The notes under the pieces were generated by a model that ran no database searches, was not told the origin of the DNA, and saw only the letters and a program-made list of their open reading frames with translations. Below, piece by piece: positions 1 through 64,000 of a stretch of 64,000 bases of DNA. This DNA comes from Candidatus Omnitrophota bacterium (GTDB lineage: Bacteria > Omnitrophota > Gorgyraeia > 2-02-FULL-51-18): the NCBI GenBank assembly GCA_945877765.1, contig CAMDWQ010000007.1:23024-87023 (forward strand), given 5' to 3'. Both the position numbers and the translations under genes were made by a program. Every line of letters begins with the position of its first letter. The stretch's first letter is position 1.

Positions 1-473
1 TCATCAATCCTAAAGTGTTTCCAGCGGGGTCCACACATTCGACATTTTCTTCCAACACCCTCGGTACGGCTGTGGGGCTAGAAGTGATGAAGCTTTGCGA
101 AGAGATGGATTATGAAAAAGTGGTCGTGGCTAAAGGGAAGCAATTTGTCGCGGGTCTTAAAAAGCTCATGAAAAAATTTCCCAAAGTGATTGGGGATGTG
201 AGCGGGATGGGCATGGCGATACGCATGGAAATTGTCAAACCCGACGGTTACGCGCCGGACCGTGAATTTGCCGACCACATGTTTGCAGAGGGTATGAAAG
301 GCGATTTATTGGGTCCCGGCGGAAAGAAAATGGGTCTTGTGCTCGATGTGGGCGGCTATTACAAGAACGTATTTACTATTGCGCCGGCGTTTGATATCAC
401 GCCAAAAGACATGGATCTGGCAATGGATCTATTTGAGCAACTAATCAAAAGGTGTGTGAAAAAGTATAGGTAA
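1..473 (+). CDS. class-III PLP-dependent aminotransferase, C-terminal fragment; the gene starts upstream of the window
   Basis: ORF 15..473 is open to the window edge. The C-terminal sequence resembles fold-type I class-III aminotransferases (GMGMAIRMEIV...GGYYKNVFTIAPAFDITPKDMDLAMDLFEQ). Exact enzyme (ArgD, GabT or HemL-like) cannot be resolved. Confidence 0.55.
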   Translation, partial: INPKVFPAGSTHSTFSSNTLGTAVGLEVMKLCEEMDYEKVVVAKGKQFVAGLKKLMKKFPKVIGDVSGMGMAIRMEIVKPDGYAPDREFADHMFAEGMKGDLLGPGGKKMGLVLDVGGYYKNVFTIAPAFDITPKDMDLAMDLFEQLIKRCVKKYR

Positions 474-475
474 AT

Positions 476-597
476 TTCCCCTCCTTACGAAGGAGGGGTG
501 GCGCCGAAGGCGACGGGGTGGTTGACGGGTTGTGTTTTATGTGCAAATTCCTACAACCCCTCCGCCTCCGGCACCTCCCCTTTGTAAGGGGAGGAAA
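476..597. repeat. Family A composite palindromic repeat, copy A1
   Basis: Sequence cccctccttacgaaggaggggtgg + cgccgaaggcgacggggtgg ... caacccctccgcctccggcacctcccctttgtaaggggagg. Each half is a hairpin. The same ~125-nt element recurs 8 times in the window. Confidence 0.85.
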
Positions 598-619
598 ATG
601 TTATTAGGATTAAAAACCA

Positions 620-1927
620 ATGAACATCATTTCACTAATCAACAAAATTCCCTTCGGTGAACCCGCCGAAAAAGGCTATTTTCTTTATAAAAATACACCT
701 CAATCCATTTTAAAGAAAATGGAGCGAGATAATTTTATTGGTACGGTGCGGTATGTGGCGGAGCATTCGCCTTTTTATAAAAGAAAATTTGCGGAGCATC
801 ATATTGATGCCTCCAAAGTAAAATCTCCCGAAGACTTGAAGGATTTTTTTACGACGGCTGAGGATATTCGCGCCAATCCTGATGAATTTTTGTGCATGAG
901 GCCGGATACCGCTTATGAGTCGACGGGGACGACATCCAAAAAAACCAAGCGTGTTTATTTTTCCCGCAATGAAGTCCATGAAGCCGGATGGGCGGGAGCT
1001 GTGGGCCTGTGGGGTGTCGGTGTCCGCAAAGAGGACCGCATTGCGAGTGCTTTTGATTATTCGTTTTGGGTCTCTGGGCCGGTGCTCATGGCTTCTTGTC
1101 AGACGCTGGGGTGCTTTCACGTCGAGGCTGGACGCATGGATCCGGATGAGTTTCATGACCGGCTTTTTGATTATAAGATCAGCGTGATCGTCGGGGACCC
1201 CTCTTGGCTTTTGCGTTTTTCCCAGATCGCGGAGAAAAAAGGGACTTGGCCCGTAAAGCTCATGATCGGTGGCGGGGAAAATATGACTGAGGAAACACGC
1301 CGTTACATTGAAAGCGTCTGGAAATGCGATTTTCTTTTAAGCTATGGACAGACAGAAGCGTTTGGCGCTATAGGAATGGAATCTCGTGCAAAAGACGGTT
1401 ATCAACTCAATGAATTTCACAATTTTTTTGAAATTATTGACCGCGATGCTCAAGGGTATGGGGAGCTAGTCTATACGACGGTTAATCGGCGCGTGATGCC
1501 GCTTATTCGGTACAAATCCGGGGATATTACACGTTTTATCGACAAGCCATCAGCGGAAAATTTACCGGGCAGGCGCATTGAGAAACTCAAAGGCCGTGTC
1601 AACGAATGGGTCGCGACAGCAATGGGGAATATAGCGCCCTGGATGTTTGAGCCGATCTTGAGCCCAATTATCGGAATTACTTCCGATTGGCAAATTACTA
1701 TCGAAAAGTCAGGACACTTGGACCGTATGACTGTCACCGCAGAGGCGGAAGCGATTTCAGCCACTGCTTTGCGCGAAAAAATTCTTACGCAGTTTGCGTT
1801 GGTCATGCCCGATGTATGGAAGAATTTTAAAAATGGTTTTTTTGAGATTGACGCACAGGTAGTTCCCAAAAATTCTCTTCGAACTGGACGGAAACTTTTA
1901 CGTATCGTGGATAAAAGGAAATTCTAA
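620..1927 (+). CDS. phenylacetate-CoA ligase (PaaK)/coenzyme F390 synthetase-family adenylate-forming enzyme
   Basis: 435-aa ORF with an AMP-binding-like P-loop (STGTTSKKTKRVYFS) and a YGQTEAFG motif, typical of PaaK-like acyl-CoA ligases. Confidence 0.55.
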   Translation: MNIISLINKIPFGEPAEKGYFLYKNTPQSILKKMERDNFIGTVRYVAEHSPFYKRKFAEHHIDASKVKSPEDLKDFFTTAEDIRANPDEFLCMRPDTAYESTGTTSKKTKRVYFSRNEVHEAGWAGAVGLWGVGVRKEDRIASAFDYSFWVSGPVLMASCQTLGCFHVEAGRMDPDEFHDRLFDYKISVIVGDPSWLLRFSQIAEKKGTWPVKLMIGGGENMTEETRRYIESVWKCDFLLSYGQTEAFGAIGMESRAKDGYQLNEFHNFFEIIDRDAQGYGELVYTTVNRRVMPLIRYKSGDITRFIDKPSAENLPGRRIEKLKGRVNEWVATAMGNIAPWMFEPILSPIIGITSDWQITIEKSGHLDRMTVTAEAEAISATALREKILTQFALVMPDVWKNFKNGFFEIDAQVVPKNSLRTGRKLLRIVDKRKF

Positions 1928-1939
1928 TCCCCTAACCAG

Positions 1940-2932
1940 TCAGGTATTTTTACTGGCGGGTTTTTCCTTAATGAGAGACCAGAGGGTTAGGCCCACCGCG
2001 ATCCAAACAATTTCACGGGCGCGGCGGATGAGTGCAAACGCCAGGCCTGATGCTTGGTTAAAGCCCAACTGCGAGAAGATCAGCATGATGCCGCCTTCTT
2101 GCAGGCCGACGCTTGAAGGGATAAAAAAAGTGACGATGCGTAGAACCTGGATCAGCGATTCCAAAAGCCAGGCTTCGGAAAATCCGATAGGAAGCCCCAT
2201 GAGCCTTCCGACGAAATAAACTTCAAACGCCCCCGCAAACCACGCTAGAAAATTCCAAAATACCGAGAGAAAAAAATTTCTTTTATTGTGCGTGTAAAAT
2301 TTTTTGATATCCTTATCTAATTCGAGAAACTTAGTCTTTTTCTGGTCCGAGTCATGTTTCCACCATTTAAAAATTTCACCCAATTCATGAACTTTTTTAA
2401 AAATCCCCAGATGAAGCCCGCCGATTAAAAGGGCTGCGACAAGACCCAAGACTCCCAAAAAAATAGTCACGCTTTGCCAGAGCACCGGTGTCAGGGGCAT
2501 GGTTTTAAGCGTTGCCAAAATGCCACCGATCACAAAAAGATTCAGCGACACATAAAAGGTGGTGTGAACGATTAAAAGAGACGCGTAACCCTCAGCAAGG
2601 GGAACCCCGTGGCGTCTTTTTAAAAAATCCGCTTTGACAGGTTCGCCGCCCAGCGATGCGGAAAAGGGAATAATTTCGTTTAAAGTTTCGCCGATGATGC
2701 GGATCACGTATAGATCCGTCCAGGGGATGTGTTTGGGCAGGTTTCGGGGGAACGAATACAGCCAACCCAGCGTATTAAACGCGTAAATAAAAGGATAGAC
2801 GAGAAGAACCGGTAGTAGCGGCCACCCGATCCGATGGATATTTTCCCAGATGGCTCCCAGTCCCACTTGGCGGATGGTGAAATACAGAACGTAAAAACCA
2901 AGGCATAAAAGGGCCAGCTTCACCCAGCGCAT
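1940..2932 (-). CDS. integral membrane protein, UPF0104/lysyl-PG-synthase-TM (flippase-like) family
   Basis: Multi-TM hydrophobic ORF. The track ORF extends to 3001, but its first 23 codons overlap uppP; the internal Met (MRWVKLALL) at ~2932 avoids the overlap. Confidence 0.4.
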   Translation of the reverse strand: MRWVKLALLCLGFYVLYFTIRQVGLGAIWENIHRIGWPLLPVLLVYPFIYAFNTLGWLYSFPRNLPKHIPWTDLYVIRIIGETLNEIIPFSASLGGEPVKADFLKRRHGVPLAEGYASLLIVHTTFYVSLNLFVIGGILATLKTMPLTPVLWQSVTIFLGVLGLVAALLIGGLHLGIFKKVHELGEIFKWWKHDSDQKKTKFLELDKDIKKFYTHNKRNFFLSVFWNFLAWFAGAFEVYFVGRLMGLPIGFSEAWLLESLIQVLRIVTFFIPSSVGLQEGGIMLIFSQLGFNQASGLAFALIRRAREIVWIAVGLTLWSLIKEKPASKNT

Positions 2933-2951
2933 CACAAGAATTTCTCCAAAA

Positions 2952-3719
2952 TCAAAGAAAAAACCACAAAAGAACGGCGGCGAAAATCCGGTAGACGCCA
3001 AACACCACTAGATTGAACCGCTGAACAAAGCCGATGAATAATTTGATGCTAAGAATGGCGACTGCAAATGAAATTAGACAGCCCAGCGCCAGAGAGCCCC
3101 ACTCGGCAGAGGTGAATGCGTACGAGCTTTTCATCAAATCCAAAGCCGTCGCGGCTAGAAGCGTGGGCACCGCCAATAGAAATGAGAATTCGACAATCGT
3201 TTTACGTTGGATGCCAAGGCTTAAGCCTCCCAGAATGGTAGCGGCGGAGCGAGATACGCCCGGGATCACGGCAAAGGCCTGAAAAAATCCGATGAGAATC
3301 GCTTTGGGGTAGGGGATACGCGAAACGTCGTCCACAGAGTCCTTTTTTTCACGGTGATTTATTTCCAAGAAAATGAGGATGAAGCCGCCGATAAAAAGGG
3401 TGGCAATGACTACCATGGAATTCCCCAGCAAAAATTTTTTGATAAATTTGTATAGCAAAAAACCAATCACGGCGGTAGGAATGAAGGCGGCGATGATGCG
3501 CTTGACGGATTCAATATCAACGAACAAACGTTTCCAATAAAGAACGATGACGGAAAAAATGGTGCCGGCTTGAATGGCGATAATAAAGCTCTTCAAAAAT
3601 TCAGTCTCGGGAAGTTGGAGGAGGTTGCCTGCCAGAATTAAATGCCCAGTGGAAGAGACCGGAAGAAATTCCGTGATGCCCTCAACGAGGCTTAGAATAA
3701 AGATATGGAATAAGCTCAA
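2952..3719 (-). CDS. uppP: undecaprenyl-diphosphatase
   Basis: N-terminus MSLFHIFILSLVEGITEFLPVSSTGHL and internal PGVSRSAAT motifs are diagnostic of UppP/BacA. Confidence 0.9.
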   Translation of the reverse strand: MSLFHIFILSLVEGITEFLPVSSTGHLILAGNLLQLPETEFLKSFIIAIQAGTIFSVIVLYWKRLFVDIESVKRIIAAFIPTAVIGFLLYKFIKKFLLGNSMVVIATLFIGGFILIFLEINHREKKDSVDDVSRIPYPKAILIGFFQAFAVIPGVSRSAATILGGLSLGIQRKTIVEFSFLLAVPTLLAATALDLMKSSYAFTSAEWGSLALGCLISFAVAILSIKLFIGFVQRFNLVVFGVYRIFAAVLLWFFL

Positions 3720-3803
3720 AAAATACGCCCCTTCATGCGCGTGATTATAGCATAACGGACGAGGGTTGTGAGTGCCCCCTAAATTAGGTAGAATAGGGGA
3801 CTT

Positions 3804-5708
3804 ATGTGCGGCATATTCGGCTACTCAGGCAACAAACAGGCGCAAGGCCTTGTGATCCAGGGTTTGAAACACTTGGAATACAGAGGGTACGATTCCTCAG
3901 GCATTGCGATGCAGACTCATTCCCACAAGATTCTGATTGAAAAAACGCATGGCAAAATCAAAAACCTTGAAGCGACTTTAAAAAATAATCCTTTGTCGGG
4001 GACAACGGCCATCGGCCATACGCGGTGGGCGACCCACGGGATTCCTACTCCTGAAAATGCGCACCCGCACTTAAATGAATCCGATGAATTGGCGGTGGTG
4101 CACAACGGCATCATTGAAAATTATTTTGAATTGAAACAAGCCCTGCAGAAACAGGGTGTGCGTTTCCGGTCCGAGACGGATACTGAAGTCATTGTCCATT
4201 TGGTCGCCAAGTATTACAAAGGCAATCTCGAAGAAGCGGTGCGCCGCACGCTCAAGGATTTAAAGGGGACTTACGCGATTGCGGTCATTTCCTCCAGCGA
4301 ACCGGGAAAAATTGTTGCCGCGAAGATGGACAGCCCGCTAGTCATTGGCTCGACGAAAAAGGAAAGTTATCTAGCCAGCGACATCTCAGCCCTTCTCGAA
4401 CACACCAACCATGTGACATTTATCGAAAATGGCGATGTGGTCACGATGAACCAAGGTAGTTTTTCGATTACCGATATTGCGGGGAAAAAAATTTCACGGC
4501 CGGTGATGAAAATTGACTGGGATATTACGCAAGCCAAAAAGGGCGGTTACCAGCATTTCATGCTCAAGGAGATTTTTGAGCAGCCCGGAATTTTGACGGC
4601 TATTTTAAAAGAGCGAATTCGCGGGGGTGCCATTTATTTTGATGAGCTTAAAATTACGGCAGCGCAGTTTAAAAAGATTAAGCGGATTTTTATTATTGCT
4701 TGCGGCACGGCATACCATGCGGGCTTGACTGCCAAATATATTTTAGAGGACTTAGCCGGTATCCCGGTTTCCATTGATACCTCCAGCGAGTTTCGTTACC
4801 GTGATCCAAAAGTGGATAAAAGTACGTTGGTCATTGTTGTTTCGCAGAGCGGCGAAACGGCTGATACGCTGGCGGGTTTGAGGGAGGCCAAGGCGAAGGG
4901 CGCTATGACACTGGCGATCTGCAATGTGCTGGCAAGTTCTATCGCCCGCGAGGCTAAGGGAGTCATTTATACGCACGCGGGACCTGAAATCGCGGTGGCT
5001 TCGACCAAGGCATTTACCGCACAGCTGACGGTGTTAAGCCTTTTTGCGTTTTACCTAGGCGCTTTGTTCAAAACAATAAGCCCTAAAAAGGAAAAAGCGC
5101 TCTTAAAAGAGCTTTTGCTGACCCCTCACCGTATCCAGAAAATCCTGGATGGTTACAAAAAAGAAGAAGCCACCTGGAAGAAGAATGTGCATAACTTCAA
5201 CATCCATTACCACACCCAGCTTGAAAAATATTTTTCTGCCAAAAATCACGAACGCAAGCGCTCACCCAATGGACTTTTTTTATATTTGGGGCGCAACATC
5301 AATTATCCCATCGCTCTGGAAGGCGCTTTAAAACTTAAAGAAATTGCTTACATCCCAGCGGAGGGCTACCCGGCAGGAGAGATGAAGCATGGCCCGATTG
5401 CGCTGATTGATGAAAATCCCTGGGTGATATGCCTGGTGCCTGAATCTAAAACTTATGACAAGATGATTTCCAATATTCAGGAAATTCGCGCGCGCGGCGG
5501 GCGCATTATTCCGATTGTGACCGAGGGGGATAAGAAGATAGAGCGTCTGAATCCTGTGTTTACGATTGAAGTCCCCAAAACACCTGAGATTTTCTCGCCA
5601 CTCCTGACGGTCATTCCACTTCAGCTTTTTGCGTATTTGGTGGCTTTGGAATTTGGAGAAGATATTGATCAGCCGCGCAACTTGGCGAAATCGGTGACGG
5701 TGGAATAA
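3804..5708 (+). CDS. glmS: glutamine--fructose-6-phosphate aminotransferase (isomerizing)
   Basis: MCGIFGY Ntn-glutaminase start; two SIS domains; C-terminal ...VTVE. Confidence 0.95.
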   Translation: MCGIFGYSGNKQAQGLVIQGLKHLEYRGYDSSGIAMQTHSHKILIEKTHGKIKNLEATLKNNPLSGTTAIGHTRWATHGIPTPENAHPHLNESDELAVVHNGIIENYFELKQALQKQGVRFRSETDTEVIVHLVAKYYKGNLEEAVRRTLKDLKGTYAIAVISSSEPGKIVAAKMDSPLVIGSTKKESYLASDISALLEHTNHVTFIENGDVVTMNQGSFSITDIAGKKISRPVMKIDWDITQAKKGGYQHFMLKEIFEQPGILTAILKERIRGGAIYFDELKITAAQFKKIKRIFIIACGTAYHAGLTAKYILEDLAGIPVSIDTSSEFRYRDPKVDKSTLVIVVSQSGETADTLAGLREAKAKGAMTLAICNVLASSIAREAKGVIYTHAGPEIAVASTKAFTAQLTVLSLFAFYLGALFKTISPKKEKALLKELLLTPHRIQKILDGYKKEEATWKKNVHNFNIHYHTQLEKYFSAKNHERKRSPNGLFLYLGRNINYPIALEGALKLKEIAYIPAEGYPAGEMKHGPIALIDENPWVICLVPESKTYDKMISNIQEIRARGGRIIPIVTEGDKKIERLNPVFTIEVPKTPEIFSPLLTVIPLQLFAYLVALEFGEDIDQPRNLAKSVTVE

Positions 5709-5713
5709 TGTTA

Positions 5714-5845
5714 TTTCCCCTCCTTTCGAAGGAGGGGTGGTTGCGAAGCAACCGGGGTGGTTGAAGCTCTATTGTCCATGTACACATGTGTAAACCCCCA
5801 CAACCCCTCCGCCTTCGGCACCTCCCCTTCGTAAGGGGAGGAAAA
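5714..5845. repeat. Family A repeat, copy A2
   Basis: tttcccctcctttcgaaggaggggtgg ... caacccctccgccttcggcacctccccttcgtaaggggagg. Fills the glmS-rsmI intergenic space from stop codon to RBS. Confidence 0.85.
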
Positions 5846-5870
5846 CACGTTAATAGGAAAGTAAATTTCA

Positions 5871-6617
5871 ATGAGTGGAATTTTATATTTAGTGGCGACG
5901 CCGATTGGTAATCTTGGCGATCTTTCTATTCGCGCGATTGAGACACTCAAGAAAGTGGATCTCATCGCATGCGAAGATACCCGCCACTCCAAAGTGCTTT
6001 TGACGCATTATGGCATCAACAAGCCGTTGGTGAGCTACTTTGATTTTTCGGAGAAGCAGAAGACGCCCTATTTGGTGGAAAAAATGAAAAATGGCGCTAG
6101 TATCGCGCTCATTTCTGATGCGGGGACGCCGGGGATTGCGGATCCGGGGTATCGGCTGATTCGGGAGGCGATAGCTCAAGGGGTACGTGTGGAGTCTTTG
6201 CCGGGAGCGGCGGCGTTTTTGACGGCGCTTACGGTGTCGGGACTGCCTCCGGACCGATTTATTTTTGAGGGATTTTTTCCGGTCAAGGACGGCCAGAAAA
6301 AGAAACTTCTTTTGTCGCTGGCTCAAGAAGAAAGAACCGTTATTTTTTACGAATCACCGCATCGGCTGCTTAAGACACTCGAGGCTATTCGTGAAACGCT
6401 GGGCGATATACAACTAGTGGTTGCGCGGGAGCTTACAAAGAAATTTGAGGAAGTGTTGAGGGGACCCGTTAGCGGCGCTATTGAGCATTTCTCCTCGAAA
6501 AAGATATTGGGAGAATTTGTGATATTATGGTCTGCGAAACCTAATTTGTCATTCCCGCGAAAGCGGGAATCTGCGTCCAGTGATGATCCTCGCTTCCGCG
6601 AGGATGACAAGGGTTAA
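5871..6617 (+). CDS. rsmI: 16S rRNA (cytidine1402-2'-O)-methyltransferase
   Basis: MSGILYLVATPIGNLGDLSIRAIETLKKVDLIACEDTRHS tetrapyrrole-methylase fold. The last ~22 codons are encoded by a Family C repeat. Confidence 0.85.
   Translation: MSGILYLVATPIGNLGDLSIRAIETLKKVDLIACEDTRHSKVLLTHYGINKPLVSYFDFSEKQKTPYLVEKMKNGASIALISDAGTPGIADPGYRLIREAIAQGVRVESLPGAAAFLTALTVSGLPPDRFIFEGFFPVKDGQKKKLLLSLAQEERTVIFYESPHRLLKTLEAIRETLGDIQLVVARELTKKFEEVLRGPVSGAIEHFSSKKILGEFVILWSAKPNLSFPRKRESASSDDPRFREDDKG
6548..6612. repeat. Family C double-hairpin repeat, copy C1
   Basis: gtcattcccgcgaaagcgggaat + gatcctcgcttccgcgaggatgac. Overlaps the rsmI 3' end. Confidence 0.8.
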
Positions 6618-6619
6618 CA

Positions 6620-7048
6620 ATGAAAGATATCCATTTTCGCGTCTGGCATCTCCAAGAAAAAAAGATGTATTACCGCGGGTATCAGAAGTTTTTGCACGTG
6701 CTTCTTTGCGAGGATGACCACGGCGAAAATGAGGGAAAGGGGACGCCGGCCCGACGCGCCTCATATGGTGATTGTATTTTTTTGGAGAGCACAGGGCTTT
6801 TTGATCGGCGCCAGAAGGAAATTTTTGAAGGGGATATCGTCCGGGTTGGCTACAAAGACCGGGAGTTTGAGGGGATTGTTGAGGAAATTCCCGATACGTT
6901 TGGCGCGGCCAAGGTGCATCCGCTGCACAATATTTTAAAGAAAAATGGAATTTTGGGTTATCCAGAAAATCTGAATTTAGAAGTGCTTGGCAATGAATAC
7001 GAGCAGAATGTGTCGTCCCCGAAATCTTTTATCGGGGATCAAACCTGA
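6620..7048 (+). CDS. YopX-family phage-derived protein
   Basis: MKDIHFRVWHLQEKKMYY ... STGLFDRRQKEIFEGDIV ... EVLGNEYEQN matches the YopX (PF09643) pattern (F-R-A-W-D...M-Y, STGL-D-N-G-IYEGDI, EVIGNIYEN). The last ~11 codons lie in repeat B1. Confidence 0.5.
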   Translation: MKDIHFRVWHLQEKKMYYRGYQKFLHVLLCEDDHGENEGKGTPARRASYGDCIFLESTGLFDRRQKEIFEGDIVRVGYKDREFEGIVEEIPDTFGAAKVHPLHNILKKNGILGYPENLNLEVLGNEYEQNVSSPKSFIGDQT

Positions 7049-7083
7049 GTTTGATTCCCGATTAAAGCATTCGGGAATGACGA
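7012..7083. repeat. Family B double-hairpin repeat, copy B1 (inverted orientation)
   Basis: gtcgtccccgaaatcttttatcggggat caaacctga gtttgattcccgattaaagcattcgggaatgacg. Confidence 0.8.
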
Positions 7084-7105
7084 ATGGCGTGACAATGGGA
7101 CTAAC

Positions 7106-9844
7106 ATGATGACAGCTGAATTAGCGCAAAAATCAGGTTCATTTTCCGCACTGCGCCGGGATGTACGTTTTCTGACAACTCTTCTGGGGAATGTGATCCT
7201 TGATCAAGAGAGCGAGAAGCTTTTTGCCAAAATTGAAGAGATTCGCCGCCTCGCCAAAGACATTCGCCGCAATCCTCAGGCGGATTCGATCGCCGAACAG
7301 AAGAAAATTATCCGCTCACTTTCTCCTGAAGACGCTTACAAAGTAGCCCGTGCGTTCACGATCTATTTTCAGCTGGTCAATATTGCCGAAGAAGCGCAGC
7401 GTGTGCGCCGCATTCGTGACTACGAAAAAGATCCCACCCTTTTTCAGGATATGTCCCTGCGTAAACTTTTCCATGACTTAAAGACCCAAGGTCTTTCGGC
7501 TGGAGAGGTAGCAAAGTTTATGCAAAAGATGCATATCGAACTTGTGCTGACGGCGCACCCGACCGAGGCTAAGCGCCGTACCGTGTTGGATCATCTCTTA
7601 AGAATTGCGTCCAACCTTTTAGCTATCGATAAACAAGATCTGACGTTTTACGAAAAAGAAAACGCCATGAACCAGATCAAGAGCACACTTGAGATTCTCT
7701 GGCAAACCTCCGAGGTTCGTCAGAGAAAAGTCGAAGTCCTTGATGAGGTCAATCAGACTCTTTTTTATTTTCAACGTACCATCTTGGACCTTCTGCCCGA
7801 TCTGCAGCAAAAAATTTGCCAGGAATTTCGCAATGCCTTTGGCACCCATAATTACGAAATCAAACCCTTCTTAGAGTTTGGTTCCTGGGTGGGCGCGGAC
7901 CGTGACGGAAATCCTTTTGTTACCTGCGACGTGACGAAAAAAACAGCTTCGTTGCAAAAAAACCTGATTTTGCAGAAATATCTCACCTCGATTGAAGATT
8001 TGATCCGCAAATATAGCCAGTCGCAGGTTTTTGTGAAGGCTTCCAAACAACTCACCGAATCCCTGGCGGAGGATGCCAAGCTTCTGCCGGAGCTGGCCAA
8101 GGAGCTGGGGCAGTTTGAGCTGGATGAAATATACCGCAAGAAATTTTCATTCATCCATCAGAAGCTTGAGAATACGCTGAAGAAAAAGAAGCCGTTTTAT
8201 GCGGGCGCGGATCAGTTTCTGGAAGATTTGACGATTGTGCGCGAGAGCTTGAAATCGCATCAAGGCCTTTTAGCGGTGATCGATGTCGACCGCCTGATTG
8301 ATGTGGTCCGTTTTTTTGGTTTTCATCTGGCCAAACTTGATTTTCGTGACCATTCTAAGAAAATTCGCGGTTTATTCTCCGAACTTTTCCCCGAAGGTGA
8401 GTTTACTGAAGATTTTATTGTGAAGAAAATCCTTTCTCCAGCCAAACTTTTACCTGCCTCTCAGTTGGCGGCGACGTCCCGCGATATTTTGGATCAATTG
8501 ACTGCTATGCGTTTTATTCAGGAGCGTATCGATGCTAAAGCCGTAGGAGATTACATCATCAGCATGACCGAGGGGCCCGCGGATGTCTTAGCCCTTTTTT
8601 ATCTGGCCCAAGCCAAGGGGTTGATCCATGTTTCCCGAAAAAAAGTTAAAAGCAGCTTCATTGGCATTATTCCTCTCTTTGAAACTATAGCCGCACTTGA
8701 TGAAGCTGCTCAGGTGATGGATAAACTTTTCTCGATCCCGATTTACCGCTCGTATCTAGAATCCCGGGGTTGTGTGCAGGAGGTGATGCTGGGCTATTCA
8801 GATTCTAGCAAAGACGGCGGTTATCTAACCGCCAACTGGAAATTATACATCGCACAAAAAAAATTAGCGGAGACGGCGCTGCGCCACGGAATTAAGCTTG
8901 AGCTTTTCCACGGCAAAGGAGGCACGATTGACCGGGGCGGCGGAGAGTCGCACAAGGCAATTTTGGCCCAGCCTTATGCTGCTTCGGACGGAAGGATTAA
9001 AGTCACTGAACAGGGGGAGGTCGTGGCGCAAAAGTACGCCAATGCCGTGATTGCTCAGAGGAATCTCGAACAAATGGTGACGGCCGTAGCCTGGACCAAC
9101 CTGGTCAGTAAAAAAGAAGTGGAGAATAATTCTAAAATATCCGTGTGGGAAACGCATATGGAGCGGTTGTCCGAGCTGTCGATTATTTTTTATCGCAAGC
9201 TCGTGTTTGGGACGCCCGGATTTTTGGATTTTTATCATGAGGCGACGCCGATTCGGGTGCTCAAGATGACTAAAATAGGTTCGCGGCCCGCAACGCGCGG
9301 CAGCAAGCAGTCGTTTGAAGAACTTCGCGCGATTCCTTGGGTTTTTAGCTGGATTCAGTCGCGCTATATTATTTCTGCGTGGTATGGCATGGGCTATGCG
9401 ATTGAGACTTATATTAAGGAGAGGGGCGGTCAAGGGCTCTCAGAACTTCAAGAGATGTATCAAGAGTGGCCTTTTTTCAGTTCCTTGATTCATAATCTCC
9501 AGATGTCGCTTGCCAAAACCGATCTTCATACCGCCCAACAGTACGCGGCGCTGGTTAAAGATACAGGCTTAAGTCAATCAATTCACGCGGAAATAACTAC
9601 CGAATTTAAACGGGCAGTAGACAACGTTCTGGAAATTTCTTCTCAAAAAGAGTTACTAGATTATCATCGAGTTTTGAAAGATTCGATCCGCCTGCGCAAT
9701 CCTTACGTGGATCCGCTCAATTATATTCAAATTCGTTTTTTAAGCGAACTTAAAGAGGGTGCCGAAAAAAAACATGAAATGATTGATGAGATTCTACTTT
9801 TAACGGTCAATGGAATTGCTTTCGGGATGAAAAGTACAGGGTAA
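7106..9844 (+). CDS. ppc: phosphoenolpyruvate carboxylase
   Basis: 912 aa with VLTAHPTE and GYSDSSKDGG catalytic motifs and C-terminal ...GMKSTG. Confidence 0.93.
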   Translation: MMTAELAQKSGSFSALRRDVRFLTTLLGNVILDQESEKLFAKIEEIRRLAKDIRRNPQADSIAEQKKIIRSLSPEDAYKVARAFTIYFQLVNIAEEAQRVRRIRDYEKDPTLFQDMSLRKLFHDLKTQGLSAGEVAKFMQKMHIELVLTAHPTEAKRRTVLDHLLRIASNLLAIDKQDLTFYEKENAMNQIKSTLEILWQTSEVRQRKVEVLDEVNQTLFYFQRTILDLLPDLQQKICQEFRNAFGTHNYEIKPFLEFGSWVGADRDGNPFVTCDVTKKTASLQKNLILQKYLTSIEDLIRKYSQSQVFVKASKQLTESLAEDAKLLPELAKELGQFELDEIYRKKFSFIHQKLENTLKKKKPFYAGADQFLEDLTIVRESLKSHQGLLAVIDVDRLIDVVRFFGFHLAKLDFRDHSKKIRGLFSELFPEGEFTEDFIVKKILSPAKLLPASQLAATSRDILDQLTAMRFIQERIDAKAVGDYIISMTEGPADVLALFYLAQAKGLIHVSRKKVKSSFIGIIPLFETIAALDEAAQVMDKLFSIPIYRSYLESRGCVQEVMLGYSDSSKDGGYLTANWKLYIAQKKLAETALRHGIKLELFHGKGGTIDRGGGESHKAILAQPYAASDGRIKVTEQGEVVAQKYANAVIAQRNLEQMVTAVAWTNLVSKKEVENNSKISVWETHMERLSELSIIFYRKLVFGTPGFLDFYHEATPIRVLKMTKIGSRPATRGSKQSFEELRAIPWVFSWIQSRYIISAWYGMGYAIETYIKERGGQGLSELQEMYQEWPFFSSLIHNLQMSLAKTDLHTAQQYAALVKDTGLSQSIHAEITTEFKRAVDNVLEISSQKELLDYHRVLKDSIRLRNPYVDPLNYIQIRFLSELKEGAEKKHEMIDEILLLTVNGIAFGMKSTG

Positions 9845-9850
9845 GGGGAG

Positions 9851-9997
9851 TGTCATTCCCGAAAGTATTTGTCGGGAATCAAACCTGTACATGATCCCCG
9901 ATTAAAGATCTCGGGGATGACACTGGGTGGTGTTCGGGGATGACACTGGGTGGTGTTCGGGGATGACACTGGGTGGTGTTCAAGGATGACAAATAGG
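9851..9997. repeat. Family B repeat copy B2 followed by a 23-nt tandem repeat (~3.5 units)
   Basis: gtcattcccgaaagtatttgtcgggaatcaaacctgtacatgatccccgattaaagatctcggggatgacac, then (ggggatgacactgggtggtgttc)x3 + degenerate aaggatgacaaatagg. Confidence 0.85.
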
Positions 9998-10015
9998 TAT
10001 AAATAGAATGGATAT

Positions 10016-10900
10016 TTGATGAAAAATAAAACTAAAAAAAATATCGTCCGAATTGGCTTGATTCAAACTCGCTCAGAGTCTGGTCCGGTTCCCAATTTAA
10101 AAAAAATAATTTTACAGATTAAAATTGCTGCCGCCAAAGGCGCGCAGATTATTTCGACCCAGGAACTTTTTACAACGCCTTACTTTTGCCAGACCGAAAA
10201 CACACAGAATTTTGATTTTGCCGAATCGATTCCAGGGCCGACAACCGACGCTTTGTGTAAAGTGGCCAAGTCCGAAAAAGTGGTGATCATTGCCTCATTG
10301 TTTGAAAAGCGCGGCAAGGGTGTGTATCACAATACCGCGGCGGTGATTGATGCGGATGGAAAGTACCTCGGGAAATACCGCAAGATGCATATTCCGGATG
10401 ACCCTGCGTTTTATGAAAAATTTTATTTTGTGCCTGGGGATTTGGGTTTTAAGACGTTTCAGACGAAGTACGCCAAAATCGGTGTGCTGATTTGCTGGGA
10501 TCAGTGGTTTCCGGAAGCAGCTAGGCTCACCGCTCTTGCGGGCGCGGATATTTTATTTTATCCGACGGCGATCGGATGGAAGCCGGAAGAACCTCAGCAA
10601 ACAGCGTCTTATCATGCGGCTTGGGAAACGATACAAAAGAGCCATGCCATCGCCAACGGCGTTTACGTGGCTTCGGTGAACCGCGTAGGCAAAGAGGGCG
10701 GGCTTCAGTTTTGGGGACAGTCGTTTATTGCCGATCCCTTCGGGCATGTGTTGTATCGCGCCTCTAGCGCCAAAGAAGAGATTGTCTTGGCGGATTGTGA
10801 TTTGAATCTGGTAGAGCAGACACGGAGAGAGTGGCCTTTTTTACGAGATCGTCGGATTGATGCCTATCCTCCTATTTTGTCGAGGTTGATCGAGAAGTGA
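10016..10900 (+). CDS. aguB: N-carbamoylputrescine amidase (carbon-nitrogen hydrolase family)
   Basis: CN-hydrolase fold with RKMHIPDDPAFYEKFYFVPGD, typical of N-carbamoylputrescine amidohydrolase; stop overlaps the aguA start. Confidence 0.8.
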   Translation: MMKNKTKKNIVRIGLIQTRSESGPVPNLKKIILQIKIAAAKGAQIISTQELFTTPYFCQTENTQNFDFAESIPGPTTDALCKVAKSEKVVIIASLFEKRGKGVYHNTAAVIDADGKYLGKYRKMHIPDDPAFYEKFYFVPGDLGFKTFQTKYAKIGVLICWDQWFPEAARLTALAGADILFYPTAIGWKPEEPQQTASYHAAWETIQKSHAIANGVYVASVNRVGKEGGLQFWGQSFIADPFGHVLYRASSAKEEIVLADCDLNLVEQTRREWPFLRDRRIDAYPPILSRLIEK

Positions 10901-11979
10901 GTCCTCTGAAATACCGAATGCCTGCCGAGTGGGAAACCCACGAAGCAACCTGGCTGACATGGCCCACCAATAAAATTACTTGGCCCGGCACGCTTTTAAA
11001 GCGTGTTGAAGAGATCTACTTAGAAATGATGCGGGGGCTCCTTCCTGGTGAGAAGGTCCAGCTTCTCGTCGATGATGTCAAAACAGGCAAACGTGTTCTT
11101 GGGCTTCTTGCCGCCAAAAAAATTCCGTCTACCAATCTTATCTTGCATGAAATTAAAACGGTGGATGTCTGGATTCGGGATTATGGACCTATTTTTGTAA
11201 AAAAGAGGATTGAGGATAGAGGATTGAGGATTGAGAAGAATCCAAAAAAATATTCAGAAATTGCGTTCACCAAATGGATTTTTAACGGCTGGGGCGGAAA
11301 GTATGCGGATCTGGCACGCGATACGAAGGTGGTCGACAAGAGCCGCTATTTAAAAAATTTTAATCGTTTTGATCCCGGCATTATCATGGAGGGTGGTTCC
11401 ATCGACGTTAATGGCTTGGGGACACTTCTTACGACCGAGCAGTGTCTTTTAAATAAAAATCGCAACCCAAAATTGTCGCGTCGGCAGATTGAAAAATATC
11501 TTAAGCTATATCTAGGAATCAAAAAAACAATATGGCTTAAAGAAGGTATCGAAGCCGATGACACGGACGGCCATGTCGATGACATCACGCGCTTTGCGGG
11601 GCCTCGGACGATTTTGACGGCCGTAGAATGCGACCCATTAGATAAAAATCATGCTTATCTTGAAGAAAATCTCCACCTATTAAAAGCCTCCACCGACCAG
11701 GACGGGAAAAAATTTAATATTATCGAATTGCCGATGCCCGGGATTGTGGGCCCGGCGCGTACGGATGCGGGTCATCACCGGCTTCCGGCAAGCTATGCCA
11801 ATTTTTACATCGGAAATCATGCGGTACTCGTCCCGATCTACAGCCACCGCAATGACAAGACTGCTCTTAAAATAATCCGCAAAGCGTTCCCCGCAAAAAA
11901 AGTAATCGGGATTGAGTGTTCGGCGTTGGTTTACGGCCTTGGTTCAATCCACTGCGTCACCCAGCAACAACCGCGATGA
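10897..11979 (+). CDS. aguA: agmatine deiminase
   Basis: MPAEWETHEATWLTWP start; porphyromonas-type peptidylarginine/agmatine deiminase fold with C-terminal catalytic Cys (GSIHCVTQQ). Confidence 0.85.
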   Translation: MSPLKYRMPAEWETHEATWLTWPTNKITWPGTLLKRVEEIYLEMMRGLLPGEKVQLLVDDVKTGKRVLGLLAAKKIPSTNLILHEIKTVDVWIRDYGPIFVKKRIEDRGLRIEKNPKKYSEIAFTKWIFNGWGGKYADLARDTKVVDKSRYLKNFNRFDPGIIMEGGSIDVNGLGTLLTTEQCLLNKNRNPKLSRRQIEKYLKLYLGIKKTIWLKEGIEADDTDGHVDDITRFAGPRTILTAVECDPLDKNHAYLEENLHLLKASTDQDGKKFNIIELPMPGIVGPARTDAGHHRLPASYANFYIGNHAVLVPIYSHRNDKTALKIIRKAFPAKKVIGIECSALVYGLGSIHCVTQQQPR

Positions 11980-12863
11980 AAACAAAGCCTTACCGCATCG
12001 TTTTTTATTACCTCTTGATTCTAATCCGCAGTTTCTTTTATTTATTTCCCTACCAGGTAGGTATTTGGGTGGGCAGGTTGTTGGGCCGTGTTGTTTTTTA
12101 CCTTCTTGCGAAAGAACGAAACAAGACGATTAGTAACCTGAGATTGGCATTCGGTGAGCAACCGTCTGATCAAGAGCTTCGCCGTATCGCGCGGGCGGTG
12201 TTTGAAAATTATGGCATGATTGCCGCGGAGACCCAGTTGGTTGGCAAAATCATTCCCTGTCTTGATCGATGGGTGGATATTGAGGGTAAGGAAATACTGG
12301 ATGAGGCCTTGAAAAAAGGCCATGGGGTCATTGGCCTGATCGCGCACTTCGGTGACTGGGAGTTGATGGGCGGGTACTTGGCAATGAAAGGCTATCCTAT
12401 GGTGGCTGTCGCACGGAAAATTTATTATGAAAAATACAACCAGCTTTTAATTCAGGCGCGTGAAAGAATGAGCATTCGAGTAATCTATCGCGATCGTTCT
12501 CCCAGGGAAATGCTGCGCACCCTAAAAAATAACGATGTGCTTGTCATCGCGGCCGACCAGGATGTAGATTCTTTAGACGGCGTGTTTGTTAATTTTTTTA
12601 GCCGACCCGCTTACACGCCAGTTGCGCCGGTAAGGTTTTCAATGGCGGCGGGGGCACCGATTATTCCTGCTTTTATTATACGAGAAGGTTTTAAGCACCG
12701 GATCATCATTGAAAAACCCATCGAACTTACATTTACGGGAAACAAAGAAACGGATTTAGTGGCCAACACCCAAAAATGGGTGTCATTGCAGGAACAGTAT
12801 ATCCGACAATATCCCCATCTATGGGTGTGGAATCATAAGCGGTGGAGAACTAAAAGTGTTTAA
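11976..12863 (+). CDS. lysophospholipid/lipid A (Kdo2-lipid IVA) acyltransferase, LpxL/HtrB family
   Basis: N-terminal TM, HX4D-type acyltransferase region (LIAHFGDWEL), C-terminal YPHLWVWNHKRWRTK. Start chosen at ATG overlapping the aguA stop (ATGA); the track ORF from 11916 would overlap aguA. Confidence 0.65.
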   Translation: MKTKPYRIVFYYLLILIRSFFYLFPYQVGIWVGRLLGRVVFYLLAKERNKTISNLRLAFGEQPSDQELRRIARAVFENYGMIAAETQLVGKIIPCLDRWVDIEGKEILDEALKKGHGVIGLIAHFGDWELMGGYLAMKGYPMVAVARKIYYEKYNQLLIQARERMSIRVIYRDRSPREMLRTLKNNDVLVIAADQDVDSLDGVFVNFFSRPAYTPVAPVRFSMAAGAPIIPAFIIREGFKHRIIIEKPIELTFTGNKETDLVANTQKWVSLQEQYIRQYPHLWVWNHKRWRTKSV

Positions 12864-12972
12864 CCACCCCGTCGCCTTCAGCGCCACCCCTCCTTCGTAA
12901 GGAGGGGAAAGAGAGCTCAATTTCCTCCCCTTACGAAGGGGAGGTGCCGAAGGCGGAGGGGTTGTAGGGTTT
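12864..12972. repeat. Family A repeat, copy A3 (reverse orientation)
   Basis: ccaccccgtcgccttcagcgccacccctccttcgtaaggagggg ... cctccccttacgaaggggaggtgccgaaggcggaggggttgtagg. Confidence 0.85.
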
Positions 12973-13060
12973 GGTGTTGTTTGTATTTTAAAAAGCTAAT
13001 TTTTGATTAATTAATCGATACAAAAAATAGATTTTAAGCAATTTTTAGCTGATCACGATA

Positions 13061-13089
13061 TTGACGTTGAACATTGCCTCATGTAATGT
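13061..13089 (+). promoter_or_regulatory. candidate sigma70-type promoter for the giant gene (TTGACG-N17-TAATGT)
   Basis: TTGACG at ~13061 and TAATGT at ~13084 with 17-nt spacing, in an AT-rich 160-nt leader. A perfect 12-nt palindrome gattaattaatc lies ~40 nt upstream. Confidence 0.4.
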
Positions 13090-13132
13090 ACTGGGATAGG
13101 GTCAGAGCAAAGTATTCATTTGCTCGTTTTTC

Positions 13133-16100
13133 TTGTCTCATCAAATAATAAGCTTTCAAAAAGCGAAACTCAAAAATATGGGCCAAAAAAACCGCATCCA
13201 ATCATCCCCTAGGATTTACCCGCGGATTCTTCGTGTGATTTCTACCTGTCTTGTGCTTGCATTTACATTCAATGATTTTGCTCATGCGGCACCAGCGGAG
13301 TTGTTCACGCCGCGGATGGTGTTGAACCCGTCCAAGATCGAGTTTTCAGGCTCATTTGCTAAAGTAAGCGATGTATTTCAGGGTAAGAGCCCGCGTCTTT
13401 TGATCCACATTCAAGATGCGCACACCAACACCGGCGCTGAAAAAAATATTTCACAGACGCTGGAGGAATTGATCACCCGGTATCACATTAAAACAGTTTT
13501 CATGGAAGGCGGCACGCGGGATGATTCTCTGGATTTTCTGCGTCCGCTGGCTCCTCAAGAAGTGCGCGAGAAGATCGCGAAAAAATATCTGATGCAGGGT
13601 GAGCTAAACGGCGCCGAATATCTGAGCCTGGCTTCGGACCATTCCTTTAAGATTCTGGGTGTCGAAGACGCGTCGCTTTATCACCAAAATTTAAAGACGT
13701 ACGCCGCCGTCACCAAGCGCCGCGAGGCTGTCCTTTCCTATATAGGACAGATGGACCAGCGGGTTGATAGTATGAAGCGCCGCATTTACCCCAAAGCGCT
13801 CGTTGAGTTTGATGATTTTCTACAAAAATACAAAAATAAAGAAAAAAGCTTCACTGATTATTATACCGTGCTTTCTTCGACGGCCGTGCGTTACGGGATC
13901 AGTCTTCTGGGCTTTCCTCATTTTCTCTCACTGAAGGACCTCCAAGCCAAAGAAGACAGGATTGATTTTAAGAAAGCCAATACCGAACAAGCGGCGCTGG
14001 CAGGCCTTGTGTCCGACAAGACGCTGGCCGCTCACGCCGAAAAGATGAAATCCGGCAATTTAAATCCGCTGCCATTTTACGAGGCTGTTCTCGCCGAAGC
14101 CCATGCCAAGAAAATCAACTTGGGAGACTATCCCAACTTTTCGGCCTACGTAGACTATCTGCGAGATTATTCCAAGATTAAAATGGAGCGCCTCTTAAAC
14201 GAGACACGCATCTTAGAAGAAGTAATTTATCAGAAAGCGCTCCCCGAAGAAGATGTGTTTTACCTCTATCGGCTCGACAAGTACCTCAGCGTCTTAAAGA
14301 GCCTCTTTTCCCTGCAGGCGACGCCCCAGGAGTTTGACGACTATTCACTCCTGCAAAAGGACATGCGCTTTAACACCGCGGTCTGCCTGGCCTATATCAA
14401 CCGTAAATTATATGACCTAGGCAATTACGCCGATGTCGTGGCCACCGATTCTATTTTGGATGAGAACAAAAAAGAAATTGAAGATTTCTACCGCGTGACC
14501 GGCGACCGCGATGAGGTATTTTTAAACAAGTCGCTTGCTGAAATGGAAAAAAACAATATTTCCGCTGCCGTCCTCATCACCGGCGGCTATCACACTCCAA
14601 GCCTTCGTCAAAAAATGAAAGAACGCAACATCTCCTACGCCGTCGTGACTCCCGCGGTTACCGAAGAAACCAATCTCGTGCGTTATGAAAAAATTCTTCT
14701 TTCCCGCGCGGGTCTTGAGGCACAACTTCCTTTAGACAAAAAAGAAATCGTCAGTGGCCGCCAGGATTTTATCAACCCCACGCTTAACGCGGAAGTTCCG
14801 AGGACTCCGATCGTTTCAAAAATTAGTAGTGAATTCCAAATGCTGGGATTTCAACCCAGTACACCTAACAAAACTTTAAATGCTGCTAGGCTAGCTAAGG
14901 GAAAAATAACCCATCAAGATGCGTCCGCCGCGCGGTTGAGCGAGGCTGCTTCCTCTCAATCCCCAACAAAGCCGGCAAAGTTTTCTTTAAAAAGGTGGCT
15001 GTTAATTGGGGTCATCTCGTTTGCAATTTTGCAGATACTTCTTGTAAATGGTTCGCTCTACGTTGCGCTTTCAATACCACCAAGCGGCATGGTCACTGAT
15101 GCGCAGGAGGTCAATGGAGTGAGATCTTTAGGCCCTGTAAACACTATTCCTTACACAAGTATTCCTGCCCCTGGGTTTTTTGTTCGTGTGTTCAAATTTT
15201 TTGGGGGCACTACTAAGGGGGGGAATCCGGTTAAGTTTGAATATACTCCTAATGGTGAGAAGGTTACCCTTCCGGACGGGGAAGTGATATTAATAGTTCC
15301 AAAAAATACTTCAGCGCCTGAAAATGAGGAGGTAACCTCCGAAGCTTTAGGAGACGGTGCACGGTTGGCCAACTACACCCCGGTTTTGGGTATTGTGGCG
15401 GTAGTGGTGTTTATAGCCTCTGTCTTGCAAAATATCTCACGTAAAGCAGATCCAAATTACGTCCCAACGCCGGCAGAGGTGATTGAAGAACAAGCCATGA
15501 TAAACGATATTCGGAGTAGGGCCTTGGAGGTAGCAGGAAAAATTAGGCATGGGATTGGGGACATAGCCAGTGGCAGTATTTCTAAAAATGACAATTCCGT
15601 AAAAATTGCTTCTATATTATTTGAAGGGCTTGACCAAAAGGAAAAAAATATTTTTTTCTCTACTCTGATTGAGATCTTGCGTGAAGTGATCAATCCTGCT
15701 CATCAGTATCATGAAGACACACCAAGAATTTTATCTGTGCTGGCAGATTGGGGTAGGCTCAATCCAGAGAATTTGCAATTTTTAATTGCCCAGTTAAACA
15801 AAGAAGAAAACCCAGGTGTTGCGGAAATTCTCAAGACAGCTATCGGGGCACGAGAAATTACTACTAAACAAAATCGCGAACTTTCTCCTGAAGAGCGCCG
15901 TCAATTCGGGCTTTCTGAAAAACCATTTGATCCTAGAGATGCCAGCAAAGTCCTATTTAATTATAAGAGTGGTCCAATAGATAACGAGATGAAAGAAGGT
16001 AGTATTTTTGGATCATTTCCGTGGATTAGCGAGACTGAAGTAAAAAATACAGAAAAACCAGAGCCATCCGGGGCAGTGGATCCATCCGGAGGGGCGCGGT

Positions 16101-18919
16101 TGGCGGCGAGTCGGACCAAAACGATGAAAAAGTCAGACACGGGGCGACTTCAAAATTCAGCCGATGCCATGGTCAAGGATATTCGTAAGATGGATGGGCA
16201 TTTGCTTGGTCTTGCAAAATTAGTCCAGCGCCAAATGGGTCTTGAGTCCGACAATCCAAAAAAATCTCTGTTAATGATTCCTAATTCAATCCAGAAGCCT
16301 AATTTGAAAAGCTTGGCGGGGAAGCGCGCGGTTTATGCTGATCTTGGCGGCTCGACGCTTCACATGGGAGAGATTGAAATTGGTGTCGATGGAACGATCA
16401 CAGTGTTGTGGGAAAAGCCTATGCCTCTAGGGGATCATGTCTCCGAGGGGGGTTCTAAACTTTTTGATTTCATGGCTCAGCAGATCCTTCAGACGGTCCG
16501 CGAAAAGTCAGGTGATCTTGAACAGCCAAAGATCATGGGTTTTACGTTCTCATTTCCTCATCAAAATGGTGTTGTTATCAAAAAATCCAGCACCAAAGGG
16601 TTTAATTTTAGTGACATCATCGGCCAAAATGTCATGGAGCTAATGAATGAGCGTCTTAAAAAAAGCAGTGCTAAATATGGTATTAAACAACTTGAAGTCG
16701 TTGCAGTTACCAATGATACCGAGGGTGCCATGGTTCAGGGAATGGTGCGCTTCAAAAATGCCCTTGTCAGCGTCATCGCCGGGTCCGGATTTAACACGGC
16801 TGTCTGGTGGCTTAATCAGATGTTTAATATGGAGTCAGGGGGCCTTCGTATTCGGAACAATTGGCTGGGTAAGCATGATTTGAAGGTGATGAAGCGTGGT
16901 GCCGAAGAGCTGATTTCCGGACATTTTTTGGGTCTTCAGCTTCGCGCGCGGCTTTTAGATCTGGTAAGAAACTACGGTCTTTTTGGCGGAAAAGTGACTA
17001 GGGCTCTTAGGCTAAGAAAAGGGATTTCATCCGAAATCGTGACGAGTATTTATGAGGCTCGCAGCAATAGGAAAATACAAGAAATTTTGAGCACTATCGG
17101 AATAACTAACGTAAGTAATCAAGACGCTCAGATCGTCAAGGAAATCTCAAGCGCTCTTGTAGAGCGTTCGTTTAAGGTTAACGCAGGGATCATTGCGGGA
17201 TCATTAGCTAAAACAAAGACAACCAAAAGGGCCCAGGTAGCTGTTGATGGTGCCTTATGGAAAATACCTGCTTACACAAGAGGAGTGCAGAGACAGCTTA
17301 ATCTACTTTTACAGGAACTTAATTTACCCAGAGCCCAAATCAGAAGGGTCAATAATGCTTCCGGAATTGGATCGGCGGTCACGGCGTTAGTTGTTAATTC
17401 TCAACAAGACTCCGCCGCTCGGCTTGCTACTAAAACAGAAGAAACGAATCCCCCATTAACGGTTTACTACGTTGGCCGCGATGATCGATCAATCCAAATA
17501 AGTCATGGAGTGGGATTTGGGACTCAGGTGTACTATAGAGATGTTCCTGAGTCACTGAATTTAAAAAATTTAAATAGACAACAGGCTATGGGGGCACTGG
17601 TACAGATCGCCGATGCACTTGATGCTCAACTTCCCGGAGATAAGCATGATTTACGTTTTCGTCCTAGTAAGGATGATTCGGCTAGAGCAGCAAATAAAGA
17701 TATTCGCCAAAAAATATCAAATGTAGTGCAAGGATTAAAATTTGATATTCCCGGTGCAGCCCGGCTTGCTACGAGCCCGGCGAAGTCAGTTGTGGATGAT
17801 AAGTCAGCTGTTTTAAATGTGCTTCAGGACAGCCTTGCCACCCAAGGTTCTCGTTTATCATCAGAGAGTCATTTTGGTGGATCTCAAGCTGAATTAATTC
17901 CAGACACCACCCAAGTCGCAGCGCGTCTTGCGGCTGCTAATGAGAGTAAAATTTCCCTAGCAAAGCGCCTGCAGTATCCCTTTCTTTTATTGTTAACGTC
18001 GCTAAGCATCGTGACGTTTGATTTTGCCCAGGAGAACGGACAAGGATCAATAGCGATTGATATTCAAGTGCAAGACGCTGACCCCGCTGTTTCATCAATT
18101 AGGTTACATCCGAGGCAGTTTAAGGCTGCTATAGCGGGTGAACTGATCAATTTTATCAACACCGCAGCTTTTGAAGCCGCTGGCAATGCGCGCAATCTGT
18201 TAAGCCAAAATGTTCCCGCATGGAGCTATGAGGATGCGGTATGGAATCCTCTGATGAAAGCGCCCCTGACTAACGCGAGCGGTATTCAAGCGGTGGAAGT
18301 ATTTCTTCCCGCGACGATTTTAAAGAATGTGGCAGATCTTCGTCAGGCGCTTCAAAAGGCCAGCATGGTGTCTAAGAGCCGCGGGGTTCACATCGTGATC
18401 AATATTCTTTCTAAGGAGGGAAACCTTACGCCGTCCGAAAGAACTCTAATTGACAAAGAAATTTCCGCCATAGGGAATTCTCGTTTAGGGGTAGATTATC
18501 GCTCGGTCAGCGAGGGACAGACGCTATCAGAAGCTGCCCTGGAAAAACTTGCCGAGCAGCAAGAAGGCCTGGAAAAATTAAAGCAAGGGACTACTAAAGT
18601 AATGTTAATCGCCAGCTCTTCTAACGAGCAGGAGATTTTGAGTCAGATTGGAACGATTGATGCCGTTTACCGGGATAGCATTTTTTCGGCGGGCGCCGAT
18701 ATTCTGTCCAACGAACAGGCAAATCTTGGCGCGTTTTCTCTGGCTGAGATGATGGCTGTTTCACTTTACCAGGCCATGGGACTTGAGACGATGCTACCCT
18801 CCATCCTGAATTTACGATCTGTTATCGTGTCTGGGCGCCGTTTGTTTATTTTTACCTTCAATCTCAACCAGGAACTGGTTTTACTTCGCCTGGCACGCCA
18901 AGCCGAAATCGCCGCTTAA
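13133..18919 (+). CDS. giant (1928 aa) secreted/membrane modular protein: N-terminal signal peptide, Tiki/ChaN-like(?) domain, 2 TM helices, helical module, complete eukaryote-type hexokinase domain (aa ~1060-1425), and two C-terminal modules of unknown function
   Basis: Single uninterrupted ORF. Signal peptide ...VLAFTFNDFAHA/AP. TM helices at nt ~14990-15065 and ~15380-15425. Hexokinase hallmarks: ADLGGSTLHMGEIEIG, MGFTFSFPHQ, STKGFNFSD, VAVTNDTEGAMV, VIAGSGFNTAVW, VAVDGALWKIPAYTR...ASGIGSAVTA. Seven [G/A]ARLA motifs. An alternative start MGQKN lies at 13178. Confidence 0.8.
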   Translation: MSHQIISFQKAKLKNMGQKNRIQSSPRIYPRILRVISTCLVLAFTFNDFAHAAPAELFTPRMVLNPSKIEFSGSFAKVSDVFQGKSPRLLIHIQDAHTNTGAEKNISQTLEELITRYHIKTVFMEGGTRDDSLDFLRPLAPQEVREKIAKKYLMQGELNGAEYLSLASDHSFKILGVEDASLYHQNLKTYAAVTKRREAVLSYIGQMDQRVDSMKRRIYPKALVEFDDFLQKYKNKEKSFTDYYTVLSSTAVRYGISLLGFPHFLSLKDLQAKEDRIDFKKANTEQAALAGLVSDKTLAAHAEKMKSGNLNPLPFYEAVLAEAHAKKINLGDYPNFSAYVDYLRDYSKIKMERLLNETRILEEVIYQKALPEEDVFYLYRLDKYLSVLKSLFSLQATPQEFDDYSLLQKDMRFNTAVCLAYINRKLYDLGNYADVVATDSILDENKKEIEDFYRVTGDRDEVFLNKSLAEMEKNNISAAVLITGGYHTPSLRQKMKERNISYAVVTPAVTEETNLVRYEKILLSRAGLEAQLPLDKKEIVSGRQDFINPTLNAEVPRTPIVSKISSEFQMLGFQPSTPNKTLNAARLAKGKITHQDASAARLSEAASSQSPTKPAKFSLKRWLLIGVISFAILQILLVNGSLYVALSIPPSGMVTDAQEVNGVRSLGPVNTIPYTSIPAPGFFVRVFKFFGGTTKGGNPVKFEYTPNGEKVTLPDGEVILIVPKNTSAPENEEVTSEALGDGARLANYTPVLGIVAVVVFIASVLQNISRKADPNYVPTPAEVIEEQAMINDIRSRALEVAGKIRHGIGDIASGSISKNDNSVKIASILFEGLDQKEKNIFFSTLIEILREVINPAHQYHEDTPRILSVLADWGRLNPENLQFLIAQLNKEENPGVAEILKTAIGAREITTKQNRELSPEERRQFGLSEKPFDPRDASKVLFNYKSGPIDNEMKEGSIFGSFPWISETEVKNTEKPEPSGAVDPSGGARLAASRTKTMKKSDTGRLQNSADAMVKDIRKMDGHLLGLAKLVQRQMGLESDNPKKSLLMIPNSIQKPNLKSLAGKRAVYADLGGSTLHMGEIEIGVDGTITVLWEKPMPLGDHVSEGGSKLFDFMAQQILQTVREKSGDLEQPKIMGFTFSFPHQNGVVIKKSSTKGFNFSDIIGQNVMELMNERLKKSSAKYGIKQLEVVAVTNDTEGAMVQGMVRFKNALVSVIAGSGFNTAVWWLNQMFNMESGGLRIRNNWLGKHDLKVMKRGAEELISGHFLGLQLRARLLDLVRNYGLFGGKVTRALRLRKGISSEIVTSIYEARSNRKIQEILSTIGITNVSNQDAQIVKEISSALVERSFKVNAGIIAGSLAKTKTTKRAQVAVDGALWKIPAYTRGVQRQLNLLLQELNLPRAQIRRVNNASGIGSAVTALVVNSQQDSAARLATKTEETNPPLTVYYVGRDDRSIQISHGVGFGTQVYYRDVPESLNLKNLNRQQAMGALVQIADALDAQLPGDKHDLRFRPSKDDSARAANKDIRQKISNVVQGLKFDIPGAARLATSPAKSVVDDKSAVLNVLQDSLATQGSRLSSESHFGGSQAELIPDTTQVAARLAAANESKISLAKRLQYPFLLLLTSLSIVTFDFAQENGQGSIAIDIQVQDADPAVSSIRLHPRQFKAAIAGELINFINTAAFEAAGNARNLLSQNVPAWSYEDAVWNPLMKAPLTNASGIQAVEVFLPATILKNVADLRQALQKASMVSKSRGVHIVINILSKEGNLTPSERTLIDKEISAIGNSRLGVDYRSVSEGQTLSEAALEKLAEQQEGLEKLKQGTTKVMLIASSSNEQEILSQIGTIDAVYRDSIFSAGADILSNEQANLGAFSLAEMMAVSLYQAMGLETMLPSILNLRSVIVSGRRLFIFTFNLNQELVLLRLARQAEIAA

Positions 18920-19011
18920 CCCCTTACATTATATTTCAGGGGTTGCTTTTTCTTTAAAACGTTGTATACTTTAACTATCGATAGATAAAACGTAAAACAA
19001 ATGAGGCCGCT

Positions 19012-19221
19012 ATGTCACAGGTACTTGTATCCACCAAATATCAGGTCGTGATTCCCAAGGATGTCCGAAGGCAATTGGAAATACATCCCGGGCAGAAGAT
19101 GAGTTGTATTGCGATTAATCGGGCGATTCATTTGGTGCCGGTTAAGCCGATGAGTCAGTCAAGGGGGATTGCCAAAGGGATTTCTCTTGTTGGATATCGA
19201 GAGAAAAAGGACCGCATGTGA
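19012..19221 (+). CDS. vapB: type II antitoxin, AbrB/MazE/SpoVT-type (VapB-like)
   Basis: 69-aa MSQVLVSTKYQVVIPKDVRRQLEIHPGQKM swapped-hairpin DNA-binding domain; 4-nt overlap with the downstream PIN gene. Confidence 0.7.
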   Translation: MSQVLVSTKYQVVIPKDVRRQLEIHPGQKMSCIAINRAIHLVPVKPMSQSRGIAKGISLVGYREKKDRM

Positions 19222-19604
19222 TTGTTATTGATTCCTCGGGGTGGCTTGAGTATTTTATGAATGGGCCTCTGGCGGAGCGCTACGCTTTGTATTTTTCAAA
19301 ATCTTCAAAAATATTGACGCCTGCGGTGGTGCTTTATGAAGTATTTAAGATTTTAAAAAGAGATGCGAGTGAAGAAGTGGCGTTGGAAGCCGCGGCGCAG
19401 ATGGGGGAGACTGAGATTGTGCCTCTATCGGACGCTATTTCCTATCATGCGGCCAATATTTCACTCGAACATCATTTGGCGATGGCTGACTCAATGGTTT
19501 ACGCGACCGCAGATTTTTGCAAAGCTAAGCTTGTGACCAGTGATGCGGATTTCAAAAATCTCCCAAATGTAATTTATCTGGATTCACAAGAACCGGAAAG
19601 GTAA
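19218..19604 (+). CDS. vapC: PIN-domain toxin
   Basis: 128 aa with MIVIDSSGWLEYF (Asp5), LYEVFKIL (Glu) and TSDADF (Asp) PIN acidic residues; the operon architecture is classic vapBC. Confidence 0.75.
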   Translation: MIVIDSSGWLEYFMNGPLAERYALYFSKSSKILTPAVVLYEVFKILKRDASEEVALEAAAQMGETEIVPLSDAISYHAANISLEHHLAMADSMVYATADFCKAKLVTSDADFKNLPNVIYLDSQEPER

Positions 19605-19628
19605 AGTTCTTAGTATTGAATACTTAAA

Positions 19629-19889
19629 GTGGTAAATGGAGAAGTGATGAAAACCTGCCAGTTAAACGTCAGAATCAGCGAAAGAACCTATAAGACCTTA
19701 ATAGAGCTTTCTAAAAAACTATACACAACAAAATCTTTTTTAATTGAAAAGGGGATTGATTTATTAAAAGAAAATTTTGATAGAATTGACAAAAGGCCTC
19801 ACCCCAAGCCAGCTTCTGATGCTTTTTCTGTCGCCCTTTCCAAGGTTAATAAAAAGCACTCCAGAACCCTTAAAAAACTTGCTGAATAA
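19629..19889 (+). CDS. small ribbon-helix-helix (CopG/Arc-like) protein, orphan antitoxin-like
   Basis: LNVRISERTYKTLIELSKKLYTTKSFLIEKGIDLL resembles an RHH fold; overlaps the annotated aroD 5' end in another frame, so one of the two starts is misplaced. Confidence 0.35.
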   Translation: MVNGEVMKTCQLNVRISERTYKTLIELSKKLYTTKSFLIEKGIDLLKENFDRIDKRPHPKPASDAFSVALSKVNKKHSRTLKKLAE

Positions 19890-20568
19890 AATTATAAATT
19901 CATTTCGAATCGCCGTCCCTTTTACTGACAAGACACCCCTTTCGGCTATTCAACTTGCCCGAAAAGAGGGAATGGGCATCGCGGAGCTGCGTATCGATCT
20001 TTACTCTTCCTATTCAAATGATCACGTTCTGCGAGAAGTCCGCAAATTTAAAAAAATCAAGACCATTGCAACCATCCGATCCAAAAGGGAAGGTGGTCAG
20101 TGGACGGGGCATGAAAAAAAACGCTTGGCTCTTTTTAAGGCAGTGCTACCACAGGTAGACACGGTGGATATCGAGCTGAGTTCACGCTCAATTTTAAAAG
20201 AGACTATCGCCGAAGCCCATCGCTTAAAAAAAACAGTCATTGTGTCCTATCACAATTTTAAAAAAACTCCGTCTTCTTTGGCACTTCTGGGGATTTTGAA
20301 GCAGGCCAAACGGGCCGGCGCTGACATCGTGAAAATTGCGGCGATGGCGCGTTCTAAAAAGGATATGCGAACCTTGGCGGAATTCACTCTCACGCATGCC
20401 AAAGAAGGTCTCATCACGCTCTCCATGGGGAAAGAGGGGGCGTTATCGCGGATATTGTTTCCATCGCTAGGCTCTCTTCTTACGTTTGCTCACACCGGTC
20501 ATTCGACGGCTCCCGGGCAGATGGATCTTAAAACGACGGCCTTTTTCTTCAAAAAACTCTATTCCTAA
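19777..20568 (+). CDS. aroD: 3-dehydroquinate dehydratase, type I
   Basis: AELRIDLY, VIVSYHNFKKTP, IVKIAAMARSKKDM (Schiff-base Lys region). The true start is probably internal (~19819, MLFLSPF...) to avoid overlap. Confidence 0.75.
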   Translation: MIELTKGLTPSQLLMLFLSPFPRLIKSTPEPLKNLLNKIINSFRIAVPFTDKTPLSAIQLARKEGMGIAELRIDLYSSYSNDHVLREVRKFKKIKTIATIRSKREGGQWTGHEKKRLALFKAVLPQVDTVDIELSSRSILKETIAEAHRLKKTVIVSYHNFKKTPSSLALLGILKQAKRAGADIVKIAAMARSKKDMRTLAEFTLTHAKEGLITLSMGKEGALSRILFPSLGSLLTFAHTGHSTAPGQMDLKTTAFFFKKLYS

Positions 20569-20586
20569 GCGGTTTCTCCGCCAAGA

Positions 20587-21954
20587 GTGACAGCTATTGC
20601 CGCTTCTGATATAATCAAACTCTTTTCTAGAGACTTTAACCCGAGCTTTGGAGCCAACTTGATTAGCCGCTATACACTCCCCGAAATGGGGAAGATTTGG
20701 ACCGAGGAAAACCGGTTCAAAGTCATGCTGGAGGTGGAAGTTGCCGCTTGCCAGGCGATGGCAGCGCTGCATCTAATCCCCGCTAAGTCTGCTGTTAATA
20801 TCCGTAAAAAAGCCTCCTTCAAATTGTCACAAATCCATAAATACGAAGAGGTTACAAAACACGATGTGACCGCTTTTCTAAAAAGTATTGCTGATTTTGT
20901 GGGCCCTGATGCGCGTTTTATCCATAAGGGCCTGACATCTAGTGACGTGTTAGATACGGCCTTAAGCCTTCAGATCCGTGAAGGCCTGGATCTTCTGATT
21001 CAAAATACCCAAGAATTTGCCACTATTTTGAAGAAAAAAGCAGTGCAATACCGGGATACGCCCATGATAGGCCGGTCGCACGGGGTGCATGGCGAACCGG
21101 TGACTTTGGGTCTTAAGTTTTTGCTTTTTTATGATGAATTTCGCCGCAATCTACTGCGTCTGGAAAATGCCCGCAAAGTGATTTCTTATGGAAAAATTTC
21201 AGGCGCCGTCGGCACTTATGCCAACATCGATCCGCGTGTCGAGGACAAAACTTTAAAGCTATTGAAATTAAAAACAGCCCCTGTGTCAACCCAAGTGCTT
21301 CAGCGTGACCGACATGCGGAGGTGCTTTCTGCGTTGGCCATTCTTGGCGGCTCGCTTGAGAAACTCGCGACGGAAATCCGGCATCTACAAAAAACGGAAA
21401 CGCTCGAAGTGGAAGAGCCTTTCTCCGAGGGTCAGACAGGTTCTAGTGCCATGCCTCACAAGAGAAACCCCGTCAATTGCGAGCGCATCGCGGGCCTTGC
21501 GCGTGTGCTTCGCGGCAACTCTCACGCGGCGGTTGAAAACATTGCGCTGTGGCACGAGCGGGATATTACCCATTCGTCGGTGGAGAGAATCATCTTGCCG
21601 GATTCCTTTATCCTCGCGCATTTTATGATTTCGGAAATGGCGGCGGTGATCAGGGGCCTGCACGTGTATCCCGAAAACATGATGGACAATATTTGGAAAA
21701 CCCGCGGCCTGATTTTCTCTCAGCGTGTGCTTCTGGCACTGATTGACAAGGGACTCTTGCGTGAAGCCGCTTACAAAATCGTGCAAAAAAACGCGATGCG
21801 CGTCTGGAAGGATAAAAATTTGAATTTAAAAGATCTGCTTCTAGATGAAAAAGAAGTGATGGCTCATTTTTCAAAGAAGGAAATTGAGTCGCTATTTCAC
21901 TTGGATTATCACTTAAAGCATGTGGCGACGATTTTTAAGAGGGTGTTAAAATAA
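20587..21954 (+). CDS. purB: adenylosuccinate lyase
   Basis: SRYTLPEMGKIW N-terminus, fumarate-lyase signature GSSAMPHKRNPVNCE; GTG start. Confidence 0.9.
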   Translation: MTAIAASDIIKLFSRDFNPSFGANLISRYTLPEMGKIWTEENRFKVMLEVEVAACQAMAALHLIPAKSAVNIRKKASFKLSQIHKYEEVTKHDVTAFLKSIADFVGPDARFIHKGLTSSDVLDTALSLQIREGLDLLIQNTQEFATILKKKAVQYRDTPMIGRSHGVHGEPVTLGLKFLLFYDEFRRNLLRLENARKVISYGKISGAVGTYANIDPRVEDKTLKLLKLKTAPVSTQVLQRDRHAEVLSALAILGGSLEKLATEIRHLQKTETLEVEEPFSEGQTGSSAMPHKRNPVNCERIAGLARVLRGNSHAAVENIALWHERDITHSSVERIILPDSFILAHFMISEMAAVIRGLHVYPENMMDNIWKTRGLIFSQRVLLALIDKGLLREAAYKIVQKNAMRVWKDKNLNLKDLLLDEKEVMAHFSKKEIESLFHLDYHLKHVATIFKRVLK

Positions 21955-21955
21955 T

Positions 21956-22075
21956 TTTCCCCTCCTCACGAAGGAGGGGTGGAGTCGAAGGCGCCGGGGT
22001 GGTTGAAGGGTTGTGCTTCACAAAAACCTTACAACCCCTCCGCCTTCGGCACCTCCCCTTCGAAAGGGGAGGAAA
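21956..22075. repeat. Family A repeat, copy A4
   Basis: Lies between the purB stop and the purS RBS; the track ORF 21979.. is repeat read-through into purS. Confidence 0.85.
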
Positions 22076-22086
22076 AAAAAGAGGAC

Positions 22087-22329
22087 ATGATGAAAGCAAA
22101 AGTTTACGTGACGCTTAGGAAATCAGTGTTTGATCCGCAGGGCAAAGCGGTGCAGGAAGCGCTTGGGTCGATGGGATTTAATGAGGTGCAGAGCGTACGC
22201 ATGGGCAAATACATCGAGCTGGATCTTGGCTCCACCGAAAAGTCTCAAGCGGAACAAAAAATTAAGGTGATGTGCGAGAAACTTTTGACCAACACGGTGA
22301 TTGAGGATTATAGGTACGAATTAAATTAG
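22087..22329 (+). CDS. purS: phosphoribosylformylglycinamidine synthase subunit PurS
   Basis: 80 aa MMKAKVYVTLRKSVFDPQGKAVQEALGSMGF...; own RBS agagga. Confidence 0.85.
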   Translation: MMKAKVYVTLRKSVFDPQGKAVQEALGSMGFNEVQSVRMGKYIELDLGSTEKSQAEQKIKVMCEKLLTNTVIEDYRYELN

Positions 22330-22333
22330 AACT

Positions 22334-22455
22334 TTTTCCTCCCCTTTCGAAGGGGAGGTGCCGAAGGCAGAGGGGTTGTAAGGTGTGTGTATAAAGTGTG
22401 ACGCATCAACCGCCCCGTCGCCTCGGCGCCACCCCTCCTTCGTAAGGAGGGGAAA
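22334..22455. repeat. Family A repeat, copy A5 (reverse orientation)
   Basis: cctcccctttcgaaggggaggtgccgaaggcagaggggttgtaagg ... ccgccccgtcgcctcggcgccacccctccttcgtaaggagggg. Confidence 0.85.
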
Positions 22456-22490
22456 AGGTCGCAAGATTGTGGAATGGAAGTGAGAGAACT

Positions 22491-23153
22491 ATGAAATTTG
22501 GCGTCGTCGTTTTCCCCGGATCCAACTGTGACCACGACTGCTATCACGTGCTAAAACACGTGTTGCAGAAGGACACGGATTTTGTCTGGCACAAGGACCG
22601 TGACATTTCAAAATATGACTGCATTGTCTTGCCGGGGGGTTTTAGTTACGGCGATTATTTAAGGACGGGGGCGATTGCGCAGTTTTCTCCGGTAATGGAA
22701 AACGTTTACAAACACGCCGAGCGTGGAAAACTGGTGATTGGGATTTGTAATGGCTTCCAGATTCTTTTGGAGGCGGGGCTTTTGCCAGGGGCGATGCTGC
22801 GTAACCGCTCGCTTAAATTTATCTGTAAATTTGTGGATCTTAAGGTTGAAACCACCAATACGCCATTTACCCGAAAAGCTAAAAAAGGCGAAATACTAAA
22901 CATTCCGATCGCCCACGGCGAAGGCAATTATTTTGCTGACGAAGAGACGCTTTTTGAACTGAAAAAAAACGACCAAATTGTCGTCAAATACACCGAAAAT
23001 CCTAACGGCTCTCTGGAAGATATCGCCGGGATTTGTAATTTTAAAAGAAACGTGTTTGGTCTGATGCCGCATCCGGAACGCGCTTCAGAAAAAGAGCTTG
23101 GTTCGACCGATGGCCTTAAAATATTTCAATCGATTGTGGAATCTTTAAACTAA
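22491..23153 (+). CDS. purQ: phosphoribosylformylglycinamidine synthase, glutaminase subunit
   Basis: [16 protein letters not shown] ... GICNGFQ (catalytic Cys) ... HPER. Confidence 0.9.
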
Positions 23154-23169
23154 AAAGAGTGATAAGGCA

Positions 23170-25449
23170 ATGACCACACAGACGTTAGAAATCACACCAG
23201 ACATTATTTCCAAACACGGAATCACTCCTTCCGAATACGGCGAAATTAAAAATATCCTTGGCCGTGCGCCCAATCTCACTGAGCTTGGGATTTTTAGCGT
23301 CATGTGGAGCGAGCATTGCTCGTACAAAAATTCGAAGAATGCTCTCAAACTTTTACCCAAAGACGGCAAGCGCATGCTCGTCAAGGCGGGTGAAGAAAAC
23401 GCGGGTGTTGTCGATATCGGCGATGGCTATGTAATTGCTTTTAAGGTGGAGTCGCACAATCACCCGTCGGCCATTGAGCCGTTTCAGGGGGCGGCAACCG
23501 GTGTTGGGGGAATTTTAAGAGATATTTTTACGATGGGAGCACGTCCTATTGTGGCAATGAATTCGCTACGGTTTGGAAAGTTAGATCCTCGCTTTCGCGA
23601 GGATGACACAAAAAATGTCATTCCCGCGGACGCGGGAATCAGCACCAAAAGACTATTTGCCGGCGTGGTTTCCGGCATCGCGCATTACGGCAACTGTTTT
23701 GGCGTGCCGACCATAGGAGGCGAAGTTTATTTTGATGAAAGCTATGAGGGAAATCCTCTGGTCAATGCGTTTGCCCTGGGCTTGGCAAAAAAAGAAGAGA
23801 TCGTCAAAGCCAAAGCCGAAGGTCTAGGAAATCCCGTATTTTATCTGGGGGCATCGACCGGCCGTGACGGCATGGGCGGCGCAAGCTTTGCCTCTAAAGA
23901 TCTCACCGAAGAATCGGAAAAAGATCGTCCCGCTGTACAGGTCGGCGACCCATTTATGGAAAAATTACTTCTGGAAGCGGTTCTCGAACTTTTAAAGTCG
24001 GGGTCGGTTGTAGGGATTCAGGATATGGGCGCGGCAGGCCTTACTTGCTCCACTTGCGAGACCGCTTCGCGCGGAGATGTGGGTATCGAAATCGATGTCG
24101 CCAAAGTTCCTCAACGCGAAATTGGCATGGCGCCTTATGAAATTATGCTTTCCGAATCCCAGGAGCGCATGCTCGTCATTATCCAAAAAGGTAAAGAGCA
24201 TATCGCTAAACAAATTTTTAAAAAGTGGGACCTGCATGCCGAAGAAATCGGTTTTGTCACCGGCGACGGCCTAATGCGCGTCAAAGAAAATGGCGTGACG
24301 GTTGCTGAAATACCGGCCAAGCGTCTTGCGGATGACGCGCCGCTTTACACTCGTGAAGAAAGAGAGCCCGCTTATTACAAAAAGGCTCAAGCTTTTGACG
24401 TGTCAAGCCTTGGCTCGGCCGGAGATTTAAATGCGGTTCTCTTGAAGCTCTTAGATTCTCCCACGATTGCCAGTAAGCAGTGGGTCTATGAGCAGTACGA
24501 CCACATGGTTCGTACCAATACCACAGTGCTTCCCGGCTCCGATGCGTCCGTGGTGCGCGTAAAAGGCACCAACAAGTCGCTGGCGATTTCACTCGACTGC
24601 AATTCAACGTATTGTTATCTCGACCCTTATGAGGGCGGCAAAATCGCCGTGGCGGAGTCGGCGCGTAACGTGGTCTGTTCGGGCGCCCGGCCGCTTTCAA
24701 TCTCTAACTGCCTTAATTTTGGTAATCCCCATAATCCTGAAATTTTCTGGCAGTTAAAAAAATGCATTGAGGGAATTCGCGACGCGTGTTTGGCGTTTGA
24801 TACGCCGGTATCGGGGGGGAATGTTTCATTGTATAATCAGAACCCTCAGGGCGCTGTGGATCCGACACCGGTCATTGCGATGGTGGGACTGCTTGAGGGC
24901 CGGGAGCCGGTTACTTCTTTTTTCAAAAAAGAAGGCGATGTAATTATTCTTTTGGGGACCAATCGCCAAGAACTGGGCGGCTCGGAATTTTTAAAGACAA
25001 TTTTTAATGTCAAATCAGGCAAAGCGCCTCATTTGGATTTGAAAGAAGCCTCCGATTTGATTGAATTGATGCTAAAGTTGTCCGAAAAGAATTTCTTAAA
25101 ATCCGCCCATGATTGTGCGGAAGGCGGATTGGCAGTGGCATTGGCAGAGTCTTGCATTATCGCCAAGGGCAAGGAGCTTGGAGCCTCGGTCAAAGTGGGC
25201 GCGGCTAGCCTTACTCAGGAAGCCCTTTTATTTGGCGAGTCGCAGTCGCGTATTGTGATTTCGGTGGACGCGGCTCATTTGAAAGAAGTAGAAAATCTCA
25301 TCCAATCTTTTGCATTCAAGTATGAAGTGATCGGAAAAGTTGCGGGTTGTGAACTTAAAATTAATGAACTAATTCAAGTGCCTGTGCCGGTGCTCAGCCA
25401 CACTTGGAGAAATGCCATCACCGGAAGAATGAGCGCAACCCATGAGTGA
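23170..25449 (+). CDS. purL: phosphoribosylformylglycinamidine synthase subunit PurL, carrying an in-frame ~17-aa insertion derived from a Family C repeat
   Basis: 759 aa, typical small-PurL motifs ([39 protein letters not shown]). Between SLRFG and VVSGIAHYG sits [24 protein letters not shown], encoded by repeat copy C2. Confidence 0.9.
23585..23641. repeat. Family C repeat, copy C2 (inside purL coding sequence, in frame)
   Basis: gatcctcgctttcgcgaggatgac acaaaaaat gtcattcccgcggacgcgggaatc; same two hairpins as C1/C3 in swapped order. Confidence 0.8.
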
Positions 25450-26836
25450 ACTAAAAGATAAATGCGGGGTATTTGGGGTATTTGGCCATCAAGATGCGGC
25501 CTATTTGGCGTATCTGGGACTTTATGCGCTGCAACACCGCGGAGAAGAGTCTGCCGGCATTGTGACTTCCAACGGACGTAAAATGTCCGCGTATCTGGGA
25601 ATGGGCCATGTGCAGGATGTATTTGACGGCAATCACTTGGAGAGGCTTCCGGGCGACCGCGCGATAGGCCATGTACGTTATTCGACGACGGGTTCGAGCA
25701 ATTTAAAAAACGCGCAGCCGATTCTTGTCGATTATTCCCGTGGAGAAGTCGCGATCGCGCACAACGGCAATCTGGTGAATGCCAATATGCTGCGTGCGGA
25801 ATTAGAAGCTTACGGTTCTATTTTTCAGACAACCACGGATAGTGAAATTATTATTCATTTGATGGCTAAGCCTTCGCTTCGTAATGTCAAAGAAGGAGTG
25901 ATGGATGCGCTTTCGCGTGTGGAAGGCGCTTATTCGCTTGTGCTTCTAACCAATGACATGTTGATCGCAGCCCGTGACCCTCAAGGTTTTCGCCCTTTGT
26001 GGCTTGGCAAGCTTGGCAATGCATGGGTCGTGTCCTCCGAGACTTGCGCGCTGGATATCATGGACGCCGAGCCAGTCCGTGAGATTGAGCCGGGAGAGGT
26101 GCTTTTTATCACCTCCCAGGGAATTACTTCCGAAAAAGTCGCTGTGGAAAATAAAAAACACGCGCATTGTATTTTTGAACATGTCTATTTTTCAAGGCCT
26201 GATTCAAAAATTTTTGGCGAGAGTGTCCATCTGGTTCGTACCAAATTTGGCCGGCAGTTGGCCAAGGAAGCTCCTGTGGCGGCTGACATTGTCATTCCGG
26301 TTCCCGATTCTGGAAATTCGGCAGCGCTTGGGTATTCGCAGGAGTCCGGGATTCCTTTGGAGACGGCGATTATCCGCAACCATTATGTGGGCCGCACATT
26401 CATTCAACCGACGCAGGGACTTCGAGATTTCAAAGTGCGAGTCAAATTTAACTTAATTCGTGAAGTGCTCAAAGACAAGCGGGTGGTAGTCGTGGATGAC
26501 TCCATTGTGCGCGGGACGACTTCCAAATTACGCGTCAAAAGCCTTCGATTGGCCGGCGCCAAAGAAATTCATTTGCGTATCAGCTGTCCGCCCCATCGTT
26601 TTCCCTGCGCCTACGGCATTGATTTTCCGACCAAAGAAGAATTGATTTCTAATAAGTACAACGCCCAAGAGATTCGTAAATATCTTGATTGTGATTCCGT
26701 CGAATACCTTTCGCTGGAGGGCATGTTGTCCTGCGTCAGCTATCCAAAGGAAAACTATTGCACCGCCTGCTGGAGCGGAAAATACCCCGTACCGTTTGCG
26801 GCAGTGGACAAATTTCATGCGGAGAAATGCCGATAA
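25442..26836 (+). CDS. purF: amidophosphoribosyltransferase
   Basis: [15 protein letters not shown] Ntn start, PRPP-binding [15 protein letters not shown]-terminal Fe-S cysteines (CAYG...C..C). Confidence 0.92.
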
Positions 26837-26846
26837 CCGGTATGAC

Positions 26847-26918
26847 GTCATTCCCGAATGTTTTAATCGGGAATCAAACCTAAATATGATCCCCGATTAA
26901 GGATTTCGGGGATGACAT
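26847..26918. repeat. Family B repeat, copy B3
   Basis: gtcattcccgaatgttttaatcgggaatcaaacctaaatatgatccccgattaaggatttcggggatgacat. Confidence 0.85.
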
Positions 26919-26933
26919 TGGAGAGGGTTTATT

Positions 26934-27941
26934 TTGAAAGATTCTAAAAAAGAAAGTTTTAATTACAAAAAATCAGGTGTCGACATCGATAAAGCCAATG
27001 TTTTTATCGAAGCCATTAAACCGCTGGCGAAAGCCACGCGCCGTCCTGAAGTCATGGCTGGTATTGGCGGCTTTGGTGCTTTATGCCGTTTTCCCAAAAA
27101 ATATAAAAAACCAATTCTTGTCAGCTCCACGGATGGGGTCGGCACCAAATTAAAAGCTGCTCAGATGGCCTGTTGCGTGGAAGGACTGGGCATTGATCTG
27201 GTAGCCATGAATGTAAATGATATTCTGACGCTTGGCGGAGAGCCGCTTTTTTTTCTGGATTATTTTGCGGTTGGAAAAATAGACGTCGCCATGATGAAAT
27301 CGGTCGTCAAAGGTATCGCCGAAGGCTGCAAACAAGCAGGATGCGCTTTGATCGGCGGGGAAACCGCTGAGATGCCGGGACTTTATACGCGGGGCGATTT
27401 TGACCTGGCGGGTTTTTCGGTGGGAGTGGTGGAAGAAGCTAAGATTGTCAACGGCAGTCAGACGCGCGCGGGTCACAGCATCATTGGCTTGGCCTCCAGT
27501 GGAATCCATTCCAACGGATTTTCTCTGGTGCGAAAAGTACTCAAAGACGAGTTTATTAAAGAACACGCCGAGGAGATACTCAAACCTACCAAGATTTATG
27601 TCAAACCCATTTTGTCTCTATTAGAAAAAGAGCCCGTTTATTCGATGGCGCATATTACCGGCGGCGGTTTTTTTGACAACATTCCGCGTGTGCTGCCTAA
27701 AGGCTGCGGCGCCAACATTCATATGGGCAGCTGGCCTATTCCGCGGGTGTTTCGTTGGATTGAGGAAGCGGGCAATGTCGAGGCGCGCGAAATGTATCGC
27801 ACATTCAACATGGGAATTGGATATATTTTGGTGACTCCTAAAGAAAATGCGCTCAAGGTGATTTCACATTTAGCAAAATTTAAACAACATGCTTGGATTG
27901 TGGGAGAGATTGTGAAGGGGGAAGGGGTATCTATTCAATAA
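26934..27941 (+). CDS. purM: phosphoribosylformylglycinamidine cyclo-ligase (AIR synthetase)
   Basis: AIR-synthase-related N- and C-domains (GIGGFGAL, DGVGTKL, HITGGG). Confidence 0.9.
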   Translation: MKDSKKESFNYKKSGVDIDKANVFIEAIKPLAKATRRPEVMAGIGGFGALCRFPKKYKKPILVSSTDGVGTKLKAAQMACCVEGLGIDLVAMNVNDILTLGGEPLFFLDYFAVGKIDVAMMKSVVKGIAEGCKQAGCALIGGETAEMPGLYTRGDFDLAGFSVGVVEEAKIVNGSQTRAGHSIIGLASSGIHSNGFSLVRKVLKDEFIKEHAEEILKPTKIYVKPILSLLEKEPVYSMAHITGGGFFDNIPRVLPKGCGANIHMGSWPIPRVFRWIEEAGNVEAREMYRTFNMGIGYILVTPKENALKVISHLAKFKQHAWIVGEIVKGEGVSIQ

Positions 27942-27947
27942 TGATAA

Positions 27948-28092
27948 ATTCGAAATCCGAATATCGAAATTCGAAACAAGCTCAAAATCCGAATTTTCAA
28001 AATTCTAAACAGTTTCTTTGTTTGGGTTATTTGAATTTCTGTGATTCTAATTTGTTTCGAATTTCGATATTCGAATTTCGGATTTTGCCCGG
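27948..28092. promoter_or_regulatory. AT-rich ~145-nt imperfect inverted repeat containing >=4 AAATCCGAAW/TTCGAAAT (PurBox-like) motifs
   Basis: Left arm cgaaatccgaatatcgaaattcgaaacaa, right arm ttgtttcgaatttcgatattcgaatttcggattt, plus internal aaaatccgaattttc. Located between purM and purD. Confidence 0.45.
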
Positions 28093-28104
28093 AGGTTTAT
28101 TTTT

Positions 28105-29382
28105 ATGAAAGTTTTGGTGATCGGCAGCGGCGGCAGGGAACATGCGATTTGTTGGAAATTAGCGCAGAGCCCTCGGCTGACAAAGCTTTATGCAGCACCC
28201 GGTAATGCGGGAATGGCGGAGATTGCCGAAGTGGTTGATATCCCCGCTAAGGACCAGGAAGCTTTGCTTAAATTCGTCAAGCGTGAAGGAATTGAGCTGG
28301 TGGTGGTGGGGCCTGAAGCGCCTCTGGTAAATGGTATTGTCGACCGATTTGAAAAAGAAGGCATTAAGATTTTTGGCCCTTCGCGTTTTGGCGCGCAGTT
28401 GGAAGGATCCAAGGTTTTTTCAAAAATGATGATGAAAAAATTGGAGATTCCTACCGCTGATTTTGAAGTGTTTGATTCGGCTGACAAAGCGATGGATTAT
28501 GTCGCTAAAAAAGGCGTACCGATTGTCATTAAGGTAGATGGACTTGCCGGTGGCAAAGGCGTCGTTGTCGCGGCCTCCATGCCCAAGGCGATGGAAGCGA
28601 TTCACCTGCACATGGTCAAAAAAGTTTTTGGAAAAGCCGGCGACAAGGTGATTGTGGAAGAGTGCCTTTTGGGCGAAGAAGCTTCGATTATCGCTGTCAC
28701 CGATGGCACTACCGTGCATCTTTTGGCCTCTAGCCAAGATCATAAGCGCCTCTATGAAGGTGATCACGGCCCCAATACTGGCGGAATGGGCGCCTATTCG
28801 CCGGCACCCATGGTGACGCCGGAAATTGAAAAAGAAATTTTACAAAAAGTATTTATGCCGATTGTGAGCGAATTTAAATCACAGGGTCATCCGTATAAAG
28901 GATTCTTGTATGCGGGAATCATGATGACGCCTAAAGGATTTCGCGTGCTGGAGTTTAATACTCGTTTGGGCGACCCCGAGACTCAAGCGATTTTGCCACG
29001 GATGAAAAATGATTTATTGGAAGTCATGTTGGCAACTGTTGAAGAAAAACTTTATACGGTGAAGCTAGAATGGAAGGAAGAAGATTGTGTGTGCGTTGTT
29101 ATTGCTGCAGAGGGTTACCCTGAGACTTATGAAACAGGTAAAAAGATTTCGGGGATTTCGATTGCCAGGGAAGACAGGGATATTCAAGTATTTCATGCGG
29201 GCACGAAACGTTTGAATGAGGACATTGTCACTGCTGGCGGCCGCGTGCTTAACGTCGTGGGTTCTGGACGCAGTTTTTTCGAGGCGCTTTCCAAGACGTA
29301 CAACGCGGTGGAAAAGATATTTTTTGATAAAATGTATTACCGAAAAGACATCGGGCATAGGGCGGCAAAAATACTAAAGTAA
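28105..29382 (+). CDS. purD: phosphoribosylamine--glycine ligase
   Basis: MKVLVIGSGGREHAICWKLAQSP, ATP-grasp domain. Confidence 0.92.
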   Translation: MKVLVIGSGGREHAICWKLAQSPRLTKLYAAPGNAGMAEIAEVVDIPAKDQEALLKFVKREGIELVVVGPEAPLVNGIVDRFEKEGIKIFGPSRFGAQLEGSKVFSKMMMKKLEIPTADFEVFDSADKAMDYVAKKGVPIVIKVDGLAGGKGVVVAASMPKAMEAIHLHMVKKVFGKAGDKVIVEECLLGEEASIIAVTDGTTVHLLASSQDHKRLYEGDHGPNTGGMGAYSPAPMVTPEIEKEILQKVFMPIVSEFKSQGHPYKGFLYAGIMMTPKGFRVLEFNTRLGDPETQAILPRMKNDLLEVMLATVEEKLYTVKLEWKEEDCVCVVIAAEGYPETYETGKKISGISIAREDRDIQVFHAGTKRLNEDIVTAGGRVLNVVGSGRSFFEALSKTYNAVEKIFFDKMYYRKDIGHRAAKILK

Positions 29383-29384
29383 GT

Positions 29385-29447
29385 GTCATTCCCGCGCAAG
29401 CGGGAATCCGTACTTAAAACAGATCCTCGCTTTCGCGAGGATGACAA
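29385..29447. repeat. Family C repeat, copy C3
   Basis: gtcattcccgcgcaagcgggaatc...gatcctcgctttcgcgaggatgacaaagg. Its 3' end supplies the AAGGAG Shine-Dalgarno of purE. Confidence 0.8.
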
Positions 29448-29457
29448 AGGAGAGTTC

Positions 29458-29943
29458 ATGAAACCAAGAGTAGCGATTCTGATGGGAAGTGATTCGGACG
29501 CCGAGGCGCTCAAGCCTTGCGGCGAAGTATTGAGAGAGTTTGGAGTCCCTTTTGTTGCGCGAGTTTTATCCGCTCACCGCACACCACATGAAACCGTGCA
29601 ATTTGCTGAGGCGGCAAAAGGCGAAGGGATTCAAGTGATGATTTGCGCAGCGGGAGGTGCCGCCCATTTAGCAGGGGTTGTTGCGGCACATACCGAATTG
29701 CCCGTGATTGGAATTCCCATTGAGACCTCTTCTTTTAAGGGCATGGATTCCCTTCTTTCGACGGTGCAGATGCCGGCAGGGACTCCGGTGGCAACCGTCG
29801 CGGTGGGTCCGGGCGGCGTGCGCAACGCGGCATTTTTGGCGATCCGCATGATGGCGATGCAAGACCCAGTGCTCGAAAAAGCGCTCATCGATTACAAAAA
29901 AAAGAATATCGAGAAAATTTTAAAAAAAACAGTCACCCTTTGA
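29458..29943 (+). CDS. purE: 5-(carboxyamino)imidazole ribonucleotide mutase
   Basis: MKPRVAILMGSDSD...ICAAGGAAHLAGVVAA...; the track ORF start 29383 is repeat read-through. Confidence 0.9.
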   Translation: MKPRVAILMGSDSDAEALKPCGEVLREFGVPFVARVLSAHRTPHETVQFAEAAKGEGIQVMICAAGGAAHLAGVVAAHTELPVIGIPIETSSFKGMDSLLSTVQMPAGTPVATVAVGPGGVRNAAFLAIRMMAMQDPVLEKALIDYKKKNIEKILKKTVTL

Positions 29944-30389
29944 AGAACATTCTATTTGTTTGTACAGGTAATAGCTGCCGCTCCGTAATGGCAGAGGGGC
30001 TTTTTAAAAAAGCCGTGGCCGGCCGTGAAAAAGATTTTATTGTGGGATCGGCGGGGGTAGCGGCGTTTGATGGTTATCCCTCGACGCTTGAAACTATCCG
30101 GGCGATGCACCGGGAGGGGATTGATATCTCGGGCCACCAGAGCCGGCGACTGACGCGTGAGATGGTGGAACAAGCCGATAAGATTTATGTGGCTGAAAAA
30201 TTGCACCAGGAAATGATTTTAAATTTTTGGCCCCAATCGGTCGGCAAGGTGCATCTTTTGACGGAGTTTGCAGACGACAAAAATAAGGGGATGGATGTGC
30301 CGGACCCCATCAAAACATCGGATGAGTTTTACCGCGAAATTTTAAAGATGATTGAAAAATGTATACACAGGATTGTAGAAACAGTTTAA
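29940..30389 (+). CDS. low-molecular-weight protein phosphatase (YwlE-like; Tyr/Arg phosphatase)
   Basis: ILFVCTGNSCRSVMAEG (CX5R P-loop) and the DPI general-acid motif; conserved ywlE-rpiB-glyA order. Confidence 0.8.
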   Translation: MKNILFVCTGNSCRSVMAEGLFKKAVAGREKDFIVGSAGVAAFDGYPSTLETIRAMHREGIDISGHQSRRLTREMVEQADKIYVAEKLHQEMILNFWPQSVGKVHLLTEFADDKNKGMDVPDPIKTSDEFYREILKMIEKCIHRIVETV

Positions 30390-30392
30390 TTA

Positions 30393-30440
30393 TGTCATTT
30401 CTAGGTTTGATCCCCGATTAAAACATTCGGGGATGACACA
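30393..30440. repeat. Family B half-repeat, copy B4
   Basis: gtcatttctaggtttgatccccgattaaaacattcggggatgacac. Confidence 0.7.
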
Positions 30441-30452
30441 AATGGAGAAATT

Positions 30453-30947
30453 ATGAAAATTGCTATTGGTGCCGACCACGGCGGGTTTACTCTTAAAAAA
30501 GAAATTGACTCTTTTTTACAAGCTCAGGGACACCAGGTGTTGGATTTTGGTACTTTTTCTGGGGAGTCTTGCGACTATCCAGAGTTTGCGCATAAAGTTT
30601 CTCAGGCTGTTTCGGCAAAAAAAGTGGACGCTGGGATTCTTATCTGTAAAAGCGGAAATGGCATGGCGATTGTGGCAAATAAGTTTCCGGGAGTTCGTGC
30701 GGCGATCTGTTTTGACAAAAATGTGGCTGCGCTGTCACGTCAGCACAATGACGCCAATATTTTGGTTTTGGGTTCTGAGCACTTATTTGATGAGCCTGAG
30801 ACCATCATCAAAGAATGGCTCTCGGCGAATTTTGAAGGAGGCCGGCATAAGAGGCGAGTGGAACAGATCCTAAGAATTGAAAATAAAATTTGTTCCAAAG
30901 CGACCCCCAAAAAACAACTGAAGAAAAAGGCAAAAAAGAGAAAATGA
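30453..30947 (+). CDS. rpiB: ribose-5-phosphate isomerase B
   Basis: [15 protein letters not shown]...[15 protein letters not shown]...; unusual Lys-rich C-terminal tail ([12 protein letters not shown]). Confidence 0.88.
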
Positions 30948-32200
30948 CTTCACTTCGCCAATCAGACTCAGAGATTTTTCGCGCGATTGCCAACGAGACG
31001 CGTCGTCAGAATGACAATATTGAACTGATTGCTAGCGAAAATTTTACAAGCCTTGCCGTCATGGAAGCGGTTGGCTCGGCGCTTACCAACAAATATGCTG
31101 AAGGATATCCTGATAAGCGCTGGTACGGCGGGTGCGAGTACGTGGACGTGGTTGAGACTTTGGCGATTGAGCGCGCCAAGAAGCTTTTCGGGGCAGAACA
31201 TGCCAATGTCCAGCCTCATTCCGGCTCTCAAGCCAACGCGGCGGTTTATTTTTCAATGCTTACTCCTGGGGACACCGTTTTGGCGATGAATCTCTCGCAC
31301 GGAGGGCATCTAACCCATGGACACCCCATGAATTTTTCAGGCAAACTTTTTAAGATCGTGCCTTACGGCGTCAAACAAGCAGACGAGCGGCTTGATTACG
31401 ATGAGATCGAAGCTTTGGCGCTTCAGAACAAACCCAAAATGATTTTGGCAGGTGCCTCCGCTTATCCACGCATCATTGATTTCGCACGTTTTCGCAAGAT
31501 CTGCGATAAGGTCGGGGCGTTTCTCATGGTGGATATGGCCCATATCGCCGGGCTTGTGGCGGCCGGTCTACATCCCAATCCGGTACCGTATGCCGAATTT
31601 GTCACCACCACGACGCATAAAACGTTGCGTGGTCCTCGTGCCGGGCTCATTCTCTGCAGAGCCGAGTTTGCCAAAAAAATTGACGCCGAAGTTTTCCCAG
31701 GCCTTCAGGGCGGCCCGCTCATGCATGTGATCGCCGGAAAAGCAGTGGCGCTCAAAGAAGCTCTCGAGCCCTCTTTTAAGGAATACCAAACCCAGATCGT
31801 CAAAAATGCAAAAGCCTTGGCCGATGAACTTATCAAGAGAGGCTACCGGCTTGTCTCAGGCGGCACCGATAACCATTTAATGCTGGTAGACGTCAACCAA
31901 AAAGGCCTCACCGGCAAAGACTGCGCCCACGCGCTCGACTTGGCTGCCATCACGGTCAACAAAAATGGAATCCCATTTGACACCCAAAGCCCCTTTAAAG
32001 CCGGCGGCATTCGTCTAGGCACGCCCGCGGTAACAACACGCGGCATGAAAGAACCTGAAATGAAACTCATCGCCCAATACATTGATGAGGTACTTACCAA
32101 CATCCAATCCGAATCCAAAATCCAAGCCGTCCGCACCGAAGTCAAAAAACTAACACAAAAGTTTCCGTTGTACCCAGAGCTACTCGAGAAATTAAAGTAA
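30944..32200 (+). CDS. glyA: serine hydroxymethyltransferase
   Basis: Start at [12 protein letters not shown] (ATGA overlap with rpiB stop); SHMT motifs [15 protein letters not shown]. Confidence 0.93.
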
Positions 32201-32298
32201 TATCTCTAAGCACGACACACCTGCGGGGTGTGGGCGATAGCCCATTCCCCGGAGGTGTGTAAACGGTAAGAACAAACACGAGTTTTTTAATAGAACCC

Positions 32299-32327
32299 TT
32301 GAATCAACTCCTTTTAGATTGTATACT
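32299..32327 (+). promoter_or_regulatory. candidate promoter of higBA (TTGAAT-N17-TATACT)
   Basis: Near-consensus -35/-10 with 17-nt spacer ending ~17 nt before the higB ATG. An imperfect 13-bp inverted repeat (cacacctgcgggg...ccccggaggtgtg) lies 60 nt upstream. Confidence 0.45.
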
Positions 32328-32344
32328 TCTTATAGGTTGTATTT

Positions 32345-32671
32345 ATGACGAATGTAGAGTTTTATGAAGATCCAAAAGGCAACCGTCCCGTGCAGGAATT
32401 TATTGATAACCTTACGAAGCGCGCAGAGGTTAATCAGATAGCGGTGCATGTGCGAGAGCTCAAATCACAAGGTTATCGGTTACAGCGTCCGATGTCAGCA
32501 CCACTTAGAGACGGTATTCACGAATTGAGGCCGGGACCGAATAGGATCCTTTATGGGTTTAATAAGGGGATCGCCGTGCTGCTTCACGCGCTAAGAAAGA
32601 AAACGCGAGAAACGCCCAGCAGAGATATTGATAGCGCATTAAAACGTATGCATGAATGGAGGTTAAGATGA
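32345..32671 (+). CDS. higB: type II toxin, RelE/ParE superfamily (Gp49/HigB-like)
   Basis: EFYEDPKGNRPVQEFIDNL ... IHELRPGPNRILYGF...AVLLHALRKKTRETP matches the Gp49-like (PF05973) toxin pattern; toxin-first order. Confidence 0.7.
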   Translation: MTNVEFYEDPKGNRPVQEFIDNLTKRAEVNQIAVHVRELKSQGYRLQRPMSAPLRDGIHELRPGPNRILYGFNKGIAVLLHALRKKTRETPSRDIDSALKRMHEWRLR

Positions 32672-32991
32672 AAAAAGCTAAATCTTGGGATGACTACGAG
32701 AAAGAACTTTTTGCCAAAGGAAAGATCACTAAGGAAGAAATGATGGTTGAAAAGCTAAAAATGGATTTTGCCAAGCTTATCTATAATTGCAGAAATCATA
32801 GGAAGTTGACTCAGAATGAACTTGCCCATAAAATGGGGGTGCAACAGCAGTACGTGGCTAAAATAGAATCTGGCGAAGAAAATCTTTCATTAGAGACAAT
32901 TGGTAAATTGTTATTAGCATTACGAAGTGTTTTGAAGGTTAATGTGATCGAGAAAAAAAAGATCACGGGGGATATATTCGAATGTGCATGA
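32656..32991 (+). CDS. higA: XRE-family HTH antitoxin (HigA-like)
   Basis: LTQNELAHKMGVQQQYVAKIESGEENLSLETIGKLL helix-turn-helix; 16-nt overlap with higB. Confidence 0.7.
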   Translation: MEVKMKKAKSWDDYEKELFAKGKITKEEMMVEKLKMDFAKLIYNCRNHRKLTQNELAHKMGVQQQYVAKIESGEENLSLETIGKLLLALRSVLKVNVIEKKKITGDIFECA

Positions 32992-33023
32992 GCTTCATGA
33001 AAAATATTAGAAGGAAGCGATAA

Positions 33024-33482
33024 ATGAAATGTCCGTTCTGCTCTTCCGACGAAGATAAAGTCATTGATTCACGCTCATCCAATGAGGGAAAAAGCGTGCG
33101 CCGCCGCCGTGAATGCTTAAAGTGTGATAAGCGATTCACCACGTACGAATACGTTGAAGAGATTCCCTTGATGGTCATCAAAAAAGACGGCCGCCGGGAG
33201 GCGTTTGATCGTAATAAGATTATTGGCGGGATCATGAAGGCTTGCGAGAAGCGGCCGATTAGCATGGAAAAGATTGAAGGGGTTGTGGACCGCGTGGAAA
33301 AAGAGCTTCAGAAGAGTTTTGATAAGGAAGTCAAAGCGCAGGTCGTCGGGGAACTCGTGATGGACTTGATGCACAAGGTCGATGAAGTCGCGTATGTGCG
33401 CTTTGCGTCTGTCTATAGGCAATTTAAGGATATTAATCAGTTCATGAAAGAACTGAAGGACCTCTTAAGCAAACGCGCGTAA
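33024..33482 (+). CDS. nrdR: transcriptional repressor NrdR
   Basis: [22 protein letters not shown]...[12 protein letters not shown] zinc ribbon + ATP-cone. Confidence 0.92.
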
Positions 33483-33657
33483 TGTCATCCCAAATGTCAT
33501 CCCCGAAATCTCTTATCGGGGATCATGTATAGGTTTGATTCCCGATAAAAAAATTCGGGAATGACGATGGGTTACCGGTCATCCCCGAGATCTTTAATCG
33601 GGGATCATGTCTAGGTTTGATTCCCGATAAGGACTTTCAGGAATGACACTTTTTTTC
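33483..33657. repeat. Family B repeats, copy B5 (two tandem full copies filling the nrdR-ppiD convergent intergenic region)
   Basis: tgtcatccccgaaatctcttatcggggatcatgtataggtttgattcccgataaaaaaattcgggaatgacg ... ggtcatccccgagatctttaatcggggatcatgtctaggtttgattcccgataaggactttcaggaatgacac. Confidence 0.85.
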
Positions 33658-35084
33658 TATTTTGTTGTTTCTTCTTCGGGGAAAATTTCTTTAAGTAGCG
33701 TCAAATTAGGTTTGAGCTCTTTGCGTAAGCCTTCGAGCAGTTTTTCCATTTCCGCCTGAGATTTTTCGCGTAATATTTTCTTAGAAAATTCTTTCTTAGC
33801 CGCCTCGAACTTTTCCAAATCAATTTCTGAATTTTTGATTACTTTTACCAGTGCAGCGCCACTGGGGACAGCAACCGGCTTGGTGATGTCGCCTTCCTTG
33901 ATAGTAGCCAGGGCTTTGCGAATCGTATCCGAGGGGCCGATCCCCGCAATATAAGAATCTGCTTTGAGGGATTTCATGCTCTTGATTTCGAGTTTTTGTT
34001 CAGACGCAAATTTTTTAAAATCGGAAGCTTTCAGGTCCTTGGATAGCTCAGTCAACTTCTGGACGGAGGTTTGCACCTGCTGTTGATGAGTATAAATTTT
34101 GGTCAACTGCTCTTTACTTTCTTCAAAGGACAAAACTTTAGCGGCGATTTTATCCGTGACTTCAATTTTGCAGAGTCCAGTGGGGATGCGAATCCAACCG
34201 GAAGAACCTTTTACGGGTAGAGAAAAACTTTTATCCATGATTTCATTGACCAGACCCACGCCCGGGATCGATTCATTTTTGGTGAAGTAGTCACTCTGAA
34301 CCGCTTCCAGTCCATGAGCAGCTACAAGCGCGCTGATAGAAGATTTGTTATCGGTCACCGCACTTTTTAGTTCGGCCTCTTTGTCGTTGGGAACTAAAAG
34401 GTACAGGATTTTTACTTTCTCAGGCTCCGTTAATACGTTTTGGTAGAGAGGGTAGATTTGCTTTAGTTGTTCGTCCGAAATAGCCGTTGTGTCTTCTGGG
34501 GTCGAATAGACCACGTATTCAATGTCACGGTCGCCCTGTTGTTGGACGTAGAGCTCTTTTAATTCGGTATCGTTTAATTGAATTTTCGACTCAAGTTTCT
34601 CCTGAATTTTTCCGATGGTGAGCATTTCGCGGATTTCTTCTTCAAAGCGCCGTGGATCGACCTTCAGGTATTCCGTGACAAACATTTTATAGAGGCGGTC
34701 GTCAAATTGCCCTCTGGTTTGCAGAAAACTTTGCTGGCCGATCCACTGCACCACCTCGCGGTCCGAGGCTCGGATGGAGTTTTTTTTGGCGTAGCTTAAA
34801 AGCAGCAGGCGGTCCCAAGCTTCCCCTTTGAAATTGATATAGGTACGCACTTGATCAAAAGCCTGTCCGTACATAATCCGCGCCTGGTGGTCGACGGCCT
34901 TGTAGCTAGCCAGATAATCTTGGAGGGAAATCTTCTTTCCGTGGAGGTGCCCGACAGCAGAAGCACTTTTTTTATCGTCTTGGCTAATGAGAAGTCCTGA
35001 AACGCCAAAGGAGGCGATCACGGCGATGGCCAGGACCAGATAAATTCGTTTTTTGACTTTTTGATTGCGCAGGAAGCTTAGCAT
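33657..35084 (-). CDS. periplasmic chaperone, SurA-N-terminal-domain/PpiD-like (membrane-anchored)
   Basis: N-terminal TM anchor (IYLVLAIAVIASFGVSGLLI) followed by a SurA_N-like chaperone region; 475 aa. Confidence 0.5.
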   Translation of the reverse strand: MLSFLRNQKVKKRIYLVLAIAVIASFGVSGLLISQDDKKSASAVGHLHGKKISLQDYLASYKAVDHQARIMYGQAFDQVRTYINFKGEAWDRLLLLSYAKKNSIRASDREVVQWIGQQSFLQTRGQFDDRLYKMFVTEYLKVDPRRFEEEIREMLTIGKIQEKLESKIQLNDTELKELYVQQQGDRDIEYVVYSTPEDTTAISDEQLKQIYPLYQNVLTEPEKVKILYLLVPNDKEAELKSAVTDNKSSISALVAAHGLEAVQSDYFTKNESIPGVGLVNEIMDKSFSLPVKGSSGWIRIPTGLCKIEVTDKIAAKVLSFEESKEQLTKIYTHQQQVQTSVQKLTELSKDLKASDFKKFASEQKLEIKSMKSLKADSYIAGIGPSDTIRKALATIKEGDITKPVAVPSGAALVKVIKNSEIDLEKFEAAKKEFSKKILREKSQAEMEKLLEGLRKELKPNLTLLKEIFPEEETTK

Positions 35085-35295
35085 GAATTTGCGTATTATA
35101 CAGAAGCGCTGTATTCAAATCAAGCCAAATTGACTTTCATTTTAAGCCATGTTATACTTCAATAACTGTTTATAAGCGATTAAGCCATTTTGGCTTGCCA
35201 GAGTTGTGTGAGCAGGGCGCACGACTCGGCTATTTTTTTCTTAACTTATTCATGTTCAATGGATTACAATTTTAAAAGAGTGGAGAAGGTGGCGA

Positions 35296-36183
35296 GTGTC
35301 CGAAACCAAGTTTAAGCTCAAATTAGGCCTTCCCAAAGGCAGTCTGCAAGAATCGACGTTTAAGATGTTTAAGAAAGCCGGCTACAATGTTTCCGTCGGC
35401 TCGCGGTCCTATTTCCCCTATATTGATGACCCTGAGATTGAAGCGGTGTTAATTCGCGCCCAGGAAATGTCGCGTTATGTGGAGGACGGCGCTTTGGATT
35501 GCGGCCTCACGGGCGAGGACTGGATTCAGGAAAACGGCTCGGATGTCGTGCGTGTAGAAGAGCTTCACTACGCCAAATCCGGGATGAACGCCGTGCGCTG
35601 GGTGTTGGCGGTACCCAATGATTCTAAGATTAAATCGGTCAAAGATCTCGAAGGCAAGCGGGTGGCAACGGAATTAAAAGGTTTCACGGAAAAATATCTC
35701 CAACAGCACGGCGTCAAAGCGGATGTGGAGTTTAGCTGGGGCGCCACCGAAGTCAAAGTGGCGACAGGTCTTGTGGACGCGATCGTCGAGCTCACCGAGA
35801 CAGGCTCCTCACTTCGCGCAAACAACTTGCGGATTGTAGAAACACTGTGCCACTCCACCACCCAGTTTATTACCAATAAAAAAACGTGGGATGATCCGAA
35901 GAAGCAGCAGAAAATGAAGCACATCGCGATGCTTCTGGTTGGCGCGATTCACGCGGAAGCGAAAGTGGGCCTTAAAATGAATGTGAATGAAGACAACCTT
36001 CAGCGCATCATTTCTCTTTTGCCGGCGATGAAAAATCCGACGATTTCCAGTCTCTACTTAAAGGGCTGGCATGCGATTGATACGATTATTGATGAAAAAA
36101 TTGTGCGGGATTTAATTCCTAAGCTCAAGGAAGCCGGGGCTGAAGGAATCATTGAGTACCCATTAAATAAAGTGATTTATTAA
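35296..36183 (+). CDS. hisG: ATP phosphoribosyltransferase (long form)
   Basis: [23 protein letters not shown] ... C-terminal regulatory domain; GTG start. Confidence 0.88.
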
Positions 36184-36187
36184 TTAG

Positions 36188-36260
36188 TGTCATCCCCGAA
36201 CGTTTTAATCGGGGATCATCCATAGGTTTGATTCCCGATAAAAAATCTCGGGAATGACAT
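36188..36260. repeat. Family B repeat, copy B6
   Basis: gtcatccccgaacgttttaatcggggatcatccataggtttgattcccgataaaaaatctcgggaatgacat. Confidence 0.85.
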
Positions 36261-36289
36261 TGTTGAGTTATTAACTAGGAGAATAGCAA

Positions 36290-36385
36290 ATGCCTTGCGG
36301 TAAAAAAAGAAAACGTCATAAGATGGCAGTACATAAAAGAAAAAAACGCCGTCGTCGCGATAGACATAAGAAGAACTCGAAGTAA
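36290..36385 (+). CDS. unannotated 31-aa highly basic ORF, candidate bS22-like small ribosomal protein
   Basis: AGGAG SD 7 nt upstream of ATG. MPCGKKRKRHKMAVHKRKKRRRRDRHKKNSK (21/31 K/R/H) resembles bS22/mS38 KRRKRM-KKKHRK peptides. Below the ORF-track size cutoff. Confidence 0.4.
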   Translation: MPCGKKRKRHKMAVHKRKKRRRRDRHKKNSK

Positions 36386-36387
36386 CC

Positions 36388-36512
36388 CTTTCCTCCCCTT
36401 TCGAAGGGGAGGTGCCGAAGGCGGAGGGGTTGTAAGGTGATACATAGGCTGTTGTACTGCGTCAACCACCCCGTCGCTTCGGCGACACCCCTCCTTCGTA
36501 AGGAGGGGAAAA
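36388..36512. repeat. Family A repeat, copy A6 (reverse orientation)
   Basis: cctcccctttcgaaggggaggtgccgaaggcggaggggttgtaagg ... ccaccccgtcgcttcggcgacacccctccttcgtaaggagggg. Confidence 0.85.
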
Positions 36513-36576
36513 TTGCAAGGCGTGACACTTTTACGAGTGAATGTTCGTCTAAATGAAATAGATCAAGGAGCCTAAA

Positions 36577-38211
36577 GTGTTCTGGAGAAAATTTAAAGTA
36601 TTTTGGTGGAATCACTGGGTCAAGTTTATGGTGCTTGGCTGGTTGGTTTTCATTTTCTGGTTTCCCGCAGTCTCTCTAGGTTCTCTTGATAAGTATCAGC
36701 GCGACTACATGGTCGCCTTTTTGTCTACCACGGGTTTACAGGCGACGGTTAGTGCGGTGGTATTTGTATGCCTATATTCGTGGGTTCTCCAGGGTGGACT
36801 TCAGAAACTTCGCAACGCTAAAGTCAAAAGCGATGCCGTCAACATTAAGTGGAAAGATGTCATTGGTATTGATTCCGCCAAGGCTGAAGCCAAAGAAATC
36901 GTTGAACTGATCAAAGACCGTGCGCGCATCAAAAAAATCGGTGGCAACATTATTCGCGGCATGCTCATGATGGGGCCTCCTGGCTGCGGAAAAACCTATC
37001 TTGCCAAGGCGATGGCCACGGAAGCAGGCGTACCTTTTATCTCCATGTCCGGCTCTGAATTTACAGAAATGTATGTCGGTGTCGGTGCTTCCCGTGTGCG
37101 TCAACTGTTTAACAAAGCCCGTCGTTTGGCCTATGCCGATGGAGGATGCATCATATTTATCGATGAAATTGACGCGATTGGCCACAAGCGTGTGCATGAC
37201 ACAGGATTTGGCGGTATGCAGGAAAGAAATACGACGCTTAACCAGCTTCTGGTCGAAATGGACGGCCTGGGAGCGAAGTCGGAAAACGTCGTAATTATCG
37301 GTGCGACAAACGCGCCCGAAAGCATCATGGACGATGCGTTATTGAGGCCAGGGCGTTTTGACCGCAAAATTTTTGTCAGTAAGCCCTCGATGATTGAAAG
37401 AGAAGAGCTTTTCCGTTTCTATCTTTCCAAGGTCAAATGCGAAGACAATATCGATATCGGCAAAGTGGCCCGCAAAGCGGTCGGATCAAGTCCTGCGGAT
37501 ATTGCCAATCTCACCAAAGAAGCGGCATTGATCGCTACTCGCAATAAAGTGGACAAGATCAGTGAAGACCATTTGTCCGAAGCGATGGAAAGAATATATT
37601 TAGGACTTAAGAGCAACATCCGCTTGACCGAAAAAGATAAAATGATGACGGCCTATCACGAGACGGGTCACCTGATCGTGCTTTATCTTTTACATCCGAC
37701 AGATGATGTCTTTAAAGCAACGATTATCCCGCGCGGAAACGCACTGGGTCTTGTTTCGCATCTGCCGCCGGATGATAAGTATTCGGTGGACCGCAACGAG
37801 CTTTTGGCCAATATCAAAGTATCTTTGGCTGGCTACGTGGCTGAAAAAATGAAATTTAACACAACCACCAGCGGTGTTCACAGCGATTTTGAAAAAGCCA
37901 TGTGGACGGCGCATCGCATGGTGTGGGATCTGGGAATGGGCAAGAGCAATTGGGTGGGTAATTATAGTTCTATTCCTGCCAACCAGTTGTCCGACGACAT
38001 CAAGCAAAAACTCAATCAAGAAACTCAAGAAATTGTTCAAGACTGCATGAAAGATGTTGAAAAGCTCTTAAGAGATGAAAATGTAATTTTTGAGCGTTTT
38101 GCCCAGGAGCTTATCAAGAAAGAAGAGCTCGATTATGATGACATCGAAGCCATTTTCAAAGAATACGGGAAATCAAATCCCCGTATCACGTCTAAATTCA
38201 TTCCGCAATAA
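36577..38211 (+). CDS. ftsH: FtsH-family AAA+ zinc metalloprotease (short paralog with minimal periplasmic loop)
   Basis: Walker A GPPGCGKTYLAKA, SRH, M41 HETGHLIV (HEXXH); only 544 aa, with two closely spaced N-terminal TM helices. Confidence 0.8.
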   Translation: MFWRKFKVFWWNHWVKFMVLGWLVFIFWFPAVSLGSLDKYQRDYMVAFLSTTGLQATVSAVVFVCLYSWVLQGGLQKLRNAKVKSDAVNIKWKDVIGIDSAKAEAKEIVELIKDRARIKKIGGNIIRGMLMMGPPGCGKTYLAKAMATEAGVPFISMSGSEFTEMYVGVGASRVRQLFNKARRLAYADGGCIIFIDEIDAIGHKRVHDTGFGGMQERNTTLNQLLVEMDGLGAKSENVVIIGATNAPESIMDDALLRPGRFDRKIFVSKPSMIEREELFRFYLSKVKCEDNIDIGKVARKAVGSSPADIANLTKEAALIATRNKVDKISEDHLSEAMERIYLGLKSNIRLTEKDKMMTAYHETGHLIVLYLLHPTDDVFKATIIPRGNALGLVSHLPPDDKYSVDRNELLANIKVSLAGYVAEKMKFNTTTSGVHSDFEKAMWTAHRMVWDLGMGKSNWVGNYSSIPANQLSDDIKQKLNQETQEIVQDCMKDVEKLLRDENVIFERFAQELIKKEELDYDDIEAIFKEYGKSNPRITSKFIPQ

Positions 38212-38219
38212 GCGGCTCT

Positions 38220-39289
38220 TGGATCTCGCCATCAAAGCAGCACCGGGTAGACGCGGATTACGGATTGCGGAGAAGTTTTTTTTTGGATATCCGTTTTCTT
38301 TCGTTCGCCGCGACTGTCTGCTTTTGGCAACCGCCTGTTTATTGTTAACAGGCTGTGTTTCTCATTACACTTATCCTGCGGAAAAAGTACCTCAATCGAT
38401 TGAAAATCTCTGTCAGACCGAATATAAGCTAACGGTTAACGCGCGCGTCGTCGGTAAGACGGTGGGGGCGCTTCTGTATGTGGATCAACTCATTAATGCC
38501 TCCGGGCAAATTCCCAAGGAAGTGCATGAGTCGATGGGCCGTATCTTGCAAGTCGTGGCGCGAGTGGCGCTTTCGACAGATTTACCGCTGGATTTTTGCT
38601 CGGTGGTGATTCGGGATAAAAAAAGCAACAATGAGCTTACGATCACGCGGTCCATCGACGATACACGCCGGGCCAACGCCGAAGCTCTCGGTGTGGAGGA
38701 GTCTATCAGTCGTACGCTCTTTGGTCAGGGAAAATACACGAAGGACACGCTGGGCGACAGCCCTTTCATTTTAAAGGAAGTGAGACTTGAGAATTTTTTG
38801 GCTGAGCAAATTGTCCAAAGAATTCGCTATAGTTTTTCGCATGAGATGGCCGGCAAAAATAAAAAAGACAAAGAGGCTGAGGAGGAGTCGTTGAATCCGG
38901 CGTTTATCCTGGTGGACGGAGTTTTTGAGGATTATAAAGGTAAAAAGGAGTACCGATTTTCCATCCTATCCATGAAATCCGAAGATCCCAAGCAGACGAT
39001 GCTTAATGTATTTAAAACCGTTAACGATGTCCTGGATGGATACCATTTTACCGATTTTGACCAAATCGAAATTCAGGATTATTTAAACCGGCAAAAATTG
39101 GTATTGGACCGAGAGACTTTATTGAGTTATCAGAAAAATAAAATTAAGGATGCGGATATCATTAAACGCTATCTTCAAGAATCCCAGACCGTCCAGGAAG
39201 CTTTCAAGCTATTTGGTTTTAGCGGGGTCGACGGCGTTCCCGGTCAAGTCCCCGTGGAATCGCCTCCCGTCAGTCCCTCCGGTAGTTAA
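38220..39289 (+). CDS. hypothetical lipoprotein
   Basis: Lipobox LLLTGC after a basic n-region. The track ORF from 38090 overlaps ftsH; a TTG at ~38220 just after the ftsH stop is the first plausible start. Confidence 0.45.
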
Positions 39290-39312
39290 TTCTCTAGAAA
39301 CCCTCTTTTCCT

Positions 39313-40191
39313 TTGAAACTTTTTTCGCCGGCAAAAATTAATTTATTCCTAAAAATTTTGTCTCGGCGCGCCGACGGGTATCATGAGCTTGAAACACTTT
39401 TTGAGCGCATCAGCCTTGGGGATACGATATTTCTTAAAACGATTCCCTCGGGGATTCGCCTCCAAACGAATGCCCGGAATATTCCTTCGGATTCTTCCAA
39501 TTTGGTTTGGCAAGCGGCAGATCTTCTCCAAAAACGCTATGGCGTCAAGAAAGGCGTCGCCATTCGCCTGGTCAAAAGAATTCCTGTGGCGGCAGGCCTA
39601 GGCGGTGGGTCTAGCAATGCTGCGACTGTGCTCATGGGTTTAAACCGTCTATGGAAAATGAAGTTAAGCCGCAAGGAGCTACTGTCTCTTGCCGCCGAGA
39701 TTGGCAGTGACGTGCCTTTTTTTGTTTTGGACACTTCATTTGCAATAGGAAAGGGCCGGGGTGAGATTTTGAAAAAAATAAACCCACCCAAAGCGCCGAT
39801 TTGGCATTGTTTGGTCAAGCCGCCCTTTGGAATTTCGACAAAAGAAGCTTACCAGGGCCTCTCCAAGCACTTAAAAGCCTCCCCGAAGCAGAAGTTGACA
39901 CCCCTTAGAGCCAATGTTAATATGCTACTCCACTCTATTCAAAAGGGCGATCAAGAGCGTGTCAAAAGGCTTTTGACTAATAGTCTGGAAGTCTATTTAG
40001 ATAAAAGACTTACATCAATTTTAAAAATTAAAAGTGAGTTGATCCGGCAGGGGGCTTTTGTCAGTCTCATGTCAGGGAGCGGCTCCACTGTTTTTGGTCT
40101 TTTTCGTTCAAAGCTCGAAGCAGCGCGCGCGGCAAAAATTCTAAAGAAAATAAACAAGACCTGGAAAGTTTTTATCGCATCGACCTGGTAG
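39313..40191 (+). CDS. ispE: 4-diphosphocytidyl-2-C-methyl-D-erythritol kinase
   Basis: MKLFSPAKINLFLKI...GHKM-family ATP motif PVAAGLGGGSSNAA. Confidence 0.9.
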   Translation: MKLFSPAKINLFLKILSRRADGYHELETLFERISLGDTIFLKTIPSGIRLQTNARNIPSDSSNLVWQAADLLQKRYGVKKGVAIRLVKRIPVAAGLGGGSSNAATVLMGLNRLWKMKLSRKELLSLAAEIGSDVPFFVLDTSFAIGKGRGEILKKINPPKAPIWHCLVKPPFGISTKEAYQGLSKHLKASPKQKLTPLRANVNMLLHSIQKGDQERVKRLLTNSLEVYLDKRLTSILKIKSELIRQGAFVSLMSGSGSTVFGLFRSKLEAARAAKILKKINKTWKVFIASTW

Positions 40192-40200
40192 CCATTTTTT

Positions 40201-40271
40201 TGCCCTGTGGTGTAACGGTAGCACACGGCCCTTTGGAGGCCAGAGTCATGGTTCGAATCCATGCGGGGCAG
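40201..40271 (+). tRNA. tRNA-Gln (anticodon UUG)
   Basis: Cloverleaf folds by hand: acceptor TGCCCTG/CGGGGCA with U1-A72 and discriminator G73 (Gln identity), U8, D-stem GTGT/GCAC with G18G19, anticodon loop C-U-UUG-G-A, T-arm CATGG-TTCGAAT-CCATG. No encoded CCA. Confidence 0.8.
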
Positions 40272-40341
40272 AATACTGAATGGCTTGAGTCGAATTCTGT
40301 TTGGCAGTTATTGACAGGGTTTCGTTGTTTAGGGTGTTTAT

Positions 40342-41361
40342 ATGAAAAAAATAATCCGACCAATTGAATACGGTAATTTTCTAAATGAAGTTAAGGCTCG
40401 TATTCGAGCTGCCCAATACGAAGCTTTAAAAAAGGTTAACAAAGAGCTTATTGGCCTTTATTGGGACATTGGGAAGATGATAATTATTCGCCAAAAGAAG
40501 CATGAGTGGGGCAAAGCAATTGTAGAAAACCTCGCGGCGGATTTACAAGCAGAATTCCCCGGCGTTCGCGGGTATTCGGCGCAAAATTTGTGGTATATGA
40601 GGCAATTTTATCAAGAATATGCGGGCAACAAGAATCTCCAACCACTGGTTGGAGAAATCAGTTGGGCTCATCATTTGGTTATTATGAGCAAAATAAAGAA
40701 TCCGTTGGAGCGGGAATTCTATATTCGTATGACGAAGCGCATGGGCTGGACTAAAAATGTTCTCATCCATCAGATTGAGAGCAAGACATATGAAAAAACT
40801 TTTACAAATCAGACCAATTTTAAGAAAACACTTCCCGCTAAAATAGGTGATCAAGCAAAGCTGGCAGTCAAAGATGAGTACACATTCGATTTTCTTGAAT
40901 TAGGCGAAGAACACAGTGAGATGGAGCTTGAACGGTCGCTGGTCGCCAAAGTGAACCATTTTCTTATTGAAATGGGCGGAGCGTTCGCTTTTATGGGAAA
41001 CCAGTTCCGGCTCGACATAGACGGGAACGAATATTTCATTGATATTCTTCTCTATCATCGCAGATTGAGGTGTCTCATTGCTGTGGAATTGAAGGTCGGA
41101 GAATTCAAGCCGGAGTTTGTTGGGAAGATGCAGTTTTATCTGGCGGCGTTGGACAGCAAAGTGAAAGCCAAATATGAGAACCCATCAATCGGTATCATTG
41201 TCTGTAAGGAGAAGAAAAGGACCATTGTGGAATACGCACTCAAAGAAAGCAAAAAACCGATAGCGGTAGCACAGTATAAAATTATGACAAAACTGCCGAA
41301 AGCTTTGAGGAAAGAACTTCCTGCGCCGGAACAGATCCAAAAGTTAATGGAAAGCATTTAA
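40342..41361 (+). CDS. YhcG/DUF1016-family PDDEXK nuclease
   Basis: 339 aa; the C-terminal IDILLYHRRLRCLIAVELKVGEFKPEFVGKMQFY matches the DUF1016 restriction-endonuclease-like core (D...ELK...QxxxY). Confidence 0.65.
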   Translation: MKKIIRPIEYGNFLNEVKARIRAAQYEALKKVNKELIGLYWDIGKMIIIRQKKHEWGKAIVENLAADLQAEFPGVRGYSAQNLWYMRQFYQEYAGNKNLQPLVGEISWAHHLVIMSKIKNPLEREFYIRMTKRMGWTKNVLIHQIESKTYEKTFTNQTNFKKTLPAKIGDQAKLAVKDEYTFDFLELGEEHSEMELERSLVAKVNHFLIEMGGAFAFMGNQFRLDIDGNEYFIDILLYHRRLRCLIAVELKVGEFKPEFVGKMQFYLAALDSKVKAKYENPSIGIIVCKEKKRTIVEYALKESKKPIAVAQYKIMTKLPKALRKELPAPEQIQKLMESI

Positions 41362-42657
41362 ATGCAAAAATGTTCGTTTTGTCAAAAAGCGCTCAAGGGT
41401 CATGAGAAAATTTTCTCAGGACCGGATGTGCTTATTTGCGAAGACTGCGTGAAGTTTTGCCATGACACGCTCAATCGAACCGGTGCCATGCCATCCAAGG
41501 ACGCCAAAGAGTCAAAAGATCCTAAGGATTTAAAGGTAGCTCCACCGCTTCCTACTTTGAAGCTTGAAGAACTTCCCAAGCCGGTGGATATTAAAAAAAC
41601 TTTGGATGATTACGTCATCGGTCAGGAAGACACCAAGAAAAAACTTTCGGTGAGCGTCTACAATCACTATAAGAGAATTTTATCCCGCACCGATACCCAG
41701 GAAGTGGAGCTTGAAAAATCCAATGTTCTTTTGATTGGGCCAACGGGTTGCGGAAAAACACTTTTGGCGCGGACGATGGCAAGAATTTTAAAAGTGCCTT
41801 TTGCGATTTGCGATGCCACGACGTTGACGCAGGCAGGCTATGTCGGGGACGATGTGGAGAATGTGATCCAACGGCTTTTGCAGGATGCCAAGTATGACAT
41901 CCCGCGCGCGGAAATGGGAATTGTTTATATTGATGAAATCGACAAAATTGGAAAGACTTCTGAGAATGTCTCTATTACCCGCGATGTTTCAGGAGAGGGT
42001 GTCCAGCAAGCGCTTTTGAAAATTCTTGAAGGCACCAAAGCGAGCGTGCCTCCCCAAGGCGGCCGCAAACATCCTCAAGCAGAAAATCTTTCGGTGGATA
42101 CGACAAATATTCTTTTTATTTGCGGAGGGACTTTTAGCTCACTAGATGAAATTATCAAACGCCGGCTGGGCAAAGGCGAGATTGGTTTTCGCGGTACCGG
42201 CAAAGCGCACCCAGTTTATCAGGTTCAAGACTCCTCACAATCACTGATACGTTTAGTGGAGACGGAAGATTTGGTGAAGTTTGGGATCATCCCCGAATTT
42301 ATCGGGCGCTTTCCTATTGTCTCTACTCTCGACAAGCTGGGCGAGAAGGAACTTCTGGATGTCTTGAGTAAACCCAAAAATGCATTGGTCAAACAATTTC
42401 AGAAACTTTTTGAGATTGAAGGGGTGCGCCTGACCTTGACCCCAGAAGCGCTCCTAGAAATCGTCAAAGAAGCAGCCAAAAAAGGCACCGGCGCCAGGGG
42501 ATTAAGAGCTATTTTAGAGAGCGTGATGCTGGACGTGATGTACGAGCTGCCTTCTCTTGAGGGAATTCAAGAATGTGTCGTGGAGCGGCAAACCGTTTTA
42601 AATCGTGAATATCCGCAGTTATTGGATAAAAAAGGCGAGGCCCGCAAAATTGCGTAA
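41362..42657 (+). CDS. clpX: ATP-dependent Clp protease ATP-binding subunit ClpX
   Basis: N-terminal C4 zinc finger (CSFCQK...CEDC), Walker [13 protein letters not shown] pore loop; no clpP adjacent. Confidence 0.93.
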
Positions 42658-43939
42658 AGCAGCCATTATCTTGGCGGCGGGAAAAGGGACACGGCTTCGG
42701 TCAATACTTCCTAAAGCGCTGCATCCGATTTGTGGAAAACCGATGCTCGGGTATTTGGTGGAGCGTGCGCGCGTTGCCGGTTGTGAAAAAATTGTGGTGG
42801 TTGGCGGATACAAGATCGAATTGGTGCGGGAATATTTGAAGTCACTGGGACTGGGCGCTTCTTTGGTTTGCGTCGAGCAGAAAGAGCAGCTGGGAAGCGG
42901 ACATGCGGTGCAGCAGGCGGCACGGGCGCTTAAAAATTTCCAAGGCGCGGTGTTTGTATTTTATTGCGATACGCCCCTTATTAGTCAGGCGACCGTCAAA
43001 GAGCTTTTTAAAAATTATTCGTCCGAAAAAACTGATTGCACGCTCTTATCGGTGGAATTAAAACAGCCTTTTGGTTATGGGCGGGTCCAGCGAGGACCCA
43101 GCGCGGAAGTGGTGAAGATCATCGAGGAGAACGACGCGACTAGTGATGAGAAAAATATCCGTGAAATCAATGTCGGTTGTTACGTATTTTCAGCGGTGCG
43201 CCTTTTTGAGGGGCTTAAAAAAATCAAAAAGAACCCGCAGAAAAAAGAATACTACCTGACGGACATCGTTGAGATTTTTTCTCAAAGCGGCAAAGTCGGT
43301 GCGGTGATCACGGCGGACGCGAAGGAAGTTTTGGGAGTTAATTCTCAAAAAGATCTCGCCCGGGTCGAAGAAATTGCGCAAAAAAGGATTTTGGACGGCT
43401 GGATGGACAAGGGAGTTCGCATCCGTTGCCCTAAAACCGTGACCATTGACGCGGACGTGAGGATAGGGCAAGATACTACGGTTATGCCCCATACGGTCCT
43501 TGAGCAAGGCTCGGTCATAGGCCGGGGCTGTAAGCTGGGGCCTTTCGCGCGTATCCGTGGCAACTCCCGGGTTGGCAATCACGTCGTGGTCGGAAATTTT
43601 GTTGAACTGGTACGCACTACCCTTGGGGATCATACCCAAGTGAAGCATCTTTCCTATTTGGGAGATGCCTCGGTTGGCGCCTACGTCAATATTGGCGCGG
43701 GGACGATTACCGCCAATTATGACGGGAAGAATAAACACCAGACGGTGATTAGGGATCGAGCGAGTGTTGGTAGCGGCACGATTTTGGTGGCGCCGGTGGT
43801 GGTAGGGCGCGCGGCGGTGACCGGAGCGGGTGCGGTGGTGACCAGGCGCAATAATGTGCCCGATCGCGCCTTGGTAGTGGGAGTGCCTGCGCGGATTATT
43901 ACTAAACGTCATCTTAAACGTCATCCCCGAAATCTTTAA
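42650..43939 (+). CDS. glmU: bifunctional UDP-N-acetylglucosamine pyrophosphorylase / glucosamine-1-phosphate N-acetyltransferase
   Basis: TTG start giving [16 protein letters not shown], overlapping the clpX stop; C-terminal left-handed beta-helix hexapeptides. The last ~8 codons (RHPRNL) lie in repeat B7. Confidence 0.88.
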
Positions 43940-44040
43940 TCGGGGATCATGTTAAGGTTTGATTCCCGATAAATATTTTCGGGAATGACAGGGTTAGAAA
44001 ATTAAGGTTTGATTCCCGATAAGTAATTTCGGGAATGACA
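43919..44040. repeat. Family B repeat, copy B7 (1.5 copies)
   Basis: cgtcatccccgaaatctttaatcggggatcatgttaaggtttgattcccgataaatattttcgggaatgacagg ... ggtttgattcccgataagtaatttcgggaatgacagg. Confidence 0.85.
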
Positions 44041-44053
44041 GGAAAAGGATAAA

Positions 44054-44992
44054 ATGAACGGCGAACTTAAAATTTTTTCAGGAAATGCGAATATCGATTT
44101 GGCGAAAAAAATTGCCAAGTGCTTGGGCAAGCCTCTGGGTGATGTGCTGGTCGGGACTTTCAGCGAAGGCGAGATTCGCGTGAAAATCAATGAGGATGTT
44201 CGCGGACGCGATGTGTTTATCGTCCAGCCCACTTGCCCGCCCACCAATAACAACTTGATGGAGCTTTTAATCATGATGGACGCGGTCAAGCGCGCCTCGG
44301 CACGCCGCATCACGGCGGTAATGCCTTATTTTGGTTATGCGCGCCAGGATAGAAAAGACCAGCCGCGCGTTCCCATCACGGCAAAGTTGGTTGCTAATAT
44401 TCTTGTCGAAGCGGGTGCTGACCGGGTGTTGACGATGGATTTGCATGCCAGTCAGATTCAGGGATTTTTTGATATTCCCCTCGATCATCTCTTTGCCGTG
44501 AATGTAATTGTGGATTATTTTAAGAAAAAAAAGATGAAGGACCTGGTGGTTGCCTCTCCGGACGTTGGCGGCATCAAGATGGCCCGTGCCTATGCCAAGA
44601 GACTCGGGGCTGACCTTGTGGTTGTGGACAAACGCCGCATCGATGACAAGCACACCGAGACGATGAACATCCTCGGTGAAGTGAAGGGAAAAAATATTGT
44701 GATCGTGGATGATCTTGTCGCGACGGCAAGCTCCATGTGTGAAGCGGCGGCGGCTCTTAAGAAGGCCGGAGGGCTTAAAATTTTTGCCGCGGTGTCTCAT
44801 CCGATTCTTTCTGGGCCCGCCATCGAGCGGATTCGGAAGTCACCGATTGAGGAATTTGTGGTGACGGACAGCATTCCGTTGACCGCGGAGAAAAAGGACC
44901 CCGTATTTAAGGTTTTATCGATAGCAGAACTTTTGGCAGAAGCGATCAAAAGAATTCACGATGAAGAATCAGTGAGTAGTTTATTTAATTAG
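44054..44992 (+). CDS. prs: ribose-phosphate pyrophosphokinase
   Basis: MNGELKIFSGNANIDLAKKIA...PYFGYARQDRK, PRPP-binding loop DDLVATASS. Confidence 0.93.
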   Translation: MNGELKIFSGNANIDLAKKIAKCLGKPLGDVLVGTFSEGEIRVKINEDVRGRDVFIVQPTCPPTNNNLMELLIMMDAVKRASARRITAVMPYFGYARQDRKDQPRVPITAKLVANILVEAGADRVLTMDLHASQIQGFFDIPLDHLFAVNVIVDYFKKKKMKDLVVASPDVGGIKMARAYAKRLGADLVVVDKRRIDDKHTETMNILGEVKGKNIVIVDDLVATASSMCEAAAALKKAGGLKIFAAVSHPILSGPAIERIRKSPIEEFVVTDSIPLTAEKKDPVFKVLSIAELLAEAIKRIHDEESVSSLFN

Positions 44993-45022
44993 AAACGGAA
45001 TTCTATAACATAACTCAAAAAC

Positions 45023-45095
45023 GTCATTCCCGAAATCTTTAATCGGGAATCAAACTCAAGACGTGATCCCCGATTAAAGATTTCGGGGATGACAG
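45023..45095. repeat. Family B repeat, copy B8
   Basis: gtcattcccgaaatctttaatcgggaatcaaactcaagacgtgatccccgattaaagatttcggggatgacag. Confidence 0.85.
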
Positions 45096-45137
45096 CGTGG
45101 AGTTTCAGGGATGACGGGATGAAAAGGAAGGTAGCCA

Positions 45138-45836
45138 ATGGAACAGATCAATTTAAAAGCCTCTGTAAGAGATGAGCGAGGCAAAGAAAAAGTTAAAAAA
45201 ATGCGCAGTGAGGGTTTTGTGCCCGGAATTGTGTATCATCGCGGCGAAGAACCTGTTGCGATTTCGCTCAATAACCGTGAGATATCAAAAATCATTCACG
45301 ATGCTGCCGGCGAAAATGTGCTGATCAATCTTACGATTGAACAAGAGAAGAAGAAGGCCCGCTTAGCGATCATCAAAGAAATCCAGTATGAGCCAGTCAA
45401 GCGCCACATTCTTCATGTGGATTTCAACGAGATTTCGCTGAAGGAGAAACTCACCGTGGAAGTGGAAGTGGTTGCCAAGGGCGAGCCGATCGGCGTCAAA
45501 CAAGACGGCGGCGTCATGGATCACCCTGTTCGCCTATTGAGAGTTTCCTGTTTGCCGATGGATATTCCCAAGCACATCGACGTGGATGTTTCTGGATTGG
45601 GACTGAACCAATCGATTCATATAAGCGATTTAGTTCTTTCAGATAAAATTCAAATCCTTAACGATCCCAGCACACTTCTTTTCCACGTGAAGCTGCCGGT
45701 AGAGGTCAAGGCCGACGATCCGTTGGCTGTGGCGCCTGAACTTGAAGTGCTCCGCGAGAAGAAGGAAGACGAAACGAAGGCGGGTGAAGGCAAGAAGGAA
45801 GAGCCTAAGAAAGAAGCTAAGGCGGAGAAGAAATAG
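45138..45836 (+). CDS. rplY: 50S ribosomal protein bL25 / general stress protein Ctc (long form)
   Basis: MEQINLKASVRDERGKEKVKKMRSEGFVPGIVY...; acidic/Lys-rich C-terminal extension. Confidence 0.88.
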   Translation: MEQINLKASVRDERGKEKVKKMRSEGFVPGIVYHRGEEPVAISLNNREISKIIHDAAGENVLINLTIEQEKKKARLAIIKEIQYEPVKRHILHVDFNEISLKEKLTVEVEVVAKGEPIGVKQDGGVMDHPVRLLRVSCLPMDIPKHIDVDVSGLGLNQSIHISDLVLSDKIQILNDPSTLLFHVKLPVEVKADDPLAVAPELEVLREKKEDETKAGEGKKEEPKKEAKAEKK

Positions 45837-45843
45837 CTTTCGA

Positions 45844-45927
45844 TGTCATCCCCGAAATTTTTTATCGGGGATCATACCTGAGTTTGATTCCCGATTAGAG
45901 ATTTCGGGAATGACATGGGAATGACAG
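45844..45927. repeat. Family B repeat, copy B9
   Basis: gtcatccccgaaattttttatcggggatcatacctgagtttgattcccgattagagatttcgggaatgacatgggaatgacag. Confidence 0.85.
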
Positions 45928-45944
45928 TTTAGAGAGGTGTTCTT

Positions 45945-46526
45945 ATTTATAAGAAATTTGTCATCGGCATAGGAAATGATGATAATAAATATACAGGGAC
46001 AAGACATAATATAGGCTTTGCAATTGTAGATTCTCTCTGGGCAAAGAGGGATTCTCAATTAGCTTCTAAATGGAAAGATGCAAAACATCTCAAAGCATGG
46101 TTGGCTGGATTTAATCAAGATGTTGCGTTGATAAAGCCGCAATATTTTGTCAATAATACCGGCGGTGCGGTTGTAGCTTTGGTTGAGAATTATAAGCCCG
46201 ACTTCAAAAACATTTTATTTGTTTACGATGATGTCAATCTTGAGTTTGGAAAATTAAGGTTACGTTCATCGGGAAGCGCTGGCGGACATCACGGACTTGA
46301 GTCAGTTATCAATGACTTGAATTCAGAAGAGTTTCCCAGACTAAGAATTGGTATTAAAAATGAAAATATGCCGCAAGATTTGACGAATTTTGTTTTGGCA
46401 AAATTTTCTGAAAAAGAACAAAATGAATACCCAGAAATTATTAATAAAGCGGTATCGGTTTGTGAAGATTGGATCAACAATGGTTTTGACGCTGCTGTAA
46501 AAAAGCTGAGTCAATTACAGGGATAA
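45945..46526 (+). CDS. pth: peptidyl-tRNA hydrolase (no canonical start codon; possible ATT start or 5'-disrupted)
   Basis: Frame translates (I)YKKFVIGIGNDDNKYTGTRHNIGF...DDVNLEFGKLRLRSSGSAGGHHGLES... after an in-frame TAG at ~45930. The first ATG/GTG/TTG is at 46101 (the track ORF), far inside the conserved N-terminus. Repeat B9 abuts the 5' end. Confidence 0.7.
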   Translation: MYKKFVIGIGNDDNKYTGTRHNIGFAIVDSLWAKRDSQLASKWKDAKHLKAWLAGFNQDVALIKPQYFVNNTGGAVVALVENYKPDFKNILFVYDDVNLEFGKLRLRSSGSAGGHHGLESVINDLNSEEFPRLRIGIKNENMPQDLTNFVLAKFSEKEQNEYPEIINKAVSVCEDWINNGFDAAVKKLSQLQG

Positions 46527-46535
46527 AAAAAGAAG

Positions 46536-46609
46536 TCCATTCGACGCGGCCTCCGGCCTTGCTCAGGATTAATGGTGAGCAAGCGAAGCGCGTCGAACCA
46601 AAAGGAGAA
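46536..46609 (+). promoter_or_regulatory. structured 5' leader of rpsF (candidate S6:S18 autoregulatory element)
   Basis: Outer stem ttcgacgcg/cgcgtcgaa enclosing hairpins ggcctccggcc and ttgctca-ggattaatgg-tgagcaa; ends 5 nt before the AAAGGAG SD. Confidence 0.45.
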
Positions 46610-46612
46610 GCA

Positions 46613-46903
46613 ATGGTTAATTACGAAGGTGTGTTTATTTTAGATCCCGATTTGTCGGCGGATGCCTCTAAGGCGCTGGTAACTCAAATCCAGGATCTGG
46701 TGACAAAAAATGGCGGTCGTATAGATGGCTTGCAGGACTGGGGCAAAAAACGCCTGGCCTATGAAGTCAAGAAAAAACAGGATGGTGTCTACATCATTTT
46801 GAATTTTCAATTAGATTCGATGTCAGCCAAAAAACTCGATCAGTCTTTGCGCTTGAACGACAGTATCATGCGTTTTCTGATGGTCAACAAGGATAATCTT
46901 TAA
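46613..46903 (+). CDS. rpsF: 30S ribosomal protein bS6
   Basis: MVNYEGVFILDPDLSADASKALVTQIQDLV...; the track ORF N-extension (MLRINGEQ...) is leader read-through. Confidence 0.9.
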   Translation: MVNYEGVFILDPDLSADASKALVTQIQDLVTKNGGRIDGLQDWGKKRLAYEVKKKQDGVYIILNFQLDSMSAKKLDQSLRLNDSIMRFLMVNKDNL

Positions 46904-46942
46904 TGGTTCGACTCGGCTCACCACATATCCGGAGGCATTTTT

Positions 46943-47386
46943 ATGGCCAACCTAAATAAAGCGCTTCTTATCGGTAATTTGACGCGGGACCCTGAGATTC
47001 GTTATGTCCCGAGTGGTTCGGCGGTAGCGAGTTTTACTCTCGCGATGAATCGTGTTTATAAATTGCAGACCGGTGAGAAGAAAGAAGAAACAAGTTTTGT
47101 GCGCGTGGTGGTATGGGGCCGGCTCGCGGAAGTTTGCGGGGAATACCTAAAGAAGGGAAGCCCGGTATTTTGCGAAGGGCGCCTTCAGAGCCGCAGCTGG
47201 GACGGAGCCGATGGACAAAAGCGCAGCACGCTGGAAGTGATCGCGACGAATATCCAATTTTTGAAAAGTTCAGGACCCCAAGCCAAAGAGGCTGCGGAAA
47301 TGGGCTCAGGTAAAGAAGATCTGGGCGAAATTCAGCTGGATGAGCTTTCTGGCTCAGGCAAGAACGAAGACGAAGTGCCATTTTAA
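46943..47386 (+). CDS. ssb: single-stranded DNA-binding protein
   Basis: MANLNKALLIGNLTRDPEIRYVPSGSAVASFTLAMNR OB-fold; acidic tail ending DEVPF. Confidence 0.93.
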   Translation: MANLNKALLIGNLTRDPEIRYVPSGSAVASFTLAMNRVYKLQTGEKKEETSFVRVVVWGRLAEVCGEYLKKGSPVFCEGRLQSRSWDGADGQKRSTLEVIATNIQFLKSSGPQAKEAAEMGSGKEDLGEIQLDELSGSGKNEDEVPF

Positions 47387-47447
47387 TGGTGGTTCGACAG
47401 GCTCACCATTTATAATTTGACAGACAGACCTTACAAGGAGAAACAAA

Positions 47448-47708
47448 GTGTTTATTAAAAAGAAAATCGTTAAGAAAAAAGTTGATCCAAAAAAGAAGTT
47501 TATTAAGAAAAAAATATGCAAGTTTAAGCCCGAAGAAATCGAAACAATCGATTATAAGGACGTCAACCGCCTTCGCTATTTCATTACTGAGCGCGGAAAA
47601 ATCATCCCCGGTCGCATTTCAGGCGCGGGTGCTAAATCTCAAAGGTATTTGACTCGCCAGATTAAAAGAGCGCGGCAGATTGCGCTTTTACCGTTTGTGG
47701 CGGAGTAA
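47448..47708 (+). CDS. rpsR: 30S ribosomal protein bS18 (with Lys-rich N-terminal extension)
   Basis: ...[50 protein letters not shown]; GTG start. Confidence 0.9.
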
Positions 47709-47715
47709 GATTCAG

Positions 47716-47765
47716 ACCTTACAACCCCTCTGCCTTCGGCACCTCCCCTTCGAAAGGGGAGGAAA
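47716..47765. repeat. Family A half-repeat, copy A7
   Basis: ccttacaacccctctgccttcggcacctccccttcgaaaggggagg (second hairpin module only). Confidence 0.75.
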
Positions 47766-47783
47766 AATTGGGCTGGTTAATTC

Positions 47784-48236
47784 ATGAACATTGAAGTAGT
47801 CCTTCTACAAGACGATGCAAAATTAGGCAAACGCGGCGAAGTCGTGAAAGTTTCGTCGGGGTTTGCCCAGAATTTTCTTTATCCCCACCACAAAGCCAAA
47901 GCGGCAACCCCTGAAAACCTCAAAGCGTTTGAAGGGGAAAAAACGCGTCGTCTCAAAGAGGAGGCAGACCGTTTGTCGCGCGCTCAAGCGCTGGCTAAAC
48001 AACTAAAAGATTTGTCGTTGACGATTGAAGTCAGCGCCGGGGAAGGCGATAAATTGTACGGCGCCGTCAATTCTCAGGACATTGTCGAGGCGCTTGCCGG
48101 AAAAAATATCCTTTTGGAAAGAAAAGATGTGCATTTGGACGAGCCTATCAAGAAGCTCGGCACTTACCAGGCCCAAGTCAAGCTTCACCCGCAAATTTCA
48201 ACCGCGCTTAAAATCATGATCACCAAAAAAATATGA
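47784..48236 (+). CDS. rplI: 50S ribosomal protein bL9
   Basis: MNIEVVLLQDDAKLGKRGEVVKVSSGFAQNFLYP. Confidence 0.92.
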   Translation: MNIEVVLLQDDAKLGKRGEVVKVSSGFAQNFLYPHHKAKAATPENLKAFEGEKTRRLKEEADRLSRAQALAKQLKDLSLTIEVSAGEGDKLYGAVNSQDIVEALAGKNILLERKDVHLDEPIKKLGTYQAQVKLHPQISTALKIMITKKI

Positions 48237-49597
48237 TCGAATCCATGCAGGAAACCGGACTTCGCGAAAAAATCCCTCCTCAAAACTTAGAGGCAGAGGT
48301 CGCGGTGCTGGGCTCCATGCTCATCGAGGAAGATGCGGTCGCTTATGGCATTGAAACGCTGACTCCCGAAGCATTTTATAAAGATGCGCACAAAAAGATT
48401 TTTGAGGTGATGTCGTCGCTTTTTAATCAAAATAAAGCCATTGATTTAGTGACGCTCACTGACAGCCTATATAAGGAAGGCTTTATGGATGCGGTGGGAG
48501 GGCCCAGCTACTTGGCCAATCTCACCACGGCGGTACCAACGGCGGCCAATATTCTTTATTATGCCAAAATCGTCAAAGAAAAATATATTTTGCGCCACCT
48601 GATTACGAATGCGACAGCGATTGTTAAAGACTGCTACGACACCACCGAAGATGTCGATGGGCTTCTAGATCGAGCGGAAAAAACGGTTTTTGAGATCGCC
48701 TCGAAAAAATTCGCCGGAGCCGTGGTGCCGATTAAAGATATCGTGCGCAATCAGATTGAGATCATTGACAGGCTTTATCAGCGCAAAGAACATATCACCG
48801 GCATTGCCACGGGTTTTCATGAATTTGATACCCAAACAGCCGGTCTTCAGCCGTCGGATCTGATTGTCATCGCGGCGCGTCCTTCGATGGGAAAGAGCGC
48901 TTTTATGACCTGTATCGCCGAGCATGCCGGTATGATTTTGAAAGTGCCGGTCGCCATGTTTAGTCTTGAAATGTCCAAAGAGCAGTTGATTCAGAGAATG
49001 CTTTGTTCGCGCGCTCGCGTCGACGCCCACAAAGTACGCACCGGTTTCTTGGCACAATCCGACTGGCCGGCCCTAACCAGTGCCGCGGCGAAGCTCTCCG
49101 AGGCGCCGATATATATTGATGACACTCCAGGGCTAAGTGCTTTGGAGCTCAAGGCGAAGGCACGGCGTTTGAAGGCGCAGTTTGATATCAAAATGATCAT
49201 CGTTGACTATTTGCAGCTCATGCAAGGGGCTGCCAACTCGGAAAGCCGCCAACAAGAAATTTCAGAAATTTCAAGGTCCCTCAAGGCTCTGGCTCGCGAA
49301 TTGCACCTGCCGGTCATTGCGATTAGCCAGTTATCGCGTGCCGTGGAGTCACGCAATGACCATCGTCCGCAGCTTTCCGATCTAAGAGAATCCGGCGCCA
49401 TTGAACAGGACGCGGATATGGTGGTCCTTCTTTTACGAGAAGAATATTACAATCCCACCGAAGAAAATCGCGGGAAGTGCGAAGTGATTATCGCCAAACA
49501 GCGTAACGGCCCCGTGGGGTCGGTATTTTTGACATTTATCCGTGAGTATACGCGATTTGAAAATGCTGAATTGGTTCGGCGTGAGGAAAAGGTTTAA
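48233..49597 (+). CDS. dnaB: replicative DNA helicase
   Basis: PQNLEAEVAVLGSML N-domain; RecA-like domain with Walker A ARPSMGKSAF; 454 aa, no intein. Confidence 0.93.
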   Translation: MIESMQETGLREKIPPQNLEAEVAVLGSMLIEEDAVAYGIETLTPEAFYKDAHKKIFEVMSSLFNQNKAIDLVTLTDSLYKEGFMDAVGGPSYLANLTTAVPTAANILYYAKIVKEKYILRHLITNATAIVKDCYDTTEDVDGLLDRAEKTVFEIASKKFAGAVVPIKDIVRNQIEIIDRLYQRKEHITGIATGFHEFDTQTAGLQPSDLIVIAARPSMGKSAFMTCIAEHAGMILKVPVAMFSLEMSKEQLIQRMLCSRARVDAHKVRTGFLAQSDWPALTSAAAKLSEAPIYIDDTPGLSALELKAKARRLKAQFDIKMIIVDYLQLMQGAANSESRQQEISEISRSLKALARELHLPVIAISQLSRAVESRNDHRPQLSDLRESGAIEQDADMVVLLLREEYYNPTEENRGKCEVIIAKQRNGPVGSVFLTFIREYTRFENAELVRREEKV

Positions 49598-49646
49598 CCG
49601 GCTGTTGTCAATAACCGTTACAAATATTTGATATAAAGAAAGGACT

Positions 49647-51977
49647 ATGTTAAAGTACTCACCTATGATCAACTCTAAGAGCTATTTCCGTCTTTTTTTA
49701 AGCGCAATTTTGCTTTGCATTTCCCTCTCAACCTCTTTTGCTGCGGATGACGCCAAAGTAGTCAAAGCCGTGGATGTGCGCGGTAATAAGACTGTTTCCA
49801 GCCTTGCCATTTTGGCCAAGGTCAAAACTCAGATTGGGCAGCCACTTTCTTCTACCACTCTCAATGAGGATCTAAAAAGGCTTTATGGTTTGGGATATTT
49901 TACCGATGTTAAAATTGAGCAGGAAGATATGGAAGGCGGAGTCAAAGTTATTTTCTTAGTGGTTGAAAAACCGGTGTTGTCTGAAATTAAGATTGAAGGC
50001 AATCACAAGATCGGTAAGGATGCACTCAAGAAAGAGATGCAATCCGTGACTGGTGATTTTGTCGACCAAAAGCGCATCCGCGATGACATTGAGTCCATTA
50101 AGAGACTCTACGAGAAGAAAGGTTTTTCAGGGGCAACGATTGAGAGCACTTTTGACGTGAATCCCGACACCAATCAGGCCACTCTAAAAGTTCAAATCAA
50201 CGAAGGCCTGAAGCTGCGTATTCGCAAGATCCAAGTCATCGGGAATACTTCCCTCAAGGCTGGTGATATCACTAAAGTTATGAAGACCAAGGCAATGTCG
50301 TGGTGGGGCTGGTTTCATTCGGGCTATTTAAAGGAAGATGAACTTGAGGAAGACGTTGAGAGAGTTAAAGCACTTTACGATGAGGCCGGATTTAGCGATG
50401 TTGAAGTGACGACCGAGACCGAAACTCTCAAAGAGGGCGGAGACATTATTCTCAAGATCAATGTCGTTGAAGGAAAAAAATATGTCGTAGGCACGGTGGC
50501 CTTCAAAGGCAATGAAATCGCTAAGTCCGAGGAAATCCTAAAATCCATCAAAATGGTGCAGGGAAAACCCTTCTCACGCAGAGGCCTGCGCATGGATGTG
50601 TCTAACATTCAAGACCTCTATTTTGATAAAGGCTACCTTTCCTCCCAAATTAAATCGGAGTCGCTTTACAACGATAAAACCGACCAAGTGGACTTGAATT
50701 ATTCCATCCAAGAAAATCAGCTGATTTACGTGGACAAGGTCCGTGTGGTGGGCAATAGCAAAACCAAGGACATTGTGATTCGCCGTGAATTGCGGGCGTA
50801 TCCTGGTGAATCTTTTAGCGGAGCCAAATTAAAGCGTTCGAAAGACCGTCTTTATAATTTAGGTTTTTTTGAAGATGTACGTTTTGATACTGAGGACGGA
50901 ACAACTCCCAACTCAAAAGATTTGGTGGTAAGCGTCAAGGAAGGAAAAACCGGCGAATTCAGTTTTGGCGGCGGTTATAGCTCCATTGATTCAATCATCG
51001 GATTCATTCAAATCCGCCAAAAGAATTTTGATTGGCAGAACACCAAAACATTTACGGGCGCGGGCCAGGATTTTGGAGTAAGGTTGGAGTTGGGTGCGGT
51101 GCGTAAAAATGCCGAGCTTAGTTTTACCGAGCCGTGGGTATTTGGCTACCCCTATTCTTTTGGATTTGATATTTACCGCAAAGAATTTAACAGCTCATCC
51201 AATTCGGGTTATTATTTTGATGAACGCCGCACCGGTTTTGATTTACGCTTAGGAAAAGAATTTACGGAATTTGACAAAGGCCTACTTAAATACAAGCTTG
51301 AAGAAGTAGATATTTCTGAAATTTCTGACAGCGCTTCGGCAGATTTAAAGGATGAACTTGGTACCAATCTTACCTCGAGTCTAGCCCTAACGTTAACGCA
51401 CGATCAGCGCGACAATATCTACAATCCAACCAAGGGTTATTTATTGTCAGGGACCGGAGAAGTTGCCGGCGGACCTTTGGGGGGTGACCGTGATTTCGTG
51501 AAGCTGTTTGGGCAGGCGAGCACCTATTACAAACATTTTCAAAATAATGTACTGGAACTAAAATTACGCGCCGGTATTGCGGATGCTTATGATGATAGCG
51601 AGAAGGTGCCCATTTATGAGCGGTATTTCGCGGGTGGAGCCAACACGATTCGCGGCTATAGAGAGCGGCGTATCGGACCTCGTGATACGGGCACGGATGA
51701 TCCTATTGGCGGCGAGGCGTATTGGATAGTCAATCTAGAAGAGACTTTCCCCATCTATCCCGATTTGATCAAGGGAGCCATTTTCTTTGATACCGGTAAT
51801 GTCGAGGCGAAGATCGGCGATTTCGGCTCGGGTGGAATTTTTTCGGGTGCTGGTGTCGGTGCGCGTATTAAGACGCCGATTGGGCCTGTCAAACTTGATA
51901 TGGGTTATCCGCTGGATGATGTTTCCGGCGAAAATAAAAAAGTACGTTTTTACTTTAGCGTCAGCCAAGGTTTCTAA
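49647..51977 (+). CDS. bamA: outer membrane protein assembly factor BamA (Omp85)
   Basis: Signal peptide, five POTRA-like repeats, C-terminal beta-barrel with RYFAGGANTIRGY and terminal ...SQGF. Confidence 0.9.
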   Translation: MLKYSPMINSKSYFRLFLSAILLCISLSTSFAADDAKVVKAVDVRGNKTVSSLAILAKVKTQIGQPLSSTTLNEDLKRLYGLGYFTDVKIEQEDMEGGVKVIFLVVEKPVLSEIKIEGNHKIGKDALKKEMQSVTGDFVDQKRIRDDIESIKRLYEKKGFSGATIESTFDVNPDTNQATLKVQINEGLKLRIRKIQVIGNTSLKAGDITKVMKTKAMSWWGWFHSGYLKEDELEEDVERVKALYDEAGFSDVEVTTETETLKEGGDIILKINVVEGKKYVVGTVAFKGNEIAKSEEILKSIKMVQGKPFSRRGLRMDVSNIQDLYFDKGYLSSQIKSESLYNDKTDQVDLNYSIQENQLIYVDKVRVVGNSKTKDIVIRRELRAYPGESFSGAKLKRSKDRLYNLGFFEDVRFDTEDGTTPNSKDLVVSVKEGKTGEFSFGGGYSSIDSIIGFIQIRQKNFDWQNTKTFTGAGQDFGVRLELGAVRKNAELSFTEPWVFGYPYSFGFDIYRKEFNSSSNSGYYFDERRTGFDLRLGKEFTEFDKGLLKYKLEEVDISEISDSASADLKDELGTNLTSSLALTLTHDQRDNIYNPTKGYLLSGTGEVAGGPLGGDRDFVKLFGQASTYYKHFQNNVLELKLRAGIADAYDDSEKVPIYERYFAGGANTIRGYRERRIGPRDTGTDDPIGGEAYWIVNLEETFPIYPDLIKGAIFFDTGNVEAKIGDFGSGGIFSGAGVGARIKTPIGPVKLDMGYPLDDVSGENKKVRFYFSVSQGF

Positions 51978-52006
51978 ACGGTTCTAAAATTAATCACTTT
52001 AAGGAG

Positions 52007-52543
52007 ATGATGGTAGCCATGAAGAAAATGACATTAGTTTTTGCCGCATTGTTAATGGTAACTGGTTTTACAGTTGCAGGCGCCTCTTCTGCCTACGCGG
52101 CTGAGCAAAAAATAGGCTATGTGGATTTGGCCCACATTTTTGATGACTATCAAAAAACAAAAGATTTTGACAAGACCTTAGAAGGTAAGGGAAATGCCAA
52201 GCAGGGCGAGCGCGATATAATGGTCAATGATGTCAAAAAAATGAGAGACGAAGCTGAGCTGTTATCGGCCAAAGCCAAGGATGATAAACAGGCGGCGATT
52301 GACGAAAAAATAAAAACACTGCAGGAATTTGACCGCAGTACGCGCGACGCTTTAAGAAAAGAACGCGATACGATGGTTCAGGATATTTTAAAAGAAATCG
52401 AAGTCGTGATTCAAAATTTTGGAAAGAGCCAGGGGTATTCCTTTATTTTCAACGATCGCGTTTTGGTGTATAAAGGCGAGACGAGCGATCTGTCGGCGCA
52501 AGTGATTAAAGCATTGAATGATTCCTACACCAAGAAAAAATAA
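52007..52543 (+). CDS. skp: OmpH/Skp-family periplasmic chaperone
   Basis: Signal peptide + coiled-coil rich; OmpH-like [13 protein letters not shown]; conserved bamA-skp-lpxD order. Confidence 0.8.
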
Positions 52544-53576
52544 TGAGGCACCCAAGAGTCTAAACTTAGGTGAAGTCGCCGCGCTGGTTGGCGGTGAACT
52601 CGTTGGCGGAAATGAGCTTTATCCGGTAACAGGTGTTGCAGGGATCAAAGAAGCCCAAAAGGGAGATATTACGTTCCTCGTGAACGATAAATATCTCCCT
52701 TTTTTACTTGAGACGCAGGCGGCGGCGGTGATTGTGCCGCTCAGTGTGTCGACCGCTCAAATTCCCCTAATTCGGACAGCAAATCCCTCTCAAGCTTTTT
52801 CCCGCGTGGCGCTTCACTTTTCACCTACTCCGGTTAGCTTTGATTTGAGTATTCATTCAACAGCGGTGATTGAAAAAAATACTGTCATCGGACACGGGGT
52901 CCATGTGGGCCCACATGCAGTAGTTGGTGAAAATACTCGCATCGGCCGTCGCTCGGTTGTGGCGGCGAATGTATTTCTGGGCCCCAATTGCGTGATCGGG
53001 GAGGATGTGTTGATTTACCCGAATGTTGTGATTCGTGAAAATACTCAAGTAGGCGATCGTACCATTATTCATAGCGGTGCCGTCATAGGAAGCGATGGGT
53101 ATGGTTATGAAACCAATGAAGGCAACCATGAAAAGATTCCTCACACCGGTTTTGTGCTCATCGAAGAGGATGTTGAAATTGGGGCTAATACTTGTATCGA
53201 CCGCGGGCGCTTTCAGAAAACTTGGATTCAAAAGGGAAGTAAGATTGATAATTTGGTTCAAATTGCTCACAACGTCATCATTGGCCCTAACAGTTTGATT
53301 GTCTCTCAAGCGGGTATTTCTGGTTCAACCGAGTTGGGTAAAAATGTCATTGTTGCTGGGCAGGCGGGTCTGGTGGGACATATTACGGTCGGTGATTTTG
53401 CCATTATTGGCGCAGGCGCTGGAGTGACTAAGCCGGTACCTGCAAAAGCGATTGTGCTGGGGAGTCCCGCAAAACCAATCAGTGAGCAAAAAAGACTATT
53501 TGCGTTTATTGCGAGGCTTCCGGATCTTTTTAAGGATGTGGCGGAATTGAAGAAAAAGTTAAAAAAGGATGAATAA
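52518..53576 (+). CDS. lpxD: UDP-3-O-(3-hydroxyacyl)glucosamine N-acyltransferase
   Basis: [15 protein letters not shown]-domain, extended hexapeptide left-handed beta-helix. The start at 52518 overlaps the skp 3' end by 26 nt. Confidence 0.88.
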
Positions 53577-53584
53577 CATAACCA

Positions 53585-53707
53585 TTTCCCCTCCTTTCGA
53601 AGGAGGGGTGGCGCCGAAGGCGACGGGGTGGTTGAACACGCTACGTTTCATACATAAACCCCCGCAACCCCTCCGCCTCCGGCACCTCCCCTTCGAAAGG
53701 GGAGGAA
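53585..53707. repeat. Family A repeat, copy A8
   Basis: ttcccctcctttcgaaggaggggtggcgccgaaggcgacggggtgg...caacccctccgcctccggcacctccccttcgaaaggggagg. The element ends 2 nt before the lpxC ATG, so its terminal GGAGG acts as the SD. Confidence 0.85.
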
Positions 53708-53708
53708 A

Positions 53709-54557
53709 ATGATTACGGACAACCAAAAGACGATTTTAAAAGAAGGTAGTCTTTCGGGAAGCGGGATTCATCTGGGGAAGATGGCGCAAGTTTTCTTTAA
53801 GCCAGCGGACCCTGATACCGGCATCCAATTTTTTAAAAATGGTGTTTCTGTTGGAATATTGGGGGGAGATTCTTCTTTCTCTTTAATGGATGAAGTGGCC
53901 AGATGCAGTGCTGTGGGAAATGGCGCTTTGAGAATTCTGACGGTGGAGCATCTTTTGGCGGCGATTTATGGGCTGGGAATCAGCAATCTGTTGGTGGATG
54001 TGCATGGCGACGAAGTTCCCGGAGTTGATGGCAGTGCCGCGCCCTTTACGAAACTTTTAAAAGAGCTGGGTCTTAAAGATCAGAAAAAAAAGAAATATGT
54101 GTACCGGATTTCTGATCCCTTGTTTTGTCATGAATCCGCCAAGGCGATTGCCATTTTTCCCTCGGATCAACTAGAGGTCCATTATTGCCTGGATTATGAT
54201 TATCCGGGCTTAAGAAACCAGAAGGTTGAATTTACCGTGAATGCGGCCGTTTTTGGCAAAGAGATAGCGCCTTGCAGAACTTTTTGCACGCAAGACGAAG
54301 CTAAATTTTTGAAAGAAAAGGGTTTTGGGCTCGGGGGGAACGATGAGAATAATATTGTTGTTTCGCCCGACGGATCTCATCAAAAAAATCTGCGCTTTCC
54401 GGATGAATGCGCACGGCATAAAGTTTTGGATGTGATCGGGGACTTAAGCCTTTTGGGTTTTCCGGTTTTGGGGAAAGTCATTGGTATTCGAAGCGGTCAT
54501 TCACTCAACCGAAAATTGGTTCAAGCGATCAGGAGACAAAAAGAAAATGGAGCATAA
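53709..54557 (+). CDS. lpxC: UDP-3-O-acyl-N-acetylglucosamine deacetylase
   Basis: TILKEGSLSGSGIHLGK..., HKVLDVIGDL zinc-site motif. Confidence 0.92.
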   Translation: MITDNQKTILKEGSLSGSGIHLGKMAQVFFKPADPDTGIQFFKNGVSVGILGGDSSFSLMDEVARCSAVGNGALRILTVEHLLAAIYGLGISNLLVDVHGDEVPGVDGSAAPFTKLLKELGLKDQKKKKYVYRISDPLFCHESAKAIAIFPSDQLEVHYCLDYDYPGLRNQKVEFTVNAAVFGKEIAPCRTFCTQDEAKFLKEKGFGLGGNDENNIVVSPDGSHQKNLRFPDECARHKVLDVIGDLSLLGFPVLGKVIGIRSGHSLNRKLVQAIRRQKENGA

Positions 54558-55005
54558 AAAAGAAGCAAAGCCAAAAGGTTTTCTGCTGGATAGCGAGCAA
54601 ATTAAAAAAATTCTGCCTCATCGTTTTCCATTTTTATTGGTGGATCGCATCATTGAAATGAGCGAACATCGTGTCGTGGGAATCAAAAATGTCAGCGTCA
54701 ACGATTATTTTTTTCAGGGGCATTTTCCCCAAAAACCCGTCATGCCGGGCGTTTTGATTGTCGAGGCTTTGGCGCAGACCGGAGGGGTGATGATGCTCTC
54801 TCGAAGTGAAAACCATCAAAAGCTGGCGTATTTGGTGGCGGTGAATGAAGCGCGTTTTCGACGCATGGTCATTCCCGGCGACCAGTTGAGACTGGAAGTG
54901 GACGTGATTAAGATGAAGTCCAAGATTGGCCTTGTCAAAGGAGTCGCTTTGGTAGACGGCGAAGAAGCCTGCAGTGCTGAGATTATGTTTACGTTGGGGG
55001 AATAG
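54547..55005 (+). CDS. fabZ: 3-hydroxyacyl-ACP dehydratase
   Basis: ILPHRFPFLLVDRIIE, hot-dog fold; internal start MEHKK... overlaps the lpxC stop by 11 nt. Confidence 0.9.
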   Translation: MEHKKEAKPKGFLLDSEQIKKILPHRFPFLLVDRIIEMSEHRVVGIKNVSVNDYFFQGHFPQKPVMPGVLIVEALAQTGGVMMLSRSENHQKLAYLVAVNEARFRRMVIPGDQLRLEVDVIKMKSKIGLVKGVALVDGEEACSAEIMFTLGE

Positions 55006-55812
55006 TTGACAAAAATTCACACAACTGCTCTGATTGATCCAAAAGCCCAGCTTGATCCGACGGTCTCGGTCGGCGCTTATGCGGTGATCGGCCCCCATGT
55101 GGTGATTGGCAAAGACACTATCATTTCGTCCCATGTCACGGTCGATGGGTATACGCAGATCGGCGAGCGTTGTCATATTTATTCGTATGCGTGTTTGGGA
55201 AGCGCGCCACAAGTGCGCAAGCTTCCACATAAGTCTTATCTAAAAATTGGGGATGACAATACGATTCGCGAATACGTGACGATGAATCCCGGGATGGCTG
55301 AAGAAAGCTCAACGATTGTTGGGGATAATAATTTTTTGATGATGAATGCGCACATTGCCCACGATTGTATTCTGGGCAGTCAGATTACCATTGCCAACGG
55401 CGTTGCGTTGGCGGGACACGTCACGATTGAAAATTGTGCCACGGTGGGGGGCTTAAGCGGGATCCATCAATTTGTGAGAGTTGGTCAGTATGCAATGCTC
55501 GGGGCGATGTCCAAAGCAGTGATGGATATTGCTCCCTTTTCAACTTGCGACGGAAATCCCGCGTCCTTCTATGGGATCAATACGCTGGGTTTAAAGCGCG
55601 CCGAGTTTTCTCCCGCAGACCGCTTGATTGTTCGTAGAGCCCTTAAAATCCTTTTAGCATCGGGGAAAAAACTTTCCTCAGCCGTCGAGGAAGTGCGCAA
55701 GGAATTTCCCGGCAATGCCCATATTGGTGACATCCTTCATTTTGTTACCAATTCACGCCGTGGGGTGGCCAGGGCAAACTCTGATTTTTCTGACAATGAG
55801 GAAATCGGATAA
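55006..55812 (+). CDS. lpxA: acyl-ACP--UDP-N-acetylglucosamine O-acyltransferase
   Basis: IHTTALIDPKAQLDPTVSVGAYAVIG hexapeptide repeats; TTG start. Confidence 0.9.
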   Translation: MTKIHTTALIDPKAQLDPTVSVGAYAVIGPHVVIGKDTIISSHVTVDGYTQIGERCHIYSYACLGSAPQVRKLPHKSYLKIGDDNTIREYVTMNPGMAEESSTIVGDNNFLMMNAHIAHDCILGSQITIANGVALAGHVTIENCATVGGLSGIHQFVRVGQYAMLGAMSKAVMDIAPFSTCDGNPASFYGINTLGLKRAEFSPADRLIVRRALKILLASGKKLSSAVEEVRKEFPGNAHIGDILHFVTNSRRGVARANSDFSDNEEIG

Positions 55813-55821
55813 GACGGTCCC

Positions 55822-56652
55822 ATGAATCATTCTCTAAAATCTCAAGAAGCTCCTATCGGCCTTATTGCCGGGCAGGGGGAATTTCCCCTTCTATTTGCGA
55901 CGGCGGCCATGGCCGTGGGCAAAAAAGTTATTGTGTTTGGGATTGAAGGCCAGACGGATCGGCGGATTGAGGAATTGAATTTGGAGACTCATTACGTGGG
56001 CCTGGGAGAGCTGGAGAAGCTGGTGCTGCTGCTTAAGGAAAAAAAAATCAAGCAAGTCATGCTTGCCGGCGGAGTCCCAAAAAAAGAAATTTATAATCCC
56101 TCGTTTAGAATCGACGCCACCGCTCAAAATTTAATCTACGGCACTAAAAACAAGGGCGATGACCATCTGCTGAGAGCTTTTCAGATTTTTTTAAAAGTGA
56201 AATGCGGTATTTCTATTTTAGATTCAAGAAAGTTTTTAAAAGAAGCCATGGCTCCCAAAGGAGTCTTGACGCGCCGGCAGCCTACGCCTGCGGAGTGGGA
56301 GGATTTGCGTTTTGGTTGGAAAATCGCCAAAGGGATTGGCCGCTTGGATATTGGCCAGACGGTGGTGATCAAAAAAGGGGTTGTTTTGGCTATTGAGGCT
56401 ATTGAAGGCACGGACAGCGCCATCGGCCGCGGTGGCTTGCTGGCAAACGGCGGGGCGGTTGTCGTCAAAGTATGCAAGCCGACTCAAAATCTACGATTTG
56501 ACCTTCCTTGCGTCGGGCGTGCTACACTAGAAAGTCTTAGCAGTGCTTCCTCACAAGTCCTGGGTGTTGAGGCGGGGAAGACGATTATGATTTTTAAAGA
56601 CAAGCTTATCCAAACCGCAAATGAAAAAGAAATATCCATTGTAGGGTTGTAA
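55822..56652 (+). CDS. lpxI: UDP-2,3-diacylglucosamine diphosphatase LpxI (DUF1009)
   Basis: IGLIAGQGEFPLL N-terminus and overall DUF1009 pattern; located after lpxA as in LpxI-using bacteria. Confidence 0.7.
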   Translation: MNHSLKSQEAPIGLIAGQGEFPLLFATAAMAVGKKVIVFGIEGQTDRRIEELNLETHYVGLGELEKLVLLLKEKKIKQVMLAGGVPKKEIYNPSFRIDATAQNLIYGTKNKGDDHLLRAFQIFLKVKCGISILDSRKFLKEAMAPKGVLTRRQPTPAEWEDLRFGWKIAKGIGRLDIGQTVVIKKGVVLAIEAIEGTDSAIGRGGLLANGGAVVVKVCKPTQNLRFDLPCVGRATLESLSSASSQVLGVEAGKTIMIFKDKLIQTANEKEISIVGL

Positions 56653-56661
56653 AGGATACAA

Positions 56662-57342
56662 ATGGTTGGAAGCATACTGATCATCGGCGATGAAAATAAA
56701 CAGGGCCTTCTCCTCAAGGATGCCCTCAAGAAAGAGACGCATTTTTCTTTAAGTCTTATCTCTAAAACGGCTATTTCTGTTAGCGCGATTGTTGAAAAAG
56801 CCCCGGACGTGATAGTCATTAACCCCAAAACCACCTATTTTGAAATTATGGATCTTTATTACAGCCTTAAAAAAGAGCCGCAGATAATCGATACGCCAAT
56901 TGTCCTTTTGATGGATGAAAGCGAGATGAAGGCGGCTGATCTTCCTTCGGGAATTCAGGAAGTATTGTATCGGCCTTTGCGTCTAGAGGAGGCGGTGACT
57001 CGTATCCAGCTTCTATTTAAACGCATCCACAAAATTGACCAGAAAAATGTGATTCAGCGCGGCAAGATCATGATCGATGTGGCCAAGTACGAAATTAAAA
57101 TAGGCGAAAAGAAAATCGATCTGACCTTCACCGAATTTCAGCTGTTAAAATTTTTATGCACCAACCCAGGCACGGTTTTTACGCGTGAAGTACTTTTAAA
57201 TAAAGTCTGGGGCTATGAGTACTACGGCGGAACACGCACGGTCGATGTGCATATTCGCCGTTTGCGGTCCAAGATTGAGGGGAAGTCGTCGACATTTATT
57301 GAAACCGTCCGGAACATCGGATATAAATTTATTTCAGACTAG
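56662..57342 (+). CDS. OmpR/PhoB-type winged-helix response regulator (atypical receiver domain)
   Basis: C-terminal LTFTEFQLLKFLCTNPGTVFTREVLLNKVWGYEYYGGTRTVDVHIRRLRSKIE trans_reg_C; the N-terminal receiver-like region lacks the canonical DD pair; GTG start. Confidence 0.65.
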   Translation: MVGSILIIGDENKQGLLLKDALKKETHFSLSLISKTAISVSAIVEKAPDVIVINPKTTYFEIMDLYYSLKKEPQIIDTPIVLLMDESEMKAADLPSGIQEVLYRPLRLEEAVTRIQLLFKRIHKIDQKNVIQRGKIMIDVAKYEIKIGEKKIDLTFTEFQLLKFLCTNPGTVFTREVLLNKVWGYEYYGGTRTVDVHIRRLRSKIEGKSSTFIETVRNIGYKFISD

Positions 57343-57356
57343 AAGGAAGAATCAAA

Positions 57357-58727
57357 ATGGCCAAAAAAAATAAAATCTCAAAATTATCGGGTAACAACTC
57401 TATCCGGCAGGGGCGGGATTTTGTGCTCAAGAAAGCGCAGGAAGACGGCGTCAAGTTTATCCGTCTGTGGTTTTGTGACACGCTCGGTCTCTTGAAGAGC
57501 TTTGCCATCACGATTGATGAGCTGGCGGAAGCGATGGATAAGGGTAAGTTTTTTGACGGCTCGGCGATTGAGAGTTTTGCGCGCAATGAAGAATCGGACA
57601 TGCGCGCTCTTCCGGACCCGACTACGTTTCAAGTGCTTCCGTGGAGGCCTAAGGAAAACGCGGTGGCTCGTATGTTTGCCGATATTGTAGATAACAACGG
57701 CGTTCCGTTTGACGGAGATCCACGCCAGTGCCTCAAGCGTAACCTCAAAAAAGCTTCCGATTTGGGATATACATTTTATGTGGGACCAGAGATTGAATTT
57801 TTCTATTTTCAAAATTCAGAGTCGACGAAACCTTTGGATCAAGGTGGTTATTTTGATTTGACCTCGCTTGATGCCGGCTCCGACTTAAGGCGCGAGACGG
57901 TGTTGACCTTGGAGGAAATGGGAATCGGTGTGGAATCTAGCCACCATGAGGCGGCGCCTAGCCAGCATGAAATTGATTTACGCTATACCGATGCGCTTAC
58001 CATGGCAGACAATGCGATTACGTACCGTCTTGTCGTCAAAGAAATTGCGATGAAAAATGGGGTTTACGCGACGTTTATGCCCAAGCCTCTTAAAGGGGAA
58101 AACGGAAGCGGAATGCATGTGCATCAGTCCTTATTCAAGGGAGATGTGAATTTATTTTATGATAAAAACGGCCAAAACCATCTTTCGAAACTGGGTCGCC
58201 AATATATCGCGGGCCTTTTAAAATATGCGCCCGAAATGACGATTGTGACCAACCAGTGGGTCAACTCGTATAAGCGGCTAATTCCTGGTTATGAGGCTCC
58301 CGTGTACGTTTGCTGGGGCAAGCGTAACCGCTCGGCACTCGTGCGCTTACCGGCGCACAAACGGGGTTATGAGAGTGGTGTGCGGGCGGAATTGCGTATG
58401 CCGGATGCGGCTTGCAACCCTTATCTTGCGTTTTCGGTGATGCTGGCGGCGGGGCTAGAAGGGATACGGCAAGGACTTGAACTTCCGGAGCCGATGGAGC
58501 AGAGTCCTTTTGAATTATCCGAAGCAGATCGCAAAAAGCGCGGTATCCGTATGCTGCCGCAGAGCCTAGGAGAGGCGATCACGATTGCCCAAGGAAGCAA
58601 ATTTTTGAAAGATGCTCTCGGTGAGCATATTTTTAATTCCCTGATTGAAAATAAGAAAATTGAGTGGAATAAATACTGCGCGGAAGTCTCGAGTTTTGAG
58701 TTGGAAAAATACCTACCGGTTCTTTAA
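57357..58727 (+). CDS. glnA: glutamine synthetase, type I
   Basis: GPEIEFFYFQ, KPLKGENGSGMHVHQSLF ATP-binding signature, 456 aa. Confidence 0.92.
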   Translation: MAKKNKISKLSGNNSIRQGRDFVLKKAQEDGVKFIRLWFCDTLGLLKSFAITIDELAEAMDKGKFFDGSAIESFARNEESDMRALPDPTTFQVLPWRPKENAVARMFADIVDNNGVPFDGDPRQCLKRNLKKASDLGYTFYVGPEIEFFYFQNSESTKPLDQGGYFDLTSLDAGSDLRRETVLTLEEMGIGVESSHHEAAPSQHEIDLRYTDALTMADNAITYRLVVKEIAMKNGVYATFMPKPLKGENGSGMHVHQSLFKGDVNLFYDKNGQNHLSKLGRQYIAGLLKYAPEMTIVTNQWVNSYKRLIPGYEAPVYVCWGKRNRSALVRLPAHKRGYESGVRAELRMPDAACNPYLAFSVMLAAGLEGIRQGLELPEPMEQSPFELSEADRKKRGIRMLPQSLGEAITIAQGSKFLKDALGEHIFNSLIENKKIEWNKYCAEVSSFELEKYLPVL

Positions 58728-58737
58728 AACAATCTGT

Positions 58738-58966
58738 GAACGTGTAACGGGTCCTGTCTCTGCGGGAGCCCATCGCGTCCTCGGCTTCGCCTGCGGGTCG
58801 ATGGGCGCCCACCCTCCGCGCCACCCGTGGCCGATGCTTGTGTCGAACCAACCCATTTCAAAATACTAACTCCAGCAACGGGTGACGCCGGAGGGGAGGC
58901 CTCCGCTGCGCGGAGTGAAAATTTACACGAGCACAGCGGAGTCCCGCAGGTGGCAGGACCCGTTAC
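58738..58966. ncRNA. GC-rich (~60%) highly structured ~230-nt element between convergent glnA and lpxB; candidate structured sRNA (6S-like?) or unique MITE
   Basis: Perfect 15-bp closing stem gtgtaacgggtcctg/caggacccgttacac extended by ctgcggga/tcccgcag; nested stems cccatcg/cgatggg, ctccgcgc/gcgcggag, cacccgt/acgggtg around an A-rich ~45-nt internal loop; ggaggcctcc hairpin. Strand not determinable. Confidence 0.3.
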
Positions 58967-58982
58967 ACCTCACACATTAGGT

Positions 58983-60110
58983 TTAAACCAAAAATTCGAG
59001 AATTTCTCTTGCTGCGTTTTCTGCGGCGCCGCCGTGGCCTAATTTGTCTGAAATTTCCGAGAGGTCCTTTTTCATTTTTTCCTGGAGGAGGGGCTGGGTG
59101 ATGATTTCGATCGCTTTAGCGGCAAATTTGTCGGCGGTGGCGTCGTATTGGAGAAGTTCGGGCATTGCCATGTGGCCCAAGACGAGATTGGGAAGACCCA
59201 GATAGGGAACGCGCAGCAAAGCCCGTGCGGCCAAGTACGTGATGATTCCGGCGCGGTTGGTGATGATCATTGGGGTGCCTAAAAGCGCGCATTCAAGTGT
59301 GGCGGTGCCGGAACAAACCAATGCCAAAAGACTGGCTTGAATAGTTTCTTGGGGGTCACTCTCGATGAGTTCCAGCGGCAATTTTCGTCCTTTTAGATAA
59401 GGCGCATAATAATCTACTGGAAGCGTCGGAGACTTAATCAGCTTAAAAGTAAGCTCCGGAAATTGGGTGTGAATTTTTTTGGCGGCGTCGAGCATGATGG
59501 GCAAAAGGACGCTCACTTCATTTTTTCGCGATCCCGGTAATAGGGAGATCTGGCGCTGGGGGACGCAGCTTTCATTTTTACGGATACTATCCTTGAGCGG
59601 ATGGCCTACAAACGCGACAGGTACCCCATACTCCTCATAAATCGATTTTTCAAATTCAAATACGACGAGCATTTTTCGCACGGTCTGGCGAATTTTGAAA
59701 ACCCTATTTTTTTTCCAGGCCCAAATCTGCGGTGAAATGTAGTAGATGACAGGGATCTGCCACTCATTAATCTTTTTGGCTAGGTACAAGTTGAAGCCGG
59801 GGTTGTCGATGAGGACCACTAGATCTGGTTTTCGTTTTTGAATGCTCGTCAGAATGATTTTGGCGGCGTTTTGGTACTGGGGGATCTTGCGGATGGCTTG
59901 CGTGATACCGGTGACGTGAAAATGGGCCAGGTCAAAAAAGTCGCCGACGCCAGCCGCCTTGATTTTGTCGCCGCCTGAGCCGTAAAAAACCAGAGGTTGT
60001 TTTGAAAAAAGCTTTAGCGCCTCAATGAGCCGAGCGCCGTGGCTATCGCCGGAAGCTTCACCGACAATGACGTAAATTTTTTTTTCAGGCACGGGACAGC
60101 TCCCCAACAA
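58983..60110 (-). CDS. lpxB: lipid-A-disaccharide synthase
   Basis: KIYVIVGEASGDSHGARLIEALK N-terminus, GT-B fold (GT19). Confidence 0.9.
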   Translation of the reverse strand: MLGSCPVPEKKIYVIVGEASGDSHGARLIEALKLFSKQPLVFYGSGGDKIKAAGVGDFFDLAHFHVTGITQAIRKIPQYQNAAKIILTSIQKRKPDLVVLIDNPGFNLYLAKKINEWQIPVIYYISPQIWAWKKNRVFKIRQTVRKMLVVFEFEKSIYEEYGVPVAFVGHPLKDSIRKNESCVPQRQISLLPGSRKNEVSVLLPIMLDAAKKIHTQFPELTFKLIKSPTLPVDYYAPYLKGRKLPLELIESDPQETIQASLLALVCSGTATLECALLGTPMIITNRAGIITYLAARALLRVPYLGLPNLVLGHMAMPELLQYDATADKFAAKAIEIITQPLLQEKMKKDLSEISDKLGHGGAAENAAREILEFLV

Positions 60111-60112
60111 AT

Positions 60113-61075
60113 TTAGAATTTGATATAGTTGGATTCTTTTTTAATTTGGTTAGTGATGCGAAGCGCTAAGGCTAGCGCGTCACGGCCTTCTTCACCGGAT
60201 ACCAGGGGCTTTTTTTTATGCCGGATGCAGTCGACAAAATCAGAGAGCTCTGCTTTGAGCGAGTCCTGGCGGGTGATGTCGATTTTTTGCTGGTGAAGCC
60301 TGCCATTTTTTTTGGTGTGAATAAACGCTTCTTGTTTGACATAGTCCATTGAAATATAAGCATTGTCTTGGAAGATTCTGATTTTACGGGTCACTTCGGC
60401 GCTCATGCGGCTGGCGGTGAGGTCACAGACGATGTTGCCTCCAAAATGAATCCGCGCATTGGCGATGTCTTCAGTCTCGGAGAGAATAAAAGCGCCGACG
60501 GATTCGACGCTCTTGATCGGTGCCTTGACCAGATCCAATACAATATCGATGTCGTGAATCATCAAGTCTAGTGTGACACCGGTACGCGCAACCCGTGGAT
60601 CGTAGGGCCCTACGCGCTGACACTCGATGAAGCGCGGGTTTTTGATCATATTTTTGATGGTCCGGATGGCGGAGTTGAAGCGTTCGATATGACCTACTTG
60701 AATGGTCAGGCGATTTTTTTTGGCCAGGGCCAGAAGTTTGTTGGCGTCGCTGAGTTTGGTGGTAATTGGTTTTTCGATTAAAAGATGGACGTCGTTTTCG
60801 AGGAAATTTTTGGAAAGCCGGTAGTGAATCTCAGAAGGAACCACAATGCTCGCGGCATCGATGAGCCCTAAAAGCTTGCGATAATCAGTGAATGCTTTGG
60901 TGTGACATAGATCCGCTACTTCTTGAGCGCGGTCTTCATGGGTGTCGCAGACCCCGACGAGTTGGACCCCCGCCATTTTGGAATACACTTCCGCATGGCG
61001 CGCGCCTAGCCGTCCCAGGCCAACAACAGCTACTTTGATCGGTCGATTGGTGCTCATAGCGGGGTATTGTAGCAT
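60113..61075 (-). CDS. Gfo/Idh/MocA-family NAD(P)-dependent oxidoreductase
   Basis: IKVAVVGLGRLGARHAEVY Rossmann N-terminus; frequently encoded beside lpxB. Confidence 0.75.
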   Translation of the reverse strand: MLQYPAMSTNRPIKVAVVGLGRLGARHAEVYSKMAGVQLVGVCDTHEDRAQEVADLCHTKAFTDYRKLLGLIDAASIVVPSEIHYRLSKNFLENDVHLLIEKPITTKLSDANKLLALAKKNRLTIQVGHIERFNSAIRTIKNMIKNPRFIECQRVGPYDPRVARTGVTLDLMIHDIDIVLDLVKAPIKSVESVGAFILSETEDIANARIHFGGNIVCDLTASRMSAEVTRKIRIFQDNAYISMDYVKQEAFIHTKKNGRLHQQKIDITRQDSLKAELSDFVDCIRHKKKPLVSGEEGRDALALALRITNQIKKESNYIKF

Positions 61076-61107
61076 GAACGTTAAGCCGTGGCGAGGGTGC
61101 CTCAGGA

Positions 61108-62976
61108 GTGACGAAGCAAATCGTATATGATATGATGCACGAGGAAAAATTGATGAAAAAAGACAATCATTACGGACGAATGATCTCCTACGTAAAGCCG
61201 CATCTCAACCGGCTTTATATGGCTTTTGGAGCGATGATTTTTAACTCGCTTCTTTCAGGGCTTCCTATTATTGGTCTTATCATTCCCTTCGTCGATACCA
61301 TTCTTGCCGGGAAGCCGGTGGTGATTCCTAGTAACAAATATATTCCCCCATTTGCTTTAGACATGATTCACCACATCAATTCGCTTCCAAGGTTGGACCT
61401 CTTAAACCTGATTATTATCTGGACGATAGGGTTGTCGTTTTTGCGTCTTTTTTTTGAATATTTGCAGTCCTATTTTATGAATGATGTCAGCCAAGGAGTG
61501 ATTCGCGATTTAAGAAATACGGTTTATGAAAAAATTATTGGGTTGCCTTTAAGTTTTTTTGGAAAATCGCAGACGGGGATGCTGGTGTCGAGGATTACCC
61601 ACGATACGACCGTGGTGCGCGACGCCATCTCAGAGGGGCTCACGGATTTTCTTTTTCAGCCAGTGCAGATACTCGTCAATATTTTTGTGCTCCTATCGGT
61701 CAAATACATGTTTAACATTCCCTGGTCGCTGGTGTTTGTGATTTTTGTGCTGTTGCCGCTGGTCATCTATCCGGTGATGCGTGTGGGACGGCGTCTTAAA
61801 AAAATCAGCCGCTCAAGCCAAGAGCAGGTGGCGACGATCAACTCGACGTTGTTTGAATCCATCTCCGGCATCCGCATTGTGCAGGGATTTGGTATGGAAA
61901 ATTATGAAAAGGAACGGTTTCGCCGGCAAAACCAGGATCTTTACAAGACGCTCATGCTTTCGATTAGCCGCATGATTATTGTGAGCCCGCTTACGGAATT
62001 TATCGGGTTTATTTGCCTGGGAGTCGTCCTGTGGATCGGGGGAAAGCTCGTGGTCGATACGCACATGTCTCCGGGTGCTTTCATTGCATTTTTGGTGGCG
62101 CTGTTTTCTCTGCTAAGGCCGTTTAAACGGCTCTCTCGAGTGCACGGGATCAATCAGCATGCGCTCGCCGCCGCGGAAAGAATTTTTGAGATATTAGATA
62201 CACCGAATGAAATCGTTGAAAAGGAAGGCGCTAAAAATCTTGCACCGATTAAAAAAGAAATTGAGTTTCAAAATATTTCGTTTAGTTACGGCGAGAAGAC
62301 TATTTTTTCTAAAGTGAATTTTCGTGCCAAGAACGGTGAAATTATCGCGATTGTCGGACCCAGCGGCGCGGGGAAGACTAGTCTGGTGAATCTTATGCCC
62401 CGATTCTACGATCCTACCGCAGGTAAAATTCTCATCGATGGCGTGGATTTACGAGAGGTGACGATCAAGTCGCTTAGGGCGCAAATCGGAATCGTGACCC
62501 AGGAAACGACCTTGTTCAATGACACGGTCAGTGCCAATATCGCTTATGGCCGGTCTAAAACTGCCCAAGGGGATATTGAAGCCGCCGCGCGCATTGCCAA
62601 CGCGCATGATTTTATTATGAAATTGCCGCTACAGTACCAGACGATGGTCGGGGACCGCGGGGTAAGGCTTTCGGGCGGCGAGAGGCAGCGGATATCGATT
62701 GCCCGCGCTGTCATGAAGAACCCGCCGCTTTTAATTTTAGATGAAGCGACCTCCGCGCTGGATTCGGAGTCGGAGCTTCTGGTGCAGGAAGCCATTCATA
62801 ACCTGATGAAGGGTAGGACGGTGCTCGTCATTGCCCACCGGTTTTCAACCATCAAGGACGCCAGCCGAATTCTTGTCGTGAATGAAGGATCTATCGCCGA
62901 AATGGGCACCCATGAGGAGCTCATGAAGCAAAACGGCGTCTACCGACGCCTTTATGAGCTGCAGTTTAAGGTCTAA
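61108..62976 (+). CDS. msbA: ABC transporter permease/ATP-binding protein, MsbA-like lipid A exporter
   Basis: 6-TM exporter domain + NBD with Walker A GPSGAGKTS, LSGGERQRISIARA signature, ILDEATSALD Walker B. The start may be the internal Met at ~61153. Confidence 0.8.
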   Translation: MTKQIVYDMMHEEKLMKKDNHYGRMISYVKPHLNRLYMAFGAMIFNSLLSGLPIIGLIIPFVDTILAGKPVVIPSNKYIPPFALDMIHHINSLPRLDLLNLIIIWTIGLSFLRLFFEYLQSYFMNDVSQGVIRDLRNTVYEKIIGLPLSFFGKSQTGMLVSRITHDTTVVRDAISEGLTDFLFQPVQILVNIFVLLSVKYMFNIPWSLVFVIFVLLPLVIYPVMRVGRRLKKISRSSQEQVATINSTLFESISGIRIVQGFGMENYEKERFRRQNQDLYKTLMLSISRMIIVSPLTEFIGFICLGVVLWIGGKLVVDTHMSPGAFIAFLVALFSLLRPFKRLSRVHGINQHALAAAERIFEILDTPNEIVEKEGAKNLAPIKKEIEFQNISFSYGEKTIFSKVNFRAKNGEIIAIVGPSGAGKTSLVNLMPRFYDPTAGKILIDGVDLREVTIKSLRAQIGIVTQETTLFNDTVSANIAYGRSKTAQGDIEAAARIANAHDFIMKLPLQYQTMVGDRGVRLSGGERQRISIARAVMKNPPLLILDEATSALDSESELLVQEAIHNLMKGRTVLVIAHRFSTIKDASRILVVNEGSIAEMGTHEELMKQNGVYRRLYELQFKV

Positions 62977-62984
62977 AAAATCTG

Positions 62985-64000
62985 CCGGCGAGACTGTTAC
63001 CGATTTTTCAAAAGTGCACTCTTTCCAAATCAAAAGTGCACTACCTTAAGATCACTGTTTTTAGCTCTCTGAAAATCCAAAAGTTTATTTTTATTCCAAA
63101 ATCTGACTTCGGACATTTGATGGCTTAAAGGATAAATTCGGATGTCCATCGCCTGCCGTGGCAGAGTGTTTTTGACTTGGAACTTAGCATCATTAATCGA
63201 CACCCGGCAATAAGGATCAGTCAGTCGCCCCATCCGAAGACAAAAGATGTCTTTGATCGATTCATATGGTGCCTGGAGTTTAAATTCACGGAATAAGGAT
63301 CGTTTTTCTTTCAACGCTCTTTGAAAACGAAGATAAGGAATCTCGCCGGTTGTGGAATGCAGACGCTTATAGTTGTACTGGTATACTTCAAAGCTCAAGA
63401 TACGATTGGCTTGGGCGATGGTTCTGATATTCTCCCGAACGCAGGTGCGGACCAAGTGATCCTGCAACCATCGGTAAGGCCGCTCGATCTTGCCTTTGGC
63501 TTGGGGCGAGAGCGCATAGATGGGCTTGATTCCCAGGTCCAGGAGAACTTTCTTCCACTGGGTATCAACATCATCGGTCAATAAATGATGCCGGTAATGG
63601 ATCTCATCCCGACCCCGGACAAAGCGAAAGATTGAATGTGAGTCCACATAAAACGAGAAGGGAAGCCCATACTTTAAAACAAGCGTTTGTAGAGCGAGAA
63701 TGTGGGTCCAGACAGTTTCTTTGGGCACCAGTGCCGCATAAAAGAGGAAGCGGCTAAAGTCATCAAGAGACGTGATGAGGTACCATTTTTCTTTGGAGTC
63801 CGGCGCCCACAAGTGATGCGAGGAGTCATGCTGAATCAGTTCTCCGGTGTAATTTGTCAGAACTTCTCTGTCGTGAATTTTTTTCTTTTTGTTTTTAAAA
63901 TAAAACCCGTGTTCTTTGGCGCGATTGATAATGGTGGATACAGACACTTCCTCACCATGTTTTTCAAAAAGCCTTTGTTTGACATAACTGTAGTTGTAGC
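62985..64000 (-). mobile_element. partial insertion sequence: DDE (rve-superfamily) transposase gene truncated by the window edge, plus terminal repeat region
   Basis: ORF 63030..63947 (-) has integrase-core residues HDSSHH (D), YVDSHSIF (D), AKGKIERPYRWLQ (E) (IS481/ISNCY-like). The frame stays open to the window end, so the N-terminal HTH is outside. The end region 62990-63030 holds the direct repeat caaaagtgcact x2. Confidence 0.65.

Follow-up and report, generated by a model that had tools for sequence, protein, structure and literature searches.

The region considered here is a 64,000-nt stretch of Omnitrophota DNA, called the window below, which includes the purine biosynthesis genes purS-purQ-purL-purF-purM-purD-purE. 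Within purL, 415 nt inside the gene, is a pair of short hairpin modules, designated A and B, both of which also occur at two other places in the window (Table 1).

Table 1. Positions in the window of purL, of the hairpin modules within it, and of the two other doublets that share both modules.
Feature	Position	Strand	Description
Doublet, canonical heads-outward (B, 13-nt spacer, A; 61 nt)	6548-6608	+	inside 3' end of rsmI ORF
purL (FGAM synthase subunit II, small PurL)	23170-25449	+	759 aa ORF, intact
Expanded loop K137-G165 (29 aa)	23578-23664	+	between strand 125-135 and helix 155-177
Hairpin module A, GATCCTCGCTTTCGCGAGGATGAC	23584-23607	+	perfect 8-bp stem, 4-nt loop
Spacer, ACAAAAAAT	23608-23616	+	9 nt, codes TKN
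Hairpin module B, GTCATTCCCGCGGACGCGGGAATC	23617-23640	+	perfect 8-bp stem
Doublet, canonical heads-outward (B, 13-nt spacer, A; 61 nt)	29385-29445	+	purD-purE spacer

The host gene has the expected features of a PurL: an FGAR-AT linker and two AIRS/AIRS_C halves (Pfam families PF18072, PF00586, and PF02769 in the precomputed annotation), and the fold of a solved PurL. The T. thermophilus enzyme (3VIU) is a sequence match at an E value of 9e-189, and an AlphaFold2 model of the window protein (pLDDT 87, pTM 0.90) compared to it with Foldseek gave TM scores of 0.88/0.95. All conserved PurL residues are present in the full-length ORF, and dN/dS is 0.04–0.05 relative to related genes (0.046, with dS about 1.6, for the sister species on contig L081), so purL is under strong purifying selection. 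Repeats do break assemblies, and contig L081 itself ends inside a hairpin doublet, but an assembly chimera at the repeat can be considered effectively refuted: the 121 nt of loop DNA recur unchanged in six more contigs, which come from five or more other samples, making seven contigs in all with the purL insert, from several samples and assemblers and up to 87.5 kb in length. The same applies to the possibility that purL is a decaying pseudogene, given its uninterrupted reading frame, conserved residues, low dN/dS, and structural similarity to 3VIU. In the 90% protein cluster of this PurL, the sole other member is identical at 758 of 759 positions and also has the insert. The proposal in the initial annotation that a hairpin repeat lies in frame within an intact purL is thus upheld.

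Module A is made up of GATCCTCGC-TTTC-GCGAGGATGAC, with a GTCAT head on the minus strand, and module B of GTCATTCCCGC-GGAC-GCGGGAATC, with the head on the plus strand; in this A-B order the heads point inward, across the 9-nt spacer. Each module is exactly eight codons long, A coding for DPRFREDD (D139–D146) and B for VIPADAGI (V150–I157). Four of the six frames of the 57-nt unit are free of stop codons, whereas a canonical 61-nt doublet would shift the reading frame. The whole insert is predicted to fold as one hairpin (−32.1 kcal/mol, z = −5.5 relative to shuffled sequences). It had originally been placed at 23585–23641, the right site but one base off, with the modules spanning 23584–23640. 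No target-site duplication or direct repeat flanks it or the copies at 6548 and 29385; the bordering sequences are AAGTTA and AGCACC in purL, CTAATTT and AAGGGT at 6548, and GTAAGT and AAAGGA at 29385. A search of Rfam yielded no family match for the insert, the best score being 25 bits for FtrB, below the gathering score of 66.

When up to three mismatches are allowed, each 24-mer is found exactly three times in the window (0, 1, and 0 mismatches for A; 0, 2, and 2 for B), and neither is found at this threshold in 100 dinucleotide-preserving shuffles. The doublet in the purD-purE spacer contains the closest relative of purL module A: positions 29422–29445, 5.8 kb downstream, are identical at 24 of 24 positions, and the identity runs one flanking base further on each side. 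At 6585–6608 the match is 23 of 24. Module B matches both 6548–6571 and 29385–29408 at 22 of 24 positions, with both differences in the hairpin loop in each case. These matches (22–24 of 24, none in shuffles) confirm that the insert is drawn from a dispersed hairpin-repeat family, as first suggested. The further suggestion that the same two-hairpin repeat is found at all three places is only half right. Both modules are indeed shared, but the order is reversed: the copies at 6548 and 29385 consist of a GTCATTCCC-hairpin, a 13-nt rather than a 9-nt spacer, and a GATCCTC-hairpin, with the GTCAT heads outward, and so are not the same composite unit. Their placement also needs adjustment. The first was described as following rsmI; a copy is present there, but it is inside the 3' end of the rsmI ORF (5871–6617), which reads through it. 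The second does precede purE, but as a heads-outward doublet ending at 29445.

The window contains 30 GTCATYCYCG heads, and all 27 of its full modules have the GTCAT head. There are 14 heads-outward doublets, 3 of a short-loop type and 11 of a long-loop type. Among about 15 pairs, the one in purL is alone in having its heads inward with a 9-nt spacer, and it is the only one inside a real gene if 3' ORF ends extending into repeats are set aside; the other members of the family in this genome are inverted doublets in intergenic positions. The tail of rsmI and the ends of the YopX and glmU-like ORFs are fusions of this 3' kind. In metagenomes, 152 matches to the heads-inward pair were found, and nearly all ORFs spanning them are translated repeat arrays. 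One of these matches, in an ABC-type binding protein (L206), was considered as a further in-frame copy and rejected, being partial and not a full hairpin. The sister species (L081) has the long-loop family, so the superfamily is older than the split between the two species. The purD-purE spacer is empty (13–15 nt) in L082 and L092 and occupied by different hairpin elements in L081 and L091. No transposase was recognized among the approximately 50 genes of the window, of which 30 ORFs were scanned against Pfam, or in the precomputed annotation of L083.

The modules lie in a beta-strand/alpha-helix connection in the first AIRS-like half of PurL, at the most indel-prone position of the PurL alignment. 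This loop is 13 aa long in 82 of 120 close homologues, the modal length, as it also is in 45 of the 58 PurL genes of other phyla (taken from a species-genome collection, 50–61% identical, and used for loop statistics only). At 29 aa, the window protein has an excess of 16 codons, or two times 24 nt, and without both modules 13 residues would remain. Earlier figures of about 29 residues against about 12, with some 17 extra codons, were correct for the window protein and one off for the other two. Alignment with 3VIU leaves a 14-residue gap at the loop, and in T. maritima PurL the loop is nearly missing. The AlphaFold2 model renders the insert as low-confidence coil between strand and helix, with pLDDT below 50 at residues 144–150, in keeping with the loop position that had been predicted for it; the low pLDDT and the variability in length suggest that it may be exposed at the surface.

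The window hairpins are missing from all 119 other homologues. In the closest relatives (84–88% identical), the PurL loop has 20 residues, and the loop DNA of the nearest of them, L081, L082, and L092, has no hairpin. (The DNA of further homologues was also included for P0009 and P0042, with P0006, P0061, and P0024 left out.) The only other 29-aa loop, in homologue P0056, contains an unrelated REP doublet; the same loop was not seen as an ancestral state in unrelated taxa. The alignment of orthologs agrees with an insertion that the closest relatives, like almost every other PurL, do not have. The empty site anticipated for relatives was not found in exact form: the hairpin is absent, but the sister lineages have loops of 20 aa, not 13. 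In a neighbor-joining tree, the window PurL is nested in a clade whose members all have loops of 18–20 aa; the immediate ancestor may therefore not have had 13, and a replacement rather than a pure insertion may have taken place. A scan of JGI metagenomes for the site in any form, whether empty, A-only, B-only, or full, returned zero hits, so the organism is probably absent from that collection.

These loop lengths could also be read as traces of an older event, in which the ancestor of the clade (P0001–P0005, P0013, and P0028) gained a B-type hairpin in the loop. The sisters' copy would then have decayed to the extra five to seven residues, while the window lineage kept it, or re-homogenized it by gene conversion with copies elsewhere in the genome, and added module A next to it later. 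The lengths do add up (13 + 8 + 8 = 29 here, 13 + 5 to 7 = 18–20 in the clade), the relatives' ATPEELT and STPAEVH align with VIPADAGI, the 8-mer CCCGCGGA is common to the window and L092 at the aligned position, and clustering in alternating orientation is known for REP-type elements. However, the relatives' loop DNA forms no significant hairpin (z = −2.3, −0.2, and +0.1) and includes no repeat 14-mers; the 8-mer match may be due to chance, because synonymous sites are saturated and a P-A-D/E motif is shared; and decay would be needed in at least five lineages with preservation in only one. As a direct identification, the relatives' seven extra residues were rejected as a decayed hairpin for lack of a significant fold or repeat k-mers, and they are retained only as part of this scenario, which is considered unlikely.

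The event is a recent one: the module stems are identical to those of the intergenic copies, while synonymous sites are saturated relative to the nearest known relative. The modules may have come as one 57-nt heads-inward doublet or as two separate 24-nt modules. The spacer ACAAAAAAT could accordingly be either a doublet spacer or original purL loop sequence; stand-alone heads-inward doublets with 7–14-nt spacers occur in other metagenomes, and D-K-N is found at a comparable position in relatives.

In four other Omnitrophota PurL genes this loop contains unrelated palindromic repeats, likewise in frame. L089 has a GTAG-headed REP doublet, L090 has AATGTCCACCCCCGGGGTGGACA twice, L091 has GGGACTGTCCC three times, and L093 has a CTCACACC hairpin, with a second copy elsewhere in the same gene. 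GTAG heads are found in the PurL inserts of both L089 and L094. One PurL protein has three palindromic inserts and another has the same hairpin twice; two Verrucomicrobia PurL proteins have large inserts at the loop position; and there are further insertion hot spots near residues 403–420, 561, 676, and 732. The loop has been colonized independently by unrelated palindromic repeats in several lineages. Because the elements are from different families, they presumably moved by different routes, and their recurrence most likely reflects the tolerance of the loop, where insertions survive selection, rather than targeting of the site.

If the purL insert has a function of its own, this could be at the RNA or the protein level. 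The 57-nt structure (−32 kcal/mol in mRNA) could have been recruited as a translational pause, or as an RNA processing or stabilizing site in the purSQLFMDE transcript, and the 19-residue peptide as a new interaction surface of PurL. The insert does fold far better than its shuffles, both stems are perfect, with differences from other copies confined to the hairpin loop, and structured repeats are found at the same position in several lineages. A hairpin repeat copied recently would nevertheless be expected to have perfect stems, and the elements that recur in the loop resemble each other neither in sequence nor in size. An insert of any kind is missing from most PurL proteins, those of the closest relatives included; disorder is predicted for the peptide; and the Rfam search gave no family. 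Selection for such a function seems very improbable.

The modules in purL are instead very probably a tolerated selfish passenger: two 24-nt, GTCAT-headed, REP-like units that have become part of the coding sequence in a permissive loop. The insert would then be neutral or slightly deleterious, neutrality being our assumption. How the modules spread is conjecture. They could conceivably move as single-stranded hairpins, by means of a REP/RAYT-like or IS200/IS605-like tyrosine transposase whose gene is in another part of the genome, or they might be copied locally by recombination; the latter is plausible because of the identity between module A, with one base on each side, and the copy 5.8 kb downstream.

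The locus offers a clean, recent, and independently re-assembled case of selfish intergenic DNA inside a core biosynthetic enzyme, in a poorly known and uncultured phylum. With five unrelated palindromic elements in the same PurL loop, and two or three inserts in single PurL proteins, it also amounts to a natural experiment: the insert positions map the insertion tolerance of PurL, which should be useful in protein engineering, and illustrate how repeat expansions shape protein length. For annotation there is a warning, since repeat-encoded peptides (VIPAxAGI, for example) turn up in genuine proteins, in C-terminal extensions, and in spurious ORFs that are repeat arrays. A broader and more tentative possibility, which we think rather doubtful as yet, is that in Omnitrophota, and apparently some Verrucomicrobia, REP-like hairpins regularly supply new coding sequence, with permissive loops, such as this PurL connection, as landing pads that are colonized again and again and hairpins decaying to ordinary residues. 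If so, the 5–11 extra loop residues in sister lineages would be the fossil remains of insertions that came before, selfish hairpins would be behind much of the change in loop length among conserved Omnitrophota enzymes, and the Rickettsia palindromic elements (RPE) would have a parallel at phylum scale, with several element families.

No relevant paper on palindromic repeats in Omnitrophota was found in the literature collection searched. In-frame repeat insertions are documented in other bacteria: according to the accounts in PMC3184786 and PMC5896051, they include the Rickettsia RPE, the Bordetella BRE, pneumococcal repeats, and the Coxiella QMITEs. The event had been called rare in the initial annotation; these examples, and the repeated use of the same loop in other lineages, indicate that such events are less rare than was assumed. 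The description of the purL repeat as MITE-like is likewise better replaced by REP-like. The BRE, the pneumococcal BOX, RUP, and SPRITE elements, and Coxiella QMITE1/2 (PMC3184786, PMC5896051) likewise lengthen genes at the 3' end or lie within them in frame, and the QMITEs form the same kind of 3' fusion as the rsmI, YopX, and glmU-like ORF ends in the window. These are MITE-like elements of about 90–400 bp, however, that have terminal inverted repeats and duplicate their target as direct repeats; the purL unit is far smaller and shows no visible duplication.

In form, the modules are closest to REP/REPIN/BIME sequences, which RAYT transposases mobilize (PMC3116915, PMC3686654, PMC3337134). 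Both are GC-rich palindromes of 20–40 nt following a short conserved 5' head, found mostly as inverted doublets able to fold as one long hairpin, with two stem variants pairing within the doublet and copies just downstream of genes. The REP head is GT[A/G]G (PMC3686654), while that of the window family is GTCAT, and no RAYT gene was seen in the 64-kb window, the part of the genome that was covered. REPs are extragenic by definition, as is the rest of the window family except at 3' ORF ends, whereas the purL copy is intragenic, and its polarity is opposite to that of the other doublets in the genome.

As an event, the closest precedent is the Rickettsia RPE (2000, 2002, as cited in PMC3184786, PMC5896051). 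As summarized there, this too is a dispersed palindromic repeat found both between genes and in frame inside conserved housekeeping genes, with the insert in a tolerant region of a host protein that appears functional; the purL repeat likewise belongs to a dispersed family with extragenic copies, is palindromic, and leaves the frame and the host gene intact. The RPE are larger, at about 105–146 bp (PMC3184786) compared to 24 nt for the modules and 57 nt for the pair; they have no sequence relationship to these and belong to Alphaproteobacteria rather than Omnitrophota; and here several unrelated families are found in the same loop of one protein in different lineages. The purL case is therefore the same kind of event but not a member of the RPE family. 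The kind of event was already known; here it involves REP-sized units and a new phylum, and its notable feature is that unrelated repeats have independently occupied the same loop in several related bacteria.

The hairpin repeat inside purL is real and lies far above chance expectation. Its two modules, A and B (table), are 24-nt hairpins, each with a perfect 8-bp stem and a 4-nt loop. Module A recurs at 29422-29445 (24 of 24 bases) and 6585-6608 (23 of 24), and module B at 6548-6571 and 29385-29408 (22 of 24 each, both mismatches falling within the hairpin loop), while 100 dinucleotide-preserving shuffles gave no match to either. The initial annotation, which had proposed a dispersed repeat here, was right in this respect; its further claim that purL carries the same repeat as the intergenic copies holds for the modules but not for their order. 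Taking the GTCAT end as the head, all other doublets (inverted module pairs) in the window are heads-outward, and the canonical one is 61 nt long, not divisible by three, so that its insertion would shift the frame. The purL pair is heads-inward around a 9-nt spacer, a unit of 57 nt or 19 codons, with no stop codons in four of its six frames. As RNA, the insert is predicted to fold into one hairpin (-32 kcal/mol, z = -5.5), and it matches no Rfam family; an effect on translation or mRNA processing is conceivable, but nothing requires one.

Features of the purL insert, other repeats in the window, and palindromic elements in other Omnitrophota PurL genes (in the same loop unless noted; L0xx, contigs compared; P00xx, their PurL proteins)
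Feature	Position	Strand	Sequence	Remarks
purL, small PurL, FGAM synthase subunit II	23170-25449	+		759-aa ORF
Module A	23584-23607	+	GATCCTCGCTTTCGCGAGGATGAC	encodes D139-D146
Spacer, 9 nt	between modules A and B	+	ACAAAAAAT	encodes T147-N149
Module B	23617-23640	+	GTCATTCCCGCGGACGCGGGAATC	encodes V150-I157
Third composite family	474-600, 5713-5847, 12858-12971, 21955-22078, 22330-22456, 36384-36512, 47702-47768, 53584-53711			hairpin repeats
tRNA gene	40201-40271			only one in window; Rfam 56.9 bits
L089 (P0056) element			GTAGGGGCGCCCCTTGTGGGCGCCC-AATCAC-GGGCGGGGACAAGCCCCGCCCCTAC	29-aa loop; classical GTAG-headed inverted REP doublet
L090 (P0019) element			AATGTCCACCCC(C)GGGGTGGACA	36-aa loop; two copies
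L091 (P0032) element			GGGACTGTCCC	24-aa loop; three tandem units; also elsewhere in L091 locus
L093 (P0009) element			CTCACACC-TCCG-GGTGTGAG	23-aa loop; hairpin
L093 hairpin copy	L093:1899-1925			NLTPPGCENGS
L093 hairpin copy	L093:2682-2708			ILTPPGCENGK; in a different loop

The insert is no artefact, and purL is no dead gene. An identical PurL is encoded by seven contigs that span several samples and assemblers; the 121-nt loop DNA is identical in all six loci retrieved; and the sole other member of the 90% protein cluster carries the insert and is identical at 758 of 759 positions. The gene, in a purB-purS-purQ-purL-purF-purM-purD-purE cluster, encodes an FGAR-AT linker and two AIRS/AIRS_C halves, matches Thermus thermophilus PurL (3VIU) over residues 15-731 (E 9e-189), and has a dN/dS of 0.04-0.05 against its nearest relatives: it remains intact, as had been claimed. 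Source names of close PurL homologues place the host in Candidatus Omnitrophota. In the window purL and purF overlap; several relatives have a small ORF (80-92 aa, no Pfam match) between them that is missing here (L082:12245-12499; equivalents in L089, L090, L093, and L094), and L093:906-1220 is a GIY-YIG domain ORF between purQ and purL.

An AlphaFold2 model built from 105 homologues (pLDDT 87, pTM 0.90) superposes on 3VIU with TM scores of 0.88/0.95. Its strand 125-135 is followed by a short helical turn (140-143), coil to 154, and a helix (155-177), with pLDDT below 50 for residues 144-150. The strand has the conserved GARP motif (residues 123-126) at its start and the insert loop at its opposite end, so that, from its length, the insert should lie tens of Angstroms from the motif. 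Another low-confidence segment, residues ~231-260, corresponds to the catalytic loop described for large PurL.

The expanded loop, K137-G165, flanked by SLRFG and VVSGIAHYG, has 29 residues, vs. 13 in 82 of 120 homologues of 60-100% identity (e.g., KLEEPVSQRLLTG) and in 45 of 58 parsable PurL genes of other phyla; it is 14 residues shorter in T. thermophilus and almost missing in T. maritima. Without the two modules the window loop has exactly 13 residues: there is an insert, as initially annotated, but the two modules account for 16 codons rather than ~17. In a neighbor-joining tree, the window protein falls inside a clade in which every other loop is 18-20 residues long; P0002 and P0003 (86-88% identity to it) have the loop KLADKNATPEELTTKRLFSG. 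Loop DNA from the relatives with 18-20-residue loops contains neither hairpins nor repeat k-mers, which makes the purL hairpins clearly lineage-specific, with an ancestral loop of either 13 or ~20 residues. The expected absence of the insert from relatives is thus seen as hairpin-free loops, but not as a clean empty site, and no purL allele with an empty or half-filled site turned up in a metagenome scan aimed at both.

Synonymous sites are saturated between the window and its nearest relative (pS 0.66, dS ~1.6), yet the purL modules match the intergenic copies at 22-24 of 24 bases, with every stem position intact, so the insertion, or its homogenisation, postdates the species split by a wide margin. 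The purD-purE spacer, 5.8 kb downstream, has a copy identical to module A plus one flanking base on each side, making a local origin plausible. Two separate 24-nt modules may have inserted, with original loop codons left between them; the T-K-N spacer does resemble the D-K-N of relatives, and 29 - 16 = 13. The pair may also be the inner junction of a former array, or a single insertion of one 57-nt heads-inward doublet. A scan of JGI metagenomes for heads-inward pairs gave at least 152 matches, with 7-30-nt spacers, on at least 120 contigs (L095-L214), and many of those listed belong to tandem arrays with alternating junctions of both types. Among the matches listed, at least 28 combine two complete hairpins with a spacer of 5-14 nt, for a unit of 55-62 nt; at least 18 of them lack an outer partner within 70 nt, so heads-inward doublets do occur elsewhere as stand-alone units. 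Hairpins of the GTCATTCCCGCG / GCGAGGATGAC kind are widespread on these contigs (36-69% GC), often in long tandem arrays (period ~80-100 nt) whose translation gives spurious ORFs of at least 200 aa with motifs such as IPAFAGMT, SRFRGND, and SFPRKRES; one low-GC group has a larger conserved unit, TTTTGTATTATA...TCTTTAGCTGTA, with the heads-inward pair at its core.

The window has 30 GTCATYCYCG heads of two types: short-loop, with three pairs, which is the Family C of the initial annotation, and long-loop, GTCATCCCCGAAATCTTTAATCGGGGATCA, with 11 doublets and solo copies. Every doublet pairs one C-variant with one T-variant stem. The two intergenic Family C doublets (6548-6608 and 29385-29445) have 13-nt spacers of unrelated sequence, which suggests that the conserved entity is the 24-nt module, not the whole doublet. 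Among syntenic relatives, L082 and L092 have an empty purD-purE spacer (13-15 nt). In the window a Family C doublet fills it, in L081 a long-loop doublet, and in L091 a further inverted-repeat element with a GTCAT head; since L081 carries the long-loop family, the GTCAT superfamily is older than the split from the sister species. There is no target-site duplication beside any copy (purL, 6548-6608, 29385-29445), contrary to the earlier MITE-like designation, and no transposase among the genes of the window. In 9911-9991, directly after a long-loop doublet, a 23-nt unit, TCGGGGATGACACTGGGTGGTGT, is repeated ~3.5 times in tandem, apparently an amplified hairpin tail. A third composite family, CCCCTCC...GGAGGGG / CCTCCCC...GGGGAGG (~55-135 nt), is unrelated to the GTCAT families and occupies other spacers, among them purB-purS and purS-purQ (only 0-3 nt long in L082 and L092); spurious ORFs arise from it as well (the N-terminal part of 21979-22329, and 36316-36615).

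Repeats also supply gene ends. The copy reported to follow rsmI exists, but the rsmI ORF (5871-6617) reads through the doublet at 6548-6608, which contributes its last 23 residues and stop codon; the TP_methylase domain extends to residue 201 of 248, and DPRFREDD is read in the same frame in this tail and in PurL. A YopX-family ORF (6620-7048) and a GlmU-like nucleotidyltransferase/hexapeptide ORF (42605-43939) have their 3' ends within long-loop GTCAT hairpins, which supply the final codons and the stop of each. The former, a phage-type domain amid housekeeping genes, contains a lone 11-nt head motif, GTCATCCTCGC, on the minus strand (6708-6718), without a partner arm. Elsewhere in the window, the reading frame of the peptidyl-tRNA hydrolase gene pth (45933-46526), open from 45933 onward, includes the conserved N-terminus KKFVIGIGN..., but has no ATG, GTG, or TTG upstream of 46101; it therefore seems to use a non-canonical start, e.g., ATT at ~45945, and the mechanical ORF lacks the first ~50 profile positions. 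For a giant 1928-aa ORF (13133-18919), the precomputed L083 annotation gives hexokinase domains, and its counterparts in relatives (2500-3500 aa) have other sugar-metabolism domains (PGI and FBPase in L094); all of these resemble giant glycolytic fusion proteins of an unusual kind. The tRNA gene is flanked by GHMP-kinase and YhcG/DUF1016 PDDEXK nuclease genes.

Insertion into this loop is not confined to the window. All inserts of at least 10 residues there in Omnitrophota PurL with DNA retrieved are palindromic repeats unrelated to the window's, and in L089, L090, L091, and L093 loop length is 13 plus the element. The L093 purL gene has its ~30-nt hairpin in two different loops (residues ~142 and ~403), both copies read in one frame and encoding LTPPGCENG; P0056 has three palindromic inserts (L089:792-847, 1617-1661, and 2427-2485), one of them the GTAG-headed REP doublet and another of the GGGACAGTCCC type, related to the unit present in triplicate in the L091 loop; and P0042 has a GTAG...CTAC palindrome near residue 676. 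In Verrucomicrobia, the same loop has 61 residues in L005, whose insert resembles translated repeat DNA (TPHPNPLPQ...SPDGERG...PPMGEGQGE), and 42 in L007. It is the top site for insertions of at least five residues in the 120-protein alignment (16 proteins; roughly eight or more independent events on the neighbor-joining tree), with secondary hot spots near residues 414-420, 561, 676, and 732; lengths of the neighboring purF, purM, and purD are nearly constant over the same loci. Because several families are involved, their convergence on one place is best read as a sign that the loop tolerates insertions rather than being targeted. In the window, REP-like selfish hairpins were most likely captured recently, in frame, by a permissive loop of an essential enzyme, where they are most likely neutral or slightly costly.

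Such capture is less rare than first proposed: published accounts describe in-frame repeat fusions, internal or at gene ends, for Rickettsia palindromic elements (RPE) and, later, for BRE, pneumococcal repeats, and Coxiella QMITEs (PMC3184786, PMC5896051), and the loop has been hit repeatedly in other Omnitrophota. The purL insert is the same kind of event as the RPE cases, another instance of an already known phenomenon, and would not surprise a specialist. In the literature searched, no description of coding palindromes in Omnitrophota was found; recurrent colonisation of one loop by several families across a phylum is apparently an unreported pattern, and merits systematic survey. The repeat itself is not a member of the RPE family, since size and sequence differ, and lacks the target-site duplication of MITEs. 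It resembles REP/REPIN/BIME elements in being a short palindrome with a conserved head and inverted doublets (PMC3116915, PMC3686654), and its C- and T-variant stems recall the Y and Z REPs of BIMEs, but its head is GTCAT rather than GT[AG]G and its purL copy is intragenic.
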